Assembly: GCA_964187785.1 (NCBI GenBank) | Contig: OZ076409.1 | Span: 8,558,001-8,622,000, forward strand | Source of the DNA: Amphiscolops sp. MND2022 | Lineage: Eukaryota | DNA: 64,000 nucleotides | Reading direction: 5' to 3' | Shown: positions 1 through 64,000 of the stretch, piece by piece | Layout of the letters: each line of letters begins with the position of its first letter | How positions within the stretch are numbered: position 1 is the stretch's first letter | Position numbers and translations under genes: made by a program | The notes under the pieces: generated by a model | The model's input: only the letters and a program-made list of their open reading frames with translations | What the model was told of the DNA's origin: nothing | Database searches by the model: none

Positions 1-150
1 AGAAAATTAGTTGAACAAATGTGAACAAATGTGAACAAAGATTGTAAGAAAAGTGGACCACTCAGAGTGAGATTGTCAACTGAAAAAAAAAAAAACTACT
101 CACTGTAAGAGTCGGGCTTTTTTCCTTAAGGGAAAAGGCGCCGACTAAAA
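1..150 (-). mobile_element. Helentron-type non-autonomous element (HINE-like family A), partial at window edge
   Basis: Terminal hairpin AGTCGGGC...GCGCCGACT followed by AAAA (138-150); same terminus and adjacent sequence as copies at 49831-50310 and 62024-62568. Confidence 0.7.
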
Positions 151-401
151 ACATAAGGGGTTTCAAATTGCATTGATACAAATGTTTTCCATTTTATTTT
201 TTTTGCACTACAGTTTTATACCAACCTTATGTCTTCTGTTATTGATGATAATTTTAGTGATTACTGCGTGTCAAGTGTTTTACTTCCTTTCTGATTTTAT
301 TTGAAATGCCCCGTTATTTTACATTCCTTTGAAAAAAAATGTATTTTTCAAAAAAAAACTATAAAACATGAAAAAATGTTCAGATCGCAACATTGTTTCA
401 G

Positions 402-483
402 GGCTGTCACTCTATGGCTAGCCTTGGATGACGTAGACGAAGAAACGGGTTGCTTGTATTATGTTGCTGGAAGCCATAAAAAG
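402..483 (+). CDS. Internal exon of phytanoyl-CoA dioxygenase (PhyH, Fe(II)/2OG dioxygenase) family gene
   Basis: Acceptor ttgtttcag (AG 400-401), donor AAG|gtaggt (484); encodes AVTLWLALDDVDEETGCLYYVAGSHKK, the typical PhyH W.ALDD...GCL...GSH motif; splices in phase 0 to 5775. Confidence 0.88.
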
Positions 484-701
484 GTAGGTGATTGAAAGGT
501 GGACAAATTAAAATGACTATCAGCTGGGCATTTTTTGAGTTTCGGGGCTATTTTATATCGTAGTATTTCTCAGAAACCACTGATTATTCGAGAAAATGCC
601 GTATTCGTTATGTACTTTTGGACCTCAGATTGTCATCGTTTTCTGGCAGATATTGTTGGCAGAGAATTTTATAGATAAAAGAACTTCGCTAAAACAAAAT
701 A

Positions 702-868
702 CAGTCAAACTCGGATAAAAGACTCATTGGGCGGTGAGAAAAGGGTTTCTTTTATCCATAGATTCTTTTATCAGTTGTCCTATTACCGTAGAAAGTTTGA
801 CTTGCATAAAATCGGAGAAGTGAAAACGTTTCTTATATCCGAATGTTTCTTTTATCCGAGTTCGACTG
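702..868. mobile_element. Tc1/mariner(pogo)-type MITE in PhyH intron
   Basis: TIRs CAGTCAAACTCGGATAAAAGA / TCTTTTATCCGAGTTCGACTG flanked by TA (700-701, 869-870). Confidence 0.85.
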
Positions 869-1350
869 TATATCGGAGCATTTGAAAAATGATGATCTTC
901 GGCTCCAAAGCGAGAGCGCTAGAAGTATGAAATTGCGTTATACTGATGTAAAACAAACTCAAACGCAAAGTTTTTTCTACGCTGATTGTAAGAGAGTTTC
1001 ATTTTGGAGAAGTGCATATAAGCACGGCGGATGATAACCATCTGTCGCAACAAGGACTGTTGAAAGTTAGTGTATTGTATACACGTGTTTTCAACAAATC
1101 TTGATCTTTTAATTTTCGATACATATACGACTGGAAAGTTGTTTCTACGATTATACACGAAAATATTCTTCCGTGTATTGATCAATAAGATTGTGATTAA
1201 TTTGAGAAAATGTATATGCTGCATAGCTGCATAGTACATCATCGAAATTGAAGAAAGCGTATAAAAGCTGAAAATCTGGAAAACCTTGTTGAAATTAGTT
1301 TTGATTCATATAACTGGAACAAATAGTTGAAATCTTTTCGAGTTTTCTTT

Positions 1351-2612
1351 TTTAGGAGTCGGAAAAAATTTTCGACTACTTATGCAATCGTGTTGTTTTT
1401 TTTTGAGGCTTCGAGCGAGCGAAGCGAAGCGACGAAGTCTCTATTGTTCCGCGTTTACTAGAGTTTTGGTTTTTTTTTTCGCGTGACATACCCTCTGCAT
1501 TTGTATTAATTGAAGGCTATTTTCTCAGAGCCTATTTTTCCGCGACCATCCAAACTTTCCAAAAAGAAACGCAACTTGATGCTCTTTCTAACCGTGTAAA
1601 AACTTTCCGAAAATTTTCCACCGGCGCGATTTTATTAGCTTCGAAAGCGCGAAATTTTCGAAAATTTTTAGGGTTTTTGTCGATTTTGCTATTTTTCTTT
1701 TTGCAAACCACAGCGAATTGGCCCGATGTAGGTACTAACCGACGTAAAACGATGTTTTCTTTAATTTGGTGAAAGTTTTTTATCCTAGAATTATTGGGCT
1801 TTCCGAAAATGACCATTAAAAATAGGAAAAATTTTCGGTTTTTTTGCGTAAAAAATTTCTCAACCTATTTTCAAGTAGCAATCAGTTCTAATCCAAGCAG
1901 TGGTGTTTCTACTCGATAACAGGTCTGCTTAGCTGCCCAAAGTTAGAAATTGGAAAGTCACAACGTTTACGTCGGACAGATAAAGACAAAAAAGTTTGAT
2001 TTTTGAATTTTTGATAAATTGCTCTCTTTATTCAATTTTGTAAAAGTTTTGGCCTATTTTCTCGGAGCCTAATACTTCGAGACCATCCAAAAACTCAACA
2101 AATTGTTGGAACTGAAATAAATGATAGTCAATTATGGCTGCGGGACCTGTCGCTCGAAGCCGTGCGCAAATTCCTTTGCGCCTATGTTTTTTTTTCTCCC
2201 GACCTTTTCATGAAAATTTCAAATTTCTCAAAAACTGTCCATACGATTTTCACGAAATTTTGCACAGTCATTCTACACCCAAAGGGGCCCCTGCGTGTGC
2301 AAACGCATCAAAATCGTATGGCTGGGATGTGAGAAACATAGCCAAAATTAGCCCAAAAATGGCCAAAAAACAGCCATTTTTCGACTTTTTTCGCTTTTCT
2401 CAAAAACTGTCCATACGATTCGAACGAAATTTTTTACAGTTATTCTACACCATATTAGAGTCCTATATGTGCAATGGCATCAAAATCGTATGGCTGGGAT
2501 ATGAGAAACATAGCCAAAATTAGCCCAAAAATGGACAAAAAGGGCCATTTTTCGACTTCAGAAGGAAAAAGACCTAAGCCGACTCCTTTACCGCACATGC
2601 GGCTCTGGTTTT
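1351..2612 (+). mobile_element. Helentron-type non-autonomous element (family B), host of a nested insertion
   Basis: 5' T-tract + subTIR AGGAGTCGG (1354-1362) in a 5' hairpin; 3' subTIR CCGACTCCT (2579-2587), stem-loop CCGCACATGCGG (2591-2602), then T-tract; internal ~172-bp tandem duplication (2229/2401). Confidence 0.72.
1401..2190 (+). mobile_element. Helentron-type non-autonomous element (family C) nested in family B
   Basis: 5' hairpin GAGGCTTCG...CGAAGTCTC (1405-1441); 3' subTIR CGCTCGAAGCC (2151-2161) is the reverse complement of 1407-1417; stem-loop GCGCAAA-TTCC-TTTGCGC (2164-2181); T-tracts on both sides. Confidence 0.75.
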
Positions 2613-3385
2613 CTTAATACACGATACATACACGATTTTTTTTCATATAAATACATGAATAAACGAAAAATATAGTATGCGTCAATACGCTGTTTAGAGT
2701 TGATTTAAACACCCTAAATAGCATCGTAGTTGGTCATGGTCAGGGCGTTTGTTTTCATCTTTTCCGATTGTCTCGCTTTCGCTGTACCGGGCCTGAATCG
2801 CATGTTTGATCTTTGGGTGTTTTGGTGCCAAGATCTCGTGATGTAATTTCAATATTGGAGCCTATAATCAGACGACTGTAATTTCGAATAATCCAGTTCG
2901 TAGTGGTGTTTTAACAGACCCCAGCTTTTTAACACTTTCGTTACCGTTAAAGATGAGAAATTTCTGAAGTCATGTTTGATAGTAGTTCATCAGCGTTCAT
3001 TTGTCCCTTAAAAATTAGGTATTCCTTCTGAAATTGGTGACATTAGTAGCAATTTAAGTGGTAACATTTGTCCCCCAGTAGCCGACGTCCTAGTAACAAA
3101 TTGTCTTGTAGCAAGTGTCCTCACACCGAATACCAAAATCACCATTCCAAAGAGTGAACTTTTCGTACGTTTTCTTGGTTCACGTACGGTTCCATCTGTG
3201 ATAGAAGAATGGAACCCCTGTTTGGTAATTAAATTTGGAACACCTAATGAGTTTGCATATTTCTTAAAAATTACCAAATTTTCCTAAATATTGCAAAAAA
3301 AGTTTCTTGGATTTTTGTCTAGTTTACTTTCATCTAATTTGCAAGCCTTAAAACTAATGAGAGTCAAGTTGGAGAATAATAATTT

Positions 3386-4534
3386 TTATTATTTCTGCGA
3401 TAGCAGGAATATTATTGAAACCCCAAGATGTCTACCTTTTTTCAGTACAATTCTTCGCACGATAAGGAATAATTTAGATATTTGTTCGGCAGTGACTATA
3501 AGCGTGAGAATTAAATTTCTCAAGCTGCCGACATTTCAATTCTCGTGCGATGGAACGAGCGGGTGGTAATTATGCATTCGTATGCTGACGTCATTGAGAT
3601 GAAGCGAGCGAATGTTCGTAATTATGCGTTAATTATTCGTTCGTTGAGAACTTCGCTTGCATTCAAATGCGAATGCGAAACTTCGTCTACGCTCAGTAGT
3701 TATAGTTTCTTTAGTCCGAGAATTAAAGGCGGTGTAAACTTGGATTACGTCCCAAATAACATAAGAGCAAATAACAAGACGCCCACTAAGCACCGGGATA
3801 TTTTCCTCCCTTTTCGCCTTCATCACTTGAGCCATAGCTATTTTGGGAGGGGAATAGGATCTAAATAATAGGATCTAAAATTTAGTGATTTTAGATCTTA
3901 TTCCCTTTAGATCTTATTCCCGTCCTGAAATTTTAGATCTTGTTCCCTTTGGATCTTAATCTCATTTTTGACTTTAGATCTTATTCCCCCCTCCTACTAA
4001 AATAGTCAAGTAACTAAATAGTCAAGTACCTAAATAGTCAAGTGATGGAGCGTGGAGATTTGGCAGATTTTGGAAAAAAACGCAACACAGATGATGATTT
4101 TCCTCCCCATTGAAAATGTGGGTCGGAAAATAACAAATTATATTAGTTTCAAATAACATAAAAATGAAATTCGTTTCAATAACAAAAATAAAACCGAATG
4201 CCCGGTCAAACAATCGAACTCACGAATTTTTTTTGGAATTTTCATACTTTTTTCAGTGAATCTTTTGAATTGTGAATGGTTTTGACCTGTAAAACTTTCT
4301 CGTAATCAATTTTATTTTTGTTTTGTGAAACTCATTTCATTTTCATGTTATTTGAAGCTAATTTTGTTTTTATTTTCTCTTATTTTATTTGGGAATTCAC
4401 CGTTAACTTGTACAGTGATCAATTGTGCGCTAAGTAATGATTAAACAGGTGTGTATTGGTATTCCCGATATGATTCTATTATTAATGAAAGATTCAAGCA
4501 GAAATAATAATGTGCCCCGGAGGGGCCTATTTTT
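3386..4534 (+). mobile_element. Helentron-type non-autonomous element (family D)
   Basis: 13-bp subTIRs TTATTATTTCTGC (3386-3398) / GCAGAAATAATAA (4498-4510); 5' hairpin TATTTCTGC-GATA-GCAGGAATA; 3' stem-loop GCCCC-GGA-GGGGC (4514-4526); first ~350 bp homologous to 48339-48685. Confidence 0.75.
3846..3994. mobile_element. Small foldback/MITE-like insertion inside family D element
   Basis: TIR GGAGGGGAATAGGATCTAAA / TTTAGATCTTATTCCCCCCTCC with internal TTTAGATCTTATTCCC subrepeats; absent from the 48.3-kb copy. Confidence 0.55.
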
Positions 4535-5774
4535 ACATAAAGAACTTTGGAAATTCGGTTGCAAAGTCTAAATTAGGAGCGGGAGCTGGCCTTTTTTACT
4601 TTTTCATTTTGTTCGAGGTGCTCATTGTTCACCAATTTGACTCGAAAATTTTTAGTACCCTAGAGTGTACATGTAAGAAAATCACAAATCTATAAGTCTT
4701 AAATCTATACCCAATCTCATTACATGTAACGGTCTTAATTCAGTAGAGATTACCAGTTTTCTTCGGATGTGTAAATAAGGCTTCAAAGTTTGACAGTGCA
4801 ATCAGTGGACAGCAATGAACAGGCTGATAGGCAAAAACTAAATCAAAATTGTTTGTAAATTTGGCAAAATATTAAAAACATGGTTTCCAAACCAAATATT
4901 ACATAGAGAGGCATTGACAGCTAATTTCCCCAATAATTCTCAAAGAAGTTTCAAACAAACACGAACGTAAACTAGAATAAAATTCGAGAAACTTTTAACA
5001 AAGGCATTTCTCTTGAATATCAATAGTTTTCGAGATACAGGCAGAAAAATTAGGTGTTACAAACATTATTATCAATTAGGGGTTCGTTTCTTTTATCACA
5101 GGACTGTAGTAGGCATCGTTTGGTTATTCAATTCAAAAGACGTTTTTCAATTAGCTCAAACAGTTCTCATCAAACTCGGGCCCAAAAAAATTAAAATGGG
5201 GGGGGGGTGAAATAAACGGTATACGTATATTCTGAAGTGTGTCCGCACAATACGCCCAAGGAAATCACGCCAAAAGCGGACATCACGCCCAATAATTATA
5301 CATACAACAAACTTTAAAATTATTGGGCTTAATGTCCGCTTTGAGCGTAATGTCCTTGAACGTATTGCCCTAGAACCTTCTGTAAATGGGTGAACTAAAC
5401 GTCTCAATTGAGAGTAAGTGGTCTCCTCGCATGTAGGGGTGGTCTTTTGTTTTCTATTTTTTCAAACTTTTTGTCAAAAAAGTGTTGAAATGAACATTCT
5501 GAATTGATGTTTTCACGAACATATACCTTTGAAGCCTTCCAGTCAAGCCATGATAGCCAGAAATATAAACTCCAGAATCTTTCTCCCCGCTCAAATTTTT
5601 CGGAGTAATAGTCGGTCAATTTCAGAAAAAGTTGCATTGTCGCATCACTCGTTCCGATTAAAAACGAGGTTTCATTCGAGCCATCTATGTAACTTAATAA
5701 GCTCCGCTTCGTCTGAAATGTTTTTTATCAAACACCCCTTCAAGTGCTTAAAATTCGAGTTTATTTGTTTGTAG

Positions 5775-6071
5775 GGTCTCTTGGAACATTACAAAACTGA
5801 CGTGATTGGATTCAGCCAAGCACTGGTGGAGTTTCCGGAGTGGATGTCTACCAGTGAACATAAGCAGCCAGCTAAGTGTGGCACTCTTTTGGGTCACCAT
5901 GCGTACATGGTGCACAGAGCGGGCGCCAACAACAGTTCCACCCGGTGGAGACCTGCTTTGGGGCTGACTTACTGGGCCAAGTCCATCTACGAAGACAAAG
6001 ACCTGATGAAAGCTAAATCCACTTACCAACAATCACTCGAACAAACTCTCATTGAGACTGGAAAAGTTTAG
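5775..6071 (+). CDS. Terminal exon of PhyH-family dioxygenase gene
   Basis: Acceptor tttgtttgtag (AG 5773-5774); GLLEHYKTDVIGFSQ...GTLLGHHAYMVHRAGANNSSTRWRPAL has the distal Fe-binding His and 2OG-binding Arg pattern (H....N.S...R); stop TAG ends 6071. Confidence 0.88.
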   Translation, partial: GLLEHYKTDVIGFSQALVEFPEWMSTSEHKQPAKCGTLLGHHAYMVHRAGANNSSTRWRPALGLTYWAKSIYEDKDLMKAKSTYQQSLEQTLIETGKV

Positions 6072-6138
6072 CTTTGACTACCGGAAATTTGGTCGTTAGA
6101 ATATTCATCGCCAGAAATTTCGCCGTCGGTAATTACGT

Positions 6139-6222
6139 CGTCGCGTTATGACTAACGCTTAACAATCACTATTTAGAAAACACCTGCAGAAATAAGAAGC
6201 TTAACAATCCTTTTTTTGCTAC
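6139..6222 (+). mobile_element. LTR 5' fragment of the same family as the LTR at 42774-43218
   Basis: cGTCGCGTTATGACTAACGCTTAACAATCACT...CACCTGCAGAAATA...AACAATCC matches 42774-42805 and 42995-43050. Confidence 0.55.
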
Positions 6223-6719
6223 AATAATAGTTAACAGAGGATACATATGTATGACAAATACTGCCATAAATGCGTATTACAAATAATAGGTTGCAAATTG
6301 CGGTGTTAAAATGATATACGTAGCACATAAATTATGGATGTGCCTCGAATTATTGGTAAATTCAATTTCCGGAGCATTAAATCAATACATGGCGTACGAA
6401 AGAGATGAATTCAATAAGAACTGAGCTGAGTCGTTTTGTTCACAAATCAACATCGATCTTAGTGTTCGTATGAGTGATAATGGAATTTTAATTTCTAACG
6501 CCAAAGCACCATGTCTCAACATCATTCACGGGGAGCCGAATTTGAGTCTCGAAAATTTGGGAGCCGAAAAATGAAAGTTGTGATTTTATTATACTTAAAA
6601 GAAATTAGTCAGAAGGTTCAGTCAATTTCATGCGTTGTGGAGATGTTCCAAAAAGAGGGTCACTTTCAAATCATTCTTTTGTGCCGCACAGTTAGTTCAA
6701 CTTTCCCAATTCGTGAACA

Positions 6720-8010
6720 CAGAATTAGTCAATTGAACCAAAGAATTTGGTATCACCCTTCCACCGAGAGCAGCAAATTCTCCGTGGACAAACGGCAAGT
6801 TAGAAACCCAAAATCAACACCTTGCACCATACTGGAGAACCTTCCTAAACGAGTCTGGAAACAACTGTGCTCCCTTAGCACCCAAGTTTGCCTTTGCCAA
6901 TAATAGTGCCAACTATACAACTGGAAAGACTCATTACGAAATTGTCTTCTGCTACCAACCACCAATACCTATGAGTCTGAAGCTGGGAATCTATAGGAAC
7001 CCAAACAAGAACTGTCAATCACAGTTCTGCAAGGGACTACTTCGCCATTGCCATAGTGGAAACCAAGTGAAAAACAACTTACCGAACTACTAAGACCACA
7101 ACTATCACAAAGCTTGCTGGAAAGAGAAACTGCTATCAAAAGAACTTCTCATCCACATACGAAAATTGTAGGAAACAAACAGCTCGATCACACACCTACA
7201 GAAACAGATTGAAACTTGGAAATCACCTCAACGTCGGACGAAATGTTCGGTTAGAAAACCACCGAAAAGATCTCTCGGTAAGCCAAAAATTCCAACGACT
7301 GCGACTAAGACACTACAGTGACCAAGCGAATTACCAAAAAAGCATACCAAATTATAAGACGACCAAGATCCCGAAAATCTTCGAACTGTGCATATAGAAA
7401 TCATCTAATAGAGTATTTCCCCAAAGAGGAAACACTTCCTCCCTTTACGGAAAAATACACAACCCCTTACGGTGGAGACACGGACTTTTATAATAAATTG
7501 GTCGACGCGGAACATTTGCCCATCAAACCTCAAGCTACAACCCGAAAACAAAGTGCAGTATATCTATATGCAAATACAACTATCCTATTTCTTTAACCTG
7601 AATGATTTCAAACACTCGAAAAACATTTTCCTCACTTTTTACGAACTCCGCTCGGGCCGCTCCAAGGTAATTGAACCTCAAAAGGTACCCATTGCGAGTG
7701 CAAACTCAAAATTTGTCCGATTCCCGTGAGCAATGAAATAACTGATTGCATTCTCAGATTTGCTGTGATATATGAATGCCAGTGATTGACTCCAGACGCA
7801 ACCGATGATCATTATCTTCAAAATCGACAATCGCCTTTCACAAATCACATATATCCAGGAGCTCTCAATGCAGAACATATCATCCAACTGCAGAAAAAAG
7901 TGAAACATACATTTGTGTACCGGAATCGCGCATCTACCCTCTGCTGGAGAGCTTACTCTACAATAACACACCTACAGAAGTCTTCACAAGCGCCAAGTCA
8001 GTCGTTCAAT
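6720..8010 (+). pseudogene. Degenerate Ty3/Gypsy integrase C-terminal region
   Basis: Frameshifted translation GITLPPRAANSPWTNGKLETQNQHL...KFAFA..NYTTGKTHYEIVF...PIPMSLKLG resembles the rve P.TNG..E..N motif and downstream integrase; many stops and frameshifts. Confidence 0.7.
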
Positions 8011-8055
8011 GTCCTCGCCTAAAGTTACTGTCTCGTGCGATAGCGAGGACTACTT

Positions 8056-8826
8056 TCACTCCCTTGAACGAAAAACCAGATTTTGTGCAATCCCGAAATG
8101 ATACCCACGGAAAGGCAGATAAGCACTGAAGCGTAGGAAAATAGGACAGTTGAAGTAGGCATCCAACCCTCCCTCATCCAACAGCCGAAGTTGCCACTCC
8201 CTCTCAGCGGTACTCCAAACTGCCCATAGACGGCGAAACTGATCCCTCTGGAACAGGGTTAGACGGGAATAACCCAAAATGTAGCTTCGTAATTGAAAGA
8301 GAAGCATACCTCTCTGCTCTGCAAGGAAGGCGGGACTACCACCTCCTCCCATACACTTGCATGAGGGAGGCCGAAAACCTTCCGAAATTGCCGGGAAAAT
8401 AACGACAAACCCTCGATATCCTCTAGCCGACACTTTGCCCCCAACTAAGAAAATCCATGAAGGACTCTTCGTCTCCATCGCAGAGCTCGCCCCGTACCAT
8501 TAAACTGGCGGCCGGCGAGCAAGAGAGGCAGAGGCGACAGCCGACGATCCAACGGGCACCTAGGTGTCCAGGCGGCTAGCTCCGGCCACAGGCTCCACTT
8601 GCGGAGCCACAACCACAGCAGAACTCGACGGTGAAAAACGAGAGGAAGGGAAGCTGCCACCCACAGACGACGAAGGACTAGAAGGTAAATCGGCGGAGGA
8701 GGAGGACCCACCAGCACTGGCAGAAGAGGAGACCGAGGGAGGCACGAGCGAAGGGGCAGACGAAGCTTCGTCAGTGGATGATTCCTCATAATAGTCCTCT
8801 ATGTTGTTGCTCATTACTGAATACAA
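8056..8826 (-). pseudogene. Disrupted orphan gene with Ser/Pro-rich N-terminus
   Basis: Consecutive ORF fragments 8560-8826 (EESSTDEASSAPS...) and 8056-8478 (..FQRDQFRRLWAVWSTAEREWQLRLLDEGG..); inverted repeat GTCCTCGC/GCGAGGAC (8011-8050) right after the stop. Confidence 0.4.
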
Positions 8827-10434
8827 AGTAGCTGTAAGTTCAAAGTCATGTAAACCTAGATAAATACATAATGAGTGAAATTATCATACCTATATGCCTA
8901 ACTATGTACCGTAGTCATCCAAAATTCGATATATTATTAGAAGAATTCAACCGCATTTAACTCAGTTTCGGCAACCAATAGGATTTCACCAAACTACCAG
9001 GGTTCTACGAAAAACGTTTCGAGTTTTTTTTTTGAAAAATTGTCGCGAAGAAAAATTTACATACCAAATGAAAAATGAACAAGTAAAAAAGGGTTCAAAA
9101 AATCAATTGGCATTCTCAAATCGTCGACTTCCAAAAGTCGCTGATTTTCTCACAGACTCGCTCTATGAAACGGGATGCCTGGGTGAGCTCAACGGCAGTG
9201 AACCCGCTGATGACCTTCAGGAGTCGAGGGTACAGAGTATCGAGTCTGCAAAATCGCTTTGCCTCTGCTTTTGTCTTCCCGAATCCTGTCAAGTTGAACT
9301 TTTTCAGTTCCTGGACTATCGCAGCATCACTCCTAGAGACGATCCTCTGCTGGACAACTTCCACAATATTGCGCCCGATAGCGAACGCTTGCATTATGAG
9401 TCCGTTGTCCTTCATTGGGTCGCTTTGACGAAGATTGTTGCAAATCTTCGTATCAGAGCTCTGAAAAAGGCGCTCATCCAGCGGGGCACGGGTGTCAGCG
9501 GGGGCCTCATTGACTGCTCTGAGGAGGCGGCGCTCAACCTCCTCCTCCGTGAACTGTATTTTCCGGCGTTTGTTGGCCGGAGGAGCTCGCAGCAATGGAG
9601 AGGATGGTGGGGAAAGGGCGTCTGGTGAGGGTTGGATCTGGAAATCAGGCAGCGAAAACGGGGGCAGAATTTCGTCCAAAGGGACACCGATTTGGGGAGT
9701 TTGGCAAACTCCACCACCCGCCATCCTGCTCAGGCTCTCCAAGGAAGACCGGAACTATTGGAGCTGGCTCTGTTACAGAACGGACACTGACAGGGCACGC
9801 CGACAAGCCAAAACCGCGGAACGCAGACTAAACGAAAAACTAAATAAAAACAAGTTTAATACACAACATTTTGAATTAATAAGAATAGGTTGATAACTTA
9901 AAAATACTCCCACCTCCTCCCATACATTTGCATGAGGAAGGCCGAAAACCTTCCGAAATTGCCGGGAAAATAACGACAAACCCTCGATATCCTCTAGCCG
10001 ACACTTTGCCCCCAACTAAGAAAATCCATGAAGGACTCTTCGTCTCCATCGCAGAGCTCGCCCGTACCATTAAACTGGCGGCCGGCGAGCAAGAGAGTTA
10101 GCGGCGACAGCCGACGATCCAACGGGCACTTAGGTGTCCAGGCGGCTAGCCCCGGCCACAGGCTCCACTTGCGGAGCCACAACCACAGCAGAACTCGACG
10201 GTGAAAAACCAGAGGAAGGGAAGCTGCCACCCACAGATGACGAAGGACTAGAAAGTAAATCAGCGGAGGAGGAGGACCCACCAGCTCTTGCAGAAGACGA
10301 GGAGACCGAGGGAGGCACGAGCGAAGCGGCAGACGAAGCTTCCTCGTCAGTGGATGATTCCTCATAATAGTCCTCTGTTGTTGCTCATTACTGAATACAA
10401 AGTAGCTGTACGTTCAAAGTCATGTAAACCTAGA
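8339..10434. repeat. ~520-bp direct repeat pair (8339-8860 and 9910-10434)
   Basis: Near-identical sequences (both yield ORF MSRRLAPATGSTCGATTT...) flanking the 208-aa ORF. Confidence 0.9.
9116..9742 (-). CDS. Orphan 208-aa ORF, Pro-rich N-terminus, NLS-like PANKRRK, helical C-terminus
   Basis: Uninterrupted ATG-initiated ORF, GC-richer than its flanks, co-oriented with the other element genes; no family recognised. Confidence 0.5.
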   Translation of the reverse strand: MESLSRMAGGGVCQTPQIGVPLDEILPPFSLPDFQIQPSPDALSPPSSPLLRAPPANKRRKIQFTEEEVERRLLRAVNEAPADTRAPLDERLFQSSDTKICNNLRQSDPMKDNGLIMQAFAIGRNIVEVVQQRIVSRSDAAIVQELKKFNLTGFGKTKAEAKRFCRLDTLYPRLLKVISGFTAVELTQASRFIERVCEKISDFWKSTI

Positions 10435-11056
10435 CGTGGACGGCAAAACGAAGAGTCCAGTAGGCGGGAAAGTGTTAAAAAGAGAAAAAAGCTACTAACG
10501 ATTGGATGAGCGTCGTCTTCAGTCGGGTGTTGGTTGGTGGTTAATTAGTGGTTAATGATGTTAGAGAATGCGGAAGGGTTGTCGTTACATAAGTTTTCTC
10601 AAAGTCAAAAAAACTAGAATATTGCACGGTGTCCACCCTCTGTAGTAGAACTTTGTGCGATACTCAACAAAGTAACCTAAAGTAAAGAAAACTGGAACCA
10701 CGCTTATCGTCGATTCAACTTAGTCAGACTGTTTTACCCAAACCTTATTGATAACCTAATGTGACGAATATCAGAATGATGCTAAAACTTTACGTGTAAT
10801 TAAATGGAAATGTTCACAATTAAATCCTAATTTCTTAAAGCTGGAATGAGTTGGAAAAAAAATGAAGGAAGTTTTTAAAAAGTTTCAATTAGGCCTGAAA
10901 ACTTTCTAGTTACGCCGCTTTTTAGCCAGATAGTTCCTTGTAAGAAACTGTGTATAGTTTCTTGTTAGAAACTGCGGAGTTTATTTACTTAATAATCAAA
11001 ACAGAAAGTGTATAATACAAAACAAAAATGCCTCTTATTTGGAGTTTTAAAATAAA

Positions 11057-11175
11057 GTGAACAACTGAAGGCACTCAGGTCTCCCAAATTGTTCACAATA
11101 ACAGCGCTGTAACTTTATTGCTTCGAGTTTTTTTGGCCAGTGGCTGAAGGCACTCAGGTCTCCCAAACCACTGAC
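11057..11175 (-). ncRNA. Two copies of a conserved-loop stem-loop motif at the 3' end of the RPA-like gene
   Basis: Loop GAAGGCACTCAGGTCTCCCA (11067-11086, 11146-11165) closed by different 10-bp stems GTGAACAACT/AATTGTTCAC and GCCAGTGGCT/AACCACTGAC; minus-strand AATAAA at 11114-11119. Confidence 0.6.
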
Positions 11176-12258
11176 CACTGCAACATCCGTTCCTCAAGAA
11201 GTCTGGGGGTTTGCTGTTGTTCCACTCGTCTCGGGGGTTGCTGTTGTTCCACTCGTCTGGGGGCTGCTGTAACTCCTTCTCCTCTGTACATCTTCGCCTT
11301 CTGTTCGTCTGTCATCTCCTTCTCCGGTTCCAGTCTCGCGATGTGGAAGTTCTTGTTTTCCACGGCTGTTCCTTCCTCGTCCACAGCGGATTTAAACCAA
11401 CCTAAAATCCTAAATCCCTCCCCTGTATTTATTTCCCTAACCAAATCTTGAACAAATGTATCCAATTGAAACCGATCAATACTGTCCGATTCAGCCTTAA
11501 ATCTCCTAACCTCTCGACTTACAAAAAAATCCGTTGATTGAGATGAATAGATAGATAAAAAGTCTTCGTTGTGCACGTTTTCATTCAACTCCGGACAGGT
11601 GAACTCAAAAAAAGGACCCAATTTTTCTTGCCGTTCGACTCAAGACATCCGCACGGCTCGTGTTATGTCTGACCGTCGCACAGTTTGCCAGCACAGACGT
11701 TGTCTGCGATGACGGCAGAGTCGACCTTGAGTTGCTTGGTCACGAACGAGAAAAAACGAAATTCCAATGAAGACCCTTCAACGTCGTAAGGGGGTAGCGT
11801 GATTTGGTTGATGGCGGCTGTCGTCGGAATGAGTGGCTCTCTTGTTGAAATCAGCGGCGTTCCTCCTCTTGAAAGTTGTCCTTCGATGTTGGGCTTGATT
11901 ATCGTTACCACCGATCCAGGCTTGAGGTTCTCAAAATATCGAAAGAGGGTCCTTGATTCCTCACTGTTGGCGCTGAATAAGGCAATTACTGTGGACGTTC
12001 CAGGCTCTCCTAATACCAAGAACCGGTGGTATTTCTCCAACTCCATCTTCCTTCCTCCTTGATTGTAATTCTTTGTCATCTTTGTGTAGTTGATCTTTTT
12101 GTTGGCTGGGTAACATATAGTATTACTGCAGTCAACATGTTCAGTCGTGGGGTGGCAGTATCTGGATGAAGCATGGCTTCCAACGTGATCAAAGTGAAGT
12201 TTGCGAGCAAAGCTTGGGCTTGTGCAATGGACAAATTGGCTTTGAAGAAACCAGGCAT
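11154..12258 (-). pseudogene. OB-fold/C4-zinc-ribbon protein (divergent RPA70-like ssDNA-binding candidate), ~365 codons, disrupted
   Basis: Three ORF pieces (12258-12076, 12079-11663, 11621-11154) joined by 2 frameshifts and a TAA; read-through gives VCAGKLCDGQT*HEPCGC; LKPGSVVTIIKPNI resembles OB-fold strands. Confidence 0.45.
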
Positions 12259-12389
12259 GTTTGATCTGTGAAGTAAACTCTACCGTTGACTCGAAACTAC
12301 GATATAATTTTAGAAATTTCTAAGGCTACTGATATGACGACAGACTACCTTTCCATTATATACAAACAAGTAATTTAATAGAAGAGTTA

Positions 12390-12515
12390 ATTAAAGCTAA
12401 GTTACTACTCGATTCAAGATAGATCTTTGATAAAGCTAATTTACTACCTGATTAAAGATAAACCATTACTAAAGCTAATTTGCTACTAAAGGAAATGAAT
12501 ATTAAAAGCTAACTA
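12390..12515. repeat. Degenerate ~40-bp tandem repeat upstream of RPA-like gene
   Basis: TAAAGCTAA(G/T)TT(A/G)CTAC recurs ~4 times at ~40-bp spacing. Confidence 0.6.
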
Positions 12516-13180
12516 TCTTCAGCTCAACTGTACAGATTCTAACTACTTGCAGGCAAACAGTTTTTACATTAAGGTCCCATCAGCTAAACAAAAGGAAAAG
12601 AATGAACAAGAAATTCCAATGAAATCTGATCGGATTTTCGATTATACTGGACTGAATTTTGACATTGAACACAAATAATAAAAACAAATACGATTGGATC
12701 TGATATCGCAATTTAATAAAATTACATGTTGAATAAGAATTACGGACAATTTTGGAAAAATTCCAATTTTTGACAAAATTTTTTTGTGTGCGTAATTAGT
12801 TTTCTGTCATTCTTTTCGTTTTGTTGAGCTGAAAGGTTTAATTTTTTTGGTTTTTTGTCTTTTATATTTTTTTTGGATTTTTAAGGGGTTTTATGATTTT
12901 TTTGCTTTTTCGGGGAACTTTTGTATTTTTTTTGAGAGTTTGTGTTTTCTGTTTCAACCACAAAGGCGCGCAAATTGTGAGACAGCTGCAGTAGAAGACG
13001 AAATGAGCGCAAGAAGTACACGAAGTAATGGCAAGCAGAACATCCCGAAATCAACTGACAGCTGGCAATCCGGTTTCCAGGCCAAATGTCCTCTTGTCGA
13101 TCTCCGTGCTTCCACAGCCTGAAAAGAACCGTTCTAACAAGAATAAAGGAAACAAAAAGAAACGACAAAGAGGACGGGGG

Positions 13181-13213
13181 GTCAGTTTAAGCCACTAAAG
13201 GGCTTAAACTGAC
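13181..13213. other. Perfect 13-bp hairpin downstream of SGNH ORF
   Basis: GTCAGTTTAAGCC-ACTAAAG-GGCTTAAACTGAC. Confidence 0.75.
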
Positions 13214-13283
13214 AGAAAAGCGAAAAACTGCAAGTAAAACTAAAAGTGAAAGAAATTAGGGTTGAAATTAGGAAGAAGGCATT

Positions 13284-13907
13284 TTAGCCGTAAAAGCGAA
13301 GTATCTTTCCGATACTCATTTTGAGGGAGTCAACTGTCTGGTGGGCAGGATCGTTAATTTTGAATGAAGAATTCGAAAGGTTTAAATCAAAATACTCAAA
13401 GTTTTGCTGTAACAAGGCATTCATTCGTAAATCGAGATCAGACTCGAACGTTCTCACAATGTCGCCCACTTTTCGATTGGTATCTGAGGGAAGTTTTATT
13501 GAATCTTCTTTCTTTCGCCGCACTAAAACAACAACAAAATGTGAGGGACGACAGAGTTCTTGCAAAACTTGTAAATGATTAATAACTTCATTCGGGGTTA
13601 AGACAGACGCATTTGGAGGGGCATGAGGAGGCAAAGTTAACGAATTCATGATACAGTCATGGTATACTACTACGGTGTGGGGACGAAATGAGAGGGCATC
13701 GTTGAAAATATTGCACAGGTTCTTTGCAGGATCTGGATGTTGGAATCTGGCTCCACTGGCGGCGAAATTCTTGTAGACTATCTGAGGGGGGACTTGAGGA
13801 CAGTGACGGCGGTTCCTACATGGCTCCAGGCACGTGCAAGTTTCCCACGGCTGCCTCTCAAAAGAGACGAGGTTGCTTGCACCAACAAGAGCGACACGAG
13901 AAACCAT
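13284..13907 (-). CDS. SGNH/GDSL-hydrolase-fold protein, 207 aa, intact
   Basis: Block I VALVGASN, block II NFAASGA, block III VVVYHDCIMNSL, block V DPAH followed by a C-terminal helix. Confidence 0.65.
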   Translation of the reverse strand: MVSRVALVGASNLVSFERQPWETCTCLEPCRNRRHCPQVPPQIVYKNFAASGARFQHPDPAKNLCNIFNDALSFRPHTVVVYHDCIMNSLTLPPHAPPNASVLTPNEVINHLQVLQELCRPSHFVVVLVRRKKEDSIKLPSDTNRKVGDIVRTFESDLDLRMNALLQQNFEYFDLNLSNSSFKINDPAHQTVDSLKMSIGKILRFYG

Positions 13908-14189
13908 ACTTTTAACCTGAAGAGCAGGTACTGAATGAAGTTTCCATGTTTGTGTTTGAGATTTCGACCAATTTTAGGAGCCGATAGGCGCGGAAATTAA
14001 CAATCTCTCTACATCCTATTCTAAACCTACAACCTTTCAAAAAACGTGAAGTACAAAAAACAAGTGAGGTTTACGACAATCATTTCCGAAATCTTCTTTT
14101 GGCGTTCTGGACCGTCTTCATCTTCTTTTCTTCTTCTTTGTTTGATCGATCTATTATATATGTTACTGAAATAGATATTAAATAATCTC

Positions 14190-14757
14190 ATCCGTTCTTC
14201 TTGTCTTCTTCATCTGGACGCAACTACTATAAATATTACTATTATAGATATTAATTATTCTCATCTTCCGAATCTTCTTTTCTTCTTCATCTGGACGCAA
14301 CTACTATAAATATTACTACTATAAATAATAATTATTCTCATCTTCCGAATCTTCTTTCTTCTTCATCTGGACGCAACTACTATAAATATTACTAATATAA
14401 ATAAAAATAATAATTATTCTCATCTTCCGAATCTTCTTTCTTCTTCATCTGGACGCAACTACTATAATATTACTATCATACATATTAATATTCTCATCTT
14501 CCGAATCTTCTTTCTGCTTCATCTGGACGCAACTACTATAAATATTACTACTATAAATAATAATCATTCTCATCTTCCGAATCTTCTTTCTTCTTCATCT
14601 GGACGCAACTACTATAATATTACTATTATACATATTAATATTCTCATCTTCCGAATCTTCTTTCTTCTTCATCTGGACGCAACTACTATAAATATTACTA
14701 TTATACATATTAATTATTCTCATCTTCCGAATCTTCTTTCTTCTTCATCTGGACGCT
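14190..14757. repeat. Minisatellite, ~75-bp unit, ~8 copies
   Basis: TTCTTCATCTGGACGCAACTACTATAAATATTACTA...TTCTCATCTTCCGAATCTTCTTT repeated. Confidence 0.93.
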
Positions 14758-14984
14758 CTGGTATAAACACTAGTTTGAATGTATCCAAAAACGTCTCAAT
14801 GCTCAACTCCACTCATTCTCACTACGTAAGGCAAAAGAATGGTTAAGTTTTAGAAGAAGTCAATTAAAGTCTGGATTTTAGAGTTTTAGTCAAAAAGTGC
14901 AAGTCAAAAAAGTCAAGTTTTGGGAAAGTCCGGTTTTGGTCTGAGAATTCACATTTTAGAATTTCACGATCTTTATTTAATTAG

Positions 14985-15594
14985 AGTGTGTCAGCGTGGA
15001 AGGCACTAAGGGCTACACGTGCTGCTACACTGGTTAGAAGTGATCAGTCTTTTTTTAATATGAAATGTGTATAAGCTTGGAAGGCTCAAAGGGGCTACAC
15101 AAGCTCATACACTGTAAGTCTGTATTGTCGTCTCCTGCTGTTCTGCTCCTCGTGTCGTCTGCTTCTGCTCTCGGTGTGTTTCGTTTACTTTTTTTTACAA
15201 AACAAGTGACTGGAGGCACTCAGGTCTCCCAAGCCACTTGCCAACCGATACCACACACTTTTTACATTTTAAGATGTTTCATTTTACATTTAAAGACAAG
15301 TGACAGAAGGCACTCTGGTCTCCCATGCCACTTGCCAACCACTAACCATTTTAAACAAGAATTTTTACATTTAAAGACAAGTGACAGAAGGCACTCTGGT
15401 CTCCCATGCCACTTGCCAACCACTAACCATTTTAAACAAGAATTTTTACATTTAAAGACAAGCGACAGAAGGCACTCTGGTCTCCCATGCCACTTGCCAA
15501 CCGATACCAACACACTTTTTACTTTTTACAACGGTTCATTTTACAATTTGAGGACAAGTGACAGAAGGCACTCAGGTCTCCCATGCCACTTGCC
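14985..15594 (-). ncRNA. Array of seven conserved-loop stem-loops in the 3' region of the helicase-nuclease gene (includes an 81-bp tandem triplet)
   Basis: Hairpins at 14985-15031, 15067-15112, 15201-15242, 15295-15336, 15376-15417, 15457-15498, 15553-15594; loops G(A/G)AGGC-N~12-CA; minus-strand AATAAA at 14972-14977. Confidence 0.6.
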
Positions 15595-17735
15595 AACCAC
15601 TAACCTTTTAACCTGTTGCTTCACAATGGACAATTTTAATGAGGCAGATGGCTCAAAAGGGCAACATACCTCGATAGTGAATTTTCCAAAATTGATAATT
15701 TTAGATGGATCGAAATTCCCCGCACTGGGACGATCGCGGCGTTCGAACATTTCATTGTGAATTGCGCTCTCAAAATCGCGGCGCGAAAACATTGACGCAA
15801 AATTGCACACGCAACCAGCGACAGCCCAAGGCAAACGATGCGATGTCTTGGTAAAATTAGATCCGTTGCCGCTGTTGTGTTCCGACAGCCGTGTCAAAAG
15901 AGCGCGTTCTGTCTGTCCTACATAAAAACATTCAGGCGACGTCGGGTTGAGGCTAACTAAAAGGTAAACAAAACCGCCGGGTGTTCTGGGTATGTTTTTG
16001 TTGAATGGTTCAAAAGCCATTTTCGAGATGTTAATTGGCTGAACAATGCCACCTAATCGCGAGTTGGTTCTGATTTTGTCTAACAGACTGAAAAGACGTT
16101 CTTCGCGCAAATCTCTATTTTCAAAAATTGACTTGATCGCGCCTAACGTAGCTGGCTTATCTTCGACAAAAGTGAGGTTTTTCAACTGTTTCACTCGACT
16201 CACTATGACGAAGACCTGAGACGTCATCCACAACGCATAGCTACTGTCAGTTGCGGAAATGAACGTCGCCAGCTTGTCGAACGTGTCACCCGTGAGTTTG
16301 TGTGTTGTCATGGCCACATTGTTCATCAACGGTATCTGGATCCTTCTGACTGAGTTCTTCTTGAAGGACTGCACGAAACCGGTTTGCTGCGAAAGAGTCA
16401 CTGAGCGCCAGTTCAGGTAGTCCTCGTGATCCAGCATCGCCTGAGTGATGTCAACGTCACCACCACTAGTGTCAGGGATGAACACTGTGACCGAGTCACC
16501 GGTAGGGACCTCATGGACTACACCAACCTGTCCTTGAGACAACTGCTCACTTTCCATATTAACTGTGACCCTTACCAAAGCCTTTGAGTAAACAATGAGG
16601 TGCTTGGGCTCGTTCACTTTGTCGCTCAGGTGGTTACCTACTTGACGAGAGTCGGTCTGATTCCACACTGAGCTCTTGGACAAACAGATTTCGTCAGTGG
16701 CCTCGAAGATCCTGAAAGCAGTTCCGGACTCGCGTACTCGCTGAATGTGGCTTTCGAATTCTTTTTGCTCAGCTTTCCGCTTTCCGAAAACACGCATGAC
16801 ACACGGGTCGTCCAGATCAGCTCAACTTTCCTTGAAAGTGCACTTTGCTTCCAGAATTGCCAGAATCTCGGCAACTGCAGGGGCATCGATGGGACGTCTC
16901 TACATGTGTCGAAGAACTGTTTGGCCTGCTTCATCTGTCATGCGAACGAAGTGCCCCAGAAAGAACAACGCGAAGTTGGTCAACAGAACAGGCGAGAGAA
17001 AGATGTCATTGCCTTCGATGGATGGCAGTTGCATTTGATCACCGCTAGCAATCACCAGAACGCCACCGAAAGGCAAGGTGGTCTGCTTCAACTCCTGGAG
17101 CACAATGTCCATTGCAGACCACTGTTCGGCGCTGATCAAGCTGACTTCTTCCACGAACAGCACTTCCAGGGCCAGGAGGAGCATCTTCTTCTCATTCCTG
17201 TGATCCAGCTCGTTCAACGCTTGTTCAGCCATCTTGATCGGAGAGCCAGAAGATGAGGGTGGCAAGCAGAACAATTTGTGGATGTGCTCACCACCGAAAT
17301 GGATTGACCTCCTCGAAGCTAAACTTGTAACCAAACAAAACAAACCTTTCGAAAGCGCATACCCTAACGCCATTGTTAGTACGTGAGTTTTACCTGTACC
17401 AGGAGGACCTAAAATCAACTGATGTCTGTTAAACCGGTGACCTGAAAACAAACTTTCAATGATTAAATTTTTCAGAGTTTCTAAAATTTGGGACTGCTCC
17501 TGCAAAGACTCAGCTGACTGGAAAACATTTGCAATGAGGTCAGCAGACCAGTTCGAAGGTGTTTCTTTGGTCACTGTTTCAAAATCGTTAGAAGATGGAA
17601 AATTCGGTAAATTTTTTTTTTGCGTCAACGACTTAATGATGTTAACTTGTGACTGACGAAGCAACTTCTTGGCCTTTTCCTCTAGTGCTTCAGTCAAAGT
17701 GTCCATCGTCGTGATTGGCAAGCCTTCATTGCCAA
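15541..17735 (-). pseudogene. PIF1-family SF1B helicase fused to C-terminal GIY-YIG nuclease; 5'-truncated, two in-frame nonsense codons
   Basis: Motifs ILGPPGTGKT, GGEHIHKLF, VLFVEEVSLIS, PFGGVLVIASGDQMQLP, RIQIPL..VAMTTHKLTGDTF, QVFVIVSRV; then FVYLLVS...FYVGQT...RLSEHNSG...PW; ORFs 16900-18024 and 15541-16797 are in one frame, separated by TAG (16900-16902) and a TGA in KES*ADL. Confidence 0.85.
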
Positions 17736-17740
17736 TGTTC

Positions 17741-18170
17741 GTCCACGCCCACGAACAAGCCGGAGGCGAATACCAGACTCGCCACTCAGCACACCATGCA
17801 CGACTCGCGGGTACGCTAATGAAGGACGTCCTTGGAGGTATGTGCAGAAAGATACCATGTGCACTTGGATTGCCATGGAAAGAGGCTTGGTTGGATATCT
17901 GCATACACCGACAGCGCCGAAGATAGGGGCCAAGACAGGAGCCATGGTGGCCACAGAATCCTCCACCTCGGCCAGTGTCAGGTCGGCAATCTGTTGCGGC
18001 ATTGGGAACCCTGCTGTCTCCCATGGGATTTGACTGTCAGAATTATGCAATGGTTGAGACTGGTCCACGCCCACGAACAAGCCGGAGGCGAATACCAGAG
18101 TTGAATACAGCCAGTGTTGGACAGACGCACGCATGCGTTCCAATTGGGCCTCCGAAAACATTTCGAAAAT
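17741..18170 (-). pseudogene. Fragment of an unrelated orphan ORF abutting the truncated helicase
   Basis: EMFSEAQLERMRASVQHWLYSTLVFASGLFVGVD...; exact 37-bp direct repeat at 17741-17777 and 18063-18099. Confidence 0.35.
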
Positions 18171-21100
18171 TGAATTTGTAGTTGCAATGCGACAGAATGA
18201 GTTTAAGCAATCGCTGGTACTTGCTAATTTCTTCTCGGGTATTGTAACTTGATTGTGATTTGTAGTTGAAACGTTCGCGTGTGACACTTCCCGCCCTGCG
18301 CTGGAAAATTTCTCGTTTCCACTCGACGCGCGAGAAAAATTGCTGATTTTCCCGCGCCGCGCGGGAAACTGCTCAATAATCCGTTAGTTGTTGAGAAATT
18401 GTGACTATAAGGCTGCCGCGCGGGAAATTCTCTTCGTGTTCTACCTATGAGACAGACATTTCCCGCCGCGCGTGGGAAATTCTCTTCGTGTTCTACGAAT
18501 GAGACAGACATTTCCACCTCTGACACTGTCGCCATGTCGATTTCGTCTGGATAGAGATAATCTCCTTCCTCTGCGACATCAGCGATGTTGGTTAGGGGTG
18601 ATGGGGTGTTATCGTTTATTTCTCTGGAAAATCAAAATCAAACGATAATAACTTCAGTAATTTTCCTCTGAATTTTCTTCGATAAAAAACCAACATCGAA
18701 AGATCTTGCACTGGTTCCGACAAATCGAATTGGGGAAATTCCAGGTTGCTGATGCTAATTGGTGAAGACATTCTAAAACAGACAAAAAAGATGAGATTGA
18801 AGATTTTTTCAGGTGATTGAAATGAGGAGTTGATTGCAAAAACAACTAACGTTTCTGCTGAATTTATAGAGTCTGCTGAATCTGCTGAACGTTGCTGAGT
18901 CTTGAGCTAATGAATTTGTAAAGTCTGCTGAATCTGTTGAACGTTGCTGAGACTGGAGCTGCTGAATTTGTAGTTGCAATGCGACAGAATGAGTTTAAGC
19001 AATCGCTGATACTTGCTAATTTCTTCTCGGGTATTGTAACTTGATTGTGATTTTTAGTTGAAACGTTCGCGTGGGACACTTCCCGCCCCGCGCGGGAAAA
19101 TTGCTCGTTTCCACTCGACGCGCGAGAAGAATTGCTGATTTTCCCGCGCCGCGCGGGAAACTGCTCAATAATCCGTTAGTTGTTGAGAAATTGTGACCAT
19201 AAGGCTGCCGCGCGGGAAAGTCTCTTCGTGTTCTACCTATGAGATAGACATTTCCCCTCCGCGCGCGGGAAATTCTCTTCGTGTTCTACTAATGATACAG
19301 ACATTTCCACCTCTGACACTGTCGCCATGTCGATTTCGTCCGGATAGAGATAATCTCCTTCCTCTGCGACATCAGCGATGTTGGTTAGGGGTGATGGGGT
19401 GTTATCGTTTATTTCTCTGGAAATTCAAAATCAAACGATAATAACTTCAGTAATTTTCCTCAGAATTTTCTTCGATAAAAAACCAACATCGAAAGATCTT
19501 GCACTGGTTCCGACAAATCGAATTGGGGAAATTCCAGGTTGCTGATGCTAATTGGTGAAGACATTCTAAAACAGACAAAAAAGATGAGATTGGAGATTTT
19601 TTCAGTTGATTGAATTGAGGAGTTGATTGCAAAAACAACTAACGTTTCTGCTGAATTTGTAGAGTCTGCTGAATCTGCTGAACGTTGCTGAGTCTTGAGC
19701 TGCTGAATTTGTAAAGTCTGCTGAATCTGCTGAACGTTGCTGACTCTGGAGCTGCTGAATTTGTAGTTGCAATGCGACAGAATGAGTTTAAGCAATCGCT
19801 GATACTTGCTAATTTTTTCTCGGCTATTGTAACTTGATTGTGATTTGTAGTTGAAACGTTCGCGTGGGACATTTCCCGCCCCGCGCGGGAAAATTGCCCG
19901 TTTTCACTCGACGCGCGAGAAAAATTGCTGTTTTTCCCGCGCCGCGCGGGAAACTGCTCAATAATCCGTTAGTTGTTGTGAGAAATTGTGACCATAAGGC
20001 TGCCGTGCGGGAAATTCTCTTCGTGTTCTACCTATGAGACAGACATTTCCCGCCGCGCGCGGGAAATTCTCTTCGTGTTCTACTAATGAGACAGACATTT
20101 CCACCTCTGACACTGTCGCCATGTCGATTTCGTCTGGATAGAGATAATCTCCTTCCTCTGCGACATCAGCGACGTTGGTTACCCGTGATGGGGTGTTATC
20201 GTTTATTTCTCTGGAAAATCAAAATCAAACGATAATAACTTCAGTAATTTTCCTCAGAATTTTATTCGATAAAAAACCAACATCGAAAGATCTTGCACTG
20301 GTTCCGACAAATCGAATTGGGGAAATTCCAGGTTGCTGATGCTAATTGGTGAAGACATTCCAAAACAGACAAAAAAGATGAGATTGAAGATTTTTTCAGT
20401 TGATTGAAATGAGGAGTTGATTGCAAAAACAACTAACGTTTCTGCTGAATTTGTAGAGTCTGTTGAACGTTGCTGAGTCTTGAGCTGCTGAATTTGTAAA
20501 GTCTTCTGAATCTGCTGAACGTTGCCGAGTCTGGAGCTGCTGAATTTGTAGTTGCAATGCGACAGAATGAGTTTAAACAATCGCTGATACTTGCTAATTT
20601 CTTCTCGGGTATTGTAACTTGATTGTGATTTGTAGTTGAAACGTTCGCATGGGACACTTCCCGCCCCGCGCGGGAAAATTGCTCGTTTCCACTCGACGCG
20701 CGAGAAAAATTGCTGATTTTCCCGCGCCGCGCGGGAAACTGCTCAATAATCCGTTAGTTGTTGTGAGAAATTGTGACCATAAGGCTGCCGCGCGGGAAAT
20801 TCTCTTCGTGTTCTACTAATGAGACACACATTTCCACCTCTGATACTGTCGTCATGTCGATTTCGTCTGGATAGAGGTGATCTCCTTCCTCTGCGACATC
20901 AGCGATGTTGGTTAGGGGTGATGGGGTGTTATCGTTTATTTCTCTGGAAAATCAAAATCAAACGATAATAACTTCAGTAATTTTCCTCAATTTTCTTCGA
21001 TAAAAAACCAACATCGAAAGATCTTGCACTGGTTCCGACAAATCGAATTGGGGAAATTCCAGGTTGCTGATGCTAATTGGTGAAGACATTCTAAAACAGA

Positions 21101-24100
21101 CAAAAAAGATGAGATTGGAGATTTTTTCAGTTGATTGAATTGAGGAGTTGATTGCAAAAACAACTAACGTTTCTGCTGAATTTGTAGAGTCTGCTGAATC
21201 TGCTGAACGTTGCTGAGTCTTGAGCTGCTGAATTTGTAAAGTCTGCTGAATCTGCTGAACGTTGCTGACTCTGGAGCTGCTGAATTTGTAGTTGCAATGC
21301 GACAGAATGAGTTTAAGCAATCGCTGATACTTGCTAATTTTTTCTCGGCTATTGTAACTTGATTGTGATTTGTAGTTGAAACGTTGGCGTGGGACATTTC
21401 CCGCCCCGCGCGGGAAAATTGCCCGTTTTCACTCGACGCGCGAGAAAAATTGCTGTTTTTCCCGCGCCGCGCGGGAAACTGCTCAATAATCCGTTAGTTG
21501 TTGTGAGAAATTGTGACCATAAGGCTGCCGTGCGGGAAATTCTCTTCGTGTTCTACCTATGAGACAGACATTTCCCGCCGCGCGCGGGAAATTCTCTTCG
21601 TGTTCTACTAATGAGACAGACATTTCCACCTCTGACACTGTCGCCATGTCGATTTCGTCTGGATAGAGATAATCTCCTTCCTCTGCGACATCAGCGACGT
21701 TGGTTACCCGTGATGGGGTGTTATCGTTTATTTCTCTGGAAAATCAAAATCAAACGATAATAACTTCAGTAATTTTCCTCAGAATTTTATTCGATAAAAA
21801 ACCAACATCGAAAGATCTTGCACTGGTTCCGACAAATCGAATTGGGGAAATTCCAGGTTGCTGATGCTAATTGGTGAAGACATTCCAAAACAGACAAAAA
21901 AGATGAGATTGAAGATTTTTTCAGTTGATTGAAATGAGGAGTTGATTGCAAAAACAACTAACGTTTCTGCTGAATTTGTAGAGTCTGTTGAACGTTGCTG
22001 AGTCTTGAGCTGCTGAATTTGTAAAGTCTTCTGAATCTGCTGAACGTTGCCGAGTCTGGAGCTGCTGAATTTGTAGTTGCAATGCGACAGAATGAGTTTA
22101 AACAATCGCTGATACTTGCTAATTTCTTCTCGGGTATTGTAACTTGATTGTGATTTGTAGTTGAAACGTTCGCATGGGACACTTCCCGCCCCGCGCGGGA
22201 AAATTGCTCGTTTCCACTCGACGCGCGAGAAAAATTGCTGATTTTCCCGCGCCGCGCGGGAAACTGCTCAATAATCCGTTAGTTGTTGTGAGAAATTGTG
22301 ACCATAAGGCTGCCGCGCGGGAAATTCTCTTCGTGTTCTACTAATGAGACACACATTTCCACCTCTGATACTGTCGTCATGTCGATTTCGTCTGGATAGA
22401 GGTGATCTCCTTCCTCTGCGACATCAGCGATGTTGGTTAGGGGTGATGGGGTGTTATCGTTTATTTCTCTGGAAAATCAAAATCAAACGATAATAACTTC
22501 AGTAATTTTCCTCAATTTTCTTCGATAAAAAACCAACATCGAAAGATCTTGCACTGGTTCCGACAAATCGAATTGGGGAAATTCCAGGTTGCTGATGCTA
22601 ATTGGTGAAGACATTCTAAAACAGACAAAAAAGATGAGATTGGAGATTTTTTCAGTTGATTGAATTGAGGAGTTGATTGCAAAAACAACTAACGTTTCTG
22701 CTGAATTTGTAGAGTCTGCTGAATCTGCTGAACGTTGCTGAGTCTTGACCTGTTGAATTTGTAAAGTGTGCTTAATCTGCTGAACGTTGCTGAGTCTGGA
22801 GCTGCTGAACTTGTAGTTGCAATGCGACAGAATGAGTTTAAGCAATCGCTGATACTTGCTAATTTCTTCTCGGGTATTGTAACTTGATTGTGATTTGTAG
22901 TTGAAACGATCGCGTTAGACACTTACCGCCTCGCGCGGGAAAACTGCTCGTTTCCACTCGACGCGCGAGAAAAATTGCTGATTTTCCCGCGCCGCGCGGG
23001 AAACTGCTCAATAACTCGTTAGTTGTTGAGAAATTGTGACCATAAGGCTGCCGCGCGGGAAAGTCTCTTCGTGTTCTACCTATGAGACAGACATTTCCCG
23101 CCGCGCGCGGGAAATTCTCTTCGTGTTCTATTAATGAGACAGACATTTCCACCTCTGACACTGTCGTCATGTCGATTTCGTCTGGATAGAGATAATCTCC
23201 TTCCTCTGCGACATCAGCGATGTTGGTTAGGGGTGATGGGGTGTTATCGTTTATTTCTCTGGAAAATCAAAATCAAACGATAATAACTTCAGTAATTTTC
23301 CTCAGAATTTTCTTCGATAAAAAACCAACATCGAAAGATCTTGCACTGGTTCCGACAAATCGAATTGGGGAAATTCCAGGTTGCTGATGCTAATTGGTGA
23401 AGACATTCTAAAACAGACAAAAAAAGATGAGATTGAAGATTTTTTCAGTTGATTGAATTGAGGAGTTGATTGCAAAAACAACTAACGTTTCTGCTGAATT
23501 TGTAGAGTCTGCTGAATCTGCTGAACGTTGCTGAGTCTTGACCTGTTGAATTTGTAAAGTGTGCTTAATCTGCTGAACGTTGCTGAGTCTGGAGCTGCTG
23601 AACTTGTAGTTGCAATGCGACAGAATGAGTTTAAGCAATCGCTGATACTTGCTAATTTCTTCTCGGGTATTGTAACTTGATTGTGATTTGTAGTTGAAAC
23701 GATCGCGTTGGACACTTACCGCCTCGCGCGGGAAAACTGCTCGTTTCCACTCGACGCGCGAGAAAAATTGCTGATTTTCCCGCGCCGCGCGGGAAACTGC
23801 TCAATAACTCGTTAGTTGTTGAGAAATTGTGACCATAAGGCTGCCGCGCGGGAAAGTCTCTTCGTGTTCTACCTATGAGACAGACATTTCCCGCCGCGCG
23901 CGGGAAATTCTCTTCGTGTTCTATTAATGAGACAGACATTTCCACCTCTGACACTGTCGTCATGTCGATTTCGTCTGGATAGAGATAATCTCCTTCCTCT
24001 GCGACATCAGCGATGTTGGTTAGGGGTGATGGGGTGTTATCGTTTATTTCTCTGGAAAATCAAAATCAAACGATAATAACTTCAGTAATTTTCCTCAGAA

Positions 24101-27100
24101 TTTTCTTCGATAAAAAACCAACATCGAAAGATCTTGCACTGGTTCCGACAAATCGAATTGGGGAAATTCCAGGTTGCTGATGCTAATTGGTGAAGACATT
24201 CTAAAACAGACAAAAAAAGATGAGATTGAAGATTTTTTCAGTTGATTGAATTGAGGAGTTGATTGCAAAAACAACTAACGTTTCTGCTGAATTTGTAGAG
24301 TCTGCTGAATCTGCTGAACGTTGCTGAGTCTTGAGCTGCTGAATTTGTAAAGTCTGCTGAACGTTGCTGAGTCTGGAGCTGCTGAATTTGTAGTTGCAGT
24401 GCGACAGAATGAGTTTAAGCAATCGCTGATACTTGCTAATTTTTTCTCGGGTATCGTAACTTGATTGTGATTTGTAGTTGAAACGTTCGCGTGGGACATT
24501 TCCCGCCCCGCGCGGGAAAATTGCTCGTTTTCACTCGACGCGCGAGAAAAATTGCTGTTTTTCCCGCGCCGCGCGGGAAACTGCTCAATAATCCGTTAGT
24601 TGTTGTGAGAAATTGTGACCATAAGGCTGCCGCGCGGGAAATTCTCTTCGTGTTCTACCTATGAGACAGACATTTCCCGCCGCGCGCGGGAAATTCTCTT
24701 CGTGTTCCACTAATGAGACAGACATTTCCACCTCTGACACTGTCGCCATGTCGATTTCGTCTGGATAGAAATAATCTCCTTCCTCTGCGACATCAGCGAC
24801 GTTGGTTACGGGTGATGGGGTGTTATCGTTTATTTCTCTGGAAATTCAAAATCAAACGATAATAACTTCAGTAATTTTCCTCAGAATTTTATTCGATAAA
24901 AAACCAACATCGAAAGATCTTGCACTGGTTCCGACAAATCGAATTGGGGAAATTCCAGGTTGCTGATGCTAATTGGTGAAGACATTCTAAAACAGACAAA
25001 AAAGTTGAGATTGAAGATTTTTTCAGTTGATTGAAATGAGGAGTTGATTGCAAAAACAACTAACGTTTCTGCTGAATTTGTAGAGTCTGCTGAACGTTGC
25101 TGAGTCTTGAGCTGCTGAATTGGTAAAGTCTTCTGAATCTGCTGAACGTTGCCGAGTCTGGAGCTGCTGAATTTGTAGTTGCAATGCGACAGAATGAGTT
25201 TAAACAATCGCTGATACTTGCTAATTTCTTCTCGGGTATTGTAACTTGATTGTGACTTGTAGTTGAAACGTTCGCGTGGGACACTTCCCGCCCCGCGCGG
25301 GAATATTGCTCGTTTCCACTCGACGCGCGAGAAAAATTGCTGATTTTCCCGCGCCGCGCAGGAAACTGCTCAATAATCCGTTAGTTGTTGTGAGAAATTG
25401 TGACCATAAGGCTGCCGCGCGGGAAATTCTCTTCGTGTTCTACTAATGAGACAGACATTTCCACCTCTGACACTGTCGCCATGTCGATTTCGTCTGGATA
25501 GAGATAATCTCCTTCCTCTGCAACATCGGCGATGTTGGTTAGGGGTGATGGGGTGCTATCGTTTATTTCTCTGCAAAATCAAAATCAAACGATAATAACT
25601 ACAGTAATTTTCCTCAGAATTTTCTTCGATAAAAAACCAACACCGGAAGATCTTGCACTGGTTCCGGCAAATCGAATTGGGGAAATTCCAGGTTGCTGAT
25701 GCTAATTGGTGAAGACATTCTAAAACAGACAAAAAAGATGAGATTGAAGATTTTTCAGTTGATTGAATTAAGGAGTTGATGGCAAAAACAACTAACGTTT
25801 CTGCTGAATTTGTAGAGTCTGCTGAATCTGCTGAACGTTGCTGAGTCTTGAGCTGCTGAATTTGTAAAGTCTGCTGAATCTGCTGAACGTTGCTGAGTCT
25901 TGACCTGCTGAATTTGTAGTTGCAATGCGACAGAATGAGTTTAAGCAATCGCTGATACTTGCTAATTTTTTCTCGGGTATTGTAACTTGATTGTGATTTG
26001 TAGTTGAAACGATCGCGTGGGACACTTCCCGCCCCGCGCGGGAAAATTGCTCGTTTCCACTCGACGCGCGAGAAAAATTGCTGATTTTCCCGCGCCGCGC
26101 GGGAAACTGCTCAATAACCCGTTAGATGTTGTGAGAAATTGTGACCATAAGGCTGCCGCGCGGGAAATTCTCCTGGTGTTCTACCTATGAGAAAGACATT
26201 TCCCGCCGCGCGCGGGAAATTCTCTTCGTGTTCTACTAATGAGACAGACATTTCCACCTCTGACACTGTCGCCATGTCGATTTCGTCTGGATAGAGATAA
26301 TCTCCTTCCTCTGCAACATCAGCGATGTTGGTTAGGGGTGATGGGGTGTTATCGTTTATTTCTCTGCAAAATCAAAATCAAACGATAATAACTACAGTAA
26401 TTTTCCTCAGAATTTTCTTCGATAAAACAACACCGGAAGATCTTGCACTGGTTCTGACAAATCGAATTGGGGAAATTCCAGGTTGCTGATGCTTATTGGT
26501 GAAGACATTCTAAAACAGACAAAAAAGATGAGATTGAAGATTTTTTCAGTTGATTGAAATGAGGAGTTGATTGCAAAAACAACTAACGTTTCTGCTGAAT
26601 TTGTAGAGTCTGCTGAACGTTGCTGAGTCTTGAGCTGCTGAATTTGTAAAGTCTTCTGAATCTGCTGAACGTGCCGAGTCTGGAGCTGCTGAATTTGTAG
26701 TTGTAATGCGACAGAATGAGTTTAAACAATCGCTGATACTTGCTAATTTCTTCTCGGATATTGTAACTTGATTGTGATTTGTAGTTGAAACGTTCGCGTG
26801 GGACACTTCCCGCCCCGCGCGGGAAAATTGCTCGTTTTCACTCGACGCGCGAGAAAAATTTGCTGATTTTCCCGCGCCGCGCGGGGAAACTGCTCAATAA
26901 TCCGTTAGTTGTTGTGAGAAATTGTGACCATAAGGCTGCCGCGCGGGAAAGTCTCTTCGTGTTCTACCTATGAGACAGACATTTTCCGCCGCGCGCGGGA
27001 AATTCTCTTCGTGTTCTACTAATGAGACAGACATTCCCACCTCTGACACTGTCGCCATGTCGATTTCGTCTGGATAGAGATAATCTCCTTCCTCTGCGAC

Positions 27101-30100
27101 ATCAGCGATGTTGGTTAGGGGTGATGGGGGTGTTATCGTTTATTTCTCTGGAAAATCAAAATCAAACGATAATAACTTGAGTAATTTTCCTCAGAATTTT
27201 CTTCGATGAAAAACCAACATCGAAAGATCTTGCACTGGTTCCGACAAATCGAATTGGGGAAATTCCAGGTTGCTGATGCTAATTGGTGAAGACATTCTAA
27301 AACAGACAGAAAAGATGAGATTGAAGATTTTTTCAGTTGATTGAATTGAGGAGTTGATTGCAAAAACAACTAACGTTTCTGCTGAATTTGTAGAGTCTGC
27401 TGAATCTGCTGAACGTTGCTGAGTCTTGAGCTGCTGAATTTGTAAAGTCTGCTGAACGTTGCTGAGTCTGGAGCTGCTGAATTTGTAGTTGCAATGCGAC
27501 AGAATGAGTTTAAGCAATCGCTGATACTTGCTAATTTTTTCTCGGGTATTGTAACTTGATTGTGATTTGTAGTTGAAACGTTCGCGTGGGACATTTCCCG
27601 CCCCGCGCGGGAAAATTGCTCGTTTTCACTCGACGCGCGAGAAAAATTGCTGTTTTTCCCGCGCCGCGCGGGAAACTGCTCAATAATCCGTTAGTTGTTG
27701 TGAGAAATTGTGACCATAAGGCTGCCGCGCGGGAAATTCTCTTCGTGTTCTACCTATGAGACAGACATTTCCCGCCGCGCGCGGGAAATTCTCTTCGTGT
27801 TCTACTAATGAGACAGACATTTCCACCTCTGACACTGTCGCCATGTTGATTTCGTCTGGATAGAGATAATCTTCTTCCTCTGCGACATCAGCGACGTTGG
27901 TTACGGGTGATAGGGTGTTATCGTTTATTTCTCTGGAAAATCAAAATCAAACGATAATAACTACAGTAATTTTCCTCAGAATTTTCTTCGATAAAAAACC
28001 AACACCGGAAGATCTTGCACTGGTTCCGACAAATCGAATTGGGGAAATTCCAGGTTGCTGATGCTTATTGGTGAAGACATTCTAAAACAGACAAAAAAGA
28101 TGAGATTGAAGATTTTTTCAGTTGATTGAAATGAGGAGTTGATTGCAAAAACAACTAACGTTTCTGCTGAATTTGTAGAGTCTGCTGAACGTTGCTGAGT
28201 CTTGAGCTGCTGAATTTGTAAAGTCTTCTGAATCTGCTGAACGTGCCGAGTCTGGAGCTGCTGAATTTGTAGTTGTAATGCGACAGAATGAGTTTAAACA
28301 ATCGCTGATACTTGCTAATTTCTTCTCGGATATTGTAACTTGATTGTGATTTGTAGTTGAAACGTTCGCGTGGGACACTTCCCGCCCCGCGCGGGAAAAT
28401 TGCTCGTTTTCACTCGACGCGCGAGAAAAATTTGCTGATTTTCCCGCGCCGCGCGGGGAAACTGCTCAATAATCCGTTAGTTGTTGTGAGAAATTGTGAC
28501 CATAAGGCTGCCGCGCGGGAAATTCTCTTCGTGTTCTACCTATGAGACAGACATTTCCCGCCGCGCGCGGGAAATTCTCTTCGTGTTCTACTAATGAGAC
28601 AGACATTTCCACCTCTGACACTGTCGCCATGTCGATTTCGTCTGGATAGAGATAATCTTCTTCCTCTGCGACATCAGCGACGTTGGTTACGGGTGATAGG
28701 GTGTTATCGTTTATTTCTCTGGAAAATCAAAATCAAACGATAATAACTACAGTAATTTTCCTCAGAATTTTCTTCGATAAAAAACCAACACCGGAAGATC
28801 TTGCACTGGTTCCGACAAATCGAATTGGGGAAATTCCAGGTTGCTGATGCTTATTGGTGAAGACATTCTAAAACAGACAAAAAAGATGAGATTGAAGATT
28901 TTTTCAGTTGATTGAAATGAGGAGTTGATTGCAAAAACAACTAACGTTTCTGCTGAATTTGTAGAGTCTGCTGAACGTTGCTGAGTCTTGAGCTGCTGAA
29001 TTTGTAAAGTCTTCTGAATCTGCTGAACGTGCCGAGTCTGGAGCTGCTGAATTTGTAGTTGTAATGCGACAGAATGAGTTTAAACAATCGATGATACTTG
29101 CTAATTTCTTCTCGGATATTGTAACTTGATTGTGATTTGTAGTTGAAACGTTCGCGTGGGACACTTCCCGCCCCGCGCGGGAAAATTGCTCGTTTTCACT
29201 CGACGCGCGAGAAAAATTTGCTGATTTTCCCGCGCCGCGCGGGGAAACTGCTCAATAATCCGTTAGTTGTTGTGAGAAATTGTGACCATAAGGCTGCCGC
29301 GCGGGAAAGTCTCTTCGTGTTCTACCTATGAGACAGACATTTTCCGCCGCGCGCGGGAAATTCTCTTCGTGTTCTACTAATGAGACAGACATTCCCACCT
29401 CTGACACTGTCGCCATGTCGATTTCGTCTGGATAGAGATAATCTCCTTCCTCTGCGACATCAGCGATGTTGGTTAGGGGTGATGGGGGTGTTATCGTTTA
29501 TTTCTCTGGAAAATCAAAATCAAACGATAATTTCAGTAATTTTCCTCAGAATTTTCTTCGATGAAAAACCAACATCGAAAGATCTTGCACTGGTTCCGAC
29601 AAATCGAATTGGGGAAATTCCAGGTTGCTGATGCTAATTGGTGAAGACATTCTAAAACAGACAAAAAAGATGAGATTGAAGATTTTTTCAGTTGATTGAA
29701 TTGAGGAGTTGATTGCAAAAACAACTAACGTTTCTGCTGAATTTGTAGAGTCTGCTGAATCTGCTGAACGTTGCTGAGTCTTGAGCTGCTGAATTTGTAA
29801 AGTCTGCTGAACGTTGCTGAGTCTGGAGCTGCTGAATTTGTAGTTGCAATGCGACAGAATGAGCTTAAGCAATCGCTGATACTTGCTAATTTTTTCTCGG
29901 GTATTGTAACTTGATTGTGATTTGTAGTTGAAACGTTCGCGTGGGACATTTCCCGCCCCGCGCGGGAAAATTGCTCGTTTTCACTCGACGCGCGAGAAAA
30001 ATTGCTGTTTTTCCCGCGCCGCGCGGGAAACTGGTCAATAATCCGTTAGTTGTTGTGAGAAATTGTGACCATAAGGCTGCCGCGCGGGAAATTCTCTTCG

Positions 30101-33100
30101 TGTTCTACCTATGAGACAGACATTTCCCGCCGCGCGCGGGAAATTCTCTTCGTGTTCTACTAATGAGACAGACATTTCCACCTCTGACACTGTCGCCATG
30201 TCGATTTCGTCTGGATAGAGATAATCTCCTTCCTCTGCGACATCAGCGACGTTGGTTACGGGTGATAGGGTGTTATCGTTTATTTCTCTGGAAAATCAAA
30301 ATCAAACGATAATAACTTCAGTAATTTTCCTCAGAATTTTATTCGATAAAAAACCAACATCGAAAGATCTTGCACTGGTTCCGACAAATCGAATTGGGGA
30401 AATTCCAGGTTGCTGATGCTAATTGGTGAAGACATTCTAAAACAGACAAAAAAGATGAGATTGAAGATTTTTTCAGTTGATTGCAAAACAACTAACGTTT
30501 CTGCTGAATTTGTAGAGTCTGCTGAACGTTGCTGAGTCTTGAGCTGCTGAATTTGTAAAGTCTTCTGAATCTGCTGAACGTTGCCGAGTCTGGAGCTGCT
30601 GAATTTGTAGTTGCAATGCGACAGAATGAGTTTAAGCAATCGCTGATACTTGCTAATTTTTTCTCGGGTATTGTAACTTGATTGTGATTTGTAGTTGAAA
30701 CGTTCGCGTGGGACATTTCCCGCCCCGCGCGGGAAAATTGCTCGTTTTCACTCGACGCGCGAGAAAAATTGCTGTTTTTCCCGCGCCGCGCCGGAAACTG
30801 CTCAATAATCCGTTAGTTGTTGTGAGAAATTGTGACCATAAGGCTGCCGCGCGGGAAATTCTCTTCGTGTTCTACCTATGAGACAGACATTTCCCGCCGC
30901 GCGCGGGAAATTCTCTTCGTGTTCCACTAATGAGACAGACATTTCCACCTCTGACACTGTCGCCATGTCGATTTCGTCTGGATAGAAATAATCTCCTTCC
31001 TCTGCGACATCAGCGACGTTGGTTACGGGTGATGGGGTGTTATCGTTTATTTCTCTGGAAAATCAAAATCAAACGATAATAACTTCAGTAATTTTTCTCA
31101 GAATTTTCTTCGATAAAAAACCAACATCGAAAGATCTTGCACTGGTTCCGACAAATCGAATTGGGGAAATTCCAGGTTGCTGATGCTAATTGGTGAAGAC
31201 ATTCTAAAACAGACAAAAAAAGATGAGATTGAAGATTTTTTCAGTTGATTGAATTGAGGAGTTGATTGCAAAAACAACTAACGTTTCTGCTGAATTTGTA
31301 GAGTCTGCTGAATCTGCTGAACGTTGCTGAGTCTTGAGCTGCTGAATTTGTAAAGTCTGCTGAACGTTGCTGAGTCTGGAGCTGCTGAATTTGTAGTTGC
31401 AATGCGACAGAATGAGTTTAAGCAATCGCTGATACTTGCTAATTTTTTCTCGGGTATTGTAACTTGATTGTGATTTGTAGTTGAAACGTTCGCGTGGGAC
31501 ATTTCCCGCCCCGCGCGGGAAAATTGCTCGTTTTCACTCGACGCGCGAGAAAAATTGCTGTTTTTCCCGCGCCGCGCCGGAAACTGCTCAATAATCCGTT
31601 AGTTGTTGTGAGAAATTGTGACCATAAGGCTGCCGCGCGGGAAATTCTCTTCGTGTTCTACCTATGAGACAGACATTTCCCGCCGCGCGCGGGAAATTCT
31701 CTTCGTGTTCCACTAATGAGACAGACATTTCCACCTCTGACACTGTCGCCATGTCGATTTCGTCTGGATAGAAATAATCTCCTTCCTCTGCGACATCAGC
31801 GACGTTGGTTACGGGTGATGGGGTGTTATCGTTTATTTCTCTGGAAAATCAAAATCAAACGATAATAACTTCAGTAATTTTCCTCAGAATTTTATTCGAT
31901 AAAAAACCAACATCGAAAGATCTTGCACTGGTTCCGACAAATCGAATTGGGGAAATTCCAGGTTGCTGATGCTAATTGGTGAAGACATTCTAAAACAGAC
32001 AAAAAAGATGAGATTGAAGATTTTTTCAGTTGATTGAAATGAGGAGTTGATTGCAAAAACAACTAACGTTTCTGCTGAATTTGTAGAGTCTGCTGAACGT
32101 TGCTGAGTCTTGAGCTGCTGAATTGGTAAAGTCTTCTGAATCTGCTGAACGTTGACGAGTCTGGAGCTGCTGAATTTGTAGTTGCAATGCGACAGAATGA
32201 GTTTGAAAAATCGCTGATACTTGCTAATTTCTTCTCGGGTATTGTAACTTGATTGTGATTTGTAGTTGAAACGTTCGCGTGGGACACTTCCCGCCCCGCG
32301 CGGGAATATTGCTCGTTTCCACTCGACGCGCGAGAAAAATTGCTGATTTTCCCGCGCCGCGCGGGAAACTGCTCAATATTCCGTTAGTTATTGTGAGAAA
32401 TTGTGACCATAAGGCTGCCGCGCGGGAAATTCTCTTCGTGTTCTACTAATGAGACAGACATTTCCACCTCTGACACTGTCGTCATGTCGATTTCGTCTGG
32501 ATAGAGGTGATCTCCTTCCTCTGCGACATCAGCGATGTTGGTTAGGGGTGATGGGGTGTTATCGTTCATTTCTCTGGAAAATCAAAATCAAACGATAATA
32601 ACTTCAGTAATTTTCCTCAGAATTTTATTCGATAAAAAACCATTATCGAAAGATATTGCACTGGTTCCGACAAATCGAATTGGGGGAAATTCCAGGTTGC
32701 TGATGCTAATTGGTGAAGACATTCTAAAACACACAAAAAAGATGAGATTGAAGATTTTTTCAGTTGATTGAAATGAGGAGTTGATTGCAAAAACAACTAA
32801 CGTTTCTGCTGAATTTGTAGAGTCTGCTGAATCTGCTGAACGTTGCTGAGTCTTGACCTGCTGAATTTGTAAAGTTTGCTTAATCTGCTGAACGTTGCTG
32901 AGTCTGGAGCTGCTGAACTTGTAGTTGCAATGCGACAGAATGAGTTTAAGCAATCGCTGATACTTGCTAATTTTTTCTCGGGTATTGTAACTTGATTGTG
33001 ATTTGTAGTTGAAACGATCGCGTGGGACACTTCCCGCCCCGCGCGGGAAAATTGCGTTTCCACTCGACGCGCGAGAAAAATTGCTGATTTTCCCGCGCCG

Positions 33101-36100
33101 CTCGGGAAACTGCTCAATAACCCGTTAGATGTTGTGAGAAATTGTGACCATAAGGCTGCCGCGCGGGAAATTCTCCTGGTGTTCTACCTATGAGAAAGAC
33201 ATTTCCCGCCGCGCGCGGGAAATTCTCTTCGTGTTCTACTAATGAGACAGACATTTCCACCTCTGACACTGTCTCCATGTCGATTTCGTCTGGATAAAGA
33301 TAATCTCCTTCCTCTGCAACATCAGCGATGTTGGTTAGGGGTGATGGGGTGTTATCGTTTATTTCTCTGCAAAATCAAAATCAAACGATAATAACTACAG
33401 TAATTTTCCTCAGAATTTTCTTCGATAAAAAACCAACACCGGAAGATCTTGCACTGGTTCCGACAAATCGAATAGGGGAAATTCCAGGTTGCTGATGCTA
33501 ATTGGTGAAGACATTCTAAAACAGACAAAAAAGATGAGATTGAAGATTTTTCAGTTGATTGAATTAAGGAGTTGATGGCAAAAACAACTAACGTTTCTGC
33601 TGAATTTGTAGAGGCTGCTGAATCTGCTGAACGTTGCTGAGTCTTGAGCTGCTGAATTTGTAAAGTCTGCTGAATCTGCTGAACGTTGCTGAGTCTGGAG
33701 CTGCTGAATTTGTAGTTGCAATGCGACAGAATGAGTTTAAGCAATCGCTGATACTTGCTAATTTTTTCTCGGGTATTGTAACTTGATTGTGATTTGTAGT
33801 TGAAACGTTCGCGTGGGACATTTCCCGCCCCGCGCGCGAAAATTGCTCGTTTTCACTCGACGCGCGAGAAAAATTGCTGATTTTCCCGCGCCGCGCGGGA
33901 AACTGCTCAATAATCCGTTAGTTGTTGTGAGAAATTGTGACCATAAGGCTGCCGCGCGGGAAATTCTCTCCGTGTTCTACTAATGAGACAGACATTTCCA
34001 CCTCTGACACTGTCGTCATGTCGATTTCGTCTGGATAGAGGTGATCTCCTTCCTCTGCGACATCAGCGATGTTGGTTAGGGGTGATGGGGTGTTATCGTT
34101 CATTTCTCTGGAAAATCAAAATCAAACGATAATAACTTCAGTAATTTTCCTCAGAATTTTATTCGATAAAAAACCATTATCGAAAGATATTGCACTGGTT
34201 CCGACAAATCGAATTGGGGGAAATTCCAGGTTGCTGATGCTAATTGGTGAAGACATTCTAAAACACACAAAAAAGATGAGATTGAAGATTTTTTCAGTTG
34301 ATTGAAATGAGGAGTTGATTGCAAAAACAACTAACGTTTCTGCTGAATTTGTAGAGTCTGCTGAATCTGCTGAACGTTGCTGAGTCTTGACCTGCTGAAT
34401 TTGTAAAGTTTGCTTAATCTGCTGAACGTTGCTGAGTCTGGAGCTGCTGAACTTGTAGTTGCAATGCGACAGAATGAGTTTAAGCAATCGCTGATACTTG
34501 CTAATTTTTTCTCGGGTATTGTAACTTGATTGTGATTTGTAGTTGAAACGATCGCGTGGGACACTTCCCGCCCCGCGCGGGAAAATTGCGTTTCCACTCG
34601 ACGCGCGAGAAAAATTGCTGATTTTCCCGCGCCGCGCGGGAAACTGCTCAATAACCCGTTAGATGTTGTGAGAAATTGTGACCATAAGGCTGCCGCGCGG
34701 GAAATTCTCCTGGTGTTCTACCTATGAGAAAGACATTTCCCGCCGCGCGCGGGAAATTCTCTTCGTGTTCTACTAATGAGACAGACATTTCCACCTCTGA
34801 CACTGTCTCCATGTCGATTTCGTCTGGATAAAGATAATCTCCTTCCTCTGCAACATCAGCGATGTTGGTTAGGGGTGATGGGGTGTTATCGTTCATTTCT
34901 CTGGAAAATCAAAATCAAACGATAATAACTTCAGTAATTTTCCTCAGAATTTTATTCGATAAAAAACCATTATCGAAAGATATTGCACTGGTTCCGACAA
35001 ATCGAATTGGGGGAAATTCCAGGTTGCTGATGCTAATTGGTGAAGACATTCTAAAACACACAAAAAAGATGAGATTGAAGATTTTTTCAGTTGATTGAAA
35101 TGAGGAGTTGATTGCAAAAACAACTAACGTTTCTGCTGAATTTGTAGAGTCTGCTGAATCTGCTGAACGTTGCTGAGTCTTGACCTGCTGAATTTGTAAA
35201 GTTTGCTTAATCTGCTGAACGTTGCTGAGTCTGGAGCTGCTGAACTTGTAGTTGCAATGCGACAGAATGAGTTTAAGCAATCGCTGATACTTGCTAATTT
35301 TTTCTCGGGTATTGTAACTTGATTGTGATTTGTAGTTGAAACGATCGCGTGGGACACTTCCCGCCCCGCGCGGGAAAATTGCGTTTCCACTCGACGCGCG
35401 AGAAAAATTGCTGATTTTCCCGCGCCGCTCGGGAAACTGCTCAATAACCCGTTAGATGTTGTGAGAAATTGTGACCATAAGGCTGCCGCGCGGGAAATTC
35501 TCCTGGTGTTCTACCTATGAGAAAGACATTTCCCGCCGCGCGCGGGAAATTCTCTTCGTGTTCTACTAATGAGACAGACATTTCCACCTCTGACACTGTC
35601 TCCATGTCGATTTCGTCTGGATAAAGATAATCTCCTTCCTCTGCAACATCAGCGATGTTGGTTAGGGGTGATGGGGTGTTATCGTTTATTTCTCTGCAAA
35701 ATCAAAATCAAACGATAATAACTACAGTAATTTTCCTCAGAATTTTCTTCGATAAAAAACCAACACCGGAAGATCTTGCACTGGTTCCGACAAATCGAAT
35801 AGGGGAAATTCCAGGTTGCTGATGCTAATTGGTGAAGACATTCTAAAACAGACAAAAAAGATGAGATTGAAGATTTTTCAGTTGATTGAATTAAGGAGTT
35901 GATGGCAAAAACAACTAACGTTTCTGCTGAATTTGTAGAGGCTGCTGAATCTGCTGAACGTTGCTGAGTCTTGAGCTGCTGAATTTGTAAAGTCTGCTGA
36001 ATCTGCTGAACGTTGCTGAGTCTGGAGCTGCTGAATTTGTAGTTGCAATGCGACAGAATGAGTTTAAGCAATCGCTGATACTTGCTAATTTTTTCTCGGG

Positions 36101-39100
36101 TATTGTAACTTGATTGTGATTTGTAGTTGAAACGTTCGCGTGGGACATTTCCCGCCCCGCGCGCGAAAATTGCTCGTTTTCACTCGACGCGCGAGAAAAA
36201 TTGCTGATTTTCCCGCGCCGCGCGGGAAACTGCTCAATAATCCGTTAGTTGTTGTGAGAAATTGTGACCATAAGGCTGCCGCGCGGGAAATTCTCTCCGT
36301 GTTCTACTAATGAGACAGACATTTCCACCTCTGACACTGTCGTCATGTCGATTTCGTCTGGATAGAGGTGATCTCCTTCCTCTGCGACATCAGCGATGTT
36401 GGTTAGGGGTGATGGGGTGTTATCGTTCATTTCTCTGGAAAATCAAAATCAAACGATAATAACTTCAGTAATTTTCCTCAGAATTTTATTCGATAAAAAA
36501 CCATTATCGAAAGATATTGCACTGGTTCCGACAAATCGAATTGGGGGAAATTCCAGGTTGCTGATGCTAATTGGTGAAGACATTCTAAAACACACAAAAA
36601 AGATGAGATTGAAGATTTTTTCAGTTGATTGAAATGAGGAGTTGATTGCAAAAACAACTAACGTTTCTGCTGAATTTGTAGAGTCTGCTGAATCTGCTGA
36701 ACGTTGCTGAGTCTTGACCTGCTGAATTTGTAAAGTTTGCTTAATCTGCTGAACGTTGCTGAGTCTGGAGCTGCTGAACTTGTAGTTGCAATGCGACAGA
36801 ATGAGTTTAAGCAATCGCTGATACTTGCTAATTTTTTCTCGGGTATTGTAACTTGATTGTGATTTGTAGTTGAAACGATCGCGTGGGACACTTCCCGCCC
36901 CGCGCGGGAAAATTGCGTTTCCACTCGACGCGCGAGAAAAATTGCTGATTTTCCCGCGCCGCGCGGGAAACTGCTCAATAACCCGTTAGATGTTGTGAGA
37001 AATTGTGACCATAAGGCTGCCGCGCGGGAAATTCTCCTGGTGTTCTACCTATGAGAAAGACATTTCCCGCCGCGCGCGGGAAATTCTCTTCGTGTTCTAC
37101 TAATGAGACAGACATTTCCACCTCTGACACTGTCTCCATGTCGATTTCGTCTGGATAAAGATAATCTCCTTCCTCTGCAACATCAGCGATGTTGGTTAGG
37201 GGTGATGGGGTGTTATCGTTCATTTCTCTGGAAAATCAAAATCAAACGATAATAACTTCAGTAATTTTCCTCAGAATTTTATTCGATAAAAAACCATTAT
37301 CGAAAGATATTGCACTGGTTCCGACAAATCGAATTGGGGGAAATTCCAGGTTGCTGATGCTAATTGGTGAAGACATTCTAAAACACACAAAAAAGATGAG
37401 ATTGAAGATTTTTTCAGTTGATTGAAATGAGGAGTTGATTGCAAAAACAACTAACGTTTCTGCTGAATTTGTAGAGTCTGCTGAATCTGCTGAACGTTGC
37501 TGAGTCTTGACCTGCTGAATTTGTAAAGTTTGCTTAATCTGCTGAACGTTGCTGAGTCTGGAGCTGCTGAACTTGTAGTTGCAATGCGACAGAATGAGTT
37601 TAAGCAATCGCTGATACTTGCTAATTTTTTCTCGGGTATTGTAACTTGATTGTGATTTGTAGTTGAAACGATCGCGTGGGACACTTCCCGCCCCGCGCGG
37701 GAAAATTGCGTTTCCACTCGACGCGCGAGAAAAATTGCTGATTTTCCCGCGCCGCGCGGGAAACTGCTCAATAACCCGTTAGATGTTGTGAGAAATTGTG
37801 ACCATAAGGCTGCCGCGCGGGAAATTCTCCTGGTGTTCTACCTATGAGAAAGACATTTCCCGCCGCGCGCGGGAAATTCTCTTCGTGTTCTACTAATGAG
37901 ACAGACATTTCCACCTCTGACACTGTCTCCATGTCGATTTCGTCTGGATAAAGATAATCTCCTTCCTCTGCAACATCAGCGATGTTGGTTAGGGGTGATG
38001 GGGTGTTATCGTTTATTTCTCTGCAAAATCAAAATCAAACGATAATAACTACAGTAATTTTCCTCAGAATTTTCTTCGATAAAAAACCAACACCGGAAGA
38101 TCTTGCACTGGTTCCGACAAATCGAATAGGGGAAATTCCAGGTTGCTGATGCTAATTGGTGAAGACATTCTAAAACAGACAAAAAAGATGAGATTGAAGA
38201 TTTTTCAGTTGATTGAATTAAGGAGTTGATGGCAAAAACAACTAACGTTTCTGCTGAATTTGTAGAGGCTGCTGAATCTGCTGAACGTTGCTGAGTCTTG
38301 AGCTGCTGAATTTGTAAAGTCTGCTGAATCTGCTGAACGTTGCTGAGTCTGGAGCTGCTGAATTTGTAGTTGCAATGCGACAGAATGAGTTTAAGCAATC
38401 GCTGATACTTGCTAATTTTTTCTCGGGTATTGTAACTTGATTGTGATTTGTAGTTGAAACGTTCGCGTGGGACATTTCCCGCCCCGCGCGCGAAAATTGC
38501 TCGTTTTCACTCGACGCGCGAGAAAAATTGCTGATTTTCCCGCGCCGCGCGGGAAACTGCTCAATAATCCGTTAGTTGTTGTGAGAAATTGTGACCATAA
38601 GGCTGCCGCGCGGGAAATTCTCCTGGTGTTCTACCTATGAGAAAGACATTTCCCGCCGCGCGCGGGAAATTCTCTTCGTGTTCTACTAATGAGACAGACA
38701 TTTCCACCTCTGACACTGTCTCCATGTCGATTTCGTCTGGATAAAGATAATCTCCTTCCTCTGCAACATCAGCGATGTTGGTTAGGGGTGATGGGGTGTT
38801 ATCGTTTATTTCTCTGCAAAATCAAAATCAAACGATAATAACTACAGTAATTTTCCTCAGAATTTTCTTCGATAAAAAACCAACACCGGAAGATCTTGCA
38901 CTGGTTCCGACAAATCGAATAGGGGAAATTCCAGGTTGCTGATGCTAATTGGTGAAGACATTCTAAAACAGACAAAAAAGATGAGATTGAAGATTTTTCA
39001 GTTGATTGAATTAAGGAGTTGATGGCAAAAACAACTAACGTTTCTGCTGAATTTGTAGAGGCTGCTGAATCTGCTGAACGTTGCTGAGTCTTGAGCTGCT

Positions 39101-40293
39101 GAATTTGTAAAGTCTGCTGAATCTGCTGAACGTTGCTGAGTCTGGAGCTGCTGAATTTGTAGTTGCAATGCGACAGAATGAGTTTAAGCAATCGCTGATA
39201 CTTGCTAATTTTTTCTCGGGTATTGTAACTTGATTGTGATTTGTAGTTGAAACGTTCGCGTGGGACATTTCCCGCCCCGCGCGCGAAAATTGCTCGTTTT
39301 CACTCGACGCGCGAGAAAAATTGCTGATTTTCCCGCGCCGCGCGGGAAACTGCTCAATAATCCGTTAGTTGTTGTGAGAAATTGTGACCATAAGGCTGCC
39401 GCGCGGGAAATTCTCTCCGTGTTCTACTAATGAGACAGACATTTCCACCTCTGACACTGTCGCCATGTCGATTTCGTCTGGATAGAGATAATCTCCTTCC
39501 TCTGCGACATCAGCGATGTTGGTTAGGGGTGATGGGGTGTTATCGTTTATTTCTCTGGAAAATCAAAATCAAACGATAATTACTACAGTAATTTTCCTCA
39601 GAATTTTCTTCGATAAAAAACCAACACCGGAAGATCTTGCACTGGTTCCGACAAATCGAATAGGGGAAATTCCAGGTTGCTGATGCTAATTGGTGAAGAC
39701 ATTCTAAAACAGACAAAAAAGATGAGATTGAAGATTTTTCAGTTGATTGAATTAAGGAGTTGATGGCAAAAACAACTAACGTTTCTGCTGAATTTGTAGA
39801 GGCTGCTGAATCTGCTGAACGTTGCTGAGTCTTGAGCTGCTGAATTTGTAAAGTCTGCTGAATCTGCTGAACGTTGCTGAGTCTGGAGCTGCTGAATTTG
39901 TAGTTGCAATGCGACAGAATGAGTTTAAGCAATCGCTGATACTTGCTAATTTTTTCTCGGGTATTGTAACTTGATTGTGATTTGTAGTTGAAACGTTCGC
40001 GTGGGACATTTCCCGCCCCGCGCGCGAAAATTGCTCGTTTTCACTCGACGCGCGAGAAAAATTGCTGATTTTCCCGCGCCGCGCGGGAAACTGCTCAATA
40101 ATCCGTTAGTTGTTGTGAGAAATTGTGACCATAAGGCTGCCGCGCGGGAAATTCTCTCCGTGTTCTACTAATGAGACAGACATTTCCACCTCTGACACTG
40201 TCGTCATGTCGATTTCGTCTGGATAGAGGTGATCTCCTTCCTCTGCGACATCAGCGATGTTGGTTAGGGGTGATGGGGTGTTATCGTTTATTT
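18171..40293. repeat. Satellite array, ~29 units of ~735-795 bp (~22.1 kb)
   Basis: Marker TTTCGTC(T/C)GGATA counted 29 times from ~18541 to ~40213; length variants from a 52-bp subrepeat and 9-bp CTGCTGAAT-type subrepeats. Confidence 0.97.
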
Positions 40294-41981
40294 TCTTTGG
40301 GCTACTACGCCGTTTTCAATTAAAAAACACCTGATGTAATAAAAAGCTCAACAATCACCCCAGGGCTACAGTGCTGTTTGTATTCGAAAAACACCTGCAA
40401 AAACTAAACAAGAACTTGGACTAACGTGGACAGAGAGTGGAATGGAGATTAATGAATAATGAAGGCGGCGACAAAATGAAACGTGCCGCGAAATAACGGA
40501 ATAATGAAGAATATTGATACCGCGGGATTGCACAAGTGAAAACTTTTATTGTATACCGCGGTGATTTGACTTTAAGCTGTTTGTGATTGGTTGCATGCAA
40601 GTCATGCCAGCCAGGCACTCGCACAACTGCTCAACTGTTTTTATACGTCCTGCGCAGGCTGGAGATTCATTCTTCCCGCAAACCGACAGAGCTTCAACTG
40701 AAAAAGCTCTTCCTCCTCTTCTCGTCCCTTGCTCCAACTCTCCCTCTTGTCTTATCTTCCTTTTTTTGTGTGATTTTTCTTTTGGACTTCAATAGTATAT
40801 CTTATTCTCTCCCCTTCTCTTGCTTTGGCTCTCATGTCAGAAAATTTTTCTTGTCCCAATTTTCTAAGCCACACTTCTCTCCTGAATTTTCTACCTGCGA
40901 AATTTTTCAACTCTATTTGGTCCCCGGTTTGGCGAGTCGAAATATACTTTCGCTTTTTTGGAGATTTCTGATTCTCCTTTTTCTAACTAAATTCTATCTT
41001 AGAATAATTCCGCTGATTTCATTCAGCGGTTGTTTAAATTCTATCGTAGAATAATTCCGCTGGTTTCATTCTGCGGTTGTTTAAATCTTAGAATAATCCT
41101 TTCTGGTGCAGAAGTAAAAGACAGGTTGACGTTTCATAAGTTTACCTAAGTAATTTTACCAAATTTGTCTTGTAATGTTGTTTCCCTCAAAAGTTCCGGC
41201 ATGCACTGAACAGAGACATTAAAAAAACAAAAACTCATCAGCTTGAACTAGTACTGATTTGTAAACTATCTTTAATATGAACTGATCTGAAATCGTTTGT
41301 GTAATAAAACTAAAACTTCTGATGTAATGAGGAATCTCAGAGCTACTTTGTCGTTGAAGTAAAAATTTACTGAATTTGCTACTGAATTTAACAAGAAATG
41401 GAATAAATACTGCTATGCCTAGAAAATATTACTATGTATTATTGTTTGTTCACGTGATATAGTTCAAGATATTTATTGCCTATACCTTTTCTGTATTCAG
41501 ATAGCTCATATACATAAGATGAAATGGATATACATAGAGAGAGAGAGATGGATTTTTTTGCCCCTACTACATTTCGGGCGTGTCAGTGAAAAGAGTTTGG
41601 ATGTCAATACGCTGCGAGCTGCAGAGCCTCATTACAGTGTCAATAAATTGTCTATTTGAAATTGTCTATTATGGTTGAGTCTTGATAATTATCGAGTCTT
41701 GGTAATCATTTTAATAATTATCAGGTAGTTGTGCAATTATTGCTATCATTGACTACTTTCAGTTATGGTTTTGAGAGCAAAATTTTCGGACCATGTTCCT
41801 TATCCCTCCCAGATACACCTTGCTCAATTGGCGTCTTGACGAGTAATAATTAAATAATTGAAAAATTCAAATGTTATCTTTTCGTGAACGCTATTAATTG
41901 TAATCAATACAACGAAGTTTCTGGATTTATTTGCTTATTCGACGAAATTTCAGACGATGAAATTTCCGCCTCCCTTAACTA

Positions 41982-42154
41982 CAGTCGACTTAGGCTAATC
42001 GAATACTGGCGGGACCGGCGAAAAATATCCGATTCAGCGAAAGTTTCGATTAAACGAAAACATGCTAGTGTATTCTTACAACCGGAGATTGAAATTTTTA
42101 TTCGTTTACCAGAAATATTGGATTAGCCGATATTCGATTATCCGAAGTTTACTG
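41982..42154. mobile_element. Tc1/mariner-type MITE (duplicated at 44763-44935)
   Basis: TA-CAGTCGACTTAGGCTAATCGAATA ... TATTCGATTATCCGAAGTTTACTG-TA. Confidence 0.75.
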
Positions 42155-42404
42155 TATGTATGGTTTAAATCTTGAAATTAGATAACTTTGTAGCACTAAT
42201 TTATTCAAAGTAGAATTAGTTGAAATGGTAAATGTTCCTTTCTAATGAAATACATATCTTGCTGAATCCCATTCCCCAATTCAAAGTTTCTATCTTTTCA
42301 AACTTCTTATTTTATAAAGTGCCCTTCAGTGATAAGTGATTTAGTTGACTTGTTTCCTTTTTGAGGTTAGTACTCTGAGAATGTGTGTCTGAATTCATTA
42401 TTCC

Positions 42405-43218
42405 GGATATTCCCCGTACGGGATACACATCTTCCGTGGAACCCACTCCTCGATTTGGCGTCAACTGCAGTTTAGCGACTCCACTCCCCCACGGATATGG
42501 CCCTTCGACCGACGATGTTGCTATTCTCGACAAGAAAGACAGGGACAGTAAATGGTCCGTCTCTCCTCTTCATCCCCAACGAGGACTAACTTAAAGCGAC
42601 ACCCACACAAGCGACTACGCACTCCCTGGCTTCTTACGAGAAGACTTCATCTCCCTTACGAATCTTCTGGTAAATTTCAGAGAAGCCTTTCTGAACAATG
42701 ACTCCGTCATGTTATAATCCTTTGACCTGTTCCCCAAACTGCCTCATTTACTCTTGTCCTGCCAGGGGTGAGCTATCGCGTTATGACTAACGCTTTACAA
42801 TCACTCTTTAAAAGAAACTTATTTTAAAAACAATGCTTTAAACAGACTTTTAATGTTTTTAAAATGCTTTAAAATGTTTTTTTTAACTCTCTTCTTATTA
42901 TTCACTGATAAAAATACACAAGGACCGCGCGTACTGAAACCGGAGTTTGGTGTTGTAAGAGAAAATACTTTTTTGCCCTTATTACATGGCGGGCTCACTC
43001 TTTAAAAAACACATCTGCAGAAATATGCTCAACAATCCTCTTTGGGCTACTGCGCCGTTTTCAATTAAAAAACACCTGATTTAATAAAAAGCTCAACAAT
43101 CACCCCAGGGCTACAGTGCTGTTTGTATTCGAAAAACACCTGCAAAAACTAAACAGGAAATTGGACTAACGTGGACAGAGAGTGGAATGGAGATTAATAA
43201 ATAATGAAGGCGGCGACA
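42405..43218 (+). mobile_element. LTR-retrotransposon 3' end: ORF tail, PPT-like tract and ~445-bp LTR (42774-43218)
   Basis: AGGGGTGAG (42764-42772) precedes TATCGCG..., ends GCGACA (inverse of TGTCGC), internal AATAAA; homologous to 6139-6222 and 40294-40473. Confidence 0.55.
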
Positions 43219-44762
43219 AAATGAAACGTGCCGCGAAATAACGGAATAATGAAGAATATTGATACCGCGGGATTGAAAACTTTTATTGTATACCGCGGTG
43301 ATTTGACTTTAAGCCAAGTTGTGATTGGTTGCATGCAAGCCATGCCAGCCAGGCACTCGCACAACTGCTCAACTGTTTTTTTACGGCCTGCGCAGGCTGG
43401 AGATTCATTCTTCCCGCAAACCGGCAGAGCTTCAACTAAAAAAGCTCTTCCTCCTCTTCTCGTCCCTTGCTCCAACTCTCCCTCTTGTCTTATCTTCCTT
43501 TTTTTGTGATTTTTCTTTTGGACTTCAATAGTATGTCTTATTCTCTCCCCTTCTCTTGCTTTGGCTCTCATGTCAGAAAATTTCTCTTGTCCCAATTTTC
43601 TAAGCCACACTTCTCTCCTGAATTTTCTACCTGAGAAATTTTTCAACTCAATTTGGTCCCCGGTTTGGCGAGTCGAAATTTACTTTCGCTTTTTTGGAGA
43701 TTTCTGATTCTCCTTTTTCTAACTAAATTCTATCTTAGAATAATTCCGCTGATTTCATTCAGTGGTTGTTTAAATTCTATCGTAGAATAATTCCGCTGGT
43801 TTCATTCTGCGGTTGTTTAAATTTCAACTCGGAATAATTCCGCTGATTTCATTCTACGGTTGTTTAAATCTTAGAATAATCCCTTCTGGTGCAGAAGTAA
43901 AAGACAGGTTGACGTTTCATAAGTTTACCTAAGTAATTTTACCAAATTTGTCTTGTAATGTTGTTTCCCTCAAAAGTTCCAGTATGCACTGAACAGAGAC
44001 ATTAAAAAAATAAAAACTCATCAGCTTAAACTAGTACTGATTTGTAAACTATCTTTAATATGAACTGATCTAAAATCGTTTGTGTAATAGAACTAAAACT
44101 TCTGATGTAATGAGGAATCTCAGAGCTACTTTGTCGTTGAAGTAAAAATTTACTGAATTTGCTACTGAATTTAACAAGAAATGGAATAAATACTGCTATG
44201 CCTAGAAAATATTACTATGTATTATTGTTTGTTCACGTGATATAGTTCAAGATATTTATTGCCTATACCTTTTCTGTATTCAGATAGCTCATATACTTAA
44301 GATGAAATGGATATACATAGAGAGAGAGATGGATTTTTTTGCCCCTATTACATTTGGGTCGTGTCAGTGAAAAGAGTTTGGATGTCAATACGCTGCGAGC
44401 TGCAGAGCCTCATTACAGTGTCAATAAATTGTCTATTTGAAATTGTCTATTATGGTTGAGTCTTGATAATTATCGAGTCTTGGTAATCATTTTAATAATT
44501 ATCAGGTAGTTGTGCAATTATTGCTATCATTGACTACTTTCAGTTATGGTTTTGAGAGCAAAATTTTCGGACCATGTTCCTTATCCCTCCCAGATACACC
44601 TTGCTCAATTGGCGTCTTGACGAGTAATAATTAAATAATTGAAAAATTCAAATGTTATCTTTTCGTGAACGCTATTAATTGTAATCAATACAACGAAGTT
44701 TCTGGATTTATTTGCTTATTCGACGAAATTTCAGACGATGAAATTTTCGCCTCCCTTAACTA

Positions 44763-44935
44763 CACTCGACTTCGGCTAATCGAATACTGGCGGGACCGGC
44801 GAAAAATATCCGATTCAGCGAAATTATCGATTAAACGAAAACATGCTAGTGTATTTTTACAACCGGAGATTGAAATTTTTATTGGTTTACCAGAAATATT
44901 GGATTAGCCGATATTCGATTATCCGAAGTTTACTG
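44763..44935. mobile_element. Tc1/mariner-type MITE, duplicate of 41982-42154
   Basis: Same TIRs and TA flanks. Confidence 0.72.
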
Positions 44936-45316
44936 TATGTATGGTTTAAATCTTGAAATTAGATAACTTTGTAGCACCAATTTATTCAAAGTAGAATTAG
45001 TTGAAATGGTAAATGTTCCTTTCTAATGAAATACATATCTTGCTGAATCCCATTCCCCAATTCAAAGTTTCTATCTTTTCAAACTTCTTACTTTATAAAG
45101 TGCCCTTTAGTGATAAGTGATTTAGTTGACTTGTTTCCTTTTTGAGGTTAGTACTCTGAGAATGTGTGTCTGAATTCATTATTCCCTCAAAATGGCTTTG
45201 CTAGACTACTTCATTGGAGCATTCTAAGGTATGGTACGGAACGAAAGGAAATCTTGGAAGTGTTTTATAAGGTTTCATCCGGCCAAATTGTGAGAAATGC
45301 GAAAATGATTTTCATG

Positions 45317-45372
45317 TTTTTAGTCGGCGCATTTTCTTTCAAAGGAAAAATGCCCGACTCCTACAGTGACCC
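45317..45372 (+). mobile_element. Terminus of HINE family A in opposite orientation (fragment)
   Basis: TTTTTAGTCGGCGCATTTT...AAAAATGCCCGACT hairpin followed by TACAGTG. Confidence 0.6.
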
Positions 45373-48338
45373 TTTGTTTTCTCCAGCCCACAGACTTAGC
45401 GCTGATCGGTCCACTTTTTACAGAAACTACTAAAACTACTGAGACCAAGTCCGGCCAGCGGTAACTTAGTGCAAAGGGTCCCCTCTTCCATCATTTACTT
45501 TGTTAATGTTAATTGCAAAACCGGACGAGACTGAAGGGTCCCCCCTTTCACAATTGTTGAAGTTTGTGGATTTCAAGTTTTACTTTAGATGTGATGAAAC
45601 GTTTTCAAAAATAATTGAAACGTTTCTCGCGCAATTACGATACATATGCCTACCACGAAAGTGGATTTCATCATCAAGTGTTATGTATTTTTTCCGTGAA
45701 ACGAGAGCGAACCGTATTCTAGTCAAACAGTGCACTGTGTTCATCGCGCATTTTGATGCACAGTGTAATGAGATCTTGTTAGTTCGTTGCGGCGTATGTA
45801 TCGTAATGATATCCTAACTTGGATGACATACCAGAGAGTTTTGTTTACAGAATGTTCATCCAGGAATTGCAGAATTGAATATGGGTTCTAAAATTCTTGA
45901 AAAATTGAAAAGCTTCATGTAATACAGTGAACTCTGGTTATTTCGTATCTGGATCTGTGCTTTGACGTGTATTATCGTAGCTTGTACCGTTACTCAAGTT
46001 TTCAAGTAAAGATACAAGAAAATACATACACGATTGTTTCCTACAATACCGGACAAGTTCTACCTGTATTGTAAATTATCGGAAAGCGTGTAAACTCAGG
46101 CATGGCAGTTGATGACCGCGTGTAAATTCGTGTAATTCCGTGAATTTTATTGAATCAAATTGCGCCGTGAAATATCATGTAATTGATTGACTTTGACAAC
46201 TTGTGACGTGAAATTCAACTTCGTTTGAAACTAAAATCTGAAACTCCTTTGTCAATTGCACGTAATTGAGACAATTTAAACGCTGTTACAAATAATTTTT
46301 TTGAAGAAACTTTTAAACTTTAAGAAAAGATTTTAAACTAGAAGAAAATTTTGACTGAAGATATTCAAAGACTTGATGCAAAAACATTGAAAAATCTACA
46401 ATATCTGTAGGTTAATTCCTCCCAATTAAATTGAAGTAGTTAAAAGTTCCGTGTTTCAGTGTGCTTTTGGTAAAAATTTCGAAATCGTTGAATTGAAACA
46501 CTTGAAGAACCATGTTTTTTCGTGTTTTAGTGTGAAAAATCGTGAATTTGGCGTGACGACTGTCGTCTTCTTAGCGTGACATTTTCAGTGTGAAGAATGC
46601 TAAAAATGTGCGTGATTAGCTGCCATGCCTGGTGTAAACTTACACACCACGCATACAAAACGGAAAGGCATGACAACTGGTATATGTACATAGTTTTGAA
46701 AATTTTAGTTTGCCTCGCTTCATCTGCTGTTGAATGTTCATGTGGCTTGAGGACTTCCAATCGCCGTAATCAAACAATACACGAAACTTCGGAATAATTG
46801 GTCAAGATTGCTGCTTGAATTTAAGCATCTCTGCTCGTATATTTTTCTTGAGAATATTTTAGGTAAATCATATATATAAAGAGATGAAAAATTACCGCTT
46901 ACGGTACTCTAGTATCTCCGAATACCTACCGTTACATACTCGAAATTTTGAGTGTTTTACTTGAAATGCCGAGAACCGGAAACTTTTATACACCTCAAAT
47001 CACTGATCTGGATAATTCGTGTGTATCTGGGACCCCCATTTCGAGACGACCACAGTACTATCATCCGGTTCACTCGTATTTCTCGTTATTCCTACTGTTT
47101 TATTTCGTTCCCTAGCGATACGAATTTGGCGGATTCAACTGTATGTTGACTTGTCAATGCTTACGATATGTTTGAGAAATTATTATATTGTGAGAAAAAA
47201 TTGGTCAGTTTTCTGAAGCTTCTACTGTTGATTCTCCTTTTTAAAAAAATGTATGTATTCATGTCTGATTTTCGGCATTGGAGCTTTTGAGATATTTTGG
47301 TTTATTTCAGATAAATGCTATCCTCTGCAGCCAGTGATATTCGTTCACACTTTATCCGCATGCCCAATAGATAGCAAATTTATTGTGTCAGGCAATTGTG
47401 TCAATCGGTGGAGGCTAAGGTATGGAGGCAATGACACGGGCAGACACTAACCGGGAGAAATGACCCGCAACAGTTTCGACTTGTGAACATTGATGATCGA
47501 CTGAGGTCAGAACTATGGTGAATTGTCGGGTGTCAATTCCCGCAACAAAGGAACCCGTCCGGAGACAGCGGCTGTTAAGAGACGTTTGAACAACTGAGAC
47601 TACATTTTGAGAGGTGAATGTAGTAGTAGTTTGTCTTTCAGTTACATGACATTTCGTCCTCTGCAATTTCAACTATTGTCATTTCAACAGTTGACCATTT
47701 CAACCTTCCGCAATTTCTACCTAAACTATTATTTCTAATCACTCCTAGTTCGGTTGAGGTATTATTTCATTAAGATAGTTAGTAATGAACTGTGAATTAG
47801 GTTTTACCAAAAAACGCGCTTATCGCTTGTTGCGCTTGTGACTGGCCCGCTAACGCTTAAGTGGCGCTTTTGGAAAAAAAATTGGTTTAGCGAATTTAAG
47901 ATTTCAAAAGCTGCATCTTAACATTTGGGAATTTGAAATTTCGATCGGTTTCTCCCTTTCCTTAACAAACTGCCACCACAAGAGACAAATATTTCAACTG
48001 TACTGGTGTCGGGTGAAACCCCCAGTACAAAAAACTTGCCGCTGTTAAGAGTTTGGCAATTCTTGTTTTCAAAATAGCAAAAATTTCCGACCAATCAGAC
48101 AAGCGCAAATTTCTATCGTCGCTTCGCTCTCGGTGCTTATTCGGATATTACGTCGCTTTCGCTTTTTTGCGCTTTTGTTTGGAAGCGACCTAATCCACTG
48201 GTAATGAATCAAAAAGGCCTTATTAATGGTAACTATTGATGAAGATGCCAAAATTTCATCAAAACAGGCATAAAAGTTAGCGTAATTGGTTTTAGAAATG
48301 TATGAAAATGAAAACAGCCGTAATTAATTTCCAAAGTT

Positions 48339-48788
48339 TACTATTTCTGCGATAGCAGGAATATTATTGAAACCTAAAGATTTCCACTTTTTTCCAGTGA
48401 AGTTTTTGTCGTGATACTGAAAAATTCAGATATTTTGTTCGGCAGTGAGTATAAGCGGGAGATTTAAATTTCTCCAGCTGCCGACAACAATTCGTTTCTC
48501 GTGCGATAGAACGAGCGAGTGTGAATTATGCATCCGTACGCCGAGTTATTGAGATGAAGTGAACGAGTGTTAATTGTTCGTTCGCCGAGAGCTTTGCTTG
48601 CATTCAAATGCGAATGCGAAACTTCGTCTACGCTTAGTAGTTATATTTACTTAAGTCCAGAAGAGTTAAAGGCGGTGTAAACTTGTGTAAAATCGTGCGC
48701 TATGTAAATGATTGAGATATACTTCTATTATTGAAGATGAAAGCCTAAAAACAGAAATAGTATGCCCCGGCCCCGCAGGGGCCTATTA
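48339..48788 (+). mobile_element. Helentron-type non-autonomous element (family D, short copy)
   Basis: subTIR TACTATTTCTG / CAGAAATAGTA (48752-48762), stem-loop GGCCCC-GCA-GGGGCC (48769-48783); homologous to 3386-3745. Confidence 0.75.
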
Positions 48789-49830
48789 TATAACTAATTA
48801 ACACCAATTAGCCAAATTTAGTTATAGTAGGTTGAAATTGTCAACAGTTTAAATTGCATAGGATGAAATGTCCAGACACCATTTCTTTCTCAATCTGCTT
48901 GACCAATCTATCTAACTGATCTATCGGTTACTAATACACTCTTTTCTTTTTGCTTTTTTCTCTGACAACTCGCGGCTTAGCAAGGATTAGAGCTGTTATC
49001 AGCGAAATGACAGAAAACATTGTTCAAGCCTGAAAAGACCTTATAAGGAAGGTATTGAATTTTTGAATCCAAAAACCAAATGATAAAGTTATTGAGCTGA
49101 CCAAATTTAAGCCACTAAACGATAACTTCAGTGACTCTTTGAATTATTTCAAAAAATATCACCAATTTATTAGTTCAAAATGAGGAAATTTACTTTGTGA
49201 GGAAATTTACTTTTCTTTGCATAATAAGATGAGTTTTGTGACCTATCAAGTTTCGGCTTAAATTGAACTCTACGTTCGCCAAGAAACTAGAGGACGCTAA
49301 TGAAATTGAGTTTTTATCCTTGACTTCTCCAATTTTTTTATAACTGTTGATGAGCAGAAAATGTTTTTCTGAGAAAATTTTTTCCGGAAAAGGCTAACTG
49401 CAAAACACTGAATTTGTCGAATGATTTTTCTCCACGCATTTCTGTTAAATCAATTCTATTTAAGCGAATAAAAACCATAATTTCGAGTTTGGCAAAAGTG
49501 AAAAACTTGTCAACATAGAAGTACGAAGCTCTTGAAATTGAAAAAGCGACTGTTTCTTGATTCAGAAAGTTCCCCAAAAAGTTTGGGAGATTTGATTAGA
49601 ATTGTAACTCACTGCTTGCTGTAACCATGTTGTTTGACTGGAACAATTGAATCAACTGCAGCGGTTCTGTGCTTTATTCACCTGAAAATCTTCATCCTTT
49701 TCCATTGTTTCTGCCGATGCGCATATTTTTGATGCGCCTGATTTGAGTTTACCTCCATTCCTTGATCGATTATTTGATGCGCTATCTGAAATCTTCAAAC
49801 TGATACCTTTGGAAAGAAAAGGAAAAAAGA

Positions 49831-50310
49831 AAACAAACCGGGAACGGCCCAAGTCGGCGCCATATCTAAGGCTCAAAAATAGCAAAAGGACTTCAAAATG
49901 TCAAAGTATCGGTGAATTAGGGACCCTTTTATGAAGAAAAAAAAATTGAGAAAAAAGTCTCACAATGCCGTAAAAACTGAAAGGGGGACCCTTTGAGATT
50001 TTTCAACATCCATTCTGTCGTAAAATATCAAAAAATTGAAAGCGGGCTCTTTGGTGAAAATTTTTTTTCGAAAAAAAGTCTCAGAGCCGAAAATACTCTA
50101 AGGGAGCACCCTTTGGCCGCGTTGAGTTTCTTGGATGATGTAAGAATACTTCGCAAGCTTTTGAAAAAGTAAAAGTACTTCGCAAGCAAGAATTCATGAC
50201 TCATGAAAATTGTAAGAAAAGTGAACCATTCAGAGTGAGATTGTAGGCTGAAAAAAACTACCCACTGTGATAGTCGGGCTTTTTTCGTTAAGGGAAAAGG
50301 CGCCGACTAA
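49831..50310 (-). mobile_element. Helentron-type non-autonomous element (family A)
   Basis: subTIRs AGTCGGCGCC (49852-49861) / GGCGCCGACT (50299-50308), long hairpin at right end, short CCG-GGAA-CGG stem-loop at left end, A-tract flanks. Confidence 0.75.
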
Positions 50311-51066
50311 GAAAAGACAATAAGCATTCTACAGGGTCTTTCATAAATTATGCATCAACTTTAATTTCAGTTATCTCATTAACTACTGTTCAGAACGTAA
50401 CGATTTGGAACTTTTGTTTTTGATACATTGAAAGTATATTCATCTACATTAGGTGCTGGAAATGACCTCCATTCTTATCTTCATAAAACTGTAATCACTT
50501 CCGAATAACTGTAATATCATAAAACTGTAATCACTTCCGAATAACTTGTCAAAAAAAATAACTAGTCACTGTAAGAGTTGGGTTTTGTTCTTCAGCAAAA
50601 GTGCGTTGAATAAAAACGCAAAATTTGATGAACTTTGTTTGCTTGGAAACTCTTGTCCCAATCCTTTAATGGTAGTTTCTTCATGTAACCGCTTCTACAC
50701 ACTCAATGCCCGACTTTGCTGGCCTAGTAGATTGCGATGCTGACGGGGAGCAAACGGGGACCCCGGAGAACTCTAACACTATCGAATCAATTTTTGACTG
50801 CTATGGAGCTTTGGAACACTGCACCTACTGACACGAAGAGATGGCAGAGTTTTGACAACGTTAATTAGCCCACTGGCGGCTGCGCAGGATGTTTCCGCGA
50901 TTTTATGAACTAGTCAAATATGTGGCAACTATTAGATTGTCCAAATTCAAAATTTCCTCGGAAATCACACAGTTTCAAAATGAATAACGGAAAATTCTAA
51001 CTCTTACTTGTTGTTTATTCTTAACATTTAGTATGTTCAAGAAAAAGTTTTCCAGCGAAATAGCGA

Positions 51067-52064
51067 TTTTTACACTTGCGATAAGCAAGTGTTATGGGAA
51101 AGTGCGGGTGCTTTTTTTTCCGCGCGACAACTCTCTGATTTCACGCGGCAACTCGCACGTTTCACGCGTTCGTGGTCTAGTGGTAAGATGCTTGCTTTTC
51201 AACCCAGAGGTTTCGTGTTCGAACCCGTGGGTATGCGCTAATTTTTTTACAAGTATTCCGAAGCAGAAGGTTCTGACTTTTTTCGGCACTATGAGACTTT
51301 TCGGCTTTTTTTCGAAATTTTTTAAATGTCCCCAAAGAGTCCTCCTTTCAATTTTTTTGATATTTTGCAAGAGAACAAATGTTAAAAAATCCCAAAGGGT
51401 CCCTTTTTCAGAATTTTCGGCACTATGAGACTGTTCAAAATTCTAATTTTTCTTCAAAAATTTTTTAGACTCCCTTATTTTTTTTCAAAAATTTTTTATA
51501 TCCCCAAAGCGTCCTCCTTTCAATTTTTTGATATCTTGCAACAGAACGAATGTTATAAAATCCTAAAGGATCCCTTTTTCACATTTTTCGGCACTATGCG
51601 ACTTAGCGGAAACTTCAAAAAAATTCGGAAAATTTTTTCTCAATTTTTAGTTTTGAAAGACCGTTTTTTTAAAGACCGATCTTTTTTCTATGCGACTTCT
51701 TTAAAATTTGTTTTCACCGAAGCCCCTGCTCAATTTTTACCAGAAACGAAACGTTTTGCGAGAGGACTCCTCAAGGCTTTACGACTTACCGGAGACCATC
51801 AAAAATGTTTTCGAAAAATTTTGAATTTTTTTTCTATTTTCTGTTTAAGGTTTTCCGTTGAGAAAGATTGGGTTTTTTGCTGTTTTCAGTTGGGGAAGAA
51901 TGGTTTTCGAGGCTTACGCGTATCCCTTCGGGTATTTTTTGGCGCTGTAAAATTGATGAAATTTTAATCTCCTTTTTTACCCTTGGTTTTCCGTATGATA
52001 TTGCTTATTTGGTTTTCTTCAAAAGTTCGCAAGTGTTTGCGAAGCTCGGCTTCGCCTCTGTGTT
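51067..52064 (+). mobile_element. Helentron-type non-autonomous element (family E) containing a tRNA-like segment
   Basis: 5' hairpin ACACTTGC-GATAA-GCAAGTGT (51072-51092); 3' subTIR CGCAAGTGT (52028-52036); stem-loop GCGAAGC-TCG-GCTTCGC (52039-52055); internal TTTTCGGCACTATG repeats. Confidence 0.75.
51166..51238 (+). pseudogene. tRNA-derived sequence (Pol III A/B boxes), non-canonical cloverleaf
   Basis: A box TGGTCTAGTGG, B box GTTCGAACCC at tRNA spacing; anticodon arm poorly paired. Confidence 0.6.
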
Positions 52065-53253
52065 AAATTATGTAATACCTTGTGTAAGGGTATAGGGTTG
52101 CCGTTTGATATGCGTCTAGGAGTTGGGAAAACTGAATCTTGCCTAAAAAGAGTTTTGTAGAAATCGAACCATTACTTGCAAGAACTTGATTTCTCAACAC
52201 AGACATAATGTGCTACACATCTAATTTCTGGTGACTATTCGTACAAAATTTACAAAAAGATCTCAAACAGCAGAATTCAAATTACTAGCTTTTACTGCTG
52301 TTCAGGGTTCGCATGTTTAAAACAGAGGTTGTTTTAAACATGTTTCAAACACGTTTTAAACATAGCTGAAACTTAACTTTTGTCTTTTTCACATACGAAT
52401 GGCATCTCCAATCGTTATTACTGGAAGAAAACGATGCAATTTGGCTCGAATTTGAACGATCAGAAGATGATAAAAGAGCGAAATGCAAACCTTGTCCCTG
52501 AGAAAAAGCGGTAGATGTGGAGAGAGTGAAAGATCATTGGCATTTTGTCTCAGACTTTCGCAGTGATTTTCAGTTTAGTTTTAGATTTTAGATGTTTCAG
52601 ATTTTTGTGTTTATGAATTCAAATTGAGATTTCGAGTTTTTGACAAGCAATTTTTATGTTTAAAACATGATTTTTACAGAATCTTGTTTTTTTTCTCAAC
52701 CGTGGTGCTGTTGCAGCCAAGGTGTATGGAACTTGATTTATTTGAAGAGGTTAGTATATTTGTTGTATCGCTCGGTCGCCTGCATTTAGGGCACTAAGGT
52801 TTATGTGAACATAGCTGACTACGTTATAATAATAATTCCGACAAAATCAGACTCGCGTTTTTAGCTTAGTGAATTCTGTTTGAAAATTAGATGTGTATTA
52901 CATTATGTCTGTATGACGTTCCCCGATAAATGCACCTTTTTAAATGCTCGTATCGTTCGGTCTGCACAAGGCACCAACAAAATGTGAAAAATAAACTGTG
53001 TTGATGAAGATTATGGGCTACTGGCAAAATATTCAGAATTTGAAAACAAGGTATGTTGCTTTAAAGCATCGCTAGGTTAATTGGACGTTAACATGTTTTT
53101 GACGACAGCAATTGAATTTTGTTTGCAACTCTTAACCCTCCTAGCTGATCTGAGCATATTGCAAATTTTAGAAGTTTGCAAAGTTGGGTTGAAAATTTCA
53201 AATGGTTAATATCTTGGGTATCGATGCCCCAGTGAATTCATTGATTCAACCAA

Positions 53254-55309
53254 CGGCTCTTTTCTGTTTTCCCCCACCACCAAAAGTAAATTCCTTAAAA
53301 AATTCACACTAGACTAATTAAAAGTTAAACTTTTTTCGAAACAGGAAGTTAACGTCTATTAGAATAGTTTTTTGTTTGAAAAAAAAACATTTTCCACAAT
53401 TTTCCAAAAAAAAATGGTGGGGGGGGGGGTGCAGAAAAGAGCCGAACTAATTTGAGTGTCAATATTTTTCGTTGTTCTGCTTAGATGAATCACAATGATT
53501 GCGCAACTTAGAACGTGCGATTATTAAAACCTCATTTATAAAATCATAATATCAAAATTATGATAAATCCGTGAACAAATGCAGCAGCAGAAAATTGTAA
53601 TGAATTGGATATTTAAATTTACTATCTATATAATTGATTGATTCTCTTGTGAAATGTATTCTGCAATGGGTTTGAATGGAGCCAAGTGATTGAAAACTAT
53701 CGTTTCACTGCTTGTTGTAGTTTGAGCAGAACGAGGAAGAAATCACTGAATCTTCACTTGCTTTTTTACAGTCCATTCAGCAGATTGTCTGTCATTCACA
53801 TTACCATCGTCAGTGGTTGCCATTTACTTGAATTCTTGAATTGCGCTTTGAGGTTCTTTTCTGTCCAACCCTCCCTCCCCCTCACCACCTATTTTTTGGA
53901 AAATTTTTGTGAAAATATTAAAATGGAAAGAGTTAGAACTAAATTAGAAACCGTTGCTTTTATATTTATTCTCAGGATGACAGTTTAGAATTCAGATACA
54001 AATTTGGTTCACGCTATTTTTCCTTATCAAGTCACGCATTCTTGATGAACACTCAACAGCTTCCTGTTTTGAGTCAGGAGAAACAGTAATTTTCAACATT
54101 TTCACAGTCAAAATGTGTGAAAAATGTTTTGTTCAAACAAAAAATTATTCCAATAGAAGTTAATTTCCTGTTATGGTTAAAATTTTACTTCGAATTCAAC
54201 AAGTTTGGATTTTTTTCTGTAAATTTCCTTCAAAAAATTTTGATGATGGGGAAATCAGAAAAGAGCCCGCTTTGAATGTGCGGTGACGCGGTGTTGCAAT
54301 TACCGTCGACTTCTTTTTCTTCGCGTCGTGATTTCCACTCTTTATGCGGTGTCGCAGGTGTTGCAGAAGGTGCAGAGGAAACGGAGATCAACCTGAAGAC
54401 GAAGTTATCACCCACTCTGAACACTCGCCCCTGAAACACTTCGGAATCGACAAGCGCTACTCCGAACTGGTGCGCGACAAAGGCACGCGGCTCTTTTCGG
54501 CTCTTTTCTGTTGCCCCCCATCCCCCACTATCGAAATTTTTTTAATTTTTCACGGAAAATTGCGAAAAAATTTCAAACTTGTTGAATTCGAAGTGAAATT
54601 TTTCCCATAACAGTAAGTTAACTTCTATTGGAATAGTTTTTCATTTGAACAAAACTTTTTTCACACATTTTGACTGTGACTATGTTGAAAGGTAACTGTT
54701 TTTAGTGACTCAAAACAGGAAGCTGCTGAGTTTTCAACAAAATTGCTTGACTTCACATAAGGAAAAATGCGTGAACAAAGTTTGTATCTGAATTCTGAAC
54801 TGTCATCCTGAGAATAAATAAAAGAGTAAAAGTTTCTAATTTAGTTCTAAGTCTTTTTATTTTAATATTTTCACAATTTTTTCCGAAAAAATATGTGGTG
54901 GGGAGTTACCCTTTTCTGTAACCCCCGCCATCATCAAACTGTTTAAAGAAATCTTCCGAAAAAACTTCAGATTGGGCTAATTCAAAGCAAAATCTTTCTC
55001 CGTAACAGGAAAGTTGACGTCAATTGGCATAGTTTTTTTTGAGCGAAACGTTTTTCACACTTCTGTTCGAGTTAATGATTTTTTGTGACTCAAATTAATT
55101 TAGGAAGATGTTGGTTTTCGCATCAAGACCACGCGAATTCTCAAGGAACAGTAGTGTGAACAAAGTTTGTATCTGGCTTCTAAACTGTCATCCTGAAAAA
55201 AATGTAGATTTATGGTTAGGTTTCAAGTCATTTTGTAATATTTTCACTAATTATTTTTAGTTTTTCACTAATTAAAAAAATTTGTGGTGGGGGGAACAGA
55301 AAAGAACCG
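53254..55309. mobile_element. Cluster of MITEs with GG(C/T)TCTTTTCTG...CAGAAAAGA(G/A)CC TIRs (53254-53444, 53851-54268, 54498-54905, 54911-55309)
   Basis: Shared TIR and internal ACAGGAAGTTAAC..CTATT.GAATAGTTTT / CTGTCATCCTGAG motifs, copies in both orientations. Confidence 0.7.
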
Positions 55310-55979
55310 AAAGGCAACATGCAATGTGGCGGCCACGACGCTGTGGATGCGAAGCAGGGAAAAAGCAATACTAATAATAAAACAGTCAACATAGTTGACG
55401 AAAGCTGCGGAGGAGGAGGAGGAACAAGTAGCGAGAACACTAGTTCTTCCAAAAGCACTTCGGAGGTAGAGTTTTGACATCGCTAACCGCTAAACTTAAT
55501 TTCAAAATCGCCATTTCGCTGAAAAAATATTAGATCTTTGAATTCAAGTATGAATTCAATGATAACTTTTATTCAATTTCTCATACTGTGTGGTTTCTAC
55601 AAGGGTAGCAGCTGGAGTTTTTTGAAATTCATTTCGAAATTCCGTGGAAGTTTTCCGAGGAAATTTTGATTTTGCGCATTCTATCAGTTGCTGGCCGCTA
55701 ATTCGAATCGATTGGAAAAAATGCTGTTTCGTTGGTTTCAGTTGACGGCCGGTTACCGATTCAGCCCAGATTTCTGAAGGGGACAAATTGAATTAAAAAC
55801 AAAAACAACGTTTTGACCCGTTTCAGAAATCTGGGTCAGTTTGCTTTGCTGTGAGAGGAAGATTGGAGTAGCAACAGAATTTCATTCAATAATATAGTTA
55901 CCTCAAAGTTTTCAACAGTTTCAAGAAATTTGTTCAGCAATTTCAAGTTTCAAGTCACTAGTTTTTCATTCATGAGTTT

Positions 55980-58900
55980 TCATTCATGTGAATTTTGAAA
56001 GTCACTTTCAACATTCTCGGTGGTAGCGTTGCTGACGTTCCACAATCTGACCAATTTATTGACAGGGCGCATCAAAACTGCCTCCTTGGTCATAATTTTA
56101 GCAGACCTTGCGACTCCCTTGCTGTCATGGTGAAGCTCGCACACTCGGGCCAAAGGGTAGTTTCCGCGTGGTGAGTGACTCTCCACAAGCCACACTAGCT
56201 CCCCTCTTGCTAAGGGCTCAGTAGTCTCTGTCCATTTGTGTCGAAGATTTAGGGTTGGCACGTATTTTTTGAGCCAACGTGTCCATACGGCGTCTGCATA
56301 ATGTTGAGCTTGCTGGTAAAATCGGCGATGGTGTGCGTGATGTGGTTCTCGGGCAAAAATTGCGGGCTGAAGGACTTCTCCACAATTGAGGAAATTATTG
56401 GGAGACAAGGCATTCAGATCTGTTGGATCAGAGCTTGCAGGAACGAGAGGTGTGGAATTCATTGCTTGCTCTACTAAGCAAATTGAGGTGCTGAGAACTT
56501 CTTCTTTCACTTTGCTTGATCCGAGAACGGTGAAAAGTATCCTCTTGCATGACTCGATTAGGCTTTCCCAAGCTCCTCCTTGATTGGGTGCTGATGGAGT
56601 ATTGAATTTCCACTTTATACGGCGTTGGGCACATTTTTCTTGAAAGGCTGGCGTTTCTATGGTGTTGACTTCTTTGCTGGCACTGACAAAGTTGGTTTCA
56701 TTGTCTGACCAGAAAGTATCAGGTCGACCTCGACGGGCCACGAATCTGTCAATTGCCATCATGCAATGGCTGGTGTTCAGACTATGGAGAACTTCTAGGT
56801 GGATTGCTCTGGTTGTTAGGCAGGTAAATATTATTATCCATCTTTTTTCAGTTGTTCGTCGGACGGTCACATGTAGAGGTCCAAAACAGTCGAGACCTGT
56901 GTTGGTAAATGCGGGCTTCTTGTATGCCAGGCGTTCAGTCGGTAGATCGGCCATCAGGGGTTGGAGACAATTTGCTCTTCTACGGCGGCAGAACAAACAT
57001 TCGGATTCCAGTTTCCTAAGGGCTGACCTAAGGCGGAGTACTGCATAATCTTGTTGAATTACGGAGCGGAGGTATTCCACCCCTTGATGAAGATGAATCT
57101 GATGTATGTGTTGCAGAAGTAGGCATACCGCAGGGTGTCGGCTGTCCAAAATGATTGGATGTTTTACTCCGAAAGGTATTTCTTTCATTCGTGATGTGCG
57201 ACCAGTTGATCGCAGAATGTTGTCGGATCCTAGGAAGGGATTGAACTTGATGATACGGCTACATCTCGAGAGATTGTGATTCTTCCGTAGGTGTTTGAGT
57301 TCCTCGGCGAAAGATTCCTTCTGAGAAAGAATGAAAATTCGTTTCTCGGCGGCTAAGTATTCTTCAGGGTGTAAAACTTTCGTAGTTTGTCGGAACACGT
57401 AATGACTTTGCAGTAGGCGCAAAATGTATGCAAAAACTCGTATTAGTTTATTGTAGTTGCTAAAACGATTCCAAGGAACCACTTGCGGCTTATAATTAGC
57501 TTGAAGCGCGGCAGAAACTATTTCTCTGGGCATCGTAGGTGCTGAATGTCGTTTCTCTTTTTCTTCTTCTTTTTCTTCTTCTTCTGATTCTTTCAAACAT
57601 ATTTTCTCTGAAGACGAAATTTCTTCTGCTTGGAACTGAGAGTTGGGATTTGTGGCTGTGGAAGTCGTTGAAACTTCAAAGTCTGGTATGAACTCTTCTT
57701 TCAAAAAGGATGGACCATGAATCCACGAACAGTTATTGAGTCTGTTTGCAGGGAATCCCCTAGTAGGACAGTCCGCAGGGTTGAGGCTACCAGGAACAAA
57801 CTTCCATTGATCTACTGATGTGAGCTCTAGAATCTCTGAAAGGCGATTTGCGACGAAAATTGGGTGTTTTGAAGCAGAACTTCGAATCCATTGGCAAACG
57901 GTGGTACTGTCGGTCCACAGGTTGACTTTGTTGATAGGTATCGTTAGTGAATCTTCGACGAAACGTTTCAAACGCGATGCGAGCAAAGCAGCTTGAAGTT
58001 CTAGTTTGGGAATAGTTAGCAGTTTCATTGGGGCCACTCTGGCTTTTCCAATTATGAAAGCTGTCTGGCTTGTTTCATCTCTCTTACTAGCTGGCTGTCG
58101 AAGGTAGGCTTCAGCTGACGCATCGCCAAAAACATGAAGCTCGTATTGTCCGTTCGGCTTACTGAAAAAGGCTCTGGGTACTGCAATTTTTGAAATGTTC
58201 TCAAGTTCAGAACACCATTCCAGGAACTGTGATTGTGAATCTTCGGTTATTTCTTCGTCCCATTGTTGACCGGCGCTCTTCCAGAGTTGTTTCAAGAGTA
58301 GACGGGCTCGTATGGTGAACGGGGCAATTACTCCGATGGGATCAAAAACTGAAGATACGGTACTAAGAACAAGTCGCTGGGTAATTGTCTTTCCGATCAA
58401 GTCTGGAGTAGTTCCACGACTAACAATCAGGGTGTCTTGATCGGTATTCCAACGCAAACCTAGCACGGATGGGTTTGCTGGAGTTGCGGGTGATACTATT
58501 GAGGCTGAACTTGGACAATCTTCACATTGCTTGTTTTTTGTTGACTCGGGCCACGTGGCATGTTTGGCTTCTGACGGTAAATTGTTGACTGCGTCTCCCA
58601 ATGACATCTTTTCCACTGCTGTTAGGTTTTCCATTGCTTTAACTTTTAATGTACTATGTCTTGTAGTGTGGTATCTCGGACCGGCTTGAGATACTTTAGA
58701 GGATCCAAGTTGTGTGGATTTACTGGTTCTCTGTCGTGGGGATGACATCGTGTTTCTTCGGGTTTTGTCTATATCTTCTTTTATCGAGCTGGAGGGGACA
58801 ATTGTTTGTCGGTTGTGATGTAATTCGGCGAAAATGCTGAGGCGGTCTGCTAGCAGTGGGGCATTGCTGATCCACTTGGTTAGCTTGAAGCCCCCAATTG

Positions 58901-59726
58901 AAAGGAGTTGGATGAGATCTTTCGCTAGTGACTCAATTCCTTCCAAAGTTGGACGCGAATCTAAAGTCATCCATGTAAAAATTTTGTTTCACAGCGATTG
59001 CTGCTTCAGGAAACTTGGCTGCGTTGTCCACGCCAGTTCTGTTCAAGGCGTAGTTGGCGCAAGTTGGGCTGTCCTTTGCACCAAAGATGTGACGTGTGTA
59101 CTGGTAGACTTTGATTACTTCTGAAGGAGTTTCTCTCCAGAGGAATCGTAAAGACGGTTGGTCCTTTTCTGGTACTCCTACTTGAAGGAACATTCCTTCT
59201 ATGTCAGCTGAGACGGCATATTGGTGTTGTCGAAACCTTAACAAAATTTGTAGCAAATTTTGCAAAAGAACAGGTCCACGAAGAAAGGCTGAGTTTAGCG
59301 AAACATCGCGGAATTTTGCGGCTCCATTTAGTACTCGACGAACTTGTCCGGTTTGAGCGGGTGTTGTACTGGATGGTGAGGTAAATACCACTGACGAGGA
59401 GACGTTGTTTCAAAAATTTCTGCAGATGGTACTTCTATCACGTATTCTTTCTGTATGTCTTCTTTGATTGTGCTGGCATATCTTTCTTTCAGAGCTGGGT
59501 CTCGGTCAAAGCGTTTCTCCAAAGATCGAAGCTGTGCTAAGGCGTAGTAATAATTGTTCGGCAAAGAGGACGCTTCAGAAGACCACAACTTTCCCACTAC
59601 GTAGCGGCTTCCATCGTGATATGTTGTAGCTTCCAAAATCTTCAAGGCATATAGATCTTCCAATGATTGTGAGTCACCAGTTTTGCTGGAACCATATGAC
59701 TCTAGTTCCCACCAATGTGAAATCAT
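55980..59726 (-). mobile_element. BEL/Pao LTR retrotransposon pol (RT-RNase H-integrase), 5'-truncated, frameshifted
   Basis: WYLPHHPV, ADIEGMFLQV, FGAKDSP, FYMDDF (RT); HVFGDAS, TIPKLELQAA, WTDST, NPADCPTRG (RNase H); HHCC, GLDCFGP, SDNETNF, GGAWE (integrase); WTRWLKKY tail; no LTRs seen. Confidence 0.93.
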
Positions 59727-60377
59727 TAGTTCCCACTAATGAAATCGATAAAAATCAGTGGCTAATTAGCGGTGTGAAAACTCTGCTTTGGTGAAAGGTG
59801 TCTGAGGATCCCCTGATGGCCTCGGAGAGCTACCTGACCACGGGCGCCTCCAAGTCCCTGTTCAGCACTGGGTCCGCCTCCACCACCCAAGACGTCCAGA
59901 TGGTGGGCAATCAGCCGACAGGTGCCCCCCTGCCCACTCTTTCCATACTCTCCACAAGACGGCGGGGTGCTATGTAGCTTGATTTTATTCATCTTTCCAC
60001 CCGATGAGAAGCTACGTAGGTTTCGGGAATGAATTTTATTCTTTTCTTTTTGAAAAGTCATTAAAATGTTGATAGAGCAACAGTATTGTTTTAGGTTCTT
60101 CTGTTTTTACTGAAATATATCTTACTGAACAAAAAGACTTGAAATCTTACCAGAAACCTTCAATTTTAATTTTTCTCAGGATGACAGTTCAAAATTCATA
60201 TTCAAACATTGTGCACACTATTTTTTCCTGTGAATTCACGCTTCCTATCACAGAAAAAACTGTTAATTCGAACACAAGAACTTTTGATTGTGGGTTTAGT
60301 TGCAATTTAGTTTTTAACGTGTGGGGTGGAGAAAAAAACCGATTGCGCTGCGTTTCCGAATTTTACAATGCGACCAG

Positions 60378-60641
60378 AACGTCAAATTGTCTTCAAAAAT
60401 GTCCCGTGGAGTATGGAAAAAGCGCACAGGTGTGTCAGGCCTAGGCGAAAGTGTCGACTTTGATGAAGAAGATGAAAATGCAGCCGACGATGGCCGAGTT
60501 GATGGCACGGAGCAAGAGCGTCGTGTTCGGCGACTGGAGTGTTACGAGTGGCAGAATGCGGCTTCCACCCAATTGGACGACGAAGTCTTGTCTTCCTCGG
60601 CCGCCGCCGCCGACAATCGACGAAAGGCACAGCAGCACAAG
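60378..60641 (+). CDS. Candidate host exon (acidic/low-complexity, unknown protein)
   Basis: GC-rich 88-codon open stretch NVKLSSK...QQHK between cag (60376-77) and AAG|gtgcgt; no homology recognised. Confidence 0.35.
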
Positions 60642-60902
60642 GTGCGTTTACACTTCAATTGACTTGCTTGTTCTTCATCCGTTCGTGATTACGTCATCAG
60701 TTGATTGTGCACCCGTGATAGCGCTAAAGGACGTGACTTCTAAACTTCAATGTGACGGGTGTCCGTTGTTCGAACCTACCTCAAACCGCCTGCAAACATG
60801 AACTGCTCCAATAAGTACATGTATCTCTTTCCAATGATCATTGATCACCAGTCATCGTCCAAAAGTCTGAACCTCAACCTCTGCTTGAAATGATTGTGAA
60901 GT

Positions 60903-61101
60903 AGGCTCTTTTCTGTTCTCCCCCAAAACCAATATATTTTCCGAGAGTAAATATCCTTGAAAGCACTTTCAGACTAGCCTAATTAAAAGTGAAACCTTCT
61001 TTCATAACAGGAAGTTAACGTTTATTAGAATAGTTTTTGTTTGAACAAAACATTTTTCACGCATTTTGGCCATAATTGTATTCGTATTCAGAAAAGAGCC
61101 G
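60903..61101. mobile_element. MITE of the GGCTCTTTTCTG family (related degenerate copy at ~60093-60340)
   Basis: GGCTCTTTTCTG ... CAGAAAAGAGCC; internal match to 53254-53444. Confidence 0.7.
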
Positions 61102-62023
61102 TGGAGTACAATATTGGAATGATATATATCTCAAACGTTGTAACCAATTCTCTGAAGTTTTGTGCTTCCCTGTTGAAATGTCCTCCGAATTCGAACATGT
61201 TTTGTTCTTTTTTGCCTTGCTTCAACGCTTGGTGTAGATTGTAAATGAGGACGTATGCAATAATTTTTATTGCTCAGAAGGATCTTTCCTCAGTAAGTTC
61301 CATTTTCCACAAAAACTTTGCCGATGAACAAAAAACTCATTTCCATGCGATTGCATTTTCGCCTAACAAGAAACTATACAGCTCCCAAAAGTGGTTGTAT
61401 TTTTCGTTGATTGTAATATACTATAGGGGGAGCTCGAATAAAGGTCATTTGAGCCAGTTTTTCGTGGTTTTCAGTTTTGAATGTGAAAGATTCTTCCTTC
61501 TCTTATATATCTACTCTTCTGTTATTTGCCATTATTCTGTTGAAAAAAGTTTTGCGCAAACTGCTTTTACTTTGAGCCTCCCGTCACATTGAATGGAAGT
61601 ACGTACGTCCTTTCTCTGCAGGTGCACAATCACGTCATAATCATGTACGGACAAAAACGCCCATTTTACACAGTCATAAGCGCCCCAATATGAAACGCTT
61701 CGCTAACCTTATTGAAGGTGTTCAAAGACAAGGTAAATTCACTGGTAATGCCAAGTTTGAAATTTTCACACCTAACAAATTCCAATTGTAAACGAACGAC
61801 TTGAATTGTTAATTTATGCATTTCAGCCAGCAAAATATTAATTTCTTAAAGAAGCAATTAGTCATTACAGTGTTTTAAAATGAAAAACACGTAATTTAAT
61901 TGGAGTGCGGAACTTGAAACGGGGGACGCTGGAAAAGAGTCAGCAAATGTCATGTAGCCTTTAATTGGAGCGCTTTTGACTGTATATTTTGGGCGCTTTT
62001 GTCGGGTAACCGTGATAATGTTT

Positions 62024-62568
62024 AACAAGCCGAGAACGGCCAAAGTCGGCGCCATATCTAAGGCTCAAAATTGAAAAGGGGGGACCCTTCGGGCTTTGTG
62101 AAACTCCAGCTGGTTGCAAAAAATGAAAAAAAATTGAAGGGGGACCCTTTGGGGACATGAAAAAATTTCCCAAAGAATTTTTTAAAATGAGATTTTTGAA
62201 CAGTGTCACAGTGCCGAAAAATGTAAAAGGGGGGACCCTTTGCGATTTTTTGACATCCATTGTGTTGCAAAATATCGAAACAAATGAAGGGGGGACCCTC
62301 TGGTGCAATCCAAAAAACTTCAAAAAAAGTGCCGAAAAAAAGTGGGGCTCAGGTGGGATCTTTAGTGTGTTTTCGAGGCTGTGGACGTCTGTTTTGTTTT
62401 TTCTTTTCGTTTTGGACGCGCTTCTGAGGTTTGAGTTGTTGAGGTTTGAAGTTGTTGAGGTTTGAAGTTGTTGAACAAATGAACAAAAAAGTGGATCTTT
62501 CGTGTCTAAAAAAAACTACCCACTGTAATAGTCGGGCACATTTTCTACTAAAATGCGCCGACTAAAAA
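62024..62568 (-). mobile_element. Helentron-type non-autonomous element (family A)
   Basis: GCCG-AGAA-CGGC stem-loop (62029-62040), subTIRs AGTCGGCGC (62044-62052) / GCGCCGACT (62555-62563), internal AAGGGGGACCCTT repeats. Confidence 0.78.
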
Positions 62569-63314
62569 TAGGAGTTTTTTGGATATACTGGTGTTAGAAC
62601 GTTTACAGGGGAACGTTTACTTAGGCTCCAAAAACTGAAGCCCGATTATGAAATATTATCTAAGGCCCGAAAAATCTAAGGTTGGAGGCCCGAAAACTGA
62701 ACAAACAAAGAAGACTGAATTATTTAATGATTAAACAAAATAGTAATAATAGAGGTATTGTTTCAATTCTTGACAAAAATATTAAAGCACCTTTGTGTTT
62801 ACACATGAAAGAAACTCATCGGGCCTCAGTTTCAATTCTTTCTGGCCTTAAATTACACCAGCTTCGGGCCTCAATTTTTTGGGTCTCAAATATACTACCA
62901 TTAGAAAATTCTTCGGGCAATTCTAATTCCATTATTTCCGTAACATAACTACATTGATTTGGGCACATGGTGGTACAAGATGTTAGGAACACTCAGAATG
63001 AAATTATTTCAAGACAAAGAAAGTCTTCAGAAGCGTTTAATCCAATGAAGTTTATCTGAGTTCCACTCAAAAATGTTCAAAATTTAGGAATTGCGAGTAA
63101 TAAAAAAATGCATTGTTATGCTGCTTCTCGAAAATTAGTGTTGAGGAAAAGCCGTTTTTGAAAAAACCTTTTTTTGACGAGGAATACTGTTAACGAACCT
63201 GTTAAGCGCGTAATGAAACCACAAATTAGTTTTGTTGACTAGCGTGTATGAGCCCATAGTACAAAGGGGGCGTTTCGGTAAAGATAATTGAAAAAACATT
63301 TCGAAGGTAAAAGA

Positions 63315-63870
63315 TCAGGTGTCAAAACGCTGCAAGTTGAGAGTGCTCTTTTCAACGTTGATAATTCTCGACTCATATTTGATCTTCTGTGTTTCGTGGT
63401 ACTTGTATTCTTCGTTGATATCTTTCTGACATGATTTGGCTAGTGGGTTCAAAAATTCGTCGAAAACGTCGAAAAAGTTTCGGCAAAAACGTGAACCCCA
63501 GAATCCATTGGCTTTAATGTCTTGTCTCGCTTCGTCTTCAGTTGTCGTGGTTTCATAAATGAAGGACTCGGCTTCTAACGGCGGAAGCTTTGGCTCGATT
63601 GACATCAAAACAGACCTCTTCCATGATGGCGGCGACAATGTTTCGAACTTCATCATGACGCATTTGTGGATAACCGCCCTTGTTACCTTGAACGTAACGC
63701 GGCAGGCTGAAAGGGTCTCCGCACGGACATATTGTCGGTATTTTGAGTAGTTCCAATTCAGAGTGCAAAGCTAAATCGTCGCCTAATTCAGTTTTCGTCA
63801 AGCCAAAGTGATATCATTGAGGGGCAGCGTGTTTTTCAACAGATCTAAAGCGTAACGTTGGGTTCCGTGA
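63315..63870 (-). pseudogene. CRE-clade-like non-LTR retrotransposon C-terminus (zinc knuckle + restriction-like endonuclease), degenerate
   Basis: CPCGDPF...KGGYPQMRHDEVRN...IEPKLPPL...EDEARQDIKANGFWG..RNFFDV...HETQK.KYESRIINVEK: RH, D..D and K pattern of RLE; frameshifted. Confidence 0.8.
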
Positions 63871-64000
63871 AGTCTATCATGAATTCAACTTCTTGATTTT
63901 TTCAGTCGAAACTAAACTTATTGGACCTATTTTATGTGTCGCTTGATGGTATTGAAAATATTCTGAAAAGTATGTCGTTTCCGGAAAAATTATTCTTATG

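Follow-up and report, generated by a model that had tools for sequence, protein, structure and literature searches.

Genes and features of the locus

Three genes are present on the minus strand at positions 10428-17731 of the window, the 64,000-nucleotide stretch of DNA from Amphiscolops sp. MND2022 that was analysed (GCA_964187785.1 OZ076409.1:8558001-8622000). They encode the remnant of a Rep-helicase protein (RepHel) with a nuclease tail, a putative SGNH/GDSL-like esterase, and a tandem-OB protein that resembles RPA70. The segment is co-linear with the closest full-length copies (4/4) and corresponds to approximately the 3' 7.3 kb of a unit of ~13.75 kb. The identities to these copies are 98, ~90, ~79.5, and 88% for 15726-17731, 14120-15611, 11264-14756, and 10428-11185, respectively. 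Beyond 10428-17731, no match to the four full-length copies is found on either side. Very probably, the segment is what remains of an autonomous rolling-circle transposon that has lost its 5' part and been inactivated, and that belongs to a deep, little-described Helitron-like clade.

The sequence-only reading had extended the element from 8011 to 18170 and counted five to six genes. The co-linear unit is shorter. The Ser-rich ORFs and the ORF at 9116-9754, which lie within 8056-10413 and had been taken as orphan genes of the element, are placed outside it because 6000-10427 is unmatched in the four full-length copies; 17732-18170 is likewise unmatched. With these ORFs excluded and the two helicase ORFs merged, the element has three genes. 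In the surrounding sequence, 8335-8866 duplicates 9906-10434 locally, 8939-9905 is where a different large element, one that has inverted termini, comes to its end, and a ~790-bp satellite unrelated to the element starts at 18171.

The RepHel remnant (PIF1-like helicase and GIY-YIG) occupies 15541-17640 on the minus strand and represents approximately the last 700 of 2,373 residues. Pfam identifies PIF1 (E 5.5e-11) in the ORF at 16900-18036 and GIY-YIG (E 8.4e-6) in the ORF at 15541-16821, both on the minus strand. These had been read as separate genes, but read-through translation places them in one reading frame with two in-frame nonsense codons. Comparison with the intact protein reveals a TAG at 16900-16902 and a TGA at 16822-16824 (minus strand), each replacing a Trp of intact copies. 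Over residues 1-365, the identity to open frames of 2,421-2,429 codons is 97%, and the final ~60 residues of the remnant diverge from intact copies. The GIY-YIG domain, of the SLX1 type by prediction, is located at 15757-15972 (minus strand; Pfam residues 284-355 of the ORF at 15541-16821), and its motif residues are intact.

The SGNH-like ORF remains open in the window copy (13284-13973, minus strand), and a Met at about 13907 aligns with the starts of its homologues. SGNH hydrolases have a flavodoxin-like fold and four blocks that carry Ser, Gly, Asn, and His; here the blocks GASN, GGARF, MNSLT, and DPAHQT are visible and conserved in the homologue alignment, and the language-model neighbours are GDSL families (0.93-0.94). 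No Pfam match was obtained for this ORF. The best fold match of its low-confidence model (pLDDT 64.6) is the GDSL protein 4rw0_A, at an E of 2.2e-3 that lies above 0.001.

The gene for the tandem-OB, RPA70-like protein (11154-12319, minus strand) is a single ORF of 389 codons in intact copies. In the window, a stop together with a change of frame divides it into 11663-12319 and 11154-11639. Proteins of the RPA70-like type have tandem OB folds, one of which bears a zinc ribbon. Neither Pfam nor PDB sequence searches returned a match for this ORF. A Foldseek search with its model (pLDDT 74.5) gave 13 matches at E <=0.001, among which RPA70, archaeal RPA, CTC1, Teb1, and LEF-3 appear from E 2.5e-5. 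Together with a conserved C-x4-C-x5-H-x2-C-x-C cluster, these folds point to a predicted ssDNA-binding protein. The lost Rep, the two helicase nonsense codons, and the broken OB gene indicate that the window copy is not autonomous.

Three minisatellites are found within the element, in agreement with the earlier description of such repeats between the genes. A 76-bp repeat detected with TRF (14196-14756, 7.3 copies) separates the RepHel and SGNH-like genes, and its copy number differs among element copies, as seen from staggered BLAST matches to the full-length copies (4/4). An 81-bp repeat (2.7 copies at 15282-15502) forms part of a minisatellite region downstream of the RepHel ORF (15188-15620, minus strand), and a 39-bp repeat is present in 2.6 copies at 12387-12487. 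The hairpin motif that had been noticed at the 3' side of two genes was recovered in the window with seven matches, all on the minus strand, versus 0.01 expected. Five follow the helicase-nuclease ORF within 15188-15620, and two with differing stem sequences lie at and just past the end of the OB gene (11051-11180, minus strand). The 19-nt loop is invariant among the hairpins, and 6 of the 11 pairs of the stem that carries it show compensatory change. In the hairpin alignment, 95.9% of the cells are paired, a value that was reached in none of 500 shuffles.

The intact protein and its accessory genes

The protein of intact copies (~2,373 aa) is predicted to contain a Cys/His Zn-finger-rich N-terminus, an HUH/Y2 Rep domain, a PIF1 helicase of 5'-3' polarity, and, at the C-terminus, a GIY-YIG nuclease. 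For the full-length protein P0001, Pfam returned Helitron_like_N (E 5e-10), PIF1 (E 6.7e-11), and GIY-YIG (E 3.8e-4). The helicase lies C-terminal to the Rep in the same ORF and matches Pif1 in the PDB at E 2e-10. Three Rep motifs (F.T.T.N, H.H, and YL..Y) are found in the full-length protein. The HUH histidines H1127 and H1129, the tyrosines Y1298 and Y1302, and the Walker A motif are invariant across 20 proteins that share 24-32% identity. The Rep and ~1,650 N-terminal codons are missing from the window copy.

A search of the genome with the RepHel protein gave 107 matches, of which 34 lie in open frames of at least 2,207 codons. The gene order RepHel, SGNH-like, OB is repeated at 13 loci, including all four of the closest full-length copies. 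The sequence-only reading, in which a transposon of the rolling-circle type brings its own helicase, nuclease, and SSB and has lost a Rep-bearing N-terminus in this copy, is thus supported: full-length copies were recovered, they carry a Helitron_like_N/HUH-Y2 Rep upstream of the helicase, and their accessory genes are syntenic. With 107 matches, the helicase does not qualify as a single-copy gene of the host. All three ORF types have cellular protein folds, as would be expected of a host gene cluster consisting of a nuclease-tailed helicase of the PIF1 family, an RPA paralogue, and an esterase. However, the genome contains 107, 143, and 150 matches for the RepHel, OB, and SGNH-like proteins, respectively, the 3' end is conserved, intact copies possess a Rep domain, and the window copy is truncated and contains nonsense codons. 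A host gene cluster has virtually no probability and is refuted by the copy number and the Rep domain. The protein family is widespread (687 representatives), with a tunicate and a perkinsid named among them.

The nuclease tail is predicted to belong to the SLX1/URI subgroup of GIY-YIG. A profile of 12 nuclease tails matches SLX1 (4xlg_A) at E 3.1e-17, UPF0213 at 3.7e-7, and UvrC at 0.28, and Y35, Y49, G51, R60, H64, and E100 are invariant in these tails. Across 20 proteins, the first GIY-YIG Tyr and the adjoining Ser are invariant, and the second-motif Tyr-Gly, the Arg, the His-Asn pair, and the Glu are kept in at least 90%. In alignment with the catalytic domain of SLX1, a structure-specific endonuclease, the tail shares the pattern Y..Y.G..R..HN...PW...FE..WQ. 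Unlike SLX1, the nuclease of the element is fused to a transposase and is not followed by a RING/PHD zinc finger, and an SLX4 partner is not implied. GIY-YIG is present in 18 of the 19 relatives scanned. A GIY-less sub-lineage is nested within the clade, which indicates that the nuclease is dispensable for the persistence of at least some members.

The two accessory genes differ in their distribution. The OB gene is found with RepHel-GIY even in subfamilies whose OB identity falls to ~31-37%, and an OB homologue adjoins RepHel-GIY on seven metagenome contigs from distant relatives; this persistence argues for a core role of the OB protein. The SGNH-like gene is not a core part, since the 80-82% subfamilies lack it, as do all metagenome relatives tested. 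Capture from a host is one explanation for the SGNH-like gene, and possibly also for the OB gene; the genes concerned would then be passengers, kept for a benefit, to the host or selfish, that has nothing to do with transposition. Such a benefit is one option proposed in PMC4021074 for the texim SGNH genes that adjoin fish Helitrons, and Helitron-like elements are known for gene capture. The occurrence of the SGNH-like gene in arrays without RepHel is consistent with this explanation, as is the behaviour of the accessory ORFs as exchangeable cassettes within a near-identical backbone. Besides the persistence of the OB gene, the rarity of amino-acid-changing relative to silent differences stands against it (pN/pS of 0.31 for the SGNH-like ORF and 0.42-0.45 for the OB ORF). 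Moreover, the homologue searches, which returned 23 and 13 unnamed proteins, contained no single-copy host homologue. On balance, we regard passenger status as rather unlikely.

According to PMC4021074, the texim genes contain introns and lie on the upstream side of the Helitron coding region or around it. They resemble the present case in that an SGNH-fold gene travels with a Helitron-type element. The SGNH-like ORF is set apart from them by description, as it is intronless, lies downstream between RepHel and OB, and has no Pfam match.

Termini, arrays, and copies

The 3' terminus of the element is located at 10428-10475 on the minus strand, where ...GCCGTCCACGTCTAGGT is followed by unrelated flank. 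The 3' end reads ...CCACGTCTAGGT and terminates in CTAGGT. When the 3' 300 nt were compared with the genome, 35 of 52 matches stopped at query positions 296-301. Of the 25 ends inspected, 14 have the head of a further unit after CTAGGT. At six exact solo ends, the next base is T in four and A in two. Unit heads begin with G(G)CC; the 5' end is taken from head-to-tail junctions only, which place the border to within CTAGGTG(G)CC. Comparison of the first and last 200 nt of an intact unit for inverted repeats of at least 10 nt, with one mismatch allowed, gave a single 10-nt chance-looking match.

The element sits head-to-tail with 1,287-bp non-autonomous units, which build large arrays. At least 115 such tandem units are present among the matches listed, and a first look gave 1,298 candidates. 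Since many copies reside in large arrays, some may be segmental duplicates rather than transposed copies.

An endogenous virus-like or episomal replicon of ~12-14 kb, which would replicate by the rolling-circle mode and also exist extrachromosomally, would account for the chromosomal copies as integrations. It would fit the replication-type functions encoded (Rep, helicase, and SSB) and the many relatives whose contigs, from metagenomes or assemblies, measure 11-15 kb, close to the length of one unit. Collapsed repeats likewise yield unit-length contigs, however, and terminal overlaps were found in none of 13 long contigs. No relative was confirmed among the IMG/VR viral contigs (0 of 70 pattern matches), and Pfam revealed no domain for a capsid, a polymerase, or packaging in any of the 35 flanking ORFs on the contigs of relatives; the only matches among them are ankyrin, cyclin, and one weak Tudor. 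The copies here are chromosomal and lie head-to-tail with non-autonomous units. The virus-like alternative raised by the sequence-only reading thus found no support in the IMG/VR contigs or the flanking ORFs, and a replicon of this kind is highly improbable. A transposon remains the preferred interpretation.

Placement among Helitron-like elements and proposed mechanism

The HUH-Y2 Rep and PIF1 helicase predicted in full-length copies assign the element to the Helitron-like elements, and the GIY-YIG-fused element is a little-described branch of this known transposon type. In an unrooted quick tree built with four HLE1 and HLE2 reference proteins from the same genome, the clade forms its own clan apart from both. 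Summed BLASTP scores are 0-82 bits between the clade and HLE2, and no lower, at 86-102 bits, between HLE1 and HLE2.

Canonical Helitrons (HLE1) have a 5' TC, a 3' CTRR preceded by a hairpin at ~11 nt from the end, and insert between A and T. The element shares with them, as represented by Helraiser (PDB 7lcc), the HUH-Y2 Rep, the PIF1 helicase, and a CTAG in the 3' end. In contrast, it ends in CTAGGT and has no 5' TC, and its protein is longer by ~1,000 residues at the N-terminus and by the nuclease tail. It matches only the C-terminal half of Pfam Helitron_like_N (108-190), whereas the match of the HLE1 family from this genome spans 1-191 (E 5e-58). With Helraiser itself, similarity is confined to the helicase (E 2.3e-6) and is weaker than that to bacterial Pif1.

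The element resembles the Helentrons (HLE2) in its single giant ORF running from Rep through PIF1 helicase to a C-terminal endonuclease, in the RPA-like gene, the internal tandem repeats, and the abundant non-autonomous derivatives, and in the OTU domains of some clade members (P0214 and P0224). The Helentron endonuclease is of the AP type (Exo_endo_phos), whereas that of the element is a predicted SLX1-type GIY-YIG; Exo_endo_phos was found neither in P0001 nor in 19 relatives. DUF6570 upstream of Rep, proposed in PMC11417382 as an HLE2 marker, is present in all three HLE2 proteins of the same genome but absent from P0001 and all 27 relatives scanned. Rep motif 2 is longer by two residues and does not contain the RGSPH described for HLE2 in PMC4067079. 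HLE2 elements also have short terminal or subterminal inverted repeats (12-16 nt), and the element has no terminal inverted repeat beyond the chance-looking match.

The element had been called undescribed, which holds only in part, since a moss GIY-YIG family is already in print. HelenSM92 of Sphagnum magellanicum, the only printed mention found of a GIY-YIG-bearing Helitron-like family, is compared here by description only; the account in PMC11417382 presents it as a plant HLE2 family with a "captured" GIY-YIG domain, short inverted termini, and a TT target. DINE-1/HINE and Helitron-derived arrays, as described in PMC4067079, share with the element short non-autonomous derivatives, common ends, palindromes, and tandem arrays. 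They differ in that the units here are 1,287 bp, are joined exactly between CTAGGT and GCC, and showed no subterminal inverted repeats.

More speculatively, and with less than even probability, the element could represent a third deep rolling-circle lineage beside canonical Helitrons and Helitron2/Helentrons. A structure-specific nuclease of the SLX1 type would have been recruited independently of the AP endonuclease, the RPA-like protein would be a core partner, and accessory cassettes would be swapped between subfamilies. In the same tentative scheme, the invariant-loop hairpins would act in cis as dedicated signals, whether for an mRNA 3' end or as a protein-bound site on ssDNA or for the second strand, and run-on rolling-circle copying at CTAGGT would seed megabase-scale satellite arrays.

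We infer the likely mechanism by analogy with Helraiser and Helentrons, and this applies to all catalytic steps and to what the GIY-YIG, OB, and SGNH-like proteins do; the endonuclease-assisted rolling-circle model of Helentrons is the best analogy. The Rep would nick the sense strand at the conserved junction between CTAGGT and G and become covalently attached via one of its two tyrosines. The helicase would then peel off the strand in the 5'-3' direction, and the element-encoded OB protein would coat the displaced single strand. The GIY-YIG nuclease, in place of the Helentron AP endonuclease, would nick the target or cut a branched intermediate. Missed termination at CTAGGT, or insertion beside existing ends, would produce the arrays in which the element and the 1,287-bp units stand head-to-tail. 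The hairpins with the conserved loop that follow the ORFs would be cis signals of the sense strand, and may function in RNA 3'-end formation or as a protein-bound ssDNA site.

Window copy and full-length copies

The window belongs to a 1.07-Gb eukaryotic assembly. A stop-to-stop ORF listing places the N-terminal half of a helicase at 16900-18036 on the minus strand (PIF1-like, Pfam E 5.5e-11) and its C-terminal half with a GIY-YIG domain at 15541-16821 on the same strand (GIY-YIG Pfam E 8.4e-6), in agreement with the PIF1 and GIY-YIG genes claimed for this strand by the sequence-only reading. In a read-through translation, 15541-17640 is a single reading frame with two in-frame stops. These are a TAG codon at 16900-16902 and a TGA codon at 16822-16824 (minus strand), each of which is Trp in the intact copies. 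A frameshift or an intron between the two helicase ORFs was rejected, the break consisting of these two nonsense codons. Further downstream, still on the minus strand, are an SGNH-like ORF (13284-13973) and two ORFs (11663-12319 and 11154-11639) that form one 389-codon OB gene in the intact copies. No Pfam match was obtained for any of these three window ORFs. The minisatellites reported between the genes were recovered using Tandem Repeats Finder.

When the 426-aa window ORF was used to search its own genome, 107 matches were obtained, and the helicase is thus not a single-copy host gene. The search also delivered the full-length copies that had been sought, with 34 places in open frames of at least 2,207 codons. 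Four full-length copies are 97% identical to the window ORF over residues 1-365. Locus L017 encodes an uninterrupted protein of 2,373 aa, counted from the first Met, in which Pfam identifies Helitron_like_N at residues 1034-1131 (E 5e-10), PIF1 at 1775-1911 (E 6.7e-11), and GIY-YIG at 2260-2330 (E 3.8e-4). What the window copy has lost is therefore a Helitron-type HUH Rep together with about 1,000 N-terminal residues, which contain many conserved Cys and His. The predicted loss of a Rep-type N-terminus was thus confirmed, with Helitron_like_N lying upstream of the helicase in this Rep-helicase protein (RepHel). The window copy is a relic of a Helitron-like element. The earlier observation was largely right and its main interpretation, a relic of a rolling-circle transposon, holds; the transposition mechanism of the element is one that we infer by analogy.

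BLASTN of window 6000-20000 shows co-linearity with all four of the closest full-length loci over 10428-17731. Identity to the full-length loci is 98% over 15726-17731, approximately 90% over 14120-15611, approximately 79.5% over 11264-14756, and 88% over 10428-11185. Nothing else in window 6000-20000 matches the four closest loci. The extent first proposed, 8011-18170, is accordingly retained for 10428-17731 and withdrawn for the flanks. The OB and SGNH-like genes have 143 and 150 matches, respectively, in their own genome, and the SGNH-like ORF of intact copies has 222 codons. Comparison of match coordinates gives the order RepHel, SGNH, OB on one strand at 13 loci including the window, and the genes are therefore syntenic in other copies, as proposed. 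Six or more loci belonging to the 80-82% subfamilies lack an SGNH match in the interval between RepHel and the OB gene downstream of it.

The neighboring sequence contains several other repeats. A local duplication of approximately 530 bp (8335-8866 and 9906-10434, 94-98% identical in blocks) takes in the final 7 nt of the Helitron-like element. It encodes a Ser-rich ORF for which no family was found and which matches only one other place in the genome, weakly. Between its two arms, 8939-9905 is a repeat of approximately 970 bp that contains an ORF (9116-9754) and is 73-90% identical at 12 or more other places. At four of these places, the 85-nt tip of the repeat is found again, inverted, at a distance of 20-34 kb. 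This inverted recurrence suggests a further, very large transposon flanked by inverted termini, one end of which is 8939-9905. On the other side, 17732-18170 is a 440-bp segment between the truncation point and a satellite; it is unmatched to the element and carries a 37-nt exact repeat at 17741-17777 and 18063-18099. The satellite extends from 18171 to about 40293 in about 28 tandem units of approximately 790 bp that are 90-96% identical. It was rejected as part of the element, as it lacks CTAGGT and has no sequence match to the element.

Relatives with a GIY-YIG tail

The last 446 residues of the intact RepHel protein were used as the phmmer query against 1.84 billion representatives, and 687 proteins were obtained at E ≤0.001, 403 of them at ≤1e-10. 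Pfam finds a C-terminal GIY-YIG domain in 18 of 19 long relatives, PIF1 in 16, and Helitron_like_N in 5. Two relatives are named by organism, an uncharacterized 2,532-aa protein from Styela clava and a 947-aa protein from Perkinsus chesapeaki. The others are unnamed proteins from assemblies or metagenomes; three carry the label "predicted GIY-YIG superfamily endonuclease", one of them jointly with "DNA replication protein DnaC". Since the Rep is weakly recognized by Pfam (5/19), annotation pipelines may overlook or misfile this clade.

Twenty full-length proteins can be aligned end to end at 24-32% identity. Invariant positions include H1127/H1129 of the HUH motif, Y1298/Y1302, the Walker A residues, and Y2262 and S2266 of the GIY-YIG domain, while Y2276, G2278, R2287, H2291, N2292, and E2327 are at least 90% conserved. 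A nuclease profile was built from 12 tails (the window, one intact copy, and ten metagenome loci) and compared with solved structures. Matches to SLX1 appear at E 3.1e-17 to 9.7e-12, to UPF0213 at 3.7e-7, and to UvrC at 0.28. A single-sequence search with the nuclease tail gives SLX1 at E 0.034. In NCBIfam, the tail and three relatives provided a sub-threshold match to a group I intron endonuclease alone. One sub-lineage of the clade (P0058, P0062, and P0065) stops at the helicase and lacks the nuclease. An N-terminal OTU protease domain is above the Pfam cutoff in P0214 and P0224, and P0088 has a sub-threshold OTU match C-terminal to the nuclease.

Reference elements from the same genome were used for placement. 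The canonical Helitron (HLE1) family has a 1,320-aa ORF with an RGLTHAH motif and Helitron_like_N at positions 1-191 (E 5e-58). The Helitron2/Helentron (HLE2) reference comprises three DUF6570-bearing proteins, one of which has a weak Exo_endo_phos match. A scan of the intact RepHel protein to E 0.1 found neither DUF6570 nor Exo_endo_phos, and none of the 27 relatives examined has either domain. Summed BLASTP scores are 0-56 bits for the GIY-YIG-tailed clade against HLE1, 0-82 bits for the clade against HLE2, and 86-102 bits for HLE1 against HLE2, compared with 374-1,156 bits within the clade. Helraiser (7lcc) matches RepHel in the helicase only. A quick maximum-likelihood tree (27 proteins, 1,799 columns, LG+G4) separates the 23 clade members from the rest by a branch with SH-aLRT 100 and splits off the three HLE2 proteins by a branch with support 98, in an alignment with one HLE1 row, no outgroup, kept columns mostly from clade members, and flagged long branches. 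Three nuclease-less proteins are nested beside the family of the window.

The Helentron hallmarks used for comparison were taken from PMC4067079. Rep motif 2 of the clade is two residues longer than the Helitron/Helentron signature in the available text of that paper, and because of these two extra residues the signature is not cleanly applicable. GIY is not mentioned in the accessible portion of PMC8788227, and PMC3627910 and PMC6431247 are, by their accessible portions, about other elements. No relevant title or abstract links Helitron and SLX1.

The virus-like alternative of the sequence-only reading was also considered. No viral contig encodes a relative in a scan with a narrower RepHel alignment. 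A scan of metagenome contigs yielded 35 loci, and none of 13 long metagenome contigs has the terminal direct overlaps expected of a circle. Among 35 flanking ORFs of the relatives, Pfam names ankyrin (2), cyclin (1), and one weak Tudor domain, with no others. A virus-like element is therefore unsupported. The OB profile matches an ORF adjoining RepHel-GIY on seven of the metagenome contigs (E 1e-8 to 1e-15), and the SGNH profile has no match on the contigs of the 35 loci. The clade to which the element belongs is widespread but has hardly been described; its members combine a nuclease tail of SLX1 type with an RPA-like partner gene.

Helitron-like elements have a major part in shaping the genomes of eukaryotes. 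The clade and the Helentrons carry unrelated nucleases, an SLX1-type GIY-YIG domain and an AP endonuclease, respectively, fused at the same position. The presence of a second, unrelated nuclease at this position suggests that a target- or branch-cutting activity has been repeatedly selected in rolling-circle transposition. The SLX1-type fusion is a natural comparison case for the question of what the additional nuclease does in endonuclease-bearing elements such as Helentrons.

Accessory genes

The intact OB and SGNH-like ORFs have nothing relevant in Pfam. In a sequence search of the PDB, the OB protein has no match and the SGNH-like protein has chance-level matches alone. Homologue searches provided 23 OB and 13 SGNH-like proteins, all unnamed. 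An OB model built from 17 sequences (pLDDT 74.5) resembles RPA70, archaeal RPA, CTC1, Teb1, and baculovirus LEF-3 in a fold search, with 13 matches at E ≤0.001 and a best value of 2.5e-5. The low TM-scores of these matches are expected because the protein has two domains. A C-x4-C-x5-H-x2-C-x-C cluster is also conserved. For the SGNH-like protein, the four SGNH blocks are present in the alignment, the language-model neighbors are GDSL families, and the best fold matches of a weak model (pLDDT 64.6) are GDSL proteins, with a best E of 2.2e-3. SGNH "texim" genes beside fish Helitrons are described in the available text of PMC4021074.

For SGNH, comparison of the window with an intact copy gives a pN/pS of 0.31; the two parts of the OB gene give 0.42-0.45, and silent sites are near saturation. 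Over window 10428-15726, the non-coding spacers are 91-99% identical to the intact copy (L013/L017), while identity falls to 55-84% in the SGNH ORF and to 41-78% in the OB ORF, with identity breakpoints near the ends of the accessory ORFs. This is the reverse of the usual conservation pattern. The greater divergence of the ORFs suggests, from the alignments, that they may have been swapped as cassettes between subfamilies. Fragments of the SGNH-like ORF also occur in tandem arrays of their own, for example on contig C10 (54,804,259-54,815,176, approximately 1,032-bp spacing), and no RepHel match lies near these arrays on C10, C13, C7, and C9.

Hairpin, element ends and satellite arrays

The 3' hairpin motif that had been seen to link genes of the element was verified, with 7 window matches where 0.01 would be expected and a covarying stem. 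Its 19-nt loop, GGGAGACCTGAGTGCCTTC, is invariant. The window and the full-length loci together hold 44 matches, every one in the sense orientation. These loci have 5 to 8 of them in the minisatellite downstream of the RepHel stop and two more where the OB gene ends. The 11-bp stem varies between sites yet stays paired. For 11 distinct sequences, 95.9% of cells pair, compared with 26-46% in slid controls, and both sides change in 6 of the 11 pairs. None of 500 shuffles attained the observed pairing or covariation score. Single-sequence folding is unremarkable (z -1.0 to -2.3), and an Rfam scan of window 7500-19500 gave no match. The hairpin, with its frequent G-U pairs, would fit a structure of sense-strand RNA or ssDNA.

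A search with the 3'-terminal 300 nt of the element gives 52 matches in the genome, 35 of which end at query positions 296-301. All 25 inspected ends finish with ...CTAG(G/A)T, followed directly by G(G)CC... in 14. Upstream of every full-length copy lies an internal CTAGGT that is followed by the same sequence as these 14 ends. A 1,300-nt query from upstream of one full-length copy proved to be one unit of 1,287 bp (L015:1243-2530). This unit has at least 115 matches among those listed (1,298 first-look candidates), most of which span query 1-1286/1288 and many of which adjoin each other. Arrays occur on contig C1 at 72.9-76.4 Mb and 38.16 Mb, on C8 at 25.59-25.70 Mb, and on C7 at 16.10 Mb.

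The 3' module of each unit carries two TCAACGCC boxes, the palindrome GGCATGCC-GA-GGCATGCC, and CTAGGT. The autonomous unit therefore spans from just after one CTAGGT to its own CTAGGT, with a length of 13,752 bp in the one copy measured and the 5' border placed within CTAGGTG(G)CC. A 5' boundary at the start of the ...ATCAACGCC... module was rejected, this module being the 3' end of the preceding 1,287-bp unit. No inverted termini of note were found in a search of the ends of the autonomous unit. Autonomous units are arranged head-to-tail with non-autonomous ones, and the 1,287-bp unit immediately precedes the autonomous copies. As it lies directly ahead of them, the 1,287-bp unit is a transposon-derived satellite. 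This genome is a tractable case: it holds dozens of intact copies, a conserved partner SSB, a hairpin with covariation, and non-autonomous units turned satellite, which together tie transposition to satellite birth.

The unit heads contain a conserved core, GGG(T/G)AGGG(C/T)CCC, flanked by short inverted arms that vary in sequence from unit to unit. The core is located 30-60 nt after CTAGGT (for example, at loci L046, L049, L055, and L063) and within the first 60 nt of the intact unit. Judged from this pattern, the core and its arms may constitute another structured signal, this one at the 5' end.

Follow-up and report, generated by a model that had tools for sequence, protein, structure and literature searches.

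Nine hairpins in the Amphiscolops sp. MND2022 window (the whole 64,000-nt stretch that was analysed, in whose numbering positions are given) lie just 3' of the genes carried by a Helitron-like rolling-circle transposon that is present in multiple copies, and are real as evolutionarily maintained single-strand structures. They keep a defined structure on a defined strand, are under selection, and have their place 3' of stop codons and ahead of a conserved AATAAA. Most likely they are either RNA signals in 3' untranslated regions (UTRs) or DNA signals for the copying of the element itself.

Hairpins in the window

The 20-nt loop core has seven matches in the window, each with at most one mismatch, at 11067, 11146, 15212, 15306, 15387, 15468 and 15564 (plus-strand numbering). 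The chance expectation is 0.01, and the count was reached by none of 100 shuffles. The seven main-loop and two variant hairpins described in the first-pass annotation are confirmed, and are as follows.

11057..11096, minus strand: hairpin A, stem GUGAACAAUU/AGUUGUUCAC with one G:U, main loop (65.0 bits)
11134..11177, minus strand: hairpin B, stem UGGUCAGUGGUU/AGCCACUGGCCA with two G:U, main loop (68.9 bits)
14985..15031, minus strand: hairpin E, imperfect, variant loop UGUAGCCCUUAGUGCCUUC, just upstream of AATAAA
15067..15112, minus strand: hairpin D, 13-bp stem GUGUAUGAGCUUG/CAAGCUUAUACAC with one G:U, variant loop UGUAGCCCCUUUGAGCCUUC (46.3 bits)
15201..15594, minus strand: array of five C-type hairpins, 3' of the Rep-helicase-GIY-YIG frame (15201-15242, 15295-15336, 15376-15417, 15457-15498 and 15553-15594)

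On the minus (gene-sense) strand, the seven main-loop hairpins share the loop UGGGAGACC(U/A)GAGUGCCU(U/C)C on stems of 10–12 bp whose sequences differ. As the annotation had noticed, all their non-Watson-Crick pairs are G:U, including the private A-to-G change of the 15457 copy. The C-type stems read GGCAAGUGGC(A/U)/(U/A)GUCACUUGU(C/U), and their array consists of repeat units of 81–96 nt (tandem-repeat call: 81-nt period, 2.7 copies, 99% matches). The nine stems do have 10–13 bp and differing sequences, but they are not nine independent cases: at 15295-15594 a tandem repeat accounts for four copies, whose stem is common by descent, and therefore the window holds only about four to five independent stems.

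Hairpin A is the second hairpin 3' of the accessory (OB-like) gene, and in other element copies it has a 16-bp stem, GUUGAGGUGAAUAACU/AGUUGUUCACCUCAAU. The loop of hairpin B contains a UGA that closes the open frame of the upstream gene in the window copy. Hairpin D is kept across subfamilies, five of which have a 9-nt deletion in its loop. Hairpin E is indeed as imperfect as had been reported. Only the half with the loop is matched by the covariance model (14.6 bits, E 0.64), the mismatches of the hairpin would pair as wobbles on the opposite strand, and most subfamilies have C:A or A:C mismatches on the sense strand, while in subfamily L046 the upper 7 bp are perfectly paired.

Host element

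The window copy of the element is roughly 7.3 kb long and 5'-truncated. Its other parts are listed below.

10428, minus strand: 3' boundary of the element copy, sequence end ...GCCGUCCACGUCUAGGU
11154..12319, minus strand: accessory gene, in two frames in the window copy, intact (398 aa) in copy L032
13284..13973, minus strand: ORF2, SGNH/GDSL-hydrolase-like in appearance
15541..17738, minus strand: remnant of the Rep-PIF1-GIY-YIG gene, 5'-truncated and frameshifted (Pfam PIF1 5.5e-11, GIY-YIG 8.4e-6)

The helicase and GIY-YIG parts are present in the remnant and the Rep domain is not; its homology to other copies ends at 17731-17738. A full-length relative in the same genome (L051:5750-10000 plus L044:2-3883) has a single uninterrupted frame for a Rep-PIF1-GIY-YIG protein of about 2377 aa, with Pfam matches to PF14214 Helitron_like_N (1.1e-9, above the cut-off), PF05970 (9.3e-12) and PF01541 GIY-YIG (1e-5). 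This relative thus has Rep and a PIF1-like helicase in one protein, the mark of a Helitron-like element. The first-pass annotation had placed the hairpins at the ends of two genes, which they do follow, but missed that these are a truncated Helitron transposase remnant and its accessory gene. In the window copy the normal stop of the transposase gene is removed by a 74-nt deletion at 15725/15726, where matches to all close copies are split.

Neither the accessory gene nor ORF2 has a Pfam match. As leads only, the accessory protein may be an OB-fold ssDNA-binding (RPA-like) protein (atlas neighbours OB/POT1/MEIOB/RPA at 0.88-0.91), and ORF2 may be SGNH/GDSL-hydrolase-like (atlas neighbours SGNH/GDSL at 0.93-0.94).

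The five close copies are all identical up to 10428 and diverge beyond it, and in 5/5 the element ends in ...CTAGG followed by T (...CTAGGT at window position 10428). For comparison, HLE1 is defined by 5' TC, 3' CTRR and A/T insertion, and HLE2 by short terminal inverted repeats, T/T insertion and DUF6570; the last, the HLE2 marker, gave no match at E up to 0.01, and no 5' end of the element was found. The last 103 nt of the element fold no better than shuffles (z +0.90). The apical loop of the hairpins, CCUGAGUG, is similar to the 3' end of the element, UCUAGGUG, a weak hint in favour of the single-stranded DNA reading given below; the similarity is lost in the U-to-A variant that is common at loop position 26.

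Further hairpins and repeats occur in the element. A second covarying hairpin class, class X (loop GACGAURAGCGU), takes the same places in a related subfamily, and occurs also in the terminal few hundred nucleotides, downstream of an AATAAA. This terminal stretch is 88.6-93% identical between subfamilies, against 78% for the helicase gene, and looks like a DNA-level cis element. The terminal-region hairpins of the window copy, which are of other classes than the nine, are given here, together with two further features.

10617-10665, minus strand: hairpin Y, AUAUUGCAC-27 nt-GUGCGAUAC
10688-10723, minus strand: degenerate class X copy, loop GACGAUAAGCGU
13181-13213, minus strand: hairpin after ORF2, perfect 13-bp stem, 7-nt loop
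14196..14756, no strand assigned: 7.3 tandem copies of a 76-bp unit, lying between ORF2 and the hairpin block

The stretch 10617..10723 is 93% identical to a distant subfamily (helicase gene, 78%). The stem of the hairpin after ORF2 recurs in L058 with a different loop. The 76-bp tandem repeat contains no hairpin of these classes and no match to the covariance model.

Pairing, covariation and strand

Pairing and covariation were assessed in 15 representative hairpins, five of them from two metagenome contigs. In the lower stem 150 of the 165 cells pair (90.9%), as against 28.5-41.2% in slid controls, and double changes occur at 10 of the 11 stem pairs. The covariation score of the lower stem was reached by 0/500 shuffles; the representatives are kin by descent, so that shuffle counts are not probabilities. 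The selected single-stranded structure that the first-pass annotation proposed is therefore well supported by covariation, by strand-specific G:U pairs and by conservation of the loops above that of coding DNA, and the further copies show both compensatory pairing and strand bias.

Folding of the alignment with RNAalifold gives, above the lower stem, a bulged U, a 3-bp upper stem and a 13-nt apical loop. The upper-stem pairs are G-C, then G:U or G-C, then G:U, A-U or C-G, the pair 20-34 being G:U in 11 hairpins, A-U in three and C-G in one; the conserved upper stem carries two tandem G:U. Nine loop columns are invariant across the 15 hairpins, and polymorphism in the loop is limited to position 26, in the apical loop, and position 35, where U/C switches between G:U and G-C. 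The lower stem ranges from 10 to 16 bp over the copies, with about two G:U per lower stem.

The 15 representatives have 18 G:U cells versus 2 A:C cells, and therefore only the gene-sense strand folds. Among 65 distinct model matches there are 8 A:C cells, and we attribute most of these to changes private to copies that are decaying. The bias does not separate RNA from single-stranded DNA, because Helitron transposition is expected to displace the very strand that folds.

These results bear on the idea that a protein binds the 20-nt core as double-stranded DNA (as an iteron, or as a site for a transcription factor or Rep) and that the inverted repeats are incidental or form a cruciform. The direct repeats of the conserved core, at 77-96 nt spacing, do resemble iterons, but a duplex gives no cause for covariation between the arms or for G:T mismatches on one strand only, which makes such a site highly improbable.

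In the consensus, 13 pairs make up one hairpin, without junction or pseudoknot. Some mobile elements do carry ribozymes, and a small self-cleaving ribozyme had been suggested in the first-pass annotation. In this case a ribozyme or a small-RNA precursor can hardly be expected: a lone hairpin lacks the form of a multi-helix catalytic core, and a Dicer-type precursor would be expected to have stems longer than 10-16 bp. Moreover, no family of Rfam 15 matches the hairpins; there are no matches at the gathering score over the whole window, and at E up to 10 the region 10900-15700 gives only snoR35, bxd_1 and snoU85 (E 1.7-8.4), none of which models the hairpin.

Copies and conservation

A search of the genome (1.07 Gb, ≤ 2 mismatches) gave 89 matches to the core, mostly clustered at about 11 element loci, and the motif is confined to about 11 copies of the element. 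Among the isolated matches examined (L053-L057) only L055 has a stem; it is a decayed hybrid to which hairpin B contributes the 5' arm and hairpin A the 3' arm. There are two hairpins after the accessory gene and three to nine after the transposase gene. Between the window and the metagenome contigs the loops are 96-100% identical, versus 69-76% for the coding DNA, a mark of selection on the loops. The stems shift in sequence yet stay paired, including one stem whose arms are swapped.

Short tandem arrays in Helitron and Helentron elements are well documented (PMC8268682), with units of tens of nucleotides to 100 nt in the middle of the element or in its 3' part; there the arrays are described as satellite monomers, and the cited passages report neither a conserved-loop hairpin nor covariation. 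By analogy, the hairpins could be functionless palindromic tandem repeats produced by slippage or template switching. The range of copy number in the arrays (3 to 9) and the hybrid L055, readable as a loop-to-loop deletion, would fit such an origin, but the excess of loop over coding identity, the pairing kept through stem changes and arm swapping, the 18 G:U versus 2 A:C, and the same behaviour in the unrelated loops of class X all argue against it, and it is very unlikely.

Position relative to stop codons and AATAAA

Each of four genes is followed by a hairpin or an array, at the stop-codon side of the spacer. The hairpins begin 14-23 nt past the stop of the accessory gene in L032 and L059, and of the transposase gene in L058. 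Minus-strand AATAAA signals lie nearby, as had been noticed, at three places.

10980-10985, minus strand: AATAAA
11114..11119, minus strand: AATAAA between hairpins B and A
14972..14977, minus strand: AATAAA a few nucleotides downstream of hairpin E, putative poly(A) signal of the Rep-helicase gene

The order array, D, E, AATAAA is held across subfamilies, and of the 9 rows of alignment A7 that reach the 14972 place, 8 have the canonical hexamer there. At the 11114 place it is canonical in 5 of 8 copies and absent from the metagenome copy L059. Since this AATAAA is upstream of hairpin A, hairpin A could be outside the mature mRNA.

Possible RNA signals in 3' UTRs

Our leading, though tentative, reading is that the hairpins are protein-binding RNA stem-loops in the 3' UTRs of the element's genes, which we call intronless on account of the uninterrupted frame of about 2377 aa. 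RNA is favoured over DNA by the G:U pairs in both the lower and upper stems, by the weak DNA folds, and by the U/C variation at position 35, which keeps the pairing. Folding energies are -14.4 to -25.0 kcal/mol for the sense RNA and, in the four main-loop hairpins for which either strand was folded, -11.8 to -20.3 kcal/mol for the antisense RNA; hairpin D is slightly better as antisense RNA (-22.0 versus -19.9 kcal/mol for sense). For one metagenome hairpin, L058:1343-1394, the fold of minimum energy is predicted to be a different one (z -0.04). As DNA, three main-loop hairpins of the window fold weakly, at -6.7 to -8.6 kcal/mol; their z-scores are -0.7 to -2.5, two of them near -0.7 to -0.8.

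We infer that the folded molecule is RNA and that a protein acts through it. In such a scheme, the parts would be the variable lower stem of 10-16 bp, the bulged U with the conserved 3-bp upper stem, and the 13-nt apical loop AGACCUGAGUGCC. A sequence-specific protein, of the host or the element, would read the loop and upper stem, and the hairpin copy number would set the amount of protein bound. The effect would probably be post-transcriptional, on mRNA stability, export of the intronless mRNA, 3'-end formation or translation.

Binding elements with a conserved loop and a variable stem in 3' UTRs include the iron-responsive, Smaug recognition, U1A polyadenylation-inhibition and retroviral constitutive transport elements. 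The hairpins resemble these in their variable lower stem, bulge, short conserved upper stem and conserved loop, and in having several copies per putative 3' UTR near a poly(A) signal. They differ in having no sequence likeness to them and no Rfam match, and in being known from DNA alone.

Possible DNA signals for transposition

The main rival to the RNA reading, a possible one though on the whole unlikely, is that the hairpins fold in single-stranded DNA displaced during rolling-circle transposition and are read by the machinery of the element or by the host primase. Possible readers are the HUH Rep, the PIF1 helicase, the GIY-YIG nuclease and the OB protein, and possible roles are recognition, pausing or termination, and priming of second-strand synthesis, with the logic of plasmid or phage origin hairpins or of REP/RAYT. 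The full-length relatives encode the Helitron Rep, PIF1 and GIY-YIG in one frame, and the OB-like accessory protein is a further lead. The strand that folds here is the gene-sense one, with the CTAG-type 3' end, and in Helitrons this is the transposed strand. Class X hairpins lie near the 3' terminus too, in the best-conserved non-coding stretch. Moreover, at the hairpin array the identity of the window with the copies nearest to it falls from 98% to 79-84%, which would suit template switching or recombination at this place.

On the other side, besides the weak DNA folds, the conserved 3-bp upper stem would contain two G:T mismatches as DNA, and the hairpins are at the stop-codon side of every spacer and 630 to about 5170 nt away from the 3' boundary. 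Among the copies examined, none ends or rearranges exactly at a hairpin loop.

The nearest known structures in Helitron-like elements are the terminal hairpins of Helitron1 and Helitron2 (HLE1/HLE2), which likewise form on the transposase-sense strand. According to the cited parts of the sources, compensatory changes maintain their stems (PMC3627910; PMC11417382), and those of Helitron2 are assumed to serve transposition (PMC3627910). They are single, tens of nucleotides from the end, and have small loops and sequences not conserved between families, whereas the window hairpins are internal, form arrays of 2-9 after stop codons, and conserve the loop rather than the stem. [quoted passage not shown]

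Hairpins used in HUH and rolling-circle systems include plasmid single-strand origins, the origin loops of circoviruses and geminiviruses, REP/RAYT and IS200/IS605 ends. The present hairpins share with them an HUH Rep in the full-length copies, a strand-specific structure and a conserved loop that could be read on single-stranded DNA. They differ in the weak DNA fold and in the absence of copies ending at the loop. The REP/RAYT analogy of the first-pass annotation fails on dispersal, since the motif is confined to the element. The HUH nuclease of the full-length relatives is a Helitron Rep (PF14214, 1.1e-9), not a RAYT. If single-stranded DNA is the substrate, the natural reader would be this Rep at least as much as the GIY-YIG nuclease.

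In its most specific form, which is rather doubtful, the DNA reading takes the hairpins and class X together as single-stranded DNA signals of an undescribed Rep-PIF1-GIY-YIG transposon whose loops are read by its own HUH or GIY-YIG nuclease. In that case the loops would perhaps be nicked or serve in priming on the displaced strand, and eukaryotes would have a counterpart to the hairpin recognition of origin loops or of REP/RAYT-type systems.

Hairpins behind the element genes

The plus-strand core GAAGGCACTCWGGTCTCCCA has seven matches in the window with at most one mismatch, against a chance expectation of 0.01, and 0 of 100 shuffles reach seven. On the minus strand, which is the sense strand for the neighboring genes, every core forms the loop of a hairpin. 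The stems of these hairpins are 10-12 bp long, and all their non-Watson-Crick pairs are G:U on the minus strand.

Features of the window
10617-10665: hairpin Y, of a third kind
10688-10723: degenerate copy of hairpin class X
10980, 11114 and 14972, minus strand: AATAAA hexamers in the window sequence
11154-12319, minus strand: accessory gene, intact with 398 aa at L032, a locus elsewhere in the genome
13284-13973, minus strand: ORF2, with SGNH/GDSL-like Atlas neighbors at 0.93-0.94, a lead only
~14985-15031, minus strand: hairpin E, imperfect stem and related loop
15067-15112, minus strand: hairpin D, 13-bp stem and related loop

The first-pass annotation had described seven main-loop and two variant-loop hairpins, non-Watson-Crick pairs confined to G:U in eight of the nine copies, and AATAAA signals nearby; these statements about the sequence all hold. 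The nine copies are likewise all present, but they are not nine independent stems, because the copies from 15295 to 15594 belong to a single tandem repeat with an 81-nt period, and the window therefore offers only ~4-5.

The two variant hairpins complicate this picture. The loop of hairpin D is shortened by 9 nt in five subfamilies, and its predicted RNA fold is slightly better on the antisense strand (-22.0 vs. -19.9 kcal/mol for the sense strand). In hairpin E most subfamilies show C:A and A:C mismatches on the sense strand, and only the genomic locus L046 is paired there. Hairpin A was also considered as the 3' terminus of the element and was rejected, since the sequence downstream of it is still related between subfamilies.

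Covariation of the main-loop hairpins

Covariation was assessed in 15 representatives, one per distinguishable stem variant, chosen by hand from 89 + 5 matches. In their lower stem 150 of 165 cells pair (90.9%), compared with 28.5-41.2% in the control in which the partner was slid by 1-3 columns. Both-sided changes occur in 10 of the 11 pairs, and there are 18 G:U and two A:C cells, so that the antisense strand would be mismatched. The compensatory pairing and the strand bias that had been claimed earlier are, in these terms, kept by the additional copies (genomic loci and the metagenome contigs L058 and L059). The observed percent paired, cells changed, pair types and covariation score are each reached by 0 of 500 shuffles, and the count of double-change pairs by 25 of 500; because the representatives are kin by descent, these counts should not be taken as probabilities.

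The RNAalifold consensus further includes a bulged U and an upper stem of 3 bp, which leaves an apical loop of 13 nt. Upper-stem pair 18-36 is G-C in all 15 representatives, pair 19-35 is G:U in six, G-C in five and U:U in four, and pair 20-34 is G:U in 11, A-U in three and C-G in one. For one metagenome hairpin the predicted minimum-energy fold differs. Between the window and L058/L059 the loops are 96-100% identical, compared with 76% for the transposase DNA and 69-70% for the other two genes.

The pattern of a conserved loop, stems that change and stay paired, and wobble on one strand is clear despite the kinship of the representatives. A neutral by-product is considered an improbable account of these hairpins, and it is quite improbable that they are a binding site in duplex form.

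Distribution of the motif

The genome was covered by pattern searches, and a covariance model was run on the window and the fetched loci. The core has 89 matches with at most two mismatches in the 1.07-Gb eukaryote assembly, and the reversed control has none. Most of these matches cluster at ~11 loci that repeat the window layout (two copies, ~4.3 kb, the array), at which window 10428-17738 recurs. The covariance model yields 89 matches with E up to 1 in the window plus the loci (263,502 bases together). They reduce to 65 distinct rows, in which 542 cells are Watson-Crick, 107 G:U, 8 A:C and 32 other. Several single genomic copies among them bear A:C or other mismatches, which are read as decay after insertion.

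An exact-pattern DNA scan of metagenome contigs found two true contigs from another source. On L058 the C-terminus of the Rep-helicase-GIY-YIG frame and its stop are followed by three hairpins, with ORF2 after them; on L059 two hairpins follow the accessory gene and its stop. In both contigs the same loop sits on stems of new sequence, one of them arm-swapped (CCACUAcUU/AAcUAGUGG). A further metagenome match, L060, is coding, GC-rich and without a stem, and is attributed to chance. The protein-guided scan of metagenome contigs confirmed no relative, and the main loop has no match in the viral contigs.

One genomic locus, L055:1076-1127 (G000 C3:64267075-64267126), holds a hybrid hairpin composed of the 5' arm of B, the 3' arm of A and one loop. 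Its make-up is what would be expected if loop-to-loop recombination had removed the 80 nt separating the loops of the two hairpins.

The host element

The frame at 15541-18036 on the minus strand encodes PIF1 helicase (5.5e-11) and GIY-YIG (8.4e-6) domains. In a more distant subfamily with many copies, the helicase of which is 78-80% identical to that of the window, the helicase forms the C-terminal part of one unbroken frame with Helitron_like_N (1.1e-9), PIF1 (9.3e-12) and C-terminal GIY-YIG (1e-5) domains:

L051:5750-10000 with L044:2-3883 (G000 C1:73724750-73731883): intronless frame of ~2377 aa, Helitron_like_N + PIF1 + GIY-YIG

The window copy is defective. Its 5' end is cut near 17738, frameshifts lie near 16821-16937, and it is without 74 nt at 15725/15726, by which the normal stop is gone. 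At the 3' boundary, five of five close copies share the sequence through ...GCCGTCCACGTCTAGGT (window 10428) without a difference and diverge beyond this point.

The helicase-GIY-YIG part has 39 related proteins, the close ones all unnamed, and one relative of 959 aa with 43% identity carries the same fusion. The Rep-helicase-GIY-YIG fusion is unusual for a Helitron-like family; the sole report of GIY-YIG capture by such a family found in the accessible literature, as far as its available text goes, concerns the moss family HelenSM92 (PMC11417382). The accessory protein has no match in Pfam and none in a PDB profile search. Its Atlas neighbors are all OB-fold single-stranded DNA binders (0.88-0.91), a lead only, and its AlphaFold2 model, built on three sequences with a mean pLDDT of 35.9, is unusable. 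The element has one or two SGNH/GDSL-hydrolase-like genes (window 13284-13973; L051:3993-4712), the upstream of which (L051:3993-4712) matches DUF459 at 1.3e-5, a hit that falls short of the curated cut-off. Such a gene is an unusual accessory for a Helitron-like element.

Window 10428-17738 has a mosaic identity to its closest copies, the loci L031 and L032: 96-98% from 15726 to 17731, the helicase-GIY-YIG part, and 79-86% from 11043 to 14756. The transition lies at the hairpin array, suggesting recombination between subfamilies at this place. Rearranged fragments of the element also occur in tandem arrays with units of ~2.1 kb and ~4.4 kb (L036-L038, G000 C13:16606000-16631999; L039-L040, C13:45145000-45162999). 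These units combine ORF2 with a portion of the accessory gene, the final 245 nt of the transposase gene and from one to a few hairpins, and the junctions of the arrays are not at hairpin loops.

Surroundings of the element copy

The truncated 5' end of the window copy is abutted by a long tandem array (18000-40000) with units of ~730-795 bp. It has an even GC content (0.42-0.44), a positive GC skew, repeated minus-strand open frames and a recurring hairpin, TGTTATCGTTT...AAACGATAATA, at 18607, 19400, 20194, 20927, 21719 and onward.

On the other side, diverged copies of a single further repeat (..GGGGTAGGGCCCC..CGATCTCG..ACGATTTGGCTGAAATTT..) come after the 3' end ...CTAGGT in four of five close and two distant copies of the element (L031:2400-2512, L061, L062, L063, L045, L046, L051:2236-2604). 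This repeat also occurs after unrelated sequence that has TAGGT at its end. It may represent a favored target or else the 5' part of elements inserted in tandem. Just outside the 3' boundary the window has two similar minus-strand open frames (8445-8880 and 9994-10413), one reading frame of which is Ser/Pro-rich; neither has a match in the genome DNA search.

A second hairpin class

In the distant subfamily a hairpin of another kind, class X, follows the stops of both the transposase gene and the accessory gene. It is also found in the terminal few hundred nucleotides and in the spacer behind the upstream SGNH-like gene. Its form is (stem)AUC-GACGAURAGCGU-GGU(stem'), with outer stems that include CUGGA/UCCAG, GAGAG/CUCUC, GAAAG/CUUUC and CACUG/CAGUG, and its conserved upper stem holds an invariant U:G. 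In 10 representatives 82 of 90 cells pair (91.1%), and six of nine pairs have double changes. The covariation score, percent paired and cells changed are reached by 0 of 500 shuffles, and the other two measures by 217 and 346 of 500. The core of class X has 260 genome matches with at most one mismatch (control 0). Five matches of its loop in viral contigs, all without complementary flanks, were rejected as chance.

The stretch of the window with the degenerate X copy and hairpin Y is 93% identical to the distant subfamily, compared with 78% for the helicase gene. The same sites can be held by either of two loop classes. Since class X occupies the same places, conserved-loop hairpins behind each gene are a general trait of the family. 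This Helitron-like family maintains conserved-loop hairpins of two unrelated classes after each of its genes, under strong selection.

RNA or single-stranded DNA

In Helitrons the gene-sense strand is expected to be the one displaced during transposition. The folded strand is thus both the mRNA strand and the expected displaced strand, and the strand bias cannot decide between a role in RNA and one in single-stranded DNA.

We tentatively infer that the hairpins are protein-binding RNA stem-loops in 3' UTRs. A role in RNA is indicated by the G:U pairs, which are frequent and in some positions invariant, and by the folding energies of three window copies, which are weak as DNA (-6.7 to -8.6 kcal/mol) compared with RNA (-14.4 to -22.7). 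It is also indicated by the position of the hairpins on the stop-codon side of every spacer, and by the conserved order of array, D, E and AATAAA. Moreover, the element genes are intronless, and intronless genes often require 3' UTR elements for expression.

That the hairpins are instead a signal in single-stranded DNA is possible, if rather doubtful. Single-stranded DNA is the substrate of the encoded proteins, there is a sharp drop in identity between copies at the array, and class X has copies downstream of an AATAAA in the terminal region, which is highly conserved. A precedent is found in the Helitron2 terminal hairpins with compensatory changes (PMC3627910).

It is very improbable that the hairpins are a ribozyme or a small-RNA precursor. 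Stretches complementary to the loop elsewhere in the element amount to three eight-mers per element vs. ~1.5 expected by our own estimate, which is not significant.

Relation to known systems

The motif matches no family in Rfam, in agreement with its initial description as novel. It differs from the Helitron terminal hairpin in place, number and conserved part, and is therefore not that hairpin. The REP/RAYT-like logic proposed in the first-pass annotation was not borne out: dispersal is the trait of REP sequences, whereas the motif is not dispersed outside the element. The architecture resembles that of 3' UTR stem-loops bound by loop-specific proteins, and the context that of origin or recognition hairpins of rolling-circle replicons. 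In the literature searched, consisting of main texts mostly outside subscription journals, no conserved-loop hairpin arrays behind Helitron genes were found.

The hairpin structure is solid, and the motif is a cis element of one transposon lineage. Helitrons are widespread, but to our knowledge little has been established about cis-acting signals in them other than the terminal hairpin. On either reading the motif is short, covariation delimits it well, and tests of it would be easy; the covariance model may be applied to other eukaryote genomes. If the hairpins act as RNA, they would provide a small, portable module for protein binding that controls the expression of intronless transposon genes; if they act as single-stranded DNA, they would reveal how the displaced strand is recognized by a eukaryotic rolling-circle transposase or by its helpers.

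Follow-up and report, generated by a model that had tools for sequence, protein, structure and literature searches.

In known Helitrons, termination and circle formation need no more than the Rep tyrosines. In Penelope-like retroelements, the target is nicked by a GIY-YIG nuclease. Published schemes recognize either four Helitron variants (PMC8788227) or two clades (PMC11417382), and DUF6570 is described as a marker of HLE2 (PMC11417382). Target nicking by the Helentron AP endonuclease was put forward as a hypothesis (PMC4067079), and the function of this enzyme was given as "not determined yet" (PMC8788227). The capture of a GIY-YIG domain by the Sphagnum HLE2 family HelenSM92 is reported in a single sentence (PMC11417382). 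The domain list for Helitron-like elements in the accessible text of the same paper does not name GIY-YIG, and the accessible parts of PMC3627910, PMC13565253 and PMC6431247 name it only in other elements. The HelenSM92 sentence was all that we found on GIY-YIG or SLX1 in Helitron-like elements in the accessible portions of the literature; Repbase may hold such families. Among GIY-YIG enzymes, the substrates of Slx1 are junctions, flaps and splayed arms, and SLX1 fails on double-stranded, single-stranded, gapped and nicked DNA (PMC4407285), while HIGLE (At-HIGLE) cuts branched DNA without the partner SLX4 (PMC9071465).

We analyzed a 64,000-nucleotide stretch of the Amphiscolops sp. MND2022 assembly (contig OZ076409.1, positions 8,558,001 to 8,622,000), hereafter the window. 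An initial annotation had proposed a fusion of a PIF1 helicase to a GIY-YIG nuclease, interrupted by two nonsense codons. A single minus-strand frame, running from ~17739 to a TAA at 15543-15541, indeed encodes a PIF1 helicase and then a GIY-YIG domain, and Pfam recovered both: PIF1 at E 5.5e-11 in the frame 16903-18036, i.e., before two in-frame stops (TAG at 16902-16900 and TGA at 16824-16822), and GIY-YIG at E 8.4e-6 and 26.4 bits (cut-off 22.6) in the frame 15544-16821, i.e., after them. Structures of the SLX1 lineage were the nearest to the GIY-YIG domain. The plus strand over the feature is closed, without an open frame.

The two domains did not turn out to be a stand-alone fusion; they form the C-terminal part of a 2,369-aa Rep/helicase transposase. 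Bases 17739-15730 correspond to residues 1668-2337 of this HUH-Rep/PIF1/GIY-YIG protein, and the window copy is 97.0% and 96.7% identical over 670 aa to the intact relatives P0163 and P0164 (tblastn), both of which carry Helitron_like_N, the HUH motif, Y-x3-Y, PIF1 and GIY-YIG in a single frame. A family HMM matched the window through model positions 1716-2413 of 2457 and gave no second significant match there, and neither tblastn nor the HMM found a Rep remnant elsewhere in the window. We are highly confident that the window copy is a Helitron-like rolling-circle transposon that died recently and has lost its 5' part. With the same high confidence, we assign to the full transposase the layout Cys-rich N-terminus (the N-terminal stretch spans 1,000 residues), HUH Rep, PIF1 helicase and SLX1-like GIY-YIG; a separate gene, probably for an OB-fold protein, comes after it. 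The features of the transposase copy are as follows:

15730..17739, minus strand: C-terminal 670 codons of a Helitron-like Rep/PIF1/GIY-YIG transposase, pseudogene (tblastn, family HMM)
16162..17430, minus strand: PIF1-type SF1B helicase (Pfam PIF1, motif census, model of the 77%-identical P0002)
15733..15975, minus strand: SLX1-like GIY-YIG domain (Pfam, SLX1/HIGLE alignment, residue map, P0002 model)
16900..16902, minus strand: premature TAG; Trp at that position in intact relatives (alignment)
16822..16824, minus strand: premature TGA; Trp at that position in intact relatives (alignment)
15541..15729, minus strand: read-through tail, non-homologous to relatives (comparison with intact relatives)
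17741..18099, no strand assigned: truncation junction, where the 37-bp sequence 18063-18099 is exactly repeated at 17741-17777 (repeat comparison)

The two stops, initially taken as the only lesions, are accompanied by larger losses. Homology to the intact relatives starts abruptly at 17739, leaving 1,667 N-terminal residues absent, and it stops at 15730, so that the natural last 32 residues are gone from the window copy and the final ~60 codons of the frame, the read-through tail, enter non-coding hairpin repeats. Over ~670 columns, we counted 18 private differences in the window copy versus 3 and 5 in P0163 and P0164, suggesting that the copy has decayed, but not for long. This count and the 97% amino-acid identity agree with the recent inactivation that had been proposed. 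Since the stops agree with the other decay of the copy, sequencing error is an unlikely source of both. A 37-bp exact repeat adjoins the transposase break, and a tblastn search of the frame 17694-18383 found no transposase homology.

We then compared the helicase motifs with those of the relatives. All of the motifs quoted in the initial annotation were present, with Walker A at 17409, Walker B EE near 17150, HKLTG (motif V) near 16300 and VIVSRV (motif VI) near 16210; their description as unusual substitutions held only in part. The Walker B EE is common to 61 of 147 aligned relatives and the V-x-x-SR form of motif VI is present in most of these 147, making both family traits. The T of HKLTG is best read as private decay of the window copy because M takes its place in 12/12 close full-length relatives that reach the site. 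A model of the intact P0002 (77% identical to the window copy) had a pLDDT of 90, and its helicase part matched Pif1 with a Z of 29.1 and the Helitron transposase Helraiser (7lcc) with a Z of 24.9.

A search for proteins of nearly the same length gave six proteins; the full-length relatives came from a search for longer proteins. This second search returned 40 proteins, with 13 clusters of 2,143-2,370 aa that share 70-92% identity with the query P0004 and contain 147 member sequences in total, as expected of a multicopy element, and decayed fragments of the transposase were found besides these clusters. Among 1.84 billion representatives searched, 243 clusters matched the protein at E<=1e-30, a number that rose to 847 at E<=1e-10, counts below the cluster level resting on the best 150 matches of the 847. 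Within the best 150 matches, the Rep catalytic set E-H-H-Y-Y was present in 47 of the 48 proteins of at least 2,100 aa. Overall identity among members is 25-40%, and in 18 members scanned at E<=0.05 we observed Helitron_like_N in 11 and OTU in 5. The Atlas contained two clusters with PIF1 and GIY-YIG, in one of which diatoms were commonest (4 members of known phylum). Ten related metagenomic loci carry the same gene, frequently interrupted at shared places, and we infer these shared frame breaks to be spliceosomal-type interruptions; the protein of one such locus, L002, is 31-41% identical. The lineage is thus a large, deeply branching and barely described group of Helitron-like transposases.

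The identity of the element is read from its enzyme domains, and GIY-YIG and SF1 helicases are listed for Polinton-like viruses. Both points leave some room for a gene that is no transposon at all, either a host PIF1-SLX1 fusion or a gene with a Rep from a viral, Polinton or plasmid-like replicon. However, the many divergent full-length clusters, the decayed copies that lie on long contigs, the spliceosomal-type interruptions suggested by the shared frame breaks, and motifs collinear with the Helitron Rep all argue against such a gene. Viral contigs scanned with the closest subfamily yielded one distant PIF1 only, and, a separate BEL/Pao element aside, capsid, polymerase and integrase were absent by Pfam from 21 window ORFs. 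We consider a non-transposon origin highly improbable and retain the Helitron-like identity.

We also surveyed the surroundings of the transposase copy, which contain the following features:

11154..12319, minus strand: second gene of the element, its product containing a Cys cluster and probably binding ssDNA through an OB fold (homology to an ORF in the related locus L005)
11040..11180, minus strand: two further stem-loops with the same 20-nt loop and other arms, directly past the second gene
13284..13973, minus strand: open frame of ~207 aa, SGNH/GDSL-like by eye only (ORF list)
14980..15680, minus strand: eight stem-loops whose arms vary while the 19-20-nt loop is conserved, a candidate signal of the 3' terminus or 3' UTR
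18171..40293, no strand assigned: tandem array of ~28 units of 740-793 bp, rich in TTTCCCGC/GCGGGAAA, upstream of the break

A stop near 11663 and a frameshift near 11610 disrupt the second gene. Its homologues include P0160 and, at E 8.6e-23, the ORF that follows the transposase in L005, and we assigned it to the element because of this position in L005. By Atlas language-model features, its nearest neighbors were POT1, MEIOB, CDC24 and CTC1 at 0.89-0.92, with 143-161 features shared where true family matches typically share 170. Pfam and PDB searches gave no match, and the fold model had a pLDDT of 35. The product is probably an OB-fold ssDNA-binding protein, which we treat as a lead only. 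The SGNH/GDSL-like frame, likewise without a Pfam or PDB match and with a 13-bp hairpin past it at 13213-13181, is probably a passenger of the element. No credible match was found for the ORF at 9116-9754, and a separate BEL/Pao element is also present in the window. The tandem array spans 22 kb, beyond the 37-bp repeat at the break, and any link to the element is conjectural.

Of the eight stem-loops, five lie in or beside an 81-bp tandem repeat. The same loop type occurs in two stem-loops past the transposase stop of L002; in total, we found the conserved loop in 1 of the 10 related loci, 4 of which end at or before the stop. Eight of 11 arm pairs were altered on both sides, and the covariation score was reached by 0/500 shuffles in a set that includes four nearly identical tandem copies and from which the structure itself was derived; slid controls scored lower. 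Single-strand folding z-scores of the eight hairpins ranged from -0.3 to -5.4, with some copies no better than shuffles. An ACTCnAA motif, noticed post hoc, lies 11-21 nt past 5/12 hairpins (background ~1.4% each), with CTRR in only two of these five. A search of Rfam gave no match (best E 1.8), and comparison by eye with the consensus structures of hammerhead, HDV-like and twister ribozymes, IRE and SECIS showed no fit. The hairpins may mark 3' ends formed one after another, which terminator bypass would produce (PMC6431247), or they may be 3' UTR elements.

Hairpins with compensating arms past both genes, as well as the tandem arrays that flank the window copy, would suit a nuclease that acts on the donor side or on intermediates, since SLX1-type enzymes cut such branch points. 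It might resolve rolling-circle concatemers, cut the element's own hairpins or break stalled forks to trigger copying, with no part in target choice. However, known Helitrons are described as terminating and forming circles with the Rep tyrosines alone (PMC13565253), and hairpins also follow a degenerate nuclease in L002. We regard a donor-side role as quite unlikely.

To characterize the nuclease, we mapped its motifs and residues. FVY lies at 15972, FYVG at 15927, RLSEHNSG at 15891 and PW near 15830, and the core residues Tyr (15966), Tyr (15924), Gly, Arg (15891), His and Glu (15771) are all retained. The SLX1-like character noted at the outset was borne out both by sequence and by the P0002 model. 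The solved structures nearest to the window domain by sequence belong to the SLX1 lineage (At-HIGLE, E 7e-4), the long relative P0013 matched SLX1 at E 8.4e-10, and residues 678-790 of the P0002 model matched At-HIGLE (Z 11.1, rmsd 2.8, 110 aligned) and SLX1 6seh (Z 10.1). The Arg and Glu align with Arg36 and Glu79 of Cg-Slx1. Likeness of a 110-residue catalytic domain to SLX1 does not settle substrate choice, and other GIY-YIG enzymes nick duplex DNA.

Across the lineage, a GIY-like domain lies 57-83 aa beyond helicase motif VI in 124 of the 127 proteins of sufficient length; the other three fell short of the E 1e-3 cut, and none of the 127 is a long member clearly without the domain. All six core residues are present in 92 of 131 GIY domains. 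Because of this retention and the match of Arg and Glu to Cg-Slx1, the nuclease is most likely catalytically active in most members, as far as its residues can tell. A further 28/131 domains were scored as degenerate, although at least two of them are only truncated. Degeneracy is spread over several subclades, including the sister clade of the window family, and amounts to eight changes on a 123-row FastTree, yet the Rep is intact in 6/6 long members with a degenerate GIY domain. Since degenerate domains co-occur with an intact Rep, cleavage cannot, on this reading of the residues, be essential everywhere, and the nuclease appears dispensable in some sublineages.

We considered whether the domain serves mainly as a DNA-binding module or structural cap for the helicase, cutting being incidental. 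The fold is retained at fixed spacing despite loss of Tyr, Arg, His and Glu, and the domain is clearly missing from no long member (three of 127 below the E 1e-3 cut), in keeping with such a role; however, six core residues in 92/131 domains at 25-40% identity would be hard to maintain without selection on catalysis. A binding-only role is therefore very unlikely in our assessment.

The initial annotation had also likened the GIY-YIG domain to the Helentron AP endonuclease. As a matter of architecture the analogy stands: GIY-YIG follows the helicase, in the slot of the Helentron AP endonuclease, and by analogy it is a positional and loosely functional counterpart of that enzyme. The domain could then nick ordinary duplex target DNA and set target preference, as proposed for the AP endonuclease. 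Consistent with duplex nicking, it shares its post-helicase position with the AP endonuclease in three Helentron references and retains its catalytic core in 92/131 cases; target nicking was proposed for the AP endonuclease (PMC4067079), and PMC6431247 names GIY-YIG as the endonuclease of Penelope-like retroelements. However, the closest structural matches are nucleases of branched DNA, which do not cut duplex, and catalytic residues were repeatedly lost in elements with an intact Rep, which makes duplex nicking unlikely, if the strongest of the competing functions. Because Slx1 cuts branched DNA and fails on duplex DNA, we favor the cutting of branched DNA over duplex nicking, and we also rank it above donor-side or concatemer processing and a binding-only role. 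By analogy with Slx1, the domain probably reads DNA shape rather than nicking plain duplex. Given the identity of the element, we put a role as an accessory structure-selective endonuclease on branched DNA at just under an even chance; for the element identity and this nuclease role taken together, our estimate lies slightly on the favorable side of even.

By extension from established Helitron biology, the Rep would nick one element end and remain tyrosine-bound, the PIF1 domain would peel off the strand, and the second protein would coat the displaced strand. A hairpin signal would terminate the round, and the Rep would join the strand to a circle and then to a target. Tethered behind the helicase, the GIY-YIG domain would act as an accessory structure-selective endonuclease on branched DNA. 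Its substrate might be a fork, a flap or a splayed arm, located at the target or the strand-transfer junction, and its cut might provide the target end or tidy it.

The copy in the window is no longer functional, and its importance lies in the lineage. The AP endonuclease and GIY-YIG would represent two independent endonuclease captures at the same place, suggesting a real need in rolling-circle transposition. Intact, multicopy, single-ORF transposases with mapped catalytic residues make the role of the nuclease directly testable, with sister lineages that have degenerate nuclease sites as natural controls. This class of repeats has probably been overlooked by genome annotation.

To place the lineage against known Helitron groups, we built helicase and Rep trees, a phylogeny having been suggested as a check on the initial annotation. 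Reference contigs were picked by a Rep motif and classed by Pfam content as 2 HLE1-type and 9 HLE2-type. The trees put the lineage outside the sampled HLE1 and HLE2; they are "quick" or FastTree trees with long-branch warnings, contain only 6 and 9 HLE2 rows, and were run without Repbase families and without HelenSM92. In the helicase tree, the lineage (35 rows, support 100), HLE1 (2 rows, 100) and HLE2 (6 rows, 99) formed separate clades, with no order fixed among the three; the lineage rows had been chosen for similarity to the query, which makes the monophyly of the lineage partly circular. The Rep tree was rooted with 8 phage/plasmid Reps, and in it the lineage (24 rows, 97) was sister to HLE1+HLE2 (97). 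This tree omitted 6/30 lineage rows whose HUH escaped the search pattern, five of which proved to be E-H-H-Y-Y and one, P0144, E-H-H-Y-H. The lineage was not nested in the sampled HLE2 (support 99 for the helicase and 95 for the Rep), and a topology joining it to HLE2 was not rejected (p-AU 0.17). The two HLE1 references formed their own branch in both trees (100), on thin sampling.

Profile comparisons placed the lineage Rep closest to the Helentron (HLE2) Rep (probability 99.6, E 1.4e-23, 348 columns); the match to the HLE1 Rep profile, built from 2 sequences only, was weak (33%). The region upstream of the lineage Rep matched its HLE2 counterpart at only 9.9%. By Pfam, the AP endonuclease (Exo_endo_phos) was found in 0/30 lineage members and in three reference Helentrons. 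DUF6570 was found in 0/18 (E<=0.05), 0/10 (E<=0.1) and 0/2 lineage members and in 7/8 HLE2 reference loci, the eighth of which begins past the DUF6570 region. As a tentative possibility that we consider less likely than not, the lineage may be a third major group of eukaryotic Rep-helicase transposons outside HLE1+HLE2, one that spans diatom-type protists and animals and that Helitron tools have overlooked. A terminal signal of its own would combine a variable stem, a conserved loop and ACTCnAA, and an ancestrally fused SLX1-type nuclease would direct integration to replication forks or other branched DNA. If so, sublineages without nuclease catalysis would be natural controls.

Compared with described systems, the nuclease has a catalytic domain like that of SLX1 and At-HIGLE in both sequence and fold, and its Tyr, Tyr, Arg, His and Glu are all present. 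The RING/SLX4-binding domain belongs to fungal and animal SLX1, whereas the transposase is without a RING by Pfam and ends ~45 residues past the Glu; unlike SLX1 and At-HIGLE, the lineage domain is fused to a transposase and is degenerate in about one-fifth of members. Canonical Helitrons of HLE1 (Helraiser, 7lcc) share with the lineage the Rep-PIF1 architecture and the helicase fold (Z 24.9), a hairpin near a candidate 3' end, and an OB-type gene downstream of the transposase, as is RPA in HLE1 (PMC11417382). However, the two HLE1 references are without a C-terminal nuclease, and the lineage forms a separate clade. HelenSM92, known here by description only (PMC11417382), likewise has a GIY-YIG inside a Helitron-like element. 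With Helentrons/HLE2 (PMC4067079, PMC11417382), the lineage shares a homologous HUH Rep, PIF1, an endonuclease fused past the helicase, an OTU protease in some members, and a separate ssDNA-binding-type gene. It differs from them in having GIY-YIG in place of the AP endonuclease, a longer HUH spacer (EFQ-x6-7-HxH versus EFQ-x-RGSPHxH), an HKxMG-type motif V, and no DUF6570. Overall, and judged by its enzyme domains, the lineage belongs to the Helitron superfamily and is Helentron-like in layout, yet it is not a Helentron.

The GIY-YIG domain has lost its catalytic residues and retained its fold in a number of relatives of the transposase (proteins P0008, P0009, P0012, P0035, P0037, P0047, P0113, P0129 and others), and the same state was found at the metagenomic loci L001-L006 and L008. 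We observed this catalytic loss in several subclades, with Rep intact alongside. Near the N-terminus, upstream of the OTU domain, 2 of the 48 long relatives (2,100 aa or more) and locus L005 carry a 2A-like G(I/V)ExNPGP stretch, which may have a ribosome-skipping role. Downstream of the transposase, L001 and L008 each have a small gene that looks spliced as read from sequence; the two are alike and dissimilar to the OB-like gene.

P0013 residues 63-81, P0020 residues 39-57 and L005 near 1520-1560: 2A-like stretch
L001 2480-2970 and L008 1590-2070: small spliced-looking gene

Helentron-type transposases were also found on contigs assigned to bacterial MAGs (L058-L061 and L063-L067), and HLE1-type transposases on two giant-virus MAG contigs (L044 and L054); these contigs are probably eukaryotic contamination. 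In the window itself, the frameshifted pol of a BEL/Pao retrotransposon lies among the following features and suggests an animal host.

8335-8860 and 9906-10434: duplicated 530-bp segment (95%) containing a disrupted Ser-rich frame
9116-9754: ORF of 212 aa that has a basic patch, KRRK, between the 530-bp copies
13284-13973, minus strand: open frame, SGNH/GDSL-esterase-like by eye
14120-14756: 76-bp AT-rich tandem array, separating the transposase from the next ORF
18171-40293: 22-kb tandem array, units of about 790 bp
40294-42404 and 43039-45185: 2.1-kb direct duplication (95%), adjoining the 22-kb array
55980-59735, minus strand: pol of a BEL/Pao LTR retrotransposon, with RT, Peptidase_A17, integrase zinc finger and DUF5641 domains

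The 22-kb array may be an amplified promoter. TTTCCCGC matches 59 times inside it versus 0 in the remaining window, and GCGGGAAA 91 times versus 1; both motifs are similar to E2F sites. The array stops just short of a minus-strand ATG located around 18152. At the end of the adjoining 2.1-kb duplication, GTAGCCC is present twice.

Downstream of the transposase and the second gene, the sense strand carries stem-loops of one kind, shared with locus L002.

14980-15680 and 11040-11180, minus strand: stem-loops with the conserved loop
L002 4606-4750: stem-loops with the conserved loop

All 12 lie 3' of these genes, and 5 are followed by ACTCnAA; Rfam gave nothing matching them. A perfect 13-bp hairpin with a similar loop follows the esterase-like frame, for which databases gave no match. 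Separately, 15 of 16 bases at the end of the 2.1-kb duplication are identical to one hairpin arm plus the loop start, a likeness that may be due to chance. The nuclease-degenerate loci L005 (9559-9585) and L006 (near 3875-3905) have in common a different hairpin, GCATTTT...AAATGCGAC, 3' of the transposase stop. Across the 12 stem-loops, the 18-20-nt loop is conserved while the arms vary freely, and this fixed loop on a variable stem is reminiscent of HUH replication origins.
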